From an uncultured Clostridia bacterium (GTDB taxonomy: Bacteria; Bacillota; Clostridia; TANB77; CAG-508), in the NCBI GenBank assembly GCA_944393395.1, contig CALYAB010000002.1, positions 1-55,760 of the forward strand: a stretch of DNA of 55,760 bases, read 5' to 3'. A program made the position numbers and the translations under genes. Below, in pieces: positions 1 through 55,760 of this stretch. Numbering within the stretch: position 1 is the first letter of the stretch; each line of letters begins with the position of its first letter. The notes beneath the pieces are model-generated. The model did not search any database. It was not told where the DNA came from and saw only the letters and a program-made list of their open reading frames with translations.

Positions 1-46
1 TCTATAATTTCCTTGATTGTTGTTTTTACTAACATAACTTCCTCCT

Positions 47-370
47 CTAATTTGTTCTTGGTATATGTTGCATATTTATTGATTCAAATCCTGCTTGTGT
101 TCTTTCATAAATTGCAACTGTTTTACCTGTATATTGACATTTCTTTTTGTCTATTGCTTTTACAAATCCCATTTTTTCTAACTCTGTCAATCTTGGTGCT
201 GTATAATTTCTTTCTGTGCTAGGTATAAATCCTAGTTCAAATAATTCTACTGCTAACTCTTTTGCTGTCTTAGGCTTATCTAATCTATTTAAAATTTGTA
301 TGTATCTTATTTTTGTTTTATCTTGTATATCATTAAAACTCATTTGTCTTGTTTCGCTTGTTATTTTCAT
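47..370 (-). CDS. phage-associated winged-helix DNA-binding protein, function unknown
   Basis: 107-aa ORF. SD GGGAGTG lies 6 nt before the ATG at 370. HTH-like stretch TAKELAVELFELGFIPSTERNYTAPRLTELEKMGFV. Lies in the leftward phage early operon. Confidence 0.4.
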   Translation of the reverse strand: MKITSETRQMSFNDIQDKTKIRYIQILNRLDKPKTAKELAVELFELGFIPSTERNYTAPRLTELEKMGFVKAIDKKKCQYTGKTVAIYERTQAGFESINMQHIPRTN

Positions 371-608
371 TTGTTATCACTCCCAACTTCCATAAAAATC
401 TAATTAAGCTAGTATAAAATTTATGTTCTTTGTTATCACTAATCATTCTTTTATATACCCATCTACAACTATTACCGTAGACATACTCATATTCATACAT
501 TTTACAATTACTACATTTTTGATAAACTTCTACCGTATCAAAACTTCCCCATATTTCTTCTGTATATCTCTCTTCTTCTAATTCTGAATTGCATATTGGA
601 CATTTCAT
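333..608 (-). CDS. small Cys-rich (CxxC...CxxC, zinc-ribbon-like) phage protein
   Basis: 91-aa ORF with MKCPICNS...CSNCKMY. ATGA overlap with the upstream gene at 605-608. Confidence 0.35.
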   Translation of the reverse strand: MKCPICNSELEEERYTEEIWGSFDTVEVYQKCSNCKMYEYEYVYGNSCRWVYKRMISDNKEHKFYTSLIRFLWKLGVITNENNKRNKTNEF

Positions 609-1549
609 TGTTTTATACCTCCATTTGCGTATAGAAAATCTAACTCTCCACTTGAATATTCTCGACCTTCAAAATTAGTTTTCTTAGCTTCTTTTTGATT
701 GTTAGAATATCCATTCCATGTAAGCAATTTTTGTTTCCAACTCTTAACCTTGTTTCCTTTAGAATCTATCCAATTACCCTCGGTAAAATAGTCATAGAAT
801 TTTTTAGCATCTACATTCAGCTTTTTTTCTAAGACATATTTTTCAATTTCTTCTAGATTAGGTGGATTAAAAGTTTTTCTTTTACTCTTTTTCTTTTTAA
901 TATCATTATCATCTTCATTATCATTATCATTATCGGGTTTTTTTATATCCGTTTGGTTTTTAAAGTAACCGATAGCTTTTTTGGAAAACCATTTAGTTAG
1001 TATTTCACAAACCTTTTCTTCTGGCAATTCAAACCAGTCTCCTCCTATACTGTAATCTTTGTATTCATTTAATATTTCTTTTTCATATTTTTGACACTCT
1101 ATCATTGTTCCTAAATAATAATCAATTACAATTAAATCATTAGTAGGTCGTTTGATATCATATCTTCTTTGATGTAAATTTTTTGTTTCTCCTATTTTGT
1201 ATTGAAAATTAACTTTATCGTAAATAAGATATAAATAATGTTGTGTTTCTGTTTCTCCTTCGGGTATTTCTTTACCATATATAGTCTTTAAGTTTTCTTT
1301 TTTTGGTCTTCCACCTTTTTTAGCATTCTCTCTATTCTTTTCACATCTTTTGTTGTATTTTTCTCTATCTCTGTCTAGTTGTGTTTTAATAAAAGAGAAA
1401 GCCATTTTTGTCATTCCATCTAATTCTGTTATCTCGCCTGTTTTTTCATATTTGATTATTGCTTTTATTAATTGTCCTGCTTGTTCGTCTGTAAGTAATT
1501 CAAATTGTTCTTGATAATCCAAGTATATTAGAAAGCTGTTCTTGTCCAT
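605..1549 (-). CDS. composite phage protein: N-terminal helical module, central T5orf172/MUG113 (GIY-YIG-like) domain, conserved phage C-terminus
   Basis: 314 aa. The block YLYLIYDKVNFQYKIGETKNLHQRRYDI...GGDWFELPEE looks like a T5orf172-type domain. The C-terminal FNPPNLEEIEKYV...NWIDSKGNKVKSWKQKLLTW resembles the C-terminus of phage replisome-organiser-like proteins. Recognised by eye only. Confidence 0.45.
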   Translation of the reverse strand: MDKNSFLIYLDYQEQFELLTDEQAGQLIKAIIKYEKTGEITELDGMTKMAFSFIKTQLDRDREKYNKRCEKNRENAKKGGRPKKENLKTIYGKEIPEGETETQHYLYLIYDKVNFQYKIGETKNLHQRRYDIKRPTNDLIVIDYYLGTMIECQKYEKEILNEYKDYSIGGDWFELPEEKVCEILTKWFSKKAIGYFKNQTDIKKPDNDNDNEDDNDIKKKKSKRKTFNPPNLEEIEKYVLEKKLNVDAKKFYDYFTEGNWIDSKGNKVKSWKQKLLTWNGYSNNQKEAKKTNFEGREYSSGELDFLYANGGIKQ

Positions 1550-1608
1550 TTTGCTTTCTCCTTTCGTAAAATTTAAGGGATAAAACTATTTTGTCTTATC
1601 CCTGTTGT

Positions 1609-1749
1609 TTAATCTTCTTCATCTGAAAATCCAAGTATCCAAAGTATCAATAACCATAACGGATTTGCACTTTGAAATAAAAAGCATAATACACCTATAA
1701 ATATGAAGCAAATAACAGTCCATAAAATTAGTGCTACGTTTCTATCCAT
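1609..1749 (-). CDS. small hydrophobic phage membrane protein (46 aa)
   Basis: ORF below the track cutoff. GGGAGG SD lies 8 nt before the ATG at 1749, which overlaps the stop of the HNH gene. Two hydrophobic stretches (ALILWTVICFIFIGVLCFLF, LWLLILWILGF). Confidence 0.3.
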   Translation of the reverse strand: MDRNVALILWTVICFIFIGVLCFLFQSANPLWLLILWILGFSDEED

Positions 1750-2125
1750 TTTTCTTTACCTCCCATTTGTTATAAATTAATTTTTCTTTATTCCAATTTG
1801 CTCCATAAATGCCTTTTAAATAGCTTTCTACCTTCTTGTCGTATAATTTAGTATTCATTCCATTATCTTGCTCTCTGTGACAATCTGAGCAACCTGTGTA
1901 TATATTTTCTGGTATTCCTAGTCCACCTAATCCTCTAGGAATAAAATGACAACATGCACATTCTACTGGTACATATCTGTGACAAAATATACATCTATGG
2001 TCATCTCTTTCCCATACCATTTCTTTTACTGACTTTGGAATATCTGTGTATTTTTTTCTTTTTTTACTTTTCTTATTTGTTTTAGGTACTGGGTTAAAAC
2101 TATTTGATAAATCTTTTATAATCAT
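1742..2125 (-). CDS. HNH endonuclease
   Basis: 127 aa with Cys/His motifs CIFCHRYVPVECACCHFIPRGLGG...CSDCHREQDNG, typical of phage HNH nucleases. Confidence 0.6.
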   Translation of the reverse strand: MIIKDLSNSFNPVPKTNKKSKKRKKYTDIPKSVKEMVWERDDHRCIFCHRYVPVECACCHFIPRGLGGLGIPENIYTGCSDCHREQDNGMNTKLYDKKVESYLKGIYGANWNKEKLIYNKWEVKKNG

Positions 2126-2674
2126 TTCTTATCCCATTCCTTTAACAAGCTATCTATTTCTTCTTGTGGTTTTGTTTCTATTCCGTATGTCTTGCAGTCT
2201 TGAACTAGCCCATCTATTAATCTGCTCATTTGTTTTGAACTATAGGAACTAGAGCCATAATAAGCATTTATTATCTTAAATTCGGTATTTCCGAATATAC
2301 TCTGTATCTGCCACTTCACAAAACCACGCTATTCCTTGTGCTGTCCACATTTTTTCAAATGTTTTTATATTGTCTTTTTCTATCTTAAATTGTCTAAATA
2401 TTCCTAATTCTTTTATTCTTCTTTTATATTCTTCTACTGTATCTATTTCTGCTAATTCGCATAGTTCTGTAAGTAGTTTCCAAAAATAAGCATTTGCATC
2501 TAAGCTACGTTTCTTTCTGTATTTCTTTAACTCTATACTTAACTTTCCATCATTTTTTAGTTCTTCTATAAGTTCTTTATCTTTTGTGTCTAAAAGTACC
2601 GTTATTTTAGGTTTTAACGTGTTAAAATCTATGCTAAAATCTGTTATCGTTCCTGTTGTATCTAATTTAGCCAT
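2122..2674 (-). CDS. NinB/Orf-like (putative HNHc_6-type) recombination protein. Continuous only with a +1 shift at CGG 2293-2291.
   Basis: ORF 2276..2674 (RSLDANAYFWKLLTELCE, compare lambda NinB RSLDQNRKLWACLGDV) stops 4 codons after an in-frame CGG. ORF 2122..2319 in the +1 frame carries the matching C-terminal part (GSSSYSSKQMSRLIDGLVQDCKTYGIET, compare NinB GQSTSRMRVGEFAELLELIQAFGTERGV). Joined product is 183 aa. Confidence 0.45.
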
Positions 2675-2682
2675 TTAATCAC

Positions 2683-3306
2683 CTACTTGTTTCCAGTAAT
2701 TCTTTTAAAATCATTTACTATATTCATATAGTTTTTAATTTCAATTTCTGCTGTGCTAGAATAACCATAAGAGTCTAATACTTTATATACTATTTCATCT
2801 GATAAATGTTTTTTGGTAATTGCATCATCTAATAAATCTTTTTTTAGCTTGTCTATCAGTTGAGTTTCTTTTATATCTTTTTTATTTTCTGTGAATGGTA
2901 ATTGTTCTTCTTGTGTTTGATTTACTACATTCTCTTGTCCGTCTATATAGTAATCATTCTCACTTATTTCAAACGCATTCATGTATAAATATCTTCTTTG
3001 ATATGTTTGTATGCCACCTAGTGCTTGTATTTCATTGCAGCCTTTTAATGTTATCTTAACCATTTCCGAAAAATATTCTAATTTTTCATCAGTTTTCTCT
3101 GCATTCACAATTGTTAAAACTGCATTTTCTTTGTTAAAATTTACTTTCGTAAACAATTTTAGTTCTAAACAAATTTCATTTATAGCTGGCATAAAATCCC
3201 CTAACTCATAATATTTGTAATTAGAAAATTTATTTTCTCCAGTTTTCTTTAAATCCTTTTTTTGCAATTCTACTTTTGCTTTTTGCATTTTTTCAAAAAT
3301 ATTCAT
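2683..3306 (-). CDS. ERF-family single-strand annealing protein
   Basis: 207 aa. KFSNYKYYELGDFMPAINE and GGIQTYQRRYLYMNAFEI are typical ERF-superfamily motifs. Confidence 0.7.
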   Translation of the reverse strand: MNIFEKMQKAKVELQKKDLKKTGENKFSNYKYYELGDFMPAINEICLELKLFTKVNFNKENAVLTIVNAEKTDEKLEYFSEMVKITLKGCNEIQALGGIQTYQRRYLYMNAFEISENDYYIDGQENVVNQTQEEQLPFTENKKDIKETQLIDKLKKDLLDDAITKKHLSDEIVYKVLDSYGYSSTAEIEIKNYMNIVNDFKRITGNK

Positions 3307-4124
3307 TATATCTCCTCACTTTCGTAGGAAATTTCGTTTTGAATTAGCCATTTTGCTAACTGCATTTTTTGTTCTTCAGTTATTTCTAATGTCAGCCTTA
3401 TTTTTGTTTTTGTATTTTTTATGATATTGTCAAAAACATTTTCTACTCGTTCTTCTTGTTGTTCATCTTCTTTCTTTTTTGCTTTTTTGCTTTCTGTCAT
3501 CTCTTTTATCTTTTCTAATCTAGCTTTTTCTTGCATTACGCTTGTTAAATCAAGTGTTAATAAATATTTGTCTTTAAGTTGTACCTCAAATTCACTTTGC
3601 ATTTCTTCAATTGCTTTTAAGTCTGTTTTTACTTTATCTATTTTCCCTAGTATCTCCAATTCGATATCTCTGATTTTGCATGTTGAATTAAGCCATTTTT
3701 CATTCCAAATTTTTTGTAAAGATAATATTTCCTTTAAGCCTTTAACGTTTTCTTCGTATATTTTTTTAATTTTATTCTTTTTTATTTCTTTTTGTTTTTC
3801 TTCAAAAGCTTTTATTTGTTTGTCAATTTCTGCACAAGGATTGTCTATCATCGCAATAATTTCTTTTATCTTAGTTTCAAAATCTGCATACGGTTTCATA
3901 AAATCTTTTTTTACTTCTATTTTTTTATCATTTACTTGTTTTTTTAATCTGTTCAAATCTGCTCTTGTTTTCTTGGCTTCTTGTATATCTTTTTCTTCGA
4001 ACACTATGTTTTGATATTTTTGTAACTGTATCGCCAATTCTTTTTTAATTTCTTCATAATTAAATTCAATAGGTTCTAACTCTTGCATTCTATTTATTTT
4101 TAATTCTGTATTACTCATTTTCAT
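3306..4124 (-). CDS. DUF1351-type phage protein (usual partner of ERF/RecT)
   Basis: 272-aa coiled-coil-rich ORF, start-stop coupled to ERF. The N-terminal pattern EPIEFNYEEIKKELAIQLQKYQNIVFEEKDIQEAKKTRADLNRLKK is typical of DUF1351. Confidence 0.55.
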   Translation of the reverse strand: MKMSNTELKINRMQELEPIEFNYEEIKKELAIQLQKYQNIVFEEKDIQEAKKTRADLNRLKKQVNDKKIEVKKDFMKPYADFETKIKEIIAMIDNPCAEIDKQIKAFEEKQKEIKKNKIKKIYEENVKGLKEILSLQKIWNEKWLNSTCKIRDIELEILGKIDKVKTDLKAIEEMQSEFEVQLKDKYLLTLDLTSVMQEKARLEKIKEMTESKKAKKKEDEQQEERVENVFDNIIKNTKTKIRLTLEITEEQKMQLAKWLIQNEISYESEEI

Positions 4125-4263
4125 TTCCTCCTAATCGTTCAAAAATTTCATCTTCATATCTTCTGTCAACTTCTTCTGCTAAATGTTCTAAATAATTGTC
4201 ATATTCGTCATTTTCTATGTAATCTAATTCGTCTAATATCATTTTGTTTTCTAGCATTTTCAT
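4111..4263 (-). CDS. small acidic phage protein (50 aa)
   Basis: ORF below the track cutoff. Its stop overlaps the start of the DUF1351 gene and it shares the operon strand. Very acidic sequence (ILDELDYIENDEYDNYLEHLAEEVDRRYEDE). Confidence 0.3.
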   Translation of the reverse strand: MKMLENKMILDELDYIENDEYDNYLEHLAEEVDRRYEDEIFERLGGNENE

Positions 4264-4337
4264 CTTCCTCTCTTGATTTCTACTAAAATTTTTGATACAA
4301 TTAAGTAGAAATCGTATATTTATGTAATTGTTTTGAG

Positions 4338-4610
4338 TTAGTTAATGGGTTCGAAATTATTAGCTAACTCTTTTATTGTCCTTATTGTTTCAAAACTATT
4401 ATTGTTTTTATAATCAAATCCATTTGCTATAACACTTATTTGTGCTAATTTACTTAATAAATCTTTAGTTGCTTTTTTGTAATTATTTACAGCTAAATTC
4501 AGTTCTTCATTTTCATTTCTTAAGTCTTTGTTTTCTTCATATAATGTTTTGTTTTCTTCATTTAGTTCAATTAACTTCTTTCCTTGTTTGGCTACTATTT
4601 TTGCAAACAT
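4338..4610 (-). CDS. coiled-coil phage protein, function unknown
   Basis: Track ORF 4338..4685, but AGGAGGTG lies 7-8 nt before the internal ATG at 4610 (MFAKIVAKQ...). Heptad-rich sequence. Confidence 0.4.
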   Translation of the reverse strand: MFAKIVAKQGKKLIELNEENKTLYEENKDLRNENEELNLAVNNYKKATKDLLSKLAQISVIANGFDYKNNNSFETIRTIKELANNFEPIN

Positions 4611-5054
4611 TTCTTTCTCACCTCCTATTTGATAATTAATACTATAGCTATAATTATTGTGTATATAGATATTGTTAAATTGCACGTTTTGAATATTGCA
4701 TCAATCTTTTCTTCTTTTTGTTTTTTCTTTAATTCCAAAATGTAATTTTCAAGCTCTGCAATCCTTTTTTCAGCTTTCATTGTCTTTTCCTCCTGTTTCT
4801 TTTAGTGTCTTTGTAATCTGTTCACTAATTTTTGTACCATCAATTCTTATTTCTGCTTTTTTCGTTAAATTAAACTTTTTAAAAAATAATTCTAATTCTT
4901 GTACACTACCTTCTATCTTCATAGCTCCCTCCTTTTAATAAATTGTATTTTGTAAAAATCCAAACACCATAATGCCTGTCCACATTGCATACACACTTGT
5001 GTATAATAATATTTGTAGTAGTTTTCTTTTAATTTTATTTTTCATTTGTATCAC

Positions 5055-5312
5055 CTACCTTTCACTCAAATAATCATGTCTTTTATTTAAATAATTATTG
5101 AAAGCTCCTCTTGTCACCTTAAAAGGTGATGTATATCTTTGTACTGCTAGCTCTTTATCTTTAAACATTTTTTGTAACATATTAATTCCAATTCCAGTTT
5201 CTTTGTGTATCTGTTTTATTGTTAATAATTCGTTTGGGTCTTTATTTTGACTTATTAGTTTTTCTAACAATTCATTTGTCTTTTTTTGTTCTTGTAAAAT
5301 TTTTTCTTCCAT
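5055..5312 (-). CDS. small HTH DNA-binding protein (excisionase/regulator-like)
   Basis: 85 aa. LLTIKQIHKETGIGINMLQKMFKD looks like an HTH. Lies in the early leftward operon. Confidence 0.4.
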   Translation of the reverse strand: MEEKILQEQKKTNELLEKLISQNKDPNELLTIKQIHKETGIGINMLQKMFKDKELAVQRYTSPFKVTRGAFNNYLNKRHDYLSER

Positions 5313-5378
5313 TTTCTAATCACTTCCCTTCTTTTTATTTTTCTGCTATAATTACTCTGAAAGTGAGGTATTTAAATT

Positions 5379-5732
5379 ATGTCAGATATTATTTTGTCTA
5401 AAGAATCAAAAGAAATTTTAATTGATATTTACAAGTCCTATAAGAAAAATATAAAACTTAATATAGAAAACCCTAATGATTTTGAACTTTCTTACGTAAA
5501 AGATTTATGTGCAAAATATAATGATGATGTAGTATACAATACTCTTAATCTTTTTAAAGAATACGAATTTGTTAGGCTTTATGTTAGTGATGGATTTAAG
5601 CTTAAACAGCTAGGAATTTCTTTTGCTGAAAATCTTTTACCTGGAAATCGTTTTAAGTCTTGGCTTATAAATAATCTGCTTGCTATATTAGCTCTAATTG
5701 TTTCTATTGTTGGCTTATTTTTACCTAAGTAA
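5379..5732 (+). CDS. hypothetical protein with C-terminal TM anchor (possible lysogeny-expressed moron)
   Basis: 117-aa ORF on the opposite strand to the surrounding early genes. C-terminal hydrophobic helix LINNLLAILALIVSIVGLFL. Confidence 0.35.
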   Translation: MSDIILSKESKEILIDIYKSYKKNIKLNIENPNDFELSYVKDLCAKYNDDVVYNTLNLFKEYEFVRLYVSDGFKLKQLGISFAENLLPGNRFKSWLINNLLAILALIVSIVGLFLPK

Positions 5733-5877
5733 AATAGATATTAAGGTTGCCATTGAAAATCCTAGTGCGAAATATTGAAATCTGCTAGGTTTTCCTTTTT
5801 CTTCTCGAATAACTTTTTTAAGTTCTTTATTTTCCAATTTTAATTTCTCTGTTTCTTCCATCTTCTAACCTCTTTTC

Positions 5878-6144
5878 TTATTTGTGTCGAGTTGCGTTTA
5901 TTCTTGTTTGATTACTTTTGTAATCATTTTCAATAAAAAAAATATCTTCAAACTGACAATTTAATGCTTTACATATATTTATTGCTGTTTGTGGACTTGG
6001 ATTTCTCTCTCCATTAGCAATAAGACTTATTGTTGTTTGACTTATATTTGCTTTTTCAGCTAACTGCCTGTATGATAGTCCTGCTTTAACCGTCTTCTCA
6101 ATAAATACATCTTTATCTTTCATAACTATATCTTTATTAGCCAT
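5878..6144 (-). CDS. Cro-like XRE-family HTH regulator
   Basis: AAGGAGGTG SD lies 6 nt before the ATG at 6144 (the track ORF starts further upstream). HTH LSYRQLAEKANISQTTISLIANGERNPS. Divergent from the cI-like gene. Confidence 0.7.
   Translation of the reverse strand: MANKDIVMKDKDVFIEKTVKAGLSYRQLAEKANISQTTISLIANGERNPSPQTAINICKALNCQFEDIFFIENDYKSNQTRINATRHK
5910..5925. promoter_or_regulatory. distal operator-like perfect palindrome GATTAC-TTTT-GTAATC
   Basis: Nearly identical (22 of 23 nt with flanks) to the palindrome at 6160-6175. Lies inside the 3-prime part of the cro-like gene. Confidence 0.45.
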
Positions 6145-6281
6145 TTTTTTCACCTCCTTGATTACTGTTGTAATCATTATATTATTACTGATTACTTTTG
6201 TCAAGCTTTTTTATAAAATTTTTTAAAAAATATTTACATTTGTAATCAATTGTAGTATAATCAAGCCATAGGAGGTATGAA
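6145..6281. promoter_or_regulatory. phage immunity switch: divergent consensus sigma-A promoters with GATTAC-N4-GTAATC operators
   Basis: Rightward promoter: TTTACA (6233-6238), 17 nt, TATAAT (6256-6261). Leftward promoter: TTGACA (6204-6199), 17 nt, TATAAT (6181-6176). Operators: 6160-6175 perfect, 6190-6205 and 6232-6247 imperfect. Confidence 0.6.
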
Positions 6282-6978
6282 ATGCAACTTTCAAATAAAG
6301 AGTTAGGAAAATATTTAAAAGATATTAGAGAAAGTCTTGGTTATTCTACTCACGACGTCAATAAACTTTGTGAAATCTCTCAAAGTTATATTTCTCTTAT
6401 GGAAAATGGAAAGAGACGTCCTAGCCCTATAATTTTAAAAAAACTTGCTTCTGCATATTTTTTAGATTATATAGATTTGTACGAAAAGGCAGGATATATT
6501 GATTTAGCAGAATATGAAAAAAGTGACCAATTAAAGAAAATAGGAGCAATTCCTTTGTCTGAAATAGATACGATAAAAATACCTATTCTGCGGAACTGTA
6601 AAAGCAGGATACAACTATTTAGCACAAGAAAACATCATTGACTATATTGCTTTTAAAGTAGATGGAACAGATAAAGAAAACTACTATGCTTTAAATATAG
6701 TAGGTGACAGTATGGAGCCGTTATTTGATGACGGCGATATAGTTATAGTTCATAAACAAGATGATTTTGAAAATGGTGATAATTGTGTTGTACTTATAAA
6801 TGGTGAAGAGGCTACTGTAAAAAAAGTATATAAAGGAACTACTGGAATTGAACTAAAAGCAGTTAATCCTTATTATCCGCCTAAAATATTTACAAAAGAA
6901 GAAATAAAAGATTTACCGGTTAGAGTAATTGGCGTTGTAGAAAAATCTATAAGAAATTTTAAAAAGAATAAAAAATGA
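6282..6978 (+). CDS. CI/LexA-like repressor (XRE HTH + S24 peptidase). Continuous only with a +1 shift at CGG 6591-6593.
   Basis: HTH ORF 6282..6641 reads ...IKIPIL then CGG. The +1 frame from 6592 reads GTVKAGYNYLAQENIIDYIAFKVDG...IVGDSMEP...VIVHKQ, the S24 autoprotease domain. The joined IPIL-GTVKAG is the canonical linker. Joined product is 231 aa. Confidence 0.7.
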
Positions 6979-7131
6979 GAAATGTGTTGAAAAAATAACG
7001 CAACTCGACACATTTCTCTAACTATAAAGACCCTTGAAAGAAGGTTTCTTTATGCTATTTATTATAGCATACCATAAAACCTTTTTTCAAGAGCTTTAGT
7101 AATAAAAAAATAAAAGAAAGAAGGTTTTAAT

Positions 7132-8326
7132 ATGGGAAAAACAAAACAAAAAGGAAATGGAGAACGGCACAATTTATAAATCTAGTAAAACTGGTTTATA
7201 TGTTGGGCAATATGTTATAAATGGAAAAAGACATTCTGTATATCAAAAGAAAAATGAAAAAAACACAGATTTTAAAAAAAGATTTACTGATATTTTGTCA
7301 AGTATTAATCAAAATACATATATAGAAAAAAACAGTATTAGTTTATATGATATTTTAAATAATTACATAGAAAATAAAAATAAAACTGGTATAACTTCGG
7401 ACAGAACACATTTAAGGGATAAAGAAAATTTGAAGTTACTAGAAAAATGTTGTAAGGATTTTATATATAAGCCAATTCAAAAAGTAACTACTATAGAAAT
7501 AAAAAAAGCATTACCTAATTTTATAGAATTAGAAACAATCACTAAAAAGAATGAAAAAGTAGTTAAAATCTATTCTCAAAACATAATAGATAAATTATAC
7601 ATGTTATTAAATAAGGGCTTTAAAATTGCAACGTCAGAACGAATAATACCATATAATTTAATGGACAATGAAACTATAAAAAAACCAAACTCAAAAAAAC
7701 AAACAGAAAAAGTGGAGGCTTTAACTATTAAAGAAGAACAAAAACTAATAGCTGTTTTAAAAGACTCAAATTTTAAATATAAAAATATAATTCTACTAAC
7801 TTTATTTACAGGGTTGAGAATAGGAGAAACACTTGCTATAACCAGAGATAATATTGATTTAAAAGAGAATACTTTAGTTATAGAAAAAACTTTAACAAGA
7901 AACAAAGAAGATAAAACCATTTTAGGAAACAAAACAAAGACTAAATTCGGGAAACGTACTATCTATTTGTCAAATAATGCGAAATTAATATTAAAAAACG
8001 TATTAAAAAATAAAATTACTAATATGTATGGTTTAATATTTTATGATTATGAAAAAAATACTTTTATTACACCAAATGAGATAAATTCTTTTTTGCAAAG
8101 ATTAAATCAAAAATACAACGTATGTAATCATATTCATACGCACATGCTAAGACATACTTACGCAACAAGATGTATTGAAGCTGGAATGTCTGCAAAAGTA
8201 TTGCAACAAAATCTAGGTCATAAAAAGATACAAACTACACTAGACACTTATACAAGTGTATTTAGTAAGTTTCAGGAAGATGAAAATAAAAAATATGATT
8301 TATATATGAAAAAAATCGGATTATAA
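7132..8326 (+). CDS. int: tyrosine recombinase / phage integrase. The SD-supported start at 7132 needs a +1 shift at CGG 7165-7167.
   Basis: C-terminal HMLRHTYATRCIEAGMSAKVLQQNLGHKKIQTTLDTYTSV is a tyrosine-recombinase motif set. ATG 7132 has SD GAAAGAAGG 7 nt upstream and reads MGKTKQKGNGE-CGG. The +1 frame continues GTIYKSSKTGLYVGQY. The alternative in-frame ATG at 7157 has an AAGGA only 1 nt away. Confidence 0.8.
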
Positions 8327-8363
8327 AAAGCTACTGCATTACTATTGCATTACTTTAGCAAAG

Positions 8364-8412
8364 AAAACTCTACAAGCTGTTGAAAAAATAAACGTTGTAG
8401 AGTTTTTATTTT
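8364..8412. terminator. stem-loop between the integrase and the tRNA, probably a bidirectional terminator
   Basis: AAAACTCTACAA (8364-8375) pairs with TTGTAGAGTTTT (8395-8406), followed by a T-run. Confidence 0.5.
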
Positions 8413-8488
<76 letters not shown>

Positions 8489-8729
8489 ATATTTAATATA
8501 TTTTCTATCCTTTACATTTTTATAATATACTATCATTTTTATATTTTGTCAATTGATATTCTATTTATAATTTTAAATTATAAGAATAATGCTTACAATT
8601 CAGTATATCTCGTAAATATATATTTTTATCTTTTATTATATCAACATTTTATATACTTTATACAAACCATCAACTTGACAAGTCTGTTATAATATTCCTA
8701 AAAAAGATAAAATAAAAAAAGGAGTTATT

Positions 8730-9458
8730 ATGCAAAGAATATTAAGCCATATGAGAAAAGCAATAGAAGAATATAATATGATAGAAGAAGGAGACAAAAT
8801 AGCCATTTGCCTTTCTGGAGGTAAAGACTCTATTACTATGCTAAAAGCTTTCAAAAACTTACAAATTTTTTATCCTAAAAAATTTGAAGTAATTGCTGTA
8901 AGTATAAACCCTGGTTTTGACTTTTTTGATACCGAATTTCTAAATAATATTTGTAAAGAAGTTGATATTCCTCTATATATTGAAAATAGTAATGCAAAAG
9001 AAATTGTATTTGATATAAGAAAAGAAAAAAATCCTTGTTCCTTATGTGCTAATTTACGTAGAGGAGCAATTAATTCTATAGCTATTAGGGAAGGTTGCAA
9101 CAAAATAGCTCTTGGTCATAACCAAGATGATGTTTTAGAAACATTTTTGTTAAACTTATTTTACACTGGAAGTATTAGAACTTTTTCTCCAAAAAGCTAT
9201 ATGGATAGGTCAAAAATAACTTTAATTAGACCTCTTGTCTATACTCCCGAAAAAGAAATAAGAAGATTTGTTAGAAAAAATAATATAACTGTAATGCCTA
9301 AAGTCTGCCCAATGGATGGAACATCAAAAAGAGAAGATATGAAAAATTTGATATTTGATTTAACTAAAAAAATTCCTATGGTAAGAGCTAATTTATTTGG
9401 AGCTATTCAAAGAAATTTAGATGATTGGAAAGTTAAAAAAAATCATGATTTTATTTAA
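8730..9458 (+). CDS. ttcA: PP-loop ATPase, TtcA-like tRNA 2-thiocytidine synthetase family
   Basis: 242 aa. SGGKDS PP-loop, CSLCANLRRG, ALGHNQDD and a C-terminal CP..G motif. AAGGAG SD. Confidence 0.65.
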   Translation: MQRILSHMRKAIEEYNMIEEGDKIAICLSGGKDSITMLKAFKNLQIFYPKKFEVIAVSINPGFDFFDTEFLNNICKEVDIPLYIENSNAKEIVFDIRKEKNPCSLCANLRRGAINSIAIREGCNKIALGHNQDDVLETFLLNLFYTGSIRTFSPKSYMDRSKITLIRPLVYTPEKEIRRFVRKNNITVMPKVCPMDGTSKREDMKNLIFDLTKKIPMVRANLFGAIQRNLDDWKVKKNHDFI

Positions 9459-9470
9459 AATCATGATTTT
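9439..9470. terminator. bidirectional terminator between convergent ttcA-like and pgm genes
   Basis: Two copies of the self-complementary AAAATCATGATTTT (9439-9452, 9457-9470) can pair. Flanked by A-run and T-run. Confidence 0.55.
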
Positions 9471-9492
9471 TTCTTTGTAATCAAATTTATTA

Positions 9493-11217
9493 TTATTTAA
9501 CTATATTTAGCATTGCCTCTTTTAGTTTTTCTAATTTCTCATTTGCATCTTCATTTGTTTTACCTTTTATTCCCATATATAGTTTTATTTTTGGCTCAGT
9601 TCCAGAAGGTCTAACACAGCACCAACTGTCATCTTCCAATTCATAATATAAAACATTTGATTTTGGAAGACCTGTCTTTGTTACTTCTCCTGTTACCATA
9701 TCTTTAACAAAATCTTTTTCTATATCTTTAAATTTTAAAACTTTATATTCACCAATTTTTTCTATTTCTTTATTTCTTGTATTTGTCATCATTTGTTTTA
9801 TTTCTTCTGCACCTTGAGCACCTTCTCTAACAATAGAAACTTGAGTTTCTTTGTAATATCCATATTTTTCATATATATCAATCATTTGATCCCATAAAGT
9901 TTTACCTTTTGATTTATAGTAACATGCTGCTTCACAAAGTGCCATTACAGCAGCAATACCATCTTTATCTCTTGCATAATCTCCTATTAAACAACCATAA
10001 CTTTCTTCAAATCCAAATATATATTCCTTATCTTTATTCTCTTCAGCTTTTCTCATTATAGCGCCAATGTTTTTAAATCCTGTTAATACTTCAATTACTT
10101 CTAATCCATAATTATTTCCTATTGCTTTTGTTAGGTTTGAAGATACTATTGTTGTTATTATCATTCCATTATCTGGTAATATTCCTTTTTCTTTCATTTG
10201 CGAAATTCTATATTCAGCTATTAATAAAGCTGACATATTTCCCGTATAATCCTTATATTCTCCTGTTTTTGTATCTTTTGCATATACACCTAATCTATCT
10301 GCATCTGGATCAGTTGCTAATACAATATCTGCATCTACCTTTTTGGCTAATTCTAATGCTAATTTAAATGCTTTTGGATCTTCAGGATTTGGATAATCTA
10401 CTGTTGGGAAATCTCCATTTGGATCTTTTTGCTCTGGTACAACATATAAATTAGCTATTCCTATTTCTTTTAATAATCTTTCTGCTACCATATTTCCAGT
10501 TCCATGTAATGGAGTATAAACTACTTTAAGGTCTTTCCCTTGTTCTTTTACTATTTCTGGATTTAATATCAAGCTTTTTAGTTTTTCTATGTATTTATCA
10601 TCCATTTCTTTTCCAACAATATTAAGTAATCCTTTAGATTTTGCCTCTTCTTCTGAAATTTCTTTTATTTCTGTAAAACTTTCAACTGCTCTTACTTTTG
10701 CAATAATATCTTTATCTCTTGGAGCTACTATTTGAGATCCATCATCCCAATATACTTTATATCCATTATATTTTGGTGGATTGTGACTTGCTGTTATCAT
10801 TATTCCTGCTGTACATTTTAACTCTCTTACTGCAAAAGATAATTCAGGAACAGGTCTCAAATTTTCGAATAAATATGTTTTTATTCCATTAGCACATAAA
10901 ATCAATGCTGTTTGTAAACTAAACTCTTTAGACATTCTTCTTGAATCATAACTAATTACTACTCCTTTGTCTTGTGTTCCCTCTTCTAATATATAATTAG
11001 CTAAACCTTGTGTTGCCTTTCCTACTGTGTATTTGTTCATTCTATTTGTACCAGCACCAATAACTCCTCTTAATCCTGCTGTACCAAATTCTAACTCTTG
11101 ATAAAATCTGTCTTCTATCTCCTTCTCATCATCTTTTATTGCTAGTAATTCTTTTTTTGTTTCTTCATCAAACTCTGGACTTTCACACCATTTCTTATAC
11201 TCGTCTAAATAATTCAT
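9493..11217 (-). CDS. phosphoglucomutase / alpha-D-phosphohexomutase
   Basis: 574 aa. Active-site TASHNPPKYNGYK, Mg loop DPDADR, GFEESYG sugar-binding motif. Confidence 0.85.
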   Translation of the reverse strand: MNYLDEYKKWCESPEFDEETKKELLAIKDDEKEIEDRFYQELEFGTAGLRGVIGAGTNRMNKYTVGKATQGLANYILEEGTQDKGVVISYDSRRMSKEFSLQTALILCANGIKTYLFENLRPVPELSFAVRELKCTAGIMITASHNPPKYNGYKVYWDDGSQIVAPRDKDIIAKVRAVESFTEIKEISEEEAKSKGLLNIVGKEMDDKYIEKLKSLILNPEIVKEQGKDLKVVYTPLHGTGNMVAERLLKEIGIANLYVVPEQKDPNGDFPTVDYPNPEDPKAFKLALELAKKVDADIVLATDPDADRLGVYAKDTKTGEYKDYTGNMSALLIAEYRISQMKEKGILPDNGMIITTIVSSNLTKAIGNNYGLEVIEVLTGFKNIGAIMRKAEENKDKEYIFGFEESYGCLIGDYARDKDGIAAVMALCEAACYYKSKGKTLWDQMIDIYEKYGYYKETQVSIVREGAQGAEEIKQMMTNTRNKEIEKIGEYKVLKFKDIEKDFVKDMVTGEVTKTGLPKSNVLYYELEDDSWCCVRPSGTEPKIKLYMGIKGKTNEDANEKLEKLKEAMLNIVK

Positions 11218-11272
11218 TTTAAAACCTCCTCTATTAATTTAATTATTAACAAATTTAAGCTCTAATTTATTA

Positions 11273-12529
11273 TTATAATTTATAAAATTTCTTATATAAT
11301 TCTCTTGCAGTCTTAGGGCAATCCACACCTGCTGAATCATTATTTTTTACTGGTGCAAATTCTTCCTCTCTTTTTACTCTTAAAATTGCCATATCATCAA
11401 CTTCTCCAAAAGAATCAAATAAAAATGCTTCAAATTTATATGCATTTGGAGAATCTGGCTCTACTAAATTTCCATCTTTATCAATATATTTTGCTTTTTT
11501 AAATGCAACATGATATGGTAATGGTTCTGCTCCCATTCTCTCTATAGCATCAATACTAAATAAATTACACAAAATATGTGATTCACCATATAATAACTCT
11601 CCGTTTTCATCTGTTGCTTCTGCCATTTCATCTGTTATCTCGGAATATTCTATAACATTTGGTTTTCCATTTCTTTTACAAAATACTCCAACATTTTCGT
11701 GAGGATTAGCTTTTACTACAGATTTACAAGCAACAGTTACTCCTTTGTCAATTGCAATTCCCATAAGCACAGGATCAACCATTTTTACTAAACAATTATC
11801 TACTCCACCTATAAATACCCATTCTACACCTAATTCTCTCATTTTTTTAGTCATGTGTGTTTTTACTAATGATTCATAAATTCCCCCATGACCATCTGCT
11901 GCTAATTTTATTAGCCCATCTTCTCCTATTAATATTTTTCCTTCTGTATCCATCATTGGTAACTCTCCTTGTTGAAAGAAAAATATATTTTTATCTTTTT
12001 GATATCCAAAATATTTATGTTTTTCAAAAAAACTAACTGTCTCTTCATTATTTTCCCTACTTGTCATTATAAACCATGGAATTGTAACTCCATACTTTTT
12101 TCCTTCTTCTTTTAAATTATCACATAATAATTCAAATAATGATTTGTGAGAATCTAATCCAATATCATAAGTTCCTTTTGGCCCATCATGTCCTAATCTA
12201 GTGCCTTGCCCTCCTGCCATTGTTACGGCCGCAAGCTTTCCCTCTTTAATTGCCTTTTTTCCTATTGATTCGTAATATTTATATTTATCATTTAATTTAT
12301 ATTTGTCTAGATAATCTATTGGTGTTATTTCATCAGTATTTTTTTCTTTTTTTTGCTTAGTACTATTATATAAATTATGTATAAGCTCAAAATCAATATT
12401 GTTAATCTGCTCTAATAATTCATTCTTATGCTTTTCATCAAGATTATCAAAATTGTTTAATAGATGCTCTTGACCATATTTTTTTAGTATAGATTTTACA
12501 TCTTCTAATCCTCTTTCCATAATATTCAT
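11273..12529 (-). CDS. UDP-sugar (UDP-GlcNAc/UDP-Glc) pyrophosphorylase, UDPGP family
   Basis: 418 aa. MAGGQGTRLG nucleotide-binding loop, PDGHGG-like ADGHGGIY. Confidence 0.7.
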   Translation of the reverse strand: MNIMERGLEDVKSILKKYGQEHLLNNFDNLDEKHKNELLEQINNIDFELIHNLYNSTKQKKEKNTDEITPIDYLDKYKLNDKYKYYESIGKKAIKEGKLAAVTMAGGQGTRLGHDGPKGTYDIGLDSHKSLFELLCDNLKEEGKKYGVTIPWFIMTSRENNEETVSFFEKHKYFGYQKDKNIFFFQQGELPMMDTEGKILIGEDGLIKLAADGHGGIYESLVKTHMTKKMRELGVEWVFIGGVDNCLVKMVDPVLMGIAIDKGVTVACKSVVKANPHENVGVFCKRNGKPNVIEYSEITDEMAEATDENGELLYGESHILCNLFSIDAIERMGAEPLPYHVAFKKAKYIDKDGNLVEPDSPNAYKFEAFLFDSFGEVDDMAILRVKREEEFAPVKNNDSAGVDCPKTARELYKKFYKL

Positions 12530-12623
12530 CCTTTCTTATTTAAACTATCCCTATATTACACCATAAATTTATTTAAGTCAAATACTGGCAGATAATATAT
12601 TATCTGCCATTTTACGTCATCTT

Positions 12624-13094
12624 TTAATTATAAAAATTTACTTCTCTAGAAGTTCCTAATATTTTATCATATCCATCTGCTATTTTTTCTATTTTGTCTT
12701 CTATTTCATAAAATTCATAACAATCTATAATCTTTATTTTGTCATTTGATTCAACCCATTTTTCTATATTTTTATTTACATTTTCTATATAATTTTCTTT
12801 TCCTTTTATAAATATAACTAAATTTGCATTCTCTTTACTCTTTTTACTAATTTCTTTAAATTTTTCTAAATCATCATCTTTCCAATTTAATTTTAAAATT
12901 TTATTTCTTTTTGCATCTTTTAAGTTCATTCTTGATATTAAAGTATTTACTGTATTTTCTAAATTATTTTCTGTTAAAATTATTATTTCTTTGTTTTCAT
13001 CCATACTTTTACTGATATAAGGTAAACTTATCATTTCAAAATGATAATCACTTGCATAAAATGCACAAATTTTTTCTTTTGTTTTATTTTCCAT
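12624..13094 (-). CDS. hypothetical protein
   Basis: Track ORF 12624..13112. AAAGGA SD favours the ATG at 13094 (MENKTKEK...). No motif recognised. Confidence 0.35.
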   Translation of the reverse strand: MENKTKEKICAFYASDYHFEMISLPYISKSMDENKEIIILTENNLENTVNTLISRMNLKDAKRNKILKLNWKDDDLEKFKEISKKSKENANLVIFIKGKENYIENVNKNIEKWVESNDKIKIIDCYEFYEIEDKIEKIADGYDKILGTSREVNFYN

Positions 13095-13304
13095 TAAAAA
13101 CATTCCTTTCAATTTTATATAATTATACGGAAATCAGCATTTCTTAATTTTGTTTACTGGTAAATTTTACCATTTCATTACAAATATGTCAATATTATTT
13201 CAAATAAAATTCATCGTTCTTTTTCGACAATGTATAATTTTTCTTATTTTGTTAATACTTATTTTATAGAATATTTTTCAAAAAAAGTTTATCGGAGGTA
13301 ACTT

Positions 13305-13967
13305 ATGAAAAAAATTTTAAATTTATTGAATAATTCCAAGGTAAAAATGGTAATAATTTTAACTTTCTTATTTTTTATATATACAAGCATTTGTGCAATT
13401 TCTTATGCTAATCAAGTTTCTAATGATATAGCTAATTCTGTATTTAGATTACATGTTATAGCTAACAGTGATAGTAATGAAGACCAAAATTTAAAATATA
13501 TTGTTAGGGACAAGTTGTTAGAATATATGAACGAATTATGTATAAATTGTTCAACTAAAGAAGAAGCTATATCAATTGCACAAAATAACCTTAATAATTT
13601 TAAAGAACTTGCTTTACAAACAATTAGAGAAGAAGGATTTGATTATTCTGTTAATGTAAATATTGGTAATTTTGAATTTCCTACAAAATATTATGGTGAT
13701 ATTTCTCTACCTGCAGGATATTATGATGCTTTAAAAGTAGAAATTGGTGAAGCTAAAGGTCAAAATTGGTGGTGTGTTATGTTTCCTCCTCTTTGTTTTA
13801 CAGACGTAACTTCTGGAGTTGTTCCCGAGGAATCTAAGGAGGATTTAGAAAACACTTTAACAGATGAAGAGTTTTCTATAGTATCTGATAATAGTTTAGA
13901 TATTCAAGTTAAGTTTAAAATATTAGAAATTCTTAATAGTACTGGCTTAATAACTGCTAAAAAATAA
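13305..13967 (+). CDS. spoIIR: stage II sporulation protein R
   Basis: 220 aa with N-terminal signal/TM. FRLHVIANSDSNEDQNLKYIVRDKLL and WWCVMFPPLCF are SpoIIR hallmarks. Confidence 0.85.
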   Translation: MKKILNLLNNSKVKMVIILTFLFFIYTSICAISYANQVSNDIANSVFRLHVIANSDSNEDQNLKYIVRDKLLEYMNELCINCSTKEEAISIAQNNLNNFKELALQTIREEGFDYSVNVNIGNFEFPTKYYGDISLPAGYYDALKVEIGEAKGQNWWCVMFPPLCFTDVTSGVVPEESKEDLENTLTDEEFSIVSDNSLDIQVKFKILEILNSTGLITAKK

Positions 13968-14138
13968 ACTAAAATAGTTGCAATAGTTTCAACTTTATGA
14001 TATATAATATAGTGTTATAGAGTGTTATCATATACGCTCTATTTTTATTACGTAAAAATAGTAAATATAAAAAGAAGATAATTTCATTTAAAATAAACTC
14101 AGCTATAAACGGCTATAAATAATTGGGAGGTAATATAA

Positions 14139-15398
14139 TTGGAAAAATTAATTGTAAAAGGACCTACACCTTTAAAAGGAGAAGTAACAGTAAGTGGAGC
14201 TAAAAATGCAGCAGTTGCTATATTACCAGCCACACTTTTAATAGATGGTGTATGTACTATAGAAAATTTACCAAATATAAGTGATATAAAAATTTCTTGT
14301 ACTATATTAGAAAAATTAGGTGCAAAAATAACTTGGAATACATCTAATAGCATAACAATTGATACAACAAATATAACAACTACTAAAGCACCTTTAGACT
14401 TAACTAGCAAATTTAGAGCATCTTATTATGTAATTGGTGCTATGCTTGGTAGAAAAGGTGAAGTTGAAGTTGGTATGCCTGGAGGTTGTAAATTAGGAGC
14501 TAGGCCTATTGACCAACATATTAAAGGTTTTGAATTATTAGGCGCAAACGTTTCTGTTGAAAAAGGTAAAATATATGCTAAAGCAAAAAAATTAAAAGGC
14601 TGCCCTATCTATATGGATATTGTATCTGTAGGAGCAACAATAAATGTAATGCTTTCAGCAGTATTAGCTAAAGGAACTACTATAATAGATAATGCTGCTA
14701 AAGAACCACATATAGTTGATGTTGCAAACTTTTTAAATACTATGGGAGCAGATATTAGAGGAGCAGGAACTGATGTAATTAAAATTAATGGTGTTGAAAA
14801 ATTACATGGAAATGCTACATATTCAGTTGTGCCTGATCAAATCGAGGCAGGTACATTTATGCTTGCAGCTGTTGCAACTAAAGGTGATTTGCTAATAAAA
14901 AATTGTATTACAAAACATTTAGAATCAATTACAGCAAAAATAGTTGAAATTGGTGGTAATGTTGAAGATAATGGAGATAGTATTAGAGTTTGGTGCAATA
15001 AAAGACCAAATAGAGCAACTATAAAAACTTTACCTTATCCTGGATTTCCTACAGATTTACAACCTCAAATGGGTGTTGTTTTATCTCTTGCAAATGGTAC
15101 AAGCACAATAAATGAAAGTATCTGGGATTCTAGATTTCAATATACAGAAGAATTAAATAAAATGGGAGCAAAAATTACGGCTCAAGGAAAAACAGCTTTT
15201 TTTGAAGGAGTAAAAAAATTATATGGTGCTCCTGTATATTCATCTGATTTAAGAGCTGGGGCTGCTTTAGTTATAGCAGGAACAGCTGCAGAAGGAATAA
15301 CAGAAATATATAACTTGGAACATATTGATAGAGGTTATGAAAACATTGAAGAAAAATTCAGAAGTGTTGGTGCAAACATTAAAAGAGTAAATGAATAA
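14139..15398 (+). CDS. murA: UDP-N-acetylglucosamine 1-carboxyvinyltransferase
   Basis: 419 aa. TTG start after a GGGAGG SD. GAKNAA, the GGCKLGARPID catalytic loop, PYPGFPTDLQ. Confidence 0.9.
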   Translation: MEKLIVKGPTPLKGEVTVSGAKNAAVAILPATLLIDGVCTIENLPNISDIKISCTILEKLGAKITWNTSNSITIDTTNITTTKAPLDLTSKFRASYYVIGAMLGRKGEVEVGMPGGCKLGARPIDQHIKGFELLGANVSVEKGKIYAKAKKLKGCPIYMDIVSVGATINVMLSAVLAKGTTIIDNAAKEPHIVDVANFLNTMGADIRGAGTDVIKINGVEKLHGNATYSVVPDQIEAGTFMLAAVATKGDLLIKNCITKHLESITAKIVEIGGNVEDNGDSIRVWCNKRPNRATIKTLPYPGFPTDLQPQMGVVLSLANGTSTINESIWDSRFQYTEELNKMGAKITAQGKTAFFEGVKKLYGAPVYSSDLRAGAALVIAGTAAEGITEIYNLEHIDRGYENIEEKFRSVGANIKRVNE

Positions 15399-15425
15399 GA
15401 AACAAAGGAAAGAGATAGATTAATT

Positions 15426-16214
15426 ATGTTGAATTTTTGTAGTTTATATAGTGGAAGTAGCGGAAATAGTTTATTTGTTGAAACAAATAATACTAAATTA
15501 TTAATTGATGCAGGTGTTAGTAGTAAAAAAATAGAAAAAGCTTTAAGTGATATAAATATTTCTCCTGATTCTTTAGATGGTATTTTAATAACACATGAAC
15601 ATTCAGACCATGTACAAGGATTAGGAACTTTTTCTAAAAAGTTTGATATTCCTGTTTTTGTCAACCAAGAAACTTTAGACGCTATGCCAAAACAAAGAGA
15701 TAAAATTGCTGATAAAAATATTAAAAAATTTAAAGTTGCAGAAAAATTCTCTATTGGAGATTTAGATATAAATCCATTTTCAATACCTCACGATGCAGCT
15801 AATCCATGTGGATTTACTATTCTTAATGAAAACAAAAAAATAAGTATCGCAACAGATATTGGACATATGACTAATGATATTTTAAAAAATTTAGAAGAAA
15901 GCTCTTTTGTAATGCTTGAATCTAATTATGACCCTGAAGTATTAAAATGTTCTCCATATCCATTTTATTTAAAAACTAGAATAGCTGGACCTTCAGGACA
16001 TTTGTCAAATGAAATGGCTGGAAAAACAATTTCATTTTTATTAAAATCAGGTTTAAAAAAAGCAATGCTTGGACATTTAAGTAAAGAAAGCAATTTCCCA
16101 GAGCTTGCTTATAAAACCGTAATTGATGAATTAATAATGAATAATTATAATGAAAATTCCTTAGCTTTATCTGTTGCTGGAAGAGATGCACATAGTAAAG
16201 TAGTTACTATATAA
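15426..16214 (+). CDS. MBL-fold metallo-hydrolase (YycJ/WalJ-like)
   Basis: 262 aa. HEHSDH metal-binding motif. Length and order resemble YycJ-type proteins. Confidence 0.7.
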   Translation: MLNFCSLYSGSSGNSLFVETNNTKLLIDAGVSSKKIEKALSDINISPDSLDGILITHEHSDHVQGLGTFSKKFDIPVFVNQETLDAMPKQRDKIADKNIKKFKVAEKFSIGDLDINPFSIPHDAANPCGFTILNENKKISIATDIGHMTNDILKNLEESSFVMLESNYDPEVLKCSPYPFYLKTRIAGPSGHLSNEMAGKTISFLLKSGLKKAMLGHLSKESNFPELAYKTVIDELIMNNYNENSLALSVAGRDAHSKVVTI

Positions 16215-16286
16215 TATGTTTTTATATATTAGGAAATAATCATAATTTTTCTAATATATAAACAAAGATTCTTGAAAGGATTTAAA

Positions 16287-16766
16287 ATGTTAAATATAAA
16301 TATAGTATGTATAGGAAAAATAAAAGAAAATTATTTAAAAGATGCAATAAATGAATATTCTAAACGCTTACGCAAATATTGTAAATTAAATATTTTAGAA
16401 TTACCAGATGAAAAAATTCCAGACAAATTAAATGAAAGTATTTCACAAGAAATAAAAGCTAAAGAATCTAATAATATTTTAAACCATATAAAAAAAGATT
16501 CTTATATTATTTGTTTAGATTTAAAAGGTAAGGAATTTTCTTCTGAGGAATTCTCTAAAAATATTGATAATTTATCTTTGCAAACTAGTAATATAACTTT
16601 CGTAATTGGTGGTTCTTTAGGTCTTTCTGATGATATATTAAAAAAAGCTCACCAAAAGATTTGCTTTTCTAAAATGACTTTTCCTCATCAATTAATTCGT
16701 GTTTTTCTTTTAGAACAAATTTTTAGAGGCTTTAAAATATCTCATGGTGAAACTTATCATAGGTAA
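16287..16766 (+). CDS. rlmH: 23S rRNA (pseudouridine1915-N3)-methyltransferase
   Basis: SPOUT fold pattern: MLNINIVCIGKIKE...FVIGGSLGLS...SFSKMTFPHQLIRVFLLEQIFR. ATG at 16287 follows an AAGGA SD. Confidence 0.85.
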   Translation: MLNINIVCIGKIKENYLKDAINEYSKRLRKYCKLNILELPDEKIPDKLNESISQEIKAKESNNILNHIKKDSYIICLDLKGKEFSSEEFSKNIDNLSLQTSNITFVIGGSLGLSDDILKKAHQKICFSKMTFPHQLIRVFLLEQIFRGFKISHGETYHR

Positions 16767-17105
16767 TATTGTTTTATATTTCATATAATGCAAAAATATA
16801 TTTAATTGTAGAGAAAATAACGACGAAAAAAATATTTAAACTATATAGGGGCAAAAATTTTTAAATACTAATTATGGGGGATTTGTTATTTCCTCTACAA
16901 AATTAATAACTTTAATTTTTCTTTTTTACTCGTGAATTTGTTTCAGAATCCAAAAGTTTTTCTAATAATAATTTTATAATCACTCTTCGTACTATAAAAT
17001 ATATTGAAATAAATAATATAATTTTTAATAACATAATAATTAATACCTTTTTTGAATTAACTGTCATAATTATATATTATATGTAAACCTTTGTCAAGAA
17101 AAACT

Positions 17106-17636
17106 TTACGACAAAAAACGACATACAACTACACTAGTAATAATTCCAACAATGTCAGCTGTTAGTGCTGCAATCAAAACAAATCTTGTCTTTTTTATTT
17201 TTACACTTGATGAATATACAGCAATCGTATATAAAGTTGTCTCTGTCGCTCCCATTATTACAGATGCCATCATACCTATTTGACTATCAACCCCAAACTG
17301 TTTCATTATATCTGTTGCTATAGCAATTGAACTGCTACCTGAAATTGGCCTTAAAATAGCAAGAGGCATTATTTCACTTGGAAAATTAATTAAATTTAAT
17401 ATAGGTTCTAAAAAATTTATTACTATATCTATAACACCTGAACTTCTTAATGTACCAACTGCTAAAAAAAGCCCTATTAAGGTAGGAAAAATATTTATTA
17501 TTATCTTTATTCCATCTTTAGCGCCTTCAATAAATACATCAAATATTTCTTTTTTCTCAACTAGTCCATATATCACAATTATCAATATAATCAATGGCAT
17601 TGCTAAATTTGACACAAAATTTATAACCTCTATCAT
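17106..17636 (-). CDS. spmB: spore maturation protein B (nucleoside-recognition domain membrane protein)
   Basis: 176-aa polytopic protein, ATGA-coupled to the upstream spmA-like gene. Confidence 0.75.
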   Translation of the reverse strand: MIEVINFVSNLAMPLIILIIVIYGLVEKKEIFDVFIEGAKDGIKIIINIFPTLIGLFLAVGTLRSSGVIDIVINFLEPILNLINFPSEIMPLAILRPISGSSSIAIATDIMKQFGVDSQIGMMASVIMGATETTLYTIAVYSSSVKIKKTRFVLIAALTADIVGIITSVVVCRFLS

Positions 17637-18226
17637 GTTTTCTTCCCTTTATTTGAATATTTAATCAATATTTTAGTTACGAGAATCCCAGCAGTTGCTG
17701 CACAGATAGTTGCTATCCATACTGGAAAAATAATAGAAGTAGGATTTGCAGACTGTAAAGAACTCCTTATCGCTATTATTGTAGTTGGAATTATTTGAAT
17801 AGATGCCGTATTTAGTACAATTAGCATTATCATTGAATTACTTAATTCTTTTTTATTTCTATTTTCTTTTTGCAAACTTTCCATCGCCTTTAATCCTAAT
17901 GGTGTAGCAGCATTGCCTAAACCTAAAATATTTGCAACCATATTCATTGAAATTTCATTTTGTGCTTTTATATTTTCTTTTATTTCTGGAAAAAGAAATC
18001 TAATTATTGGTTTTAATATTTTGTTTATTTTTTGTATAATACTTGTATTACTTGCAATATTAATAATTCCACTCCATAAACACATAGTTCCTAGCATAGT
18101 TATACTTAAATTTACTGCACTTTCAATACTTTCAAATATACTTGAATTTAAATTTTGAACATTCCCTGAAAAAATTGCATATGAGAATGATATTATTATA
18201 AAAATTGGCCAAACTATATTTAACAA
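17633..18226 (-). CDS. spmA: spore maturation protein A
   Basis: 197-aa polytopic protein with MVANILGLGNAATPLGLKAM (Gate/nucleoside-recognition motif). Paired with spmB. Confidence 0.75.
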   Translation of the reverse strand: MLNIVWPIFIIISFSYAIFSGNVQNLNSSIFESIESAVNLSITMLGTMCLWSGIINIASNTSIIQKINKILKPIIRFLFPEIKENIKAQNEISMNMVANILGLGNAATPLGLKAMESLQKENRNKKELSNSMIMLIVLNTASIQIIPTTIIAIRSSLQSANPTSIIFPVWIATICAATAGILVTKILIKYSNKGKKT

Positions 18227-18351
18227 CTTACATCACCTTGCATAATTTAAATTTTTTATTACTTTTTAATTGACCTAATTCTGTATTTGTGATATATTAA
18301 CATTACGTATAGGATTGTACCGTAAATTAACTTTTTAAGGAGGGATAAAAC

Positions 18352-18606
18352 ATGAAATCAACAGGAATTATTAGAAAAGTAGATGAACTAGGAAGAGTTG
18401 TTATTCCTATCGAAATCAGAAATCAATTTAATATAGCAGAAAAAGATCCTATTGAAATATATGTTGATGGTTCATCAATAATACTAAAAAAATATGAACC
18501 AAATTGTATTTTTTGTGGAAGTACTGAAAATTTAATTAATTATAATGATAAATTAATTTGTGAAGATTGCTCTAAAAAAATAAGTAAAATGAAACCAAGC
18601 AAGTAA
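18352..18606 (+). CDS. abrB: AbrB-family transition-state regulator
   Basis: MKSTGIIRKVDELGRVVIPIEIR SpoVT/AbrB swapped-hairpin N-domain. 84 aa. Confidence 0.85.
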   Translation: MKSTGIIRKVDELGRVVIPIEIRNQFNIAEKDPIEIYVDGSSIILKKYEPNCIFCGSTENLINYNDKLICEDCSKKISKMKPSK

Positions 18607-18627
18607 TCTATTACTTGCTTGGTTTTT
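18592..18627. terminator. bidirectional rho-independent terminator (abrB / rsmI convergent)
   Basis: Perfect 15-bp stem (18592-18606 with 18611-18625), 4-nt loop, followed by a T-run. Confidence 0.8.
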
Positions 18628-18632
18628 ATATT

Positions 18633-19469
18633 TTATAAAAATTTTTGATATATTTCATTTTTATTAACATTTCTATCTTTTGCAATTTGTTTAATAATTT
18701 CTTTTTTATTTAAACCTTTTTGTTTATAATATTCATAATGTTCTTCCAAAGATAACTCTAACAAATCACTTTCTTCTTTCTTTTCCGCTCCTTCAATAAT
18801 TAAAACAATTTCTCCTTTAATAGCTTTTGCCTTTTCCATTAAACTATTTATATCTTCTCTAATATATTCTTCATGAATTTTTGTTAACTCTCTCGCTAGT
18901 ACAATTTTTCTATTTCCTATTATTTCTTTTAAATCTTTTAATGTTTTTTCTAACTTATGAGGAGCCTCATATAATATTATTGTTTTTGTTATATTTTCTA
19001 TTTCTTTTAATTTTTCTTTTCTATTCTTTTTATTTAAAGGTAAAAAACCAATAAAAACAAATTCTTTTGTATCTAAACCTGAGCATATCAAAGCATTAAT
19101 TAAAGCACATGGACCTGGTATTGAAATTACTTTAATATCCTCTTCTATACATTTTTTTATAACCTCCTCCCCTGGATCGCAAATTCCAGGTGTTCCTGCA
19201 TCAGAAACAAGAGCAATATTTTTTCCTTGTTTTAACTCTTTTATTAAAATATCTGTTTTTATGTTTTCATTATGTCTATGGTAACTTATTAATGTTTTAG
19301 ATATATTTAAATGGTTTAATAATTTTAATGTATGTCTTGTATCTTCTGCTGCAATTAAATCTACCTCTTTTAATATATTAATTGCTCTCAAAGTTATATC
19401 TTCCAAATTTCCTATAGGTGTTGCAACTACATATAATGCTCCTATATCTTCTTGATTTATTTTTTCCAT
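18633..19469 (-). CDS. rsmI: 16S rRNA (cytidine1402-2'-O)-methyltransferase
   Basis: 278 aa. LYVVATPIGNLEDITLRA, AEDTRHT, SDAGTPGICDPG are tetrapyrrole-methylase-fold RsmI motifs. Confidence 0.85.
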   Translation of the reverse strand: MEKINQEDIGALYVVATPIGNLEDITLRAINILKEVDLIAAEDTRHTLKLLNHLNISKTLISYHRHNENIKTDILIKELKQGKNIALVSDAGTPGICDPGEEVIKKCIEEDIKVISIPGPCALINALICSGLDTKEFVFIGFLPLNKKNRKEKLKEIENITKTIILYEAPHKLEKTLKDLKEIIGNRKIVLARELTKIHEEYIREDINSLMEKAKAIKGEIVLIIEGAEKKEESDLLELSLEEHYEYYKQKGLNKKEIIKQIAKDRNVNKNEIYQKFL

Positions 19470-19485
19470 TACTTATCATTCCTTT

Positions 19486-20235
19486 TTATTTTTTATTATA
19501 AATTTTTAGAATTTCATCAGTATATTCTCCATTTTCATTATAGACATATAAATTTTTTTCCATCTTTAAAAATGGTCTTGCATTTTTTATTCCTTGTACT
19601 AAGACTAGTTTAGGAACAGCATTTATGTTAGAATACACCAATCTTACTTTTTTAGGCTCAATTTTGTAATTTCTCATTGTAGTTAATAAATCTACAAGTC
19701 TTTCTGGTCTATGAACAATATATATTTCTCCTTTATCTTTTAACATATCTTTAGAAATTTTTATAAAATCCTCCAAACTTGCTTTCATTTCATGCCTTGA
19801 AATAAGTTTTCTTTTATCTTGATTTTCAATTCCTGTTTTTCTTTTTTTATATGGTGGATTTGTAACAATTACATCAAAAGAATTTTTTTCAAAATAATTA
19901 TTTAAATTTAATATATTATCATTAATTAACTTGAATCTATTCTCCAAATTATTTAATTTTATACTTCTATTTGCCATTTCATATACTTCTTCTTGTATCT
20001 CTATCCCTATAATCTCTTTTAACTGTGTCTTACCACATAATAAAGTTGCTATAATACCTGTTCCAGTACCTAAATCCAAGACTCTTGCATTATTTTTTAT
20101 ATTTTTAGCAAAATCCGAAAGCAATATACTATCAATTCCAAAACAAAACCCTTTTTTATTTTGAATTATCTTTAAACCTTTAAACTCTAAATCATCAATT
20201 CTTTCATTTTCTTTTAACTCTATATTATTATTCAT
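19486..20235 (-). CDS. tRNA1(Val) (adenine37-N6)-methyltransferase-like SAM methyltransferase (YabB/YfiC type)
   Basis: 249 aa. SAM motif LDLGTGTGI and catalytic TNPPY. Conserved position next to rsmI. Confidence 0.7.
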   Translation of the reverse strand: MNNNIELKENERIDDLEFKGLKIIQNKKGFCFGIDSILLSDFAKNIKNNARVLDLGTGTGIIATLLCGKTQLKEIIGIEIQEEVYEMANRSIKLNNLENRFKLINDNILNLNNYFEKNSFDVIVTNPPYKKRKTGIENQDKRKLISRHEMKASLEDFIKISKDMLKDKGEIYIVHRPERLVDLLTTMRNYKIEPKKVRLVYSNINAVPKLVLVQGIKNARPFLKMEKNLYVYNENGEYTDEILKIYNKK

Positions 20236-20422
20236 TCCTCTTATTCCTTTTATTATTATTATTATTATATATTGATTTTCTAAAAAAGTAAACTAGTTTA
20301 ACAAATCATTATACATCCTCATATTATATACTATTACAATTCACTGTCTAAAACCTTTTAGAGTTTTGTGATATATATTATATTCTCTATAGAAAAAACA
20401 AAAAATTAATCAGGAGGATTAT

Positions 20423-20611
20423 ATGAATAAAAAAGTAATTAAAAATATAGAAAATAGAGGTGAAAAACTTCCACCTCCAAAATCAAAAAAGAAATTTAAT
20501 TTTAAATGTTATAAAAATAATACAATAAAATCATTACATGATGTTGAATATTTTTTAAATAATTTTAAAAGATTTATTAAATATGTCAAATTATATAAAA
20601 TATTAAAATAA
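20423..20611 (+). CDS. small basic hypothetical protein
   Basis: 62-aa ORF with a strong AGGAGG SD 6 nt upstream. No motif recognised. Confidence 0.35.
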   Translation: MNKKVIKNIENRGEKLPPPKSKKKFNFKCYKNNTIKSLHDVEYFLNNFKRFIKYVKLYKILK

Positions 20612-20613
20612 GG

Positions 20614-21156
20614 TTAGCTTGCTTGCAATTTATATACTTCACTGAAGTCTTCATTTTCCTGCCCATCAATCAAAATTTTTATTGAATTAACCTCTGTAAG
20701 TTGTGTTAAAGTTTTAACCAAGCTATTTATTATATTTTCTTTTGCATTAGTATTTTCTTTATCATAATTTAAAAATTCACTTGAAAAATCTAAATATAGC
20801 ATATCTTTTTCAGTATATGTTTTATTAAGTTTAGTATTTTCAGGAATCAATTTTGAATATTTCTCATTTTTTGGACCTTCTATTAACATATTTACTAATT
20901 TATCATATGGATCATTTATTATTTCTTTTATATCTACTAATCTTGCTTCAGGTGCTAATTCTTGAGTTTCCTTTTCTAAAAAATATAAGCTTACAATTGT
21001 CTGTCTGTTTTGCTCTTCTGTTATCTCCTCTTCAGGTGTATATTCTTCTACAACACTTTCTTGTTCTTGATTCTTAAAATAATTTATAACAAAATATCCT
21101 CCTAATAATATAATAATTAATAAAACTGTAAAAATAATTACTATTTTTTTATTCAT
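20614..21156 (-). CDS. GerMN-domain (germination/sporulation-associated) membrane-anchored protein
   Basis: Probable start at ATG 21156 (MNKKIVIIFTVLL..., TM anchor). LYFLEK...LAPEARLVD...LVNMLIEGP...LYLDFS...SLVKTLTQL..VNSIKILIDGQ fits the GerMN pattern. Confidence 0.5.
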   Translation of the reverse strand: MNKKIVIIFTVLLIIILLGGYFVINYFKNQEQESVVEEYTPEEEITEEQNRQTIVSLYFLEKETQELAPEARLVDIKEIINDPYDKLVNMLIEGPKNEKYSKLIPENTKLNKTYTEKDMLYLDFSSEFLNYDKENTNAKENIINSLVKTLTQLTEVNSIKILIDGQENEDFSEVYKLQAS

Positions 21157-21274
21157 GTGGTTCTCATTCCTTTCATTCAATCTTATTTATTACCTATTGT
21201 ATTTCCTGTTTGTCCTTTTTAGAACTAGAAATTTTTTAGAGTCTATTAGCACCAAAAGTTACAACAATTTCCAT

Positions 21275-21303
21275 TTGACAAAACTACCTTTTCCGTATAC
21301 AAT
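21275..21303 (+). promoter_or_regulatory. sigma-A-type promoter for the activase gene
   Basis: TTGACA (21275-21280), 17 nt, TACAAT (21298-21303). Confidence 0.5.
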
Positions 21304-21350
21304 TAAGGTGGTTTATAATGTATAAAACTATATATAAAAAGGAGTTTATT

Positions 21351-24300
21351 ATGAATGAAATATTACATGTTGGACTTGATGTCGGATCTACAACAGTTAA
21401 AATAATAGTAATGGACAATAACAAAAATACTATATATTCGGATTATCGTAGACATTTCTCAGACGCCAAAAAAACAGTTTGTGAAGTTTTAGAAGAATTA
21501 TTATTAAAATATCCTTCTTATTCTTTTACAATTGCATTAACAGGTTCTGGTGCAATGTCTGCCGCAAAATTTTTAGGAGTTGATTTTATTCAAGAAGTTA
21601 TCTCTTGTAAAAGAGTTATCGAAAAATATTTTCCTAAAACAGATGTTGTTATCGAATTAGGTGGAGAAGACGCTAAAATCATTTATTTTGATAATTCTAT
21701 TGAACAGAGAATGAACGGTACATGTGCTGGTGGAACTGGTGCATTTTTAGACCAAATGGCTTCTCTTTTACATACAGATACAGCAGGATTAAATGAGTTA
21801 GCTAAAGGATATCAAACTATTTATCCAATTGCTTCTCGTTGTGGAGTTTTCGCAAAAACTGATATACAACCCTTAATAAATGAGGGGGCTGCCAAAGAAG
21901 ATATTGCAGCTTCTATTTTCCAAGCAGTTGTAAATCAAACAATTAGCGGTTTAGCTTGTGGAAGGCCTATTAGAGGCAATATTGCGTTTTTAGGAGGTCC
22001 TTTAAGCTATCTTTCAGAATTAAGAAAACGTTTTATTGAAACTTTAAACTTAACAGATGAACAAATTATAATACCTGAAGAAGCACATTTATTAGTTGCA
22101 AAAGGTGCTGCCTTAGATTCTTTTAATACAGAAGTGATTACACCTGATGAATTAGAAAAAAAGATTGAAAACTTTAAAAATTCTCATGATACAACAACTC
22201 AACCTTTAGATCCATTATTTAAAGATGAAGATGAATATAAAACTTTTAAAGAAAGACATAATAAAGCAAAAGTTACTGAAAAACCTTTAAAAGACTATGA
22301 AGGTGATTGTTTTTTAGGAATTGATGCTGGTTCTACTACTACAAAGCTTGTATTGATTGATAAAGACGGTAATTTACTATATTCTCTATATGGAAGTAAT
22401 GAAGGAAATCCACTACAAAGCGTTATGGATATGTTAAGAAAACTATATAAAGAATTACCTGAAAAAGCAATTTTAAGATATAGTGGTGTTACAGGTTATG
22501 GTGAAAAACTAATTCAAACAGCATTAAATGTAGACTTAAATGAAATTGAAACAATAGCACATTATACAGCTGCCAAAACTTTTGAGCCTGACGTAACAAG
22601 TATTGTTGATATTGGTGGTCAGGATATGAAATATATAAGAATTAAAAATGGATCTATTGATAATATCATGTTAAATGAAGCATGCTCTTCTGGATGTGGT
22701 TCTTTTATAGAAACATTTGCCAAAAGTTTAAATTTGGAAATATCTGAATTTGTAAAAGAAGCTATAAAATCAAGAAAACCTGTTGATTTAGGTTCAAGAT
22801 GTACAGTATTTATGAACTCTAAAATAAAACAAGCACAAAAGGAAGGATATTCTGTTGGAGATATCTCAAGTGGATTATCATATTCTGTAATAAAAAATGC
22901 CATCCAAAAAGTTATGAAGGTAAGAGATGTAGAAACTTTAGGAAAACATATTGTTGTTCAAGGTGGTACTTTTTATAATGATGCTGTCCTTAGAGCTTTT
23001 GAGCTTATTGTTGGTAAAAATGTTGTAAGACCAAATATCTCTGGATTAATGGGTGCTTACGGAATGGCTTTACTTTCAAAAGAACAATATGAAGCAAATA
23101 TGGATATGGAATATACATCTACCATATTAAAAACAGATGAATTAGATAATTTAAAAATTAAAATTACACATACACATTGTAATAATTGTGAAAACCATTG
23201 TAAATTGACAATCAATAAGTTTAGTAATGGCCAAATACATGTAACAGGTAATCGTTGTGAAAAAGGTGCTGGAATTGTTACAAAAGCAAAAAATTTACCT
23301 AATTTAGTACAATACAAATATGAGAGAATTTTTGATTATACACCAATAGAAGAGCAATATGCAACAAGAGGAACAATAGGAATCCCTAGAGTTTTAAATA
23401 TGTACGAAGATTATCCTTTCTGGTTTACATTCCTTTCAAGCTTAGGTTTTAGAGTTATCATATCTGAAAAAAGTACTAGAAAAACCTATGAAAAAGGTAT
23501 GGAATCAATGCCTTCAGAATCTGTATGTTATCCTGCAAAACTTTCTCATGGTCATATTGAAAGTTTACTAGAACAAGGAATCAACACTATATTTTATCCT
23601 TGTATGCCATATTCAAGAAAAGAATATAAAAAAGCAGATAACCATTATAATTGTCCTATTGTTATCTCATATTCTGAAGTATTAAAAAATAATGTTGAAG
23701 GATTAAAAAATCCTAAAGTAAAATTCTTAAATCCATTCTTACCTTTTGATAAAAAGAATTTAGTAAAAAAGATTTTAGAATTAGATGAATTTAAACAATA
23801 TAAATTTACAAAAGAAGAACTATATGAAGCAGCTGACAAAGCTGAAAAAGAATATCAAAAATGTAAAGAAGATATTAGAAGAAAAGGTGCTGAAACAGTA
23901 AAATACATAGAAGAAAATCACTTAAAAGGTATCGTATTAGCAGGTCGTCCTTATCATGTGGATCCAGAAATTAATCATGGTATTGATACATTAATTACAT
24001 CATTAGGATTATGTGTATTAACAGAAGATAGTATCTCAAATCAAACAGAAGTTAAAAGACCAATTAGAGTTGTTGACCAATGGGTATATCATGCAAGACT
24101 TTATGCAGCAGCTGATTTTGTTGGTAAACATGACTCTTTAGAATTAGTTCAATTAAATTCTTTTGGATGCGGTGTAGATGCTGTTACAACAGACCAGGTT
24201 GAAGAAATTTTATCTAGTTATGATAAAATGTATACTTTAATAAAAATAGATGAAGTTAATAACTTAGGCGCAGTTAGAATTCGTATACGTTCTCTTTTAG

Positions 24301-25694
24301 CTAGTATGAATAAACGTGAGAAAGAGAAAAAAGAAAATAATGCTACTGGTGATTATGAACAACATAAAAAAATATTTACAAAAGATATGAAAAAAGATTA
24401 TACAATTTTAATACCACAAATGGCACCAATCCATTTTGAATTGCTAGAATCTGCCGTAAAATCTACTGGATATAAAGTAGAATTATTAAGAAAATGTACT
24501 CAAAAAACTGTTGAAACAGGATTAAAATATGTTAATAATGATGCTTGTTATCCTTCAATTTTAGTTACTGGACAAATGATTGAAGCACTTCAATCTGGTA
24601 AATATGATTTAAATAAAACTGCTTTAATTATGTCACAAACAGGTGGAGGGTGCCGTGCAACAAATTATATAGGATTTATAAGAAAAGCTTTAAAAGATGC
24701 AGGATTTGAAAATATACCAGTTATTTCATTTAATATTGTTGGTATGGAAAAAATGCCTGGATTTAAAATAACAGTACCATTAATAGAACGTCTTTTAAAA
24801 ACTATATTATATGGTGATCTATTACAAAAAATGTTAACTAAAAATAGAGCTTATGAAAAAAACAAAGGTGAAACACAAAAATTATTTGATACATGGATGG
24901 AAAAATGTAAAAAACTACTTGAAAAATCAACAAATAAAGAATTTAAACAAAGTATTTATGATATTGTAAATGATTTCGAAAAAATAGAATTAGATACAAC
25001 AATTGAAAAACCTAGAGTTGGTATCGTTGGAGAGGTTTTAATTAAATATCATCCTTTTGGAAATAACTTTGTTGCAGATTTATTAGAAAAAGAAGGTGCT
25101 GAAGTAATATTACCAGACTTTATGGGATTTGTTAAATTTATGGCTACACATAAAATTACATTTAATAATCTATTAAATACAAATAAAACTTCTTCAAAAA
25201 TTATGAAAGCAGCTATAAAATTAATAGATATATTAGAAAAAGATATGAAAATAGCTTTAGCAAATTCTAAAAAAGGATATTTACCACCTTGTGATATTTG
25301 GCACTTAGAAGAAAAAGTAAAAGATGTATTATCTATTGGAAATCAAACTGGTGAAGGCTGGTTCTTAACAGCAGAAATGATAGAATACATAGAACATGAT
25401 ATCCCAAATATTATCTGTGTTCAACCATTTGCTTGTTTACCAAATCATGTAGTTGGTAAAGGTGTTATAAAAACAATTAGAGAAAAATACCCAAATGCTA
25501 ATATTTCACCTGTTGATTATGACCCAGGTGCTAGCGAGACTAATCAAGCAAATAGAATTAAGTTATTAATGACTGTTGCTAAAGATAACCTAAAAGCAAA
25601 ACAAAATAGACAAAAAGCTATTGAAAAAGAAAATGAAATTGTGCCAGAGCCACATAAACAATCAACTAATGAAGTTGAGAAAATAAATAAGTAA
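21351..25694 (+). CDS. 2-hydroxyacyl-CoA dehydratase activase-related fusion protein (two BcrAD/BadFG ATPase modules + DUF2229-type CoA-enzyme-activase domains)
   Basis: About 1447 aa from the SD-supported ATG at 21351. Two acetate/sugar-kinase-type ATPase repeats (LHVGLDVGSTTVKI, FLGIDAGSTTTKLV) with cluster-helix Cys motifs, then a long C-terminal activase-associated region. Confidence 0.75.
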   Translation: MNEILHVGLDVGSTTVKIIVMDNNKNTIYSDYRRHFSDAKKTVCEVLEELLLKYPSYSFTIALTGSGAMSAAKFLGVDFIQEVISCKRVIEKYFPKTDVVIELGGEDAKIIYFDNSIEQRMNGTCAGGTGAFLDQMASLLHTDTAGLNELAKGYQTIYPIASRCGVFAKTDIQPLINEGAAKEDIAASIFQAVVNQTISGLACGRPIRGNIAFLGGPLSYLSELRKRFIETLNLTDEQIIIPEEAHLLVAKGAALDSFNTEVITPDELEKKIENFKNSHDTTTQPLDPLFKDEDEYKTFKERHNKAKVTEKPLKDYEGDCFLGIDAGSTTTKLVLIDKDGNLLYSLYGSNEGNPLQSVMDMLRKLYKELPEKAILRYSGVTGYGEKLIQTALNVDLNEIETIAHYTAAKTFEPDVTSIVDIGGQDMKYIRIKNGSIDNIMLNEACSSGCGSFIETFAKSLNLEISEFVKEAIKSRKPVDLGSRCTVFMNSKIKQAQKEGYSVGDISSGLSYSVIKNAIQKVMKVRDVETLGKHIVVQGGTFYNDAVLRAFELIVGKNVVRPNISGLMGAYGMALLSKEQYEANMDMEYTSTILKTDELDNLKIKITHTHCNNCENHCKLTINKFSNGQIHVTGNRCEKGAGIVTKAKNLPNLVQYKYERIFDYTPIEEQYATRGTIGIPRVLNMYEDYPFWFTFLSSLGFRVIISEKSTRKTYEKGMESMPSESVCYPAKLSHGHIESLLEQGINTIFYPCMPYSRKEYKKADNHYNCPIVISYSEVLKNNVEGLKNPKVKFLNPFLPFDKKNLVKKILELDEFKQYKFTKEELYEAADKAEKEYQKCKEDIRRKGAETVKYIEENHLKGIVLAGRPYHVDPEINHGIDTLITSLGLCVLTEDSISNQTEVKRPIRVVDQWVYHARLYAAADFVGKHDSLELVQLNSFGCGVDAVTTDQVEEILSSYDKMYTLIKIDEVNNLGAVRIRIRSLLASMNKREKEKKENNATGDYEQHKKIFTKDMKKDYTILIPQMAPIHFELLESAVKSTGYKVELLRKCTQKTVETGLKYVNNDACYPSILVTGQMIEALQSGKYDLNKTALIMSQTGGGCRATNYIGFIRKALKDAGFENIPVISFNIVGMEKMPGFKITVPLIERLLKTILYGDLLQKMLTKNRAYEKNKGETQKLFDTWMEKCKKLLEKSTNKEFKQSIYDIVNDFEKIELDTTIEKPRVGIVGEVLIKYHPFGNNFVADLLEKEGAEVILPDFMGFVKFMATHKITFNNLLNTNKTSSKIMKAAIKLIDILEKDMKIALANSKKGYLPPCDIWHLEEKVKDVLSIGNQTGEGWFLTAEMIEYIEHDIPNIICVQPFACLPNHVVGKGVIKTIREKYPNANISPVDYDPGASETNQANRIKLLMTVAKDNLKAKQNRQKAIEKENEIVPEPHKQSTNEVEKINK

Positions 25695-25717
25695 AATTTA
25701 TTTATTTACTTATATTA

Positions 25718-25757
25718 AGAGATAGAGGATTTTGTGAATTTCTCTATCTTTTATTAT
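25718..25757 (+). terminator. rho-independent terminator after the activase gene
   Basis: Stem GAGATAGAG (25719-25727) with CTCTATCTT (25742-25750, one G-U pair), followed by a T-rich tail. Confidence 0.6.
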
Positions 25758-25950
25758 ATACTTCTTTTAACCCACTACTACACCTGTATGTGCCGCACCT
25801 TTTACTCCCCACCAGATAAACTTAAACCTACTTTCATTTTATTACCTAGTGTAATATATGCTTTTTGTAAAACTGTGATATCTTACAAAAATTTTATATT
25901 GAATCATTAAATTTTTTATGTTATTATTATGTAGAAAGGATTGTTTTATT

Positions 25951-26613
25951 ATGGATAAAAATTATTATGAAATATTGCAAATAGATAAAAATGCTTCGCC
26001 AGAAATCATAGAAAAGGCCTATAAAACTTTGGCAAAAAAATACCATCCTGATTTACAAGATGAAACACATAAAAAAGAAGCTGAAGAAAAATTTAAAATA
26101 ATAAATGAAGCTTATCAAACATTGTCAAATCCTCAACTAAAAGCATCATATGATCAAAATATTCTGGATAATAATATTTCTCAAGAACAATATGAAGAAA
26201 TGTATAAACAAAATCAAATATTAAAAAATGAATTAAATAATTTACATAGACAACAAACTAATTCTCAAACTACTCAAAATAACAATATGTATAATAATGT
26301 ATACAATACACCTCAAAATACAGGAGAAAAAAGATATAAAAGAGATTTAGAATATGAAAATGAAGTTAACCGTGCTAGACAACAAGCATATCATGACGCT
26401 TATATACAAGATTTAAAAAATAGAGGATATAAAATCAAGTATAAAAAATCATTTTCAGATTATCTTAAAGGTCTTATTTCTATTATTGTTGTAATTCTTA
26501 TTTTATACATTTTGTGGCACATTCCTTTTATACAAAATTATTTTATAAATTTATACAATAATAATTTTGTATTTCACTATATTGGAAATATTTTTATAAA
26601 TCTTTTTAATTAA
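25951..26613 (+). CDS. DnaJ (J-domain) protein with C-terminal membrane anchor
   Basis: J-domain [30 protein letters not shown]...[13 protein letters not shown]-rich middle. C-terminal [17 protein letters not shown]. Confidence 0.7.
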
Positions 26614-26667
26614 ATCAGAACCCAAATATAATTAATTTTGGGTTCTTTTATTTATATAATAACAAAA

Positions 26668-28323
26668 TTATATTACATTTTTAAATAATTTATTTCTTTT
26701 AATCTGTACTCTTACATATTTATCTGCTATAAATAATAATATTGCAAAAATTAAAAATGTTATTAATACAGCTAAATACAAATTAATATTTTTAAAAGCT
26801 TTTGCTATATACATTAATAATATTACTACAATAATTGTCCATACATATTGAAATATTTTATTTCCATTTTGTTTTAGTACCTCAATTTCTGTATCCCAAT
26901 CTAATATTGGTCTTTTTATATCTACTATTAACATTAAATAACTATTTAATATACTAACAACTGTAGTTATGACAAAAAGACATAACATTTGAACTATAGA
27001 TATATTAGGAAATAATACTTTTGATAGTACTATCACTATAATCGAAATTATAGTATTTAATATAACTTGTAATAAATTTTTCAATATAAACTGTTTGTAT
27101 AAGCTTATTGGTATATATTTCATAAATACTGCATTTTTTCCTTGTCTAGAAATTGCTGAAATAGAAATATTCGAAATTGAAAACAATACTTGTAAAACCC
27201 CTAAAATAATAGCCACTCCTTCTATTGTTAAGTTAAGTCCATTCAACAAATCAAACATTTCTTTATTATTTTGCATCAAAGAATATTTAAATGATATAGA
27301 TAATATAACTATCATAACAGTAGCTAAACAAACTGGATAAACTGTTTGCATAAAACATATAGCACTTCTAAACAAACCTTTTAAATCATTTTCCATATAT
27401 GATTTTATTATGCTTCGCTGTCTACATTTACTTTCCCAATTAATCTTTTTTCTGCTTTTACTTTTACTATATGTATTTGTCTTTAATATATTTTTAATAT
27501 ATATTCTTTTGCCCATATATATTAAGACACCATACATTACTATATATAAAGCTAATATTTTTAATAAGTTACCAAATATATTTTCTTGCTTTAAAATATC
27601 TATTAAAGGATTCACTATTACCATAGTATTATTTATATTTTGTGATATAGTTTTAAGATTAATATCTATTTGTCCATAATCAACATTATCTGACATTATC
27701 CATTTTATTAAAAAAGTTTCTATTAACATTATTATAATCATAAAAAAGGACGTTATCATTGTTTGGAATCTATTTTTATTTTTTATTCTTTTTACAAACT
27801 TCATTATTATTAATGCTATAATACTAACCAATATAGTTGGAAATATAGGTAATAGTAGCAATACTAAAAATATAGTACAATAATATGTAAAACCAGCTGT
27901 AGTCGACATTCCATATAAAATTAATGGTATAAGCATAAATATTATTTCTGTTGTATACAATACGTTTAGAATAGTATTTGTTTTTGATAATAATAACTCT
28001 TGAGGTTTTATTGGTAGCGGTAAAAAATACTCTATATCTTTAGAAAAATATAATATATTCATACTTAATATTATCACTTGCATAAACATAATTAATGTCA
28101 TATATGCAAAAATATTATCTAAAAACACCTCTGTTTGTCCATAATCTCTTAGTATACCTAATATATAGTTACTCAAGAAAGCCATTGCTAATGCTACTAT
28201 TATTATCATCCATACATATATAGATCTTTTATTTAATTTTTTTGTCTTTTTATCTATTAAATTAAAATTTTTTATATAATCTAGAGTTGAACTTTTTGTT
28301 AATAACATTATATTTTTAATCAT
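26668..28323 (-). CDS. ABC exporter permease (large polytopic ABC-2-like protein)
   Basis: 551 aa, at least 10 hydrophobic segments. Its start overlaps the stop of the ABC ATPase gene. Confidence 0.5.
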   Translation of the reverse strand: MIKNIMLLTKSSTLDYIKNFNLIDKKTKKLNKRSIYVWMIIIVALAMAFLSNYILGILRDYGQTEVFLDNIFAYMTLIMFMQVIILSMNILYFSKDIEYFLPLPIKPQELLLSKTNTILNVLYTTEIIFMLIPLILYGMSTTAGFTYYCTIFLVLLLLPIFPTILVSIIALIIMKFVKRIKNKNRFQTMITSFFMIIIMLIETFLIKWIMSDNVDYGQIDINLKTISQNINNTMVIVNPLIDILKQENIFGNLLKILALYIVMYGVLIYMGKRIYIKNILKTNTYSKSKSRKKINWESKCRQRSIIKSYMENDLKGLFRSAICFMQTVYPVCLATVMIVILSISFKYSLMQNNKEMFDLLNGLNLTIEGVAIILGVLQVLFSISNISISAISRQGKNAVFMKYIPISLYKQFILKNLLQVILNTIISIIVIVLSKVLFPNISIVQMLCLFVITTVVSILNSYLMLIVDIKRPILDWDTEIEVLKQNGNKIFQYVWTIIVVILLMYIAKAFKNINLYLAVLITFLIFAILLFIADKYVRVQIKRNKLFKNVI

Positions 28324-29041
28324 TTTCTATTATCTCCATAAATAAATCTTCTAAAGAATTATTTTCTTTCATTTTACTTTTTAATTCATTAATATTACCT
28401 ACAAATAATATTTTTCCCTTATTTATAATCGCCACTCTATCACATAAATTTTCTGCTACCTCTAATATATGTGTTGAAAAAAACACTACATTCCCTTGTT
28501 GTGCATATTCCCTCATCATAGTTTTTAAATCATATATTGCTTTTGGATCTAATCCCGTAATTGGCTCATCTAATATCCAGTTTTTAGGATTATGCAATAA
28601 AACTCCAATTATCATTATTTTCTGTCTCATCCCATGAGAATAACTTTCTATTTTCTCATTTAACGCTAATTCCATATCAAATTTCTTTGATAATTCTTTG
28701 ATTTTTTTTATTCTTTCTTCAGTACCAACCTTATATATATCTGCTATAAAGTTTAAATATTCTATTCCCTTTAAATTTAAAAACATATCTGGGCTGTCTG
28801 AATTCAATCCAAGTTTTTCTTTTGCTTTATATGGATTATTTTTTATGCTATCTCCATCTATTAAAATATCTCCACTATCAATTTCTAAAATTCCCGTTAT
28901 CATTTTTATAACTGTTGTTTTTCCTGCACCATTTGGACCTAGAAATCCCATTATTTCTCCATCTTTAATTTCTAAGTTCATATTGTCAATTATTTTGTCA
29001 CCTTTTATATAAGATTTTGATATATTTTTTATTTCTATCAT
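28316..29041 (-). CDS. ABC transporter ATP-binding protein
   Basis: Walker A GPNGAGKTT, signature YSHGMRQK, Walker B ILDEP. Confidence 0.85.
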   Translation of the reverse strand: MIEIKNISKSYIKGDKIIDNMNLEIKDGEIMGFLGPNGAGKTTVIKMITGILEIDSGDILIDGDSIKNNPYKAKEKLGLNSDSPDMFLNLKGIEYLNFIADIYKVGTEERIKKIKELSKKFDMELALNEKIESYSHGMRQKIMIIGVLLHNPKNWILDEPITGLDPKAIYDLKTMMREYAQQGNVVFFSTHILEVAENLCDRVAIINKGKILFVGNINELKSKMKENNSLEDLFMEIIEND

Positions 29042-29070
29042 AAAATCCTTCCTTTATTATATATTTATAA

Positions 29071-29093
29071 AGAGAGAATATCATATTCTCTCT
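29071..29093 (-). terminator. stem-loop separating the secretion locus from the ABC operon
   Basis: AGAGAGAA (29071-29078) pairs with TTCTCTCT (29086-29093). The U-tract on the minus strand is weak. Confidence 0.4.
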
Positions 29094-29112
29094 TTTTTAT
29101 CAATACCAAAAT

Positions 29113-29580
29113 TTAATCTGGTTCAAATGTATATTGTTGATCCTCTTTATCTATCGTTACGACCAGTTGAGTTTTATTTGAATCATTTAACTCTAAATAT
29201 AGCTTTAATTCACTTTCATTTTCATCATATGAAGTTACAGTTATTTGATCTGCATCAACTAATCCATTTAAATAAATATACTCTTTAAGCTTTAATATAA
29301 AATCATCATAATTTTGAATTTTACTTATAATTTCATCTGTCATTCCCTGTATATCTATTTCAAAATTATCTAATTGACTTTCATTATATTCTATTCCGCT
29401 TTCTTCTTCATTTGTAATATCATCCTCTTCCGTATTTTCATTTATTTCTTCTTGAATATTTGTGTTAGTTATATTTTCTATACTATTATTATCTTTTTTA
29501 TAGAATACAAGAAAACCTATTATTACTATAATCATTATTAAAATTATAAGCATAATAATAATTAAACTTTTTTTACTCAT
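29113..29580 (-). CDS. membrane-anchored acidic protein, last gene of the secretion locus
   Basis: 155 aa. N-terminal TM LIIIMLIILIMIIVIIGFLVF, acidic ectodomain. AAGGAG SD. Confidence 0.4.
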   Translation of the reverse strand: MSKKSLIIIMLIILIMIIVIIGFLVFYKKDNNSIENITNTNIQEEINENTEEDDITNEEESGIEYNESQLDNFEIDIQGMTDEIISKIQNYDDFILKLKEYIYLNGLVDADQITVTSYDENESELKLYLELNDSNKTQLVVTIDKEDQQYTFEPD

Positions 29581-29592
29581 TTTATTGCTCCT

Positions 29593-40584: not shown

Positions 40585-41745
40585 CTATTTAGATTGGTTA
40601 TCAATTAATTCTTTTGCATCTTCAACAACGTCTGTCCCTAATATTTCTTCATTTTCATCTAATAAATTCTTTGCAACTACATCTATTAATTCATCCATTT
40701 GTTCTTCTCTTTGCTTTACTTTTCTTGCCTTATCTTGATTCATCATAGCCTCTATAGCCATTTCATTTGCTTTTATGTTTGCTTTTGCCTCTATTTCTTT
40801 GTTAATTTCTATCATTCTCTTATCTAGTACATTTTTAGCTGTTGCATATAATTCATTTACTCCTGCTTTTATAGCTTTTTCTAAGTCATATACTTCTGAT
40901 TCATCTCTGTTATATGCTACATATAATAATTCTGCTAATTCTTCACTATTCAAAACTTTTCCTGAAACACCACAAACTCCAATTGAACTTATTAACGCCT
41001 GTGCCTTAGTATATAAGTCTGAAAAAGCCATATTTTTTAATTCATCATCACCATATTTTGTAATAGTACTTTCTTCTGGTGTATGTGATATTACTATATA
41101 GTAATGTTTCTTTAATATGTTTTTATTTAAATTCATTTTTTCTGTATTATCTATAATATCTAATCCATATTCATATAAATTTTGTACTTTAACTAATTCA
41201 AACTTAGCTTCATTTAACTCTTTTTGACTATATGTACCTGAATTTAGCATTGTATTATATTCCATTTGCCTTCTAACATAATTGTCTCTTATTTCACTAA
41301 CTTTTGTTTTATATCTATTAATACTACTTCCTAAATTTACAGTTCTAGTTTGTACATATAATTGAATAGGATATCTTAATGTGTTAAGAAATTGCAAAAA
41401 ACCTTGCTCAACACTATTTTTCTCCAAGTTAGACATTAAGTCATAATTTATTCCTTGACATTCAATTACCATGATATATTTTTGGCGAGTCTTTTTTATT
41501 ATCATATTATCTTCTATTTTTTCAAATTCCATAAAGCTAAAAATTGAATTTTTATTATATTCCACTCCATTTTTTATTTGTGTACTGTCTTCTGATGAAT
41601 TTTTTCCTTCATTATATCTTTTTTTCTTATCTTTATTTTTTTCTTTTAAACTTAAAGTAATAAATACTGCTAATAATACAAATAATATTACTAATAAAAT
41701 TGCTAATGCGATTGCAAGAAAGCTACTTATTTGATTCTCGTTCAT
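40585..41745 (-). CDS. TM-anchored protein of unknown function between the VirB3-like and VirB4-like genes
   Basis: 386 aa. N-terminal TM FLAIALAILLVILFVLLAVFITL. GAGGAGGA SD. Overlaps the upstream gene and lies 12 nt from the downstream gene. Confidence 0.4.
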   Translation of the reverse strand: MNENQISSFLAIALAILLVILFVLLAVFITLSLKEKNKDKKKRYNEGKNSSEDSTQIKNGVEYNKNSIFSFMEFEKIEDNMIIKKTRQKYIMVIECQGINYDLMSNLEKNSVEQGFLQFLNTLRYPIQLYVQTRTVNLGSSINRYKTKVSEIRDNYVRRQMEYNTMLNSGTYSQKELNEAKFELVKVQNLYEYGLDIIDNTEKMNLNKNILKKHYYIVISHTPEESTITKYGDDELKNMAFSDLYTKAQALISSIGVCGVSGKVLNSEELAELLYVAYNRDESEVYDLEKAIKAGVNELYATAKNVLDKRMIEINKEIEAKANIKANEMAIEAMMNQDKARKVKQREEQMDELIDVVAKNLLDENEEILGTDVVEDAKELIDNQSK

Positions 41746-42085
41746 CTTTTATTTCCTCCTCTTTCCACATATACACTTTATTCTTTTTTTGCTTGAATTT
41801 TATCCATCTTTTAATAACATCATCTATATTTTCTCCCCCTGTCTTTTTGGCAAATTCAAACTTTTTTGTGTCTGGAATTTTAAATGTTCCTACTACAAAG
41901 CCTATAGCTCCAAAAATAACATCACAAATAATTCCAGCAATCTGCATTCCTAAAGCATCTAATATAAAATAAAATATTAATCCTATCCCCATAGCAACTA
42001 TTGTATAAATTAATGCTTTAGTTGAAAAAATATATAGTATTCTACTTTCTCCTTTATAATTTCTAGGAATTTCATAGGTTTTCAT
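41723..42085 (-). CDS. PrgI/VirB3-like small membrane protein
   Basis: 120 aa. N-terminus MKTYEIPRNYKGESRILYIFSTKALIYTIVAMGIGLIFYFIL and a second TM match the PrgI-family layout. First gene after the internal terminator. Confidence 0.5.
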   Translation of the reverse strand: MKTYEIPRNYKGESRILYIFSTKALIYTIVAMGIGLIFYFILDALGMQIAGIICDVIFGAIGFVVGTFKIPDTKKFEFAKKTGGENIDDVIKRWIKFKQKKNKVYMWKEEEIKDERESNK

Positions 42086-42250
42086 TTGTTTTTCACTCCC
42101 TTACATTTAACTACAATTATATATAATTATAACATAAAATCCGCTTAAAAGTATATATTTTTACAAAAAAAAACAATTTTAATTATATTGTAATTTGTAT
42201 GTAATAGTATTGTAACAGTCACTTCTTAACATAAATAAAAGAAAAGTATT

Positions 42251-42288
42251 AAAAAAAAGAGGTAAAACTTTTAAAAGTCTTTTACCCC
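42251..42288 (-). terminator. rho-independent terminator after the fourth pilin-like gene
   Basis: On the minus strand, GGGGTAAAA...TTTTACCTC stem followed by eight U (forward A-run 42251-42258). Confidence 0.6.
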
Positions 42289-42306
42289 TAATTATTAATG
42301 TTTCAT

Positions 42307-42669
42307 CTATCCTGATAATCCTGATGTGAAGTTGAATACTACTGCTGCTATACTTGATGCTGCAAATACAAATGCTGCACCTATTAAATATGGTAATAAA
42401 GTTTTCTTATACTCAGCTTTTTCTTCTGCACTACCCATCATATATTTCAAACCTAAAACAACTAAAACGATAACTGATGCAATTGATCCAACTGTACTTA
42501 CTATTTGAATTATTTTATTACCTAAACCTTCTATAGAGCCAACATCAGCTCCTCCACCGACATATCCACCAGGGTTAACTCCAGAAGAACCACTTGCTGC
42601 ATTTACAGTTACTGTTAAAATTGTCATTAACATACACATTATTAATAATATTTTTACTGTTTTTTTCAT
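42307..42669 (-). CDS. VirB2/TrbC/CagC-like pilin paralog 4
   Basis: 120 aa. Signal peptide ending VNA-AS, a hydrophobic helix, the loop GLKYMMGSAEEKAEYKKTLLPYLIGAAF, and a second hydrophobic helix. Confidence 0.6.
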   Translation of the reverse strand: MKKTVKILLIMCMLMTILTVTVNAASGSSGVNPGGYVGGGADVGSIEGLGNKIIQIVSTVGSIASVIVLVVLGLKYMMGSAEEKAEYKKTLLPYLIGAAFVFAASSIAAVVFNFTSGLSG

Positions 42670-42745
42670 GGCTTTTTCCTCCTTTTATAATAATATTACT
42701 TATAATTTAAGTATTAGTATATTATCACTATTTATTATAGCACTT

Positions 42746-43099
42746 TTATATATCAATTGCAAATTCATATATAATTTTTGCTATACCTGAAGCGCAAAAT
42801 ATAAATGCTGCTCCTATTAGATATGGTAACATTGAACTTTTATATTCTGCCTTTTCTTCAACACTACCCATCATATACTTTATACCTAAAACAATAATTA
42901 CAATTACAGATAATATTGATCCCACTGTGCTCAATATTTGAACTACTTTATTTCCAGCTGATTGTATATCTCCTGTTCCAGTGGTATCTCCTTTTATGTC
43001 ACTCAGCGACCAAGCGTTAACAACACTTTCCATTGTTACTATCATTGTTATAAAAACAATTATAACTAATACAATCTTTAAAAAATTTATTATTTTCAT
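42746..43099 (-). CDS. VirB2/TrbC/CagC-like pilin paralog 3
   Basis: 117 aa with the same architecture. Loop GIKYMMGSVEEKAEYKSSMLPYLIGAAF. Confidence 0.6.
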   Translation of the reverse strand: MKIINFLKIVLVIIVFITMIVTMESVVNAWSLSDIKGDTTGTGDIQSAGNKVVQILSTVGSILSVIVIIVLGIKYMMGSVEEKAEYKSSMLPYLIGAAFIFCASGIAKIIYEFAIDI

Positions 43100-43112
43100 A
43101 TTTTTTCTCCTA

Positions 43113-43502
43113 TTATTGAATTATATTTACTATAATTTTCCATATAGTAAAAGCTCCAAATACAACTACACATGAAATTACATATGCTGGTAAAGTTTCT
43201 TTTATGTCAGCTTTATCTTCTGTTGTAGAAGTCATATATTTAATACCTAAAACCATTCCCACTATTACAGCTACTACCATACTAATTCCTAGCAATACAT
43301 TATATAAAAAGTCAGATGTATCTTTCAAACTATCGGTGTCAATTGTCTTATCTACATCTTTATCTCCACCACCAGCATCAATGAAATCATCTGCTCCTTC
43401 CATTATTTGATCTAATGATGTCGCTGTTGCACTTACATTGTTTGGATATATAATAATAAGAAATAGGATAAGAATCATTGTGAATATTAATAATTTTTTC
43501 AT
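43113..43502 (-). CDS. VirB2/TrbC/CagC-like pilin paralog 2 (most divergent)
   Basis: 129 aa. Signal peptide ending VSA-TA, acidic variable segment, loop GIKYMTSTTEDKADIKETLPAYVISCVV. Confidence 0.55.
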   Translation of the reverse strand: MKKLLIFTMILILFLIIIYPNNVSATATSLDQIMEGADDFIDAGGGDKDVDKTIDTDSLKDTSDFLYNVLLGISMVVAVIVGMVLGIKYMTSTTEDKADIKETLPAYVISCVVVFGAFTIWKIIVNIIQ

Positions 43503-43525
43503 ATGCCTCTCCTCCTTTTCTTATT

Positions 43526-43885
43526 TTAAAAATCCCCAACCATATTTTGTATAATTCCTAAAATATTAGTTATACCAAAAACTAATACTGCTCCAATAAC
43601 ATATGGTTTTAACGTCTTTTTATATTCAGCTTTATCTTCTACACTGCCCATAATATATTTTATTCCTATAACAATTAATGCACCTACAGAAACTATTGAG
43701 CCTATTACTCTAACTGTTCCTACAATATCATTTGCCATATTTTTAAATTTATTAGCCCCAGTTACTTCTGTTAATGAATCTGGTTTATATTTACTGGTAG
43801 AAATAGCTAATACATTGCTTACTAAAAGAATAATGGCTATATATATTAATAATGCAAAAATTATTTTTTTTCTATGCTTTTTCAT
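43526..43885 (-). CDS. VirB2/TrbC/CagC-like pilin paralog 1
   Basis: Track ORF runs to 43909. The start at ATG 43885 (MKKHRKKIIFALL...) gives a canonical signal peptide. Loop GIKYIMGSVEDKAEYKKTLKPYVIGAVL. Confidence 0.55.
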   Translation of the reverse strand: MKKHRKKIIFALLIYIAIILLVSNVLAISTSKYKPDSLTEVTGANKFKNMANDIVGTVRVIGSIVSVGALIVIGIKYIMGSVEDKAEYKKTLKPYVIGAVLVFGITNILGIIQNMVGDF

Positions 43886-44133
43886 TATACCACCATCCTT
43901 TTTAGACATATTTCTCTATTTAATTATACCTTATTTTTTTTATTTTCGCAATACAATATGTCGATTTTTATATTATTTTATATGAAATATTGTTACTGTT
44001 TAGATTGTATGTTATTTGCTCAATATGTTTCTCAAAGATATATATTATTATTTTTTAAGTAATACACTGAACAATAATGTTACAAATAGTAATGTTAATA
44101 AACAGTTGAATTAAGTATCAACTGCTTATTAAC

Positions 44134-44394
44134 CTATATAAGAACTAATTCTGTCCCATTTTTTATATCATTATCTTTTATAGTTTTATTGATATCATAA
44201 GGTTCTGCTGATAATTTGTCATATAATAATGGCATAGTAGCTGGCCTATAATATCCTCCACTACTTTCATTTATTATTTTAATAAGTAAAAGGATTATTC
44301 TATATACTTTTTTGTTTATTGGAATCCAAAAATCATAATTTTCTTCTAATGCTGGAACATATATACTTACTAATATTTTATTCATCCTCATCAC
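44134..44394 (-). CDS. YukD/EsaB-like ubiquitin-fold T7SS protein
   Basis: About 83-86 aa, overlapping the essC stop. Pattern VSIYVPALEENYDFWIPINKKV...DIKNGTELVLI matches the YukD family layout. The start codon is ambiguous. Confidence 0.6.
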   Translation of the reverse strand: MMRMNKILVSIYVPALEENYDFWIPINKKVYRIILLLIKIINESSGGYYRPATMPLLYDKLSAEPYDINKTIKDNDIKNGTELVLI

Positions 44395-47300
44395 CGTCTT
44401 CTTTCATTTCTAAAAGTTTTATAAATACTGCTATACCATCTTTTATTATATATCCAAAACTACGTCCACAATTATTTTTTAGTTCTCTTCTATTTGAATT
44501 TATATTAATCAAATATTGATTATCAATTCCATTTCCTACCCATATACCGTCTTCTTTTGTTATATAATTCTTATACCATGGTTCAAACTCATGTGATTTT
44601 AATTTGTTTGCATTTTCTACTAATATAAAACTATAATTACCATTTTCTTCTAATTGTTTCATATTTGATTCAAAATTAATTGCAATGTCACTATAATCTG
44701 ATAAGAATTTATCTATACCAATAATTATACACATATTATGTTTTTTGTTATTTTTATCGACCTCAGAAATAAGCTTATTGTACTGTTCTTTTAGATCTAT
44801 TTTTTCTTCTATTAAGGCTTTTTCTGCATCAAATATAATAGTTTCAACATTTTTTAGCTTTTTAAACTCTTCTAAAATGTTTGCTGTAAATTGTACTGCA
44901 TCTTCTGTATTTTTTGAAATAATCAGAGTCACAAATCTTTTTCTAAAATTATATGTGTATACTTTAAGTTTTTTCTCTGTTATTCCTATTGGCACTTTTG
45001 AAATATCTTTTAAAGAACTCTCTACACTTTTGAAAGTTACAATCTCTGGTAAGATTGCTATAGGTTCAGCATTTACAGTTATTTTTTTCTTTAATTCTTG
45101 AATTTTCTCTCTTATGTTTTCTGTATATTTTTCTGGTTCACAGATTTTAGCTGTTTGGAATTCATATATTTCATCTCTATCCATTTCAAGTAGCCCTCTA
45201 CCAAACATGCTTGATGGCCTCTTTTTGCCAACTTTATCAAATATACTATAATAATCATTTTCATCATTTAATTGTAATGCTATTTTCTGTTTAAAATTTT
45301 GTGTTAAACGATATCTCATTGAGTTATATGCATTAGCTGTAACTACAAATACAATTCCACATTTAGTACTTTCTCTTTCTAAAGCCTGAATCATATCTTC
45401 ATAGTCATCTCCATATGTTTCTGAAAATACATCCCAATTGTTTATCACTATTACAATCATCGGCATTTTTTTGTTACTTGTCTTTAGATATAATTCATAA
45501 TCACCATTATATTCTAGCAATTCGTCTTTTCTTTCTCTAATTTTTTCTTGAATCATGTTGAAGAATCTATTTATTTTTTCTGTATCATTTATAAATACAA
45601 CATCACCTACTTGTGGACTTTCTCTATATATTTTTAACGCTTCAGTTCCAAAGTCTAACAAATATAATTGTACTTCTTCACTAGTATGTGTTGTTATTAA
45701 ATCATATACCATTGTACTTAAAAATGTTTCTTTTCCGCTGTCTGCATTTCCATAAATAACTGTATTTCCATTATTAGAAAGGTTTAATGTTACTACACCT
45801 TGGCGTTGATTAAATGGATCATCATATTCACCAACAACTGGCTTTATAATATTTGGCTTAGTTTTTACTTGGTATTTCTTTCTCAAGTCTTTTACAAAAA
45901 TTGTTTCTGGTATATTATCTAACCAAAGTGGATCTGTTTGTATTTCTTGTTGTTTTCCTAATAAATATAAATATCTTACTATATTAGTTAATTGCTCACC
46001 TTTGTCTACCAAAACTTTTTGTACTGTATCATCAACTTGTTTGATTGGCGTTCCTACATCAGATATAAGTTGTATAGAATTGTCAACCTTTTTTTCTATC
46101 ATATCTGAAGGATAATATGAAGCTCCTGACCATCCAGATTGTCCTAATACAAAATATTCGTCATTTCCAACTTGTAAATAAAATTGTCCTGCTGTTTTTA
46201 ATGTTGCAGCATCAGGTCTTTTAATTACATCTGTACTATCTTGCTTATCTTGTACTTTTAAACATACTGCAAATTTACTATTACTACGAATTTGATCATT
46301 TACTACTCCTGCTGGTTTTTGAGTTGCTAATATTAAATGAACTCCTAAACTACGGCCTATTCTTGATACACTCATTAATTCTTCCATAAAGTCTGGTTGT
46401 TGTTGCTTTAATTCTGCAAACTCATCACATATAATTAATAAGTGTGGTATTGGTTTCTCAACAATTCCGTCATGATATAGTTTTTGATATTTATAAATAT
46501 CTATTGTACCACCATCTGTTAGATTTCTAGCTTCATTAAACATTACTTGTCTTCTTCTTAATTCACTTTGTATTGAATCTAGTGATCTTTGAAGTTCATT
46601 TGTATCTATATTTGTAATTGTTCCTACTAAGTGTGGCAGTTTAACATCTCTTTTAGCAAAAGCTCCTGCCAAGCCACCACCTTTATAATCTATTAATATA
46701 AATGTTACATCATCTGGATGATAGTTTATTGCAAGTGATAATATATATGTAATTATAAACTCACTTTTTCCAGATCCTGTGGTTCCTGCAATTAGACCAT
46801 GTGGCCCATGAAATTTTTCATGAATATCTAAATATATAGTCATCCCTGATGTATCTACCCCTATTGGTGCTTTTAACGATAATGTAGGATCATTTCTATT
46901 CCATCTTTCCAATATGTTTAATTGTTCTATACGCCCAACATCATACATTTCTAAGAATGAATAATTTGTTGGTAACATATATCCTCCTGTTTCTGTATAT
47001 TTTATTGGAATATTAGATATTTTTTGACATATCCTTTCAAAGAATATTTTTACTGAATTGTCTAAAGTTATTTGCTTTTGATTTGTTGATGATATCTCGT
47101 TTTCAAATATCATCCCTGTATTATTTTGAATATCTAAGTTAATAAATGTTTTACATTCATTTGGTAATTGTAATAAATCATTTGCTATACACAAAAGACT
47201 AAATCCTACATTTTCTTTTATTTTTAAAATTTCTGTAATTATTTTTAGATTTTCTATTTTTTTATAATTATTAGTAATTATTAAATAATATGGTCTAAAT

Positions 47301-48982
47301 CCTTTATAGTTTTTGTCTTTGTAATTTAATCTATTTTGTAACTCTATTTCTAAATATTTAGAAATATCCTTCATTTCATCATTATCATATGAAAAGAATC
47401 TCATTTGTTTTGTTTTGTCCCATACATGTGGTAATAATTTCACATAGTCCAAATTTTGATTTTCATCTTTATCTAATAAAAATACTAATTTTAAATCTTC
47501 ATAACTATGAAATGCAATTAATTGAACAATTAAACTTCTTAAAAAATTGTCAATATTTTCATTTTTATTTACTATTAATGATGATATGTTTTTTTCTGCA
47601 AGTGATACTGTAATTGGTGCAGATTTAATTATTTTAGATGTATCTGCTATTTCATTCAATATTTCAACAAGATTGTCATCTTCCATCATAAATCTTTCTT
47701 CTGGATATTGAATGTCAATATCTGTTTCTACATCGCCTGTTCCTAATCTAACAGTAAGAAAATCATAATCATCGATTCTTCTTTCCCATAAACGCCCACT
47801 TTTGTTTAATATAAGTTGCGTACATTCTTCAGGTGATAAATTATTTTCATATAATATGCTTTTTTGTTTTAGCATAATTTTATTTATTTTTTCTTTCTTT
47901 TTCAATAAGTATTCTTTATATCTCTTTTGACGTTTTTCCTCGTATTTCTTCTTTTTCCTTTTATTCCATCTATTTGTTAAAATTGGAAAAAGTATTATTG
48001 CTATCATCATTACTAGTGCTGTAATTACTGTTAAAACAGTTTGCTTTGAAGACGACTCTCCACTCATCGATCTATCTATTGCACTATACATAGATACCAG
48101 CATAATAACTCCCATTGACATAGAAGATCCTAATGTTAAAATAAGTGGCATATCTTCTTTATCTTGAGCTTGTGGTGGAGCATCTATTTTTACTTTTTCT
48201 CTTTCTATTACATTTGTTATTCTTGGTGCTCTTGAAAAATATTCATCATCTTTATACATTTCTATGTATCTTTCTTCTTGGTTGTCTGGTTTAGGTCTGT
48301 CGATTTTCCTACTTCCTAATGTAAATATTTCTCCATTATAATATAGATTTTCTTCTGGATTATTAACAAAAATTTTGTCACCCATCAATATAATCTTTAA
48401 TCCCATTATAAAGATTACATCACCATTAAATAACATTTTTCTTGTTTTTTCAGGTACTGCTTTTCCATTAACAAATGTTCCAAAATTTTTGTCGTAATTT
48501 TCTAACATCCAATTATTTTCATATAAATATATTTTTGCATGTACTTTTGCAGTCATCTTATTCCTATACGAAATTGGATTTTTTGCATCTCTTCCTATAA
48601 GGAAAGCTTCTCTCTTTTTTAAATTCAGTTGTACAAGATTTTTTTCAAAACTTGGCAGACAGCAAAGAATAAACAATTCTTTAGAATTATAAAATGTTAC
48701 ACCATACATTTTATACTCTTCTAAAATAATTGTTTTTCCTTTATCTCTATTATCTTGATATACTTTTATTCCATTAGTTTTTTCATCTATCTCTATAAAT
48801 TTTAAGTCTATTATTTTTGTTTGTGGATTATTTACCAGTTGCCATTTTCCATTTTTTCCTTCTACATTGATTAGTTTTCTCTCATTCTTTTTTTTATGGT
48901 CTGTCAACCAGTAATTTCCTTCTACTACCCTTGGCAAAGACAATTTATATAGAGTATTTTTGCCTATTAATGTTAGTTGCAT
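44378..48982 (-). CDS. essC: EssC/YukB type VIIb secretion FtsK/SpoIIIE-family ATPase (FHA N-terminus, 2 TM, three P-loop domains)
   Basis: Long stretches are near-identical in pattern to S. aureus EssC: FLEMYDVG...WNRND, HEKFHGPHGLIAGTTGSGKSEFIITYILSLAINYHPDDVTFILIDYKGGG, ICDEFAELK, RIGRSLGVHLILATQKP, SNSKFAVCLKVQD. Second P-loop is GNADSGKET. SD favours the ATG at 48982. Confidence 0.9.
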   Translation of the reverse strand: MQLTLIGKNTLYKLSLPRVVEGNYWLTDHKKKNERKLINVEGKNGKWQLVNNPQTKIIDLKFIEIDEKTNGIKVYQDNRDKGKTIILEEYKMYGVTFYNSKELFILCCLPSFEKNLVQLNLKKREAFLIGRDAKNPISYRNKMTAKVHAKIYLYENNWMLENYDKNFGTFVNGKAVPEKTRKMLFNGDVIFIMGLKIILMGDKIFVNNPEENLYYNGEIFTLGSRKIDRPKPDNQEERYIEMYKDDEYFSRAPRITNVIEREKVKIDAPPQAQDKEDMPLILTLGSSMSMGVIMLVSMYSAIDRSMSGESSSKQTVLTVITALVMMIAIILFPILTNRWNKRKKKKYEEKRQKRYKEYLLKKKEKINKIMLKQKSILYENNLSPEECTQLILNKSGRLWERRIDDYDFLTVRLGTGDVETDIDIQYPEERFMMEDDNLVEILNEIADTSKIIKSAPITVSLAEKNISSLIVNKNENIDNFLRSLIVQLIAFHSYEDLKLVFLLDKDENQNLDYVKLLPHVWDKTKQMRFFSYDNDEMKDISKYLEIELQNRLNYKDKNYKGFRPYYLIITNNYKKIENLKIITEILKIKENVGFSLLCIANDLLQLPNECKTFINLDIQNNTGMIFENEISSTNQKQITLDNSVKIFFERICQKISNIPIKYTETGGYMLPTNYSFLEMYDVGRIEQLNILERWNRNDPTLSLKAPIGVDTSGMTIYLDIHEKFHGPHGLIAGTTGSGKSEFIITYILSLAINYHPDDVTFILIDYKGGGLAGAFAKRDVKLPHLVGTITNIDTNELQRSLDSIQSELRRRQVMFNEARNLTDGGTIDIYKYQKLYHDGIVEKPIPHLLIICDEFAELKQQQPDFMEELMSVSRIGRSLGVHLILATQKPAGVVNDQIRSNSKFAVCLKVQDKQDSTDVIKRPDAATLKTAGQFYLQVGNDEYFVLGQSGWSGASYYPSDMIEKKVDNSIQLISDVGTPIKQVDDTVQKVLVDKGEQLTNIVRYLYLLGKQQEIQTDPLWLDNIPETIFVKDLRKKYQVKTKPNIIKPVVGEYDDPFNQRQGVVTLNLSNNGNTVIYGNADSGKETFLSTMVYDLITTHTSEEVQLYLLDFGTEALKIYRESPQVGDVVFINDTEKINRFFNMIQEKIRERKDELLEYNGDYELYLKTSNKKMPMIVIVINNWDVFSETYGDDYEDMIQALERESTKCGIVFVVTANAYNSMRYRLTQNFKQKIALQLNDENDYYSIFDKVGKKRPSSMFGRGLLEMDRDEIYEFQTAKICEPEKYTENIREKIQELKKKITVNAEPIAILPEIVTFKSVESSLKDISKVPIGITEKKLKVYTYNFRKRFVTLIISKNTEDAVQFTANILEEFKKLKNVETIIFDAEKALIEEKIDLKEQYNKLISEVDKNNKKHNMCIIIGIDKFLSDYSDIAINFESNMKQLEENGNYSFILVENANKLKSHEFEPWYKNYITKEDGIWVGNGIDNQYLININSNRRELKNNCGRSFGYIIKDGIAVFIKLLEMKEDGDEDE

Positions 48983-49041
48983 TAACATCACCTTTTCTTC
49001 TGCGCTTTATATACTTTTTATCTCTTTAGTAGATTCTCGGT

Positions 49042-49362
49042 TTATTCATGAGCTAGTTTTAATCTCTCTTGACTTTTGTATAATTGACCTAATCTTAAAC
49101 TTAAAACCTTAACTTCTGAATTATTTATATAATCTATGTCTAACATAGCTTCAGAAACAGATTTTTTAGCTTCTATCTCGTCTATAAAATCTACTTTGTT
49201 TAATAATTTTACTAATTCATCTTTTGTCTTTTGTATATCTATATCTAAATCTGAATTAATCTTTCCTTGTATTAGTTTTTGTTTAGCTATTTCGAATATT
49301 TTTGATGAAAGTTCATTAATCTCCTGTAAGTTCTTACTTTCTTCTTTTTTTTCACTTACCAT
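49042..49362 (-). CDS. small all-helical protein (candidate T7 chaperone/adaptor or small substrate)
   Basis: 106-aa ORF, GGTGA SD, predicted coiled coil, directly upstream of essC. Confidence 0.35.
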   Translation of the reverse strand: MVSEKKEESKNLQEINELSSKIFEIAKQKLIQGKINSDLDIDIQKTKDELVKLLNKVDFIDEIEAKKSVSEAMLDIDYINNSEVKVLSLRLGQLYKSQERLKLAHE

Positions 49363-49418
49363 ATATATTTCACCTACTTATTTATCATCTATTCAGATAT
49401 ATTTGTATCTTTATTTGG

Positions 49419-55760: not shown

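Follow-up and report, generated by a model that had tools for sequence, protein, structure and literature searches.

A 55,760-nucleotide stretch of DNA from an uncultured Clostridia bacterium (called the window here) carries on its minus strand four consecutive genes that resemble the VirB2/TrbC pilin genes of type IV secretion systems (T4SS), and these lie directly behind essC and a yukD-like gene of a type VII secretion system (T7SSb). The locus raises the question of what the four proteins are, which of the two machines they belong to and what the multiple copies are for. The host is a spore-forming Clostridium-like Firmicute with spoIIR, GerM and the T7SSb, uncultured and from the chicken gut. 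The locus matters because recent reviews deny such pilins to Gram-positive bacteria other than Patescibacteria. According to a 2025 T4SS review, Gram-positive T4SSs lack VirB2 with the one exception of Patescibacteria, described there as the only monoderms with the potential for conjugative pili. The original prediction, that a four-pilin array is unusual for a Firmicute, agrees with this review.

Family membership of the four proteins

In the ORF list of the window, the four tandem minus-strand frames are located at 43909-43526, 43502-43113, 43099-42746 and 42669-42307. Counted from the likely start of paralog 1, the array spans 43885-42307 on the minus strand.

43526..43885, minus strand: pilin paralog 1, 119 aa (127 aa if the upstream ATG at 43909 is used)
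43113..43502, minus strand: pilin paralog 2, 129 aa; acidic mature N-segment; loop KYMTSTTEDKADIKETL; most diverged
42746..43099, minus strand: pilin paralog 3, 117 aa
42307..42669, minus strand: pilin paralog 4, 120 aa; Gly-rich mature N-segment; candidate major subunit

The likely start of paralog 1 is the second ATG (43885), which has the ribosome-binding site GGATGGTGG in front of it and is the start picked by the gene callers in six metagenome assemblies. Its mature N-terminus is of the position-1 type, with the conserved motif Y/W-K-P-x-S...V-x-G-A-x-K. The ORF list, the alignment and the hydropathy profiles confirmed the shared architecture that had been described for the four frames: the signal peptide is followed by a segment particular to each paralog and then by two helices with a conserved K/E-rich loop between them. 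In each of the four, the K-rich N-terminus leads into a hydrophobic stretch with an AxA-like cleavage site, and two more hydrophobic helices follow, as judged by hydropathy and the -3/-1 rule. The cleavage sites, predicted by the -3/-1 rule only, are VLA/IS, VSA/TA, VNA/WS and VNA/AS (slash at the cut), and the mature N-terminal segment comprises about 25-40 aa.

Paralogs 2-4 are 33-41% identical to paralog 1 in pairwise comparison, with 16 invariant columns among the four, mostly in the loop and the helices. At the DNA level, a 92-nt core is present four times with 71-76% identity. The loop motif of the original prediction is exact in paralogs 1 and 4 and has one mismatch in paralog 3, and paralog 2 is diverged, as had been claimed. 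Paralog 4 is the most conserved and the nearest to the family consensus; database matches mostly resemble it (57-82% identical).

The HMM check suggested at the outset was run, with Pfam membership judged by the curated gathering thresholds. All four paralogs score above the 26.6-bit cut-off of PF18895 (T4SS_pilin), at 33.0-37.9 bits (37.9, 33.0, 35.9 and 34.8 bits for paralogs 1 to 4). Paralogs 1, 3 and 4 also exceed the 27.9-bit cut-off of PF04956 (TrbC/VirB2) with 42.2, 31.7 and 40.6 bits, and paralog 2 falls just under it with 25.3 bits. The E-values against the two families, 1e-5 to 1e-11, are far beyond chance, and the alignments cover nearly the full length of both models. The NCBIfam pilin-like model Mbov_0395 is matched only under its cut-off, and no WXG100 or LXG Pfam match was found in the four proteins. 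The pilin family itself is large, with more than 7,900 clusters at 90% and 6,452 clusters at 50% (E<=0.001). In a PDB sequence-profile search the sole match was the R388 VirB2 pilin TrwL (8s6h), a weak one (E 0.55); hhalign against TrwL gave E 0.007 and 5% probability, with the proteins aligned in register. The AlphaFold2 models of paralog 4 (pLDDT 76-78) have helices at 2-26, 44-78 and 81-119 in the full-length form (pLDDT 76) and at 19-54 and 57-95 in the mature form. The Pfam thresholds together with the T4SS gene context support the original assignment of the four proteins as VirB2/TrbC-class pilin homologues.

Transcription and gene neighbourhood

The neighbouring T7SSb module and the predicted transcription signals around the array are as follows.

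51925-51302, minus strand: tandem WXG100 protein, 207 aa; PF06013 44.4 bits, cut-off 27.3
49042..51925, minus strand: rest of the T7SSb module, namely the tandem WXG100 protein, then 72-aa, 427-aa and 106-aa proteins
48991-44378, minus strand: essC, 1537 aa; TIGR03928 EssC equivalog 999.9 bits, cut-off 778.4
44394-44134, minus strand: yukD-like gene, 86 aa; YukD Pfam match at E 0.11 only, positionally conserved
44094..44133, minus strand: strong hairpin directly 3' of yukD; 16-bp stem, -20.6 kcal/mol, z = -7.3, without a clean U-run
43923..43951, minus strand: promoter-like site 5' of the array, TTGCGA-17-TATAAT, predicted by consensus scan
42734..42763, minus strand: second promoter-like site, in the spacer between paralogs 3 and 4, extended -10 TGcTATAAT, predicted by consensus scan
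42251..42289, minus strand: intrinsic-terminator-like hairpin and U8 run 3' of paralog 4; -13.8 kcal/mol, z = -2.9

The 207-aa WXG100 protein consists of two ESAT-6-like halves (NF035934/TIGR03930). The rest of the module is co-conserved with essC in the closest relatives, and the essC-yukD pair occurs in nearly all of 73 species loci. No EssA, EssB or EsaA homologues were detected by Pfam or NCBIfam.

Three of four relatives have an alignable -35/-10 block at the array promoter and share the AAGGTATAATTAAAT stretch without a difference. In the spacer between paralogs 3 and 4, all six species keep TATAAT unchanged amid otherwise diverged sequence. The terminator expected after the fourth gene was found as the hairpin and U-run at 42289-42251; four relatives have a hairpin and U-run at the same site with unrelated sequence (z = -3.9 to -5.9). 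From the hairpin, the promoters and the terminator, the pilin array is predicted to be a transcription unit separate from the T7SS module. As weak evidence, chicken-gut metatranscriptome contigs cover the T4SS genes including the pilins, and almost none cover essC. The depth over the pilins is modest and no higher than over the machinery genes, which gives no support for high expression of a "major pilin".

Six distinct relatives, anchored on their pilins, have 4-5 pilin units, and behind these lie the genes of PrgI, the TraC-like protein, VirB4, the VirB6-like protein and the hydrolase; the downstream order was judged where the sequence extends past the array, as the sequences of L090 and L093 stop with the fourth pilin gene. 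In loci L083-L085, L088, L089 and L090, which represent four sampled relatives, the array directly follows mnmE-mnmG-rsmG-parA-parB-DUF4446 with no T7SS between, and PMT_2 is also located 5' of the array in three of these four. The locus thus holds the same origin-proximal chromosomal place in these four relatives. Direct adjacency of pilins and essC-yukD was seen in the window and the near relative L093, and T7SS and T4SS modules less than 10 kb apart occur in these two and in L082, L030, L032, L033 and L009. As far as these loci tell, the adjacency is confined to the lineage of the window and the T7SSb module appears merely to abut the T4SS. The original placing of the pilins inside a T7SS operon was not borne out, given their own conserved promoters and terminator, the hairpin after yukD and this confined adjacency.

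The T4SS cluster, its paralogs and rival explanations

Downstream of the array lies the following block.

41723..42085, minus strand: PrgI family protein (VirB3-like), first gene of the machinery block; PF12666 28.5 bits, cut-off 27
40585..41745, minus strand: TraC-like protein, 386 aa; PF26593 precomputed match
38623..40572, minus strand: VirB4-family ATPase, 649 aa; Pfam P-loop_TraG, AAA_10 and DUF87
38347..38619, minus strand: small secreted or membrane protein between the VirB4 and VirB6-like genes, about 86-90 aa
35670..38363, minus strand: VirB6-like polytopic membrane protein, 897 aa; NF045848 (MMCAP2_0566 conjugal transfer) E 6.8e-9
34222..35586, minus strand: conserved T4SS-cluster protein, 454 aa; syntenic in relatives
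33212..34174, minus strand: conserved T4SS-cluster protein, 320 aa; syntenic in relatives
29593..33189, minus strand: giant cell-wall hydrolase, 1198 aa; M23 endopeptidase, lysozyme-like domain and C39-like peptidase
29113..29580, minus strand: single-pass membrane protein, 155 aa, at the cluster end; weak matches, including CD3337/EF1877 mobilome membrane protein

The TraC-like protein weakly matches positions 48-408 of the VirB4_plasma model NF045975 and probably corresponds to a detached N-terminal part of VirB4. The VirB4 ATPase itself matches NF045971 (CD1110-family, E 1.9e-60), NF045975 (E 1e-54) and TIGR00929 (E 1.9e-24), all under the equivalog cut-offs. The small gene at 38347..38619 was called in six assemblies and its protein has no family match; neither does the 320-aa protein in Pfam or NCBIfam, nor the 454-aa protein in Pfam, NCBIfam or PDB. 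Besides multiple hydrophobic segments, the VirB6-like protein has, at residues 167-242 (about nt 37638-37865), a helix-loop-helix that resembles a pilin, with PF18895 at E 1.2e-4, 32 bits against the family's own pilin HMM and the loop SQDKAKYRQML. The hydrolase (PF01551 E 1.2e-33, PF18013 E 1.7e-26, PF13529 E 1.5e-13) closes the cluster in relatives and is the functional analogue of VirB1. As predicted from these matches, the T4SS comprises PrgI/VirB3, a split VirB4, a VirB6-like protein, two conserved proteins and the giant M23/lysozyme hydrolase. The locus has no VirB5 tip protein, no outer-membrane complex and no cyclisation/acetylation enzymes.

With regard to conjugation, the VirB4 ATPase is present, and neither a relaxase nor a VirD4/TcpA-type coupling protein (T4CP) was found among 45 window ORFs of at least 100 aa without antisense overlap by a larger gene, all scanned with Pfam and some also with NCBIfam. 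A mobile-element location was likewise not found. No integrase among the window's ORFs adjoins the cluster, which is flanked by housekeeping genes; the sole window integrase lies about 21 kb off in prophage-like sequence, beyond intervening housekeeping genes. Judged by analogy to other T4SSs that lack a relaxase, the system would more likely serve contact-dependent exchange or adhesion than conjugation.

We consider it likely that the four Sec-exported two-helix pilins are encoded by a pilin operon dedicated to a Gram-positive, MPF_FATA-like T4SS that is fixed in the chromosome near the origin. Each pre-pilin would be inserted via Sec and its leader cleaved, with the N- and C-termini outside and the K/E-rich loop in the cytoplasm. 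VirB4 may then extract the subunits, which would polymerise on the VirB6-like platform, where that protein's own pilin-like hairpin may nucleate assembly, while the hydrolase would open the peptidoglycan. The product would be one heteromeric pilus or wall-spanning conduit, with the conserved loop lining the lumen and the paralog-specific N-segments on the outside. The major subunit may be paralog 4, given the strongest conservation of the four, a conserved promoter to itself and its place beside the machinery genes. Paralogs 1-3 may be minor or specialised subunits (initiation, tip or adaptor) in place of the missing VirB5. A single heteromeric pilus or conduit is favoured by natural fusions, in which 2-5 pilin units follow one signal peptide, and by the pilin hairpin of the VirB6-like protein. 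The heteromeric filament of the original prediction is plausible in the light of these fusions and of the positional orthology of the paralogs.

Across species, orthologs at the same position are 53-73% identical, versus 28-49% between positions, with means of 56%, 53%, 53% and 73% for positions 1 to 4 (87% in the core of position 4). The N-segments are 33-53% identical among orthologs and 14% between paralogs. Orthologs of each array position, recognisable by an N-terminal motif of their own, are conserved across six species; within the species, contigs from four independent chicken-gut metagenomes show 0-3 differences in 1,983 bases. This comparison identifies the four paralogs as ancient positional orthologs. 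Being near-invariant within species, the N-segments are paralog-specific rather than hypervariable as had been proposed. The suggested dN/dS analysis gave gene-wide values of 0.12-0.34 in all four genes, i.e. purifying selection. Against a relative at 94-96% amino acid identity, the nonsynonymous changes concentrate in the N-segment, where dN/dS is about 1.05 for paralog 1 (from 4 nonsynonymous changes and 1 synonymous one) and 0.71 for paralog 4 (from 8 and 4), counts that are small; the cores of paralogs 3 and 4 lack nonsynonymous changes altogether. Of the earlier idea that a surface-exposed part varies, this concentration of changes stands, and rapid variation does not.

The same data bear on the reading that the array is a variation system, in which the paralogs are alternative subunits, each with its own pilus surface, used in immune or phage evasion or for different target cells. 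The N-segment is the most divergent part and the one where the recent changes cluster, and such a role has been proposed in the literature for multi-copy VirB2 (Bartonella trwL, Anaplasma virB2 paralogs). We regard it as quite unlikely here in view of the fixed positions and the constancy within species; moreover, the dN/dS counts are too small for positive selection, no invertible elements or long high-identity repeats for switching or gene conversion were found at the array, the four genes share one promoter and one terminator, and the natural fusions force co-expression of several units. It is also unlikely that the proteins act only as membrane or channel parts of the T4SS with no extracellular pilus. 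Four paralogs with distinct N-segments, their own promoter and terminator and fusions of 2-5 units fit a polymer more easily, even though the 2025 review notes that T4SSs without pili still need pilins, several pilus-less Gram-negative systems depend on VirB2 to transfer substrates, no pili have been seen in the Gram-positive T4SSs studied to date, the VirB5 tip protein and the outer-membrane complex are missing, and the metatranscriptome depth is modest. This channel reading differs from the heteromeric pilus only in polymer length.

A hybrid machine, in which the pilins are substrates or partners of the EssC T7SSb or EssC is the coupling ATPase of the T4SS, is very unlikely. The T7SS and T4SS modules lie near each other more often than random placement would give, which leaves room for a loose functional link; the cluster lacks a T4CP, FtsK-family ATPases are coupling proteins in some Gram-positive systems, and pRAW needs both T4SS-like and T7SS modules. 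However, in a survey of 73 species with related essC, none of 56 essC loci had pilins immediately adjacent, and only 3 of 38 had them within 10 kb, at 8-9 kb. The pilins show neither co-inheritance with essC nor the Sec-independent, signal-less hairpin form of T7SS substrates (WXG100/LXG); they carry classical Sec signal peptides and are separated from yukD by the hairpin and the conserved promoter. Four sampled relatives have the array and the T4SS without upstream T7SS genes, EssC is a full T7SSb equivalog with its own WXG100 and YukD partners, and the metatranscriptome hardly covers essC. The earlier suggestion that the EssC module handles the pilins thus finds no backing. Foldseek gave, for both AlphaFold2 models, no PDB match at E<=0.001 and generic helical hairpins on top; ATP-synthase c subunits and EsxA score equally, and the hairpin shape is non-discriminating. 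Together with the proneness of transmembrane proteins to compositional matches, this would fit unrelated small membrane proteins (holin-like, bacteriocin immunity or ATP-synthase-c-like) that match the HMMs by hydrophobic composition. We find this hardly credible, as two independent pilin models were passed with near-full coverage, the similarity is driven by the conserved charged loop, the place directly 5' of PrgI/VirB3-VirB4-VirB6 is invariant in relatives, and the single PDB match is a VirB2 pilin in register.

Related systems and significance

The closest analogue is the T4SS of Patescibacteria with VirB2 arrays (Ca. Southlakia epibionticum, Ca. Nanosynbacter lyticus TM7x; PMC12102498, PMC12857230). 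It is likewise a monoderm MPF_FATA-type system with VirB3/PrgI, VirB4, VirB6 and a hydrolase, and its tandem divergent VirB2-like arrays of 2-11 genes match the same models, PF04956 and PF18895. Both systems are chromosomal, in Patescibacteria often near the replication origin, and usually without a relaxase. On the other hand, the Patescibacteria are ultra-small epibionts and the host here is a spore-forming Clostridium-like Firmicute; the CPR arrays are highly variable (mean 25% identity) whereas the array here consists of four fixed positional orthologs (53-73%); and a VirD4-like component is reported for the Southlakia locus, while none was found in the window. Tandem variable VirB2 genes without a coupling protein are also known from Bartonella Trw (multiple trwL/VirB2 and trwJ/VirB5) and the Rickettsiales virB2 arrays, where the proposed role is pilus surface diversity and not DNA transfer. 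Unlike this locus, those are diderm MPF_T systems of intracellular pathogens with VirB5 and an outer-membrane complex, and their copies are thought to give variation; here, by contrast, each position of the array is conserved on its own.

The best NCBIfam matches of the pilins, VirB4 and the VirB6-like protein come from the Mycoplasma ICE T4SS (Mbov_0395, Mbov_0397 VirB4, MMCAP2_0566), and none of them reaches the equivalog cut-off. This monoderm T4SS already has a "pilin-like conjugal transfer protein" in its annotation, but these ICEs are mobile with a single pilin-like gene, and the present locus is non-mobile and chromosomal with four. With the Gram-negative VirB2/TrbC/TraA pilins (R388 TrwL, 8s6h), the four share the long signal peptide, the two-helix hairpin, the short polar loop, the Pfam family and the gene position just upstream of virB3-virB4. 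Compared with them, the similarity is weak (the TrwL match above), a set of four paralogs stands in place of a single pilin, and their mature N-segment is longer. In mycobacterial pRAW, a T4SS-like and a T7SS module lie side by side in a monoderm-type organism, as here; both are required for plasmid transfer there, whereas here the adjacency is not conserved and no functional link was seen.

The closest plasmid relatives of the VirB4, at 30-42% identity, are found in the C. botulinum pINGR16-02E1 group, C. beijerinckii p1, C. perfringens pJFP838A and B. thuringiensis BTB_502p, which have the same order of PrgI-like, TraC-like, VirB4, large membrane protein and hydrolase. Three of these four carry a 136-152-aa gene just upstream of the PrgI-like gene, and BTB_502p has a look-alike 147-aa gene about 2.7 kb further upstream. 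The plasmid genes that were read through (L091, L092, L097) encode a signal peptide, helix, loop and helix. Each plasmid has one pilin-like gene only, of marginal similarity (Pfam E 0.0013; own HMM E 4e-5 to non-significant), and all are typed as non-mobilizable by PLSDB. A tblastn search of the PLSDB plasmids with paralog 4 gave no match. These single-pilin-like versions in culturable Clostridium may give an experimental entry point.

With its array of VirB2 genes near the chromosomal origin and without a relaxase in the window, the locus presents the Patescibacteria design in spore-forming gut Clostridia. If the pilins polymerise, the architecture of Gram-positive T4SSs would need revision, the origin of the Patescibacteria system would become testable by VirB4 and pilin phylogeny, and the fixed paralogs and poly-pilin fusions would be a clean system for minor pilins that replace VirB5. 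A wider reading, which we put forward tentatively and with some doubt, is that an uncultured clade of gut Clostridia, and probably related Bacilli, inherits vertically a non-conjugative T4SS close to the origin, which assembles four fixed VirB2-type paralogs into a heteromeric pilus and serves contact-dependent exchange with other cells of the gut. It would be what corresponds in Firmicutes to the essential pilin-array T4SS of Patescibacteria, which might even have evolved from it. If that reading is true, a classical Gram-positive bacterium would for the first time be credited with a VirB2 pilus.

Architecture and family of the four paralogs

The four tandem genes of the array were located in the window as follows.

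43909-43526, minus strand: paralog 1 ORF, likely start 43885 (second ATG), 119 aa
43502-43113, minus strand: paralog 2 ORF
43099-42746, minus strand: paralog 3 ORF
42669-42307, minus strand: paralog 4 ORF

The ATG at 43885 has a good ribosome-binding site and was picked by the gene callers in 6 independent metagenome assemblies, and therefore it is the most likely start of paralog 1. All four proteins open with a K-rich N-terminus and a hydrophobic leader that ends in an AxA-like cleavage site (VLA/IS, VSA/TA, VNA/WS and VNA/AS, in order), followed by a hydrophilic segment of about 22-37 residues and two hydrophobic helices. Paralogs 2-4 are 33-41% identical to paralog 1. The invariant residues gather in helix 1, the loop (G-I/L-K-Y...E-x-K-A...K...Y) and helix 2, and a 92-nt DNA core is present four times in the array with 71-76% identity. 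For paralog 4, AlphaFold2 (68-sequence alignment) predicted a leader helix and a long hairpin of residues 44-78 and 81-119 with a pLDDT of 76, and the model of the mature form has the same hairpin. The ORFs, alignment, hydropathy and AlphaFold2 model agree, far beyond chance, with the original prediction of four tandem ORFs sharing one signal-peptide, helix, loop and helix layout.

The VirB2/TrbC pilin identity proposed there is also supported by the HMM check: the Pfam gathering score of PF18895 (T4SS_pilin) was passed by all four paralogs and that of PF04956 (TrbC/VirB2 pilin) by three, paralog 2 being short by 2.6 bits. The best NCBIfam match of all four is the "pilin-like conjugal transfer protein" of Mycoplasma ICEs, below its cut-off. 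Against PDB sequences, the family profile matched only TrwL, the VirB2 pilin of R388, in register but weakly (E 0.55), and hhalign of the family against TrwL gave a marginal match only. Foldseek found no significant match in PDB for the full-length and mature-only models of paralog 4. Since any helical hairpin matches in Foldseek, with the hairpins of ATP-synthase c and EsxA scoring the same as others, fold comparison cannot decide pilin identity. The family itself is large, with more than 7,900 significant clusters at 90% identity out of 8,000 candidates scored, and 6,452 clusters with E<=0.001 at 50% identity.

Other readings of these small membrane proteins were also considered. Holins and immunity proteins were rejected on the Pfam pilin cut-offs passed and the T4SS gene context, and T7 substrates were rejected on the Sec-type signal peptides and the lack of any WXG100 or LXG Pfam match. 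The profile evidence thus supports the assignment of the four proteins to the VirB2/TrbC class of pilins.

The T7SSb module and the transcription of the array

Upstream of the array, the window carries a second secretion module.

44134-51925, minus strand: T7SSb module, consisting of the tandem WXG100 protein, 72-aa, 427-aa and 106-aa proteins, EssC and a YukD-like protein
51302-51925, minus strand: tandem WXG100 protein, 207 aa, with ESAT-6-like halves matching TIGR03930 (residues 9-95) and NF035934 (residues 123-202)

EssC scores 999.9 bits against the 778.4 cut-off of the EssC equivalog and is accompanied by the tandem WXG100 protein and the weak YukD-like protein. The module is a bona fide T7SSb, in which Pfam and NCBIfam detected no EssA, EssB or EsaA homologue.

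The original prediction placed the pilins inside the T7SS operon. We compared 73 EssC-anchored loci, taken from different species genomes, all of uncultured gut Clostridia or Bacilli. The essC-yukD pair was found in nearly all of them, and none of the 56 loci whose sequence runs 1.5 kb or more downstream has pilins adjoining essC. Of the 38 loci that extend 8 kb or more downstream, 3 have pilin genes, 8.4-9.3 kb from essC, and of the 43 that extend 8 kb or more upstream, 1 has T4SS genes upstream of essC. In the pilin-anchored loci of six distinct relatives, one of which has five pilin units and the others four, the genes that come next are PrgI, TraC-like, VirB4, VirB6-like and hydrolase; this order was counted where downstream sequence exists, as the sequence of loci L090 and L093 stops with the fourth pilin. 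The array of four sampled relatives (loci L083-L085, L088, L089 and L090) comes directly after mnmE-mnmG-rsmG-parA-parB-DUF4446 with T7SS genes absent between, and PMT_2 lies between DUF4446 and the array in three of the four. Since the arrays of these relatives lack an intervening T7SS gene, the T7SS module fills the DUF4446-array gap in the lineage of the window only. The near relative L093 has the same arrangement as the window.

The site of the module holds a PMT_2-type glycosyltransferase or nothing in L083, L088, L089 and L090. In locus L009, the same T7SSb module is placed after the T4SS cluster instead, and the MAG CAKNJL01 has two essC loci (L007 and L017). The T7 and T4 modules lie close together more frequently than expected from random placement, and their proximity in the clade is recurrent and non-obligate.

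It was found that a 16-bp hairpin (z = -7.3) follows yukD. A predicted promoter, TTGCGA-17-TATAAT, lies ahead of paralog 1 and another, TGnTATAAT, ahead of paralog 4; in the latter, TATAAT is invariant in six species and the surrounding spacer diverges. The terminator expected after the fourth gene is present as a hairpin with a U-run, and recurs with unrelated sequence in four relatives. Because of these elements, we consider the array to be transcribed as a separate unit inside the T4SS locus. In a chicken-gut metatranscriptome (X25), contigs over window positions 33000-52500 cover the T4SS genes, two of them the pilins. They are deepest at the VirB6-like gene (35.6-37.5 kb), and essC (44.1-49.3 kb) is hardly covered at all. 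This is weak evidence, as the depth of a contig reflects expression poorly. Given the essC loci, the arrays without T7SS genes and the predicted promoter and terminator, the placement inside a T7SS operon is not supported. The suggestion that EssC handles the pilins is likewise not supported, the essC-pilin adjacency being confined to the lineage of the window.

The T4SS locus and its chromosomal setting

Downstream of the array and on the same strand, PrgI/VirB3 is followed by a TraC-like protein, VirB4, a small secreted protein and an 897-aa polytopic protein, and then by two conserved proteins without family assignment, a 1198-aa hydrolase with M23, lysozyme-like and C39-like domains, and a single-pass membrane protein. 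This is a Gram-positive (MPF_FATA-like) T4SS gene set.

40585-41745, minus strand: TraC-like protein, 386 aa, membrane-anchored, weak match to positions 48-408 (N-terminal part) of the 894-position VirB4_plasma model
38623-40572, minus strand: VirB4-family ATPase, 649 aa, matching VirB4_plasma positions 316-883
35670-38363, minus strand: VirB6-like membrane protein, 897 aa, polytopic, matching a Mycoplasma ICE conjugal-transfer family
about 37638-37865, minus strand: pilin-like helix-loop-helix in the VirB6-like protein (residues 167-242), 32 bits against the family's own pilin HMM, PF18895 E 1.2e-4

VirB4 is seemingly split into the 386-aa TraC-like protein and the 649-aa ATPase, and the split is kept in all relatives. 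The hairpin loop of the VirB6-like protein, SQDKAKYRQML, has the same motif as the pilin loop SAEEKAEYKKTL, and the orthologs in L083 and L089 give the same weak PF18895 match. Judging from this likeness, the hairpin may be a candidate nucleation site for pilin polymerisation. PDB sequence searches with the 320-aa, 454-aa and VirB6-like proteins returned nothing, so no VirB8-like component is recognisable in the locus. No relaxase and no VirD4/TcpA-type coupling protein turned up among the ORFs of the window.

Outside the modules the window is chromosomal, with rsmG, parA, parB and DUF4446 at one end, and spoIIR, murA, rlmH, GerM and other housekeeping genes coming next. An ICE was rejected because the housekeeping flanks are conserved and neither an integrase nor a relaxase is adjacent. 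At the far end from rsmG-parA-parB, the window holds the end of a prophage-like element (1-8326) with its own integrase, and in relatives L080, L081 and L085 another integrase/excisionase element has inserted immediately upstream of the array. A fusion protein adjoins a DnaJ-domain protein and an ABC transporter bordering the T4SS cluster.

605-1549: DUF6291/T5orf172 protein, prophage-like region
2683-3306: ERF recombinase, prophage-like region
3306-4124: DUF1351, prophage-like region
6282-6641: HTH regulator, prophage-like region
7157-8326: tyrosine integrase, prophage-like region
21318-25694, plus strand: 1458-aa fusion of two BcrAD/BadFG-type ATPase domains and DUF2229 (2-hydroxyacyl-CoA dehydratase activator-like)

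Evolution, proposed assembly and known relatives of the array

Across six species, proteins at the same array position are 53-73% identical and those at different positions 28-49%. Conservation is highest at position 4, with 73% identity overall and 87% in the core. In the original prediction, the mature N-segments were called hypervariable. They are indeed paralog-specific, with only 14% identity among paralogs and a recognisable motif at each position, but they are conserved among orthologs (33-53%), and over the 1,983 bases of the array, 0-3 differences separate the window from same-species contigs of four independent chicken-gut metagenomes. The extra read depth over the paralog 4 core in metagenomes comes from co-resident relatives. 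Against a relative of 94-96% amino acid identity, the gene-wide dN/dS is only 0.12-0.34; in paralogs 1, 3 and 4 the nonsynonymous changes do gather in the N-segments (dN/dS 1.05, 0.37 and 0.71, from very small counts), and the cores of paralogs 3 and 4 have none. From the identity and dN/dS pattern, the N-segment is the fastest-evolving, paralog-defining part. A repeat search for phase- or antigenic-variation machinery found no invertible or recombinogenic repeats; its matches were limited to the diverged cores of the genes and chance ones in AT-rich sequence. By these comparisons, the paralogs form an ancient, stable quartet and not a rapidly varying cassette system.

In VirB2/TraA systems, Sec inserts the pre-pilins so that the two termini lie outside and the loop is cytoplasmic. 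The subunits are pulled out by VirB4 and polymerise on a VirB6 platform into a polymer whose loops line the lumen and whose termini face outward. For the window, family membership, signal peptides, hairpin architecture, T4SS synteny, separate promoter and terminator, and positional orthology are established. The pre-pilins of paralogs 1-4 would be Sec-inserted with termini outside and a cytoplasmic loop, VirB4 would extract them for polymerisation on the VirB6 platform, and the loop would then line the lumen with the termini outward. Relatives also carry natural poly-pilin proteins (P0121, P0122, P0123, P0001, P0003, and L086 10001-10657), in which one signal peptide precedes two to five concatenated hairpin units, each with a GIKYMxGSxEEKAEYKKT loop; P0121 has five units in 450 aa. 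These fusions are topologically compatible and force co-expression of their units. Together with the VirB6-like hairpin, they favour a single heteromeric assembly of the paralogs. For the major subunit, paralog 4 is the best candidate because it is the most conserved, is nearest the family consensus, adjoins the machinery genes and has a conserved promoter to itself. In that case, paralogs 1-3 would serve as minor or specialised subunits that may stand in for the absent VirB5. Conjugation is unlikely, since the locus has no relaxase or coupling protein and a fixed chromosomal position; contact-dependent exchange or adhesion is the likelier role.

The closest analogue is the T4SS of Patescibacteria, which has an MPF_FATA-type VirB4, lies near the origin, usually lacks a relaxase, carries 2-11 divergent VirB2-like pilins detected with PF04956 and PF18895, and is essential in Ca. 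Southlakia (PMC12102498, PMC12857230). Other partial parallels are the virB2 paralog arrays of Bartonella Trw and Rickettsiales (diderm systems, with a variation model), the T4SSs of Mycoplasma ICEs, from which the best NCBIfam matches originate, and the mycobacterial plasmid pRAW, where T4SS-like and T7SS genes occur together. Among plasmids, the nearest relatives of VirB4 (30-42% identity) are on C. botulinum, C. beijerinckii, C. perfringens and B. thuringiensis plasmids, all typed non-mobilizable by PLSDB. Each has one 136-152-aa gene with marginal or non-significant sequence similarity to the pilin family.

L091 7104-7514, L092 7138-7554, L096 5890-6348 and L097 3549-3992: pilin-like genes of Clostridium and Bacillus plasmids

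This gene is just upstream of a PrgI-like gene in L091, L092 and L096, and about 2.7 kb further upstream in L097; those of L091, L092 and L097, when read through, have a signal peptide, helix, loop and helix. Unrecognised VirB2-like genes may therefore be widespread in such Firmicute plasmids. A tblastn search of paralog 4 against 72,556 plasmids gave no match.

Literature searches on VirB2 with EssC/VirB4 in Firmicutes, on pCP13 with VirB2 and on gut-Firmicute pilin arrays returned as relevant only the Patescibacteria paper and a December 2025 review, which states that VirB2 and VirB5 are absent from Gram-positive T4SSs with Patescibacteria the sole exception. By its predicted gene content, the window system is a monoderm T4SS with a VirB2 pilin array in a phylum where recent literature denies such pilins, and the locus carries the pilin-array T4SS design over to spore-forming gut Clostridia.
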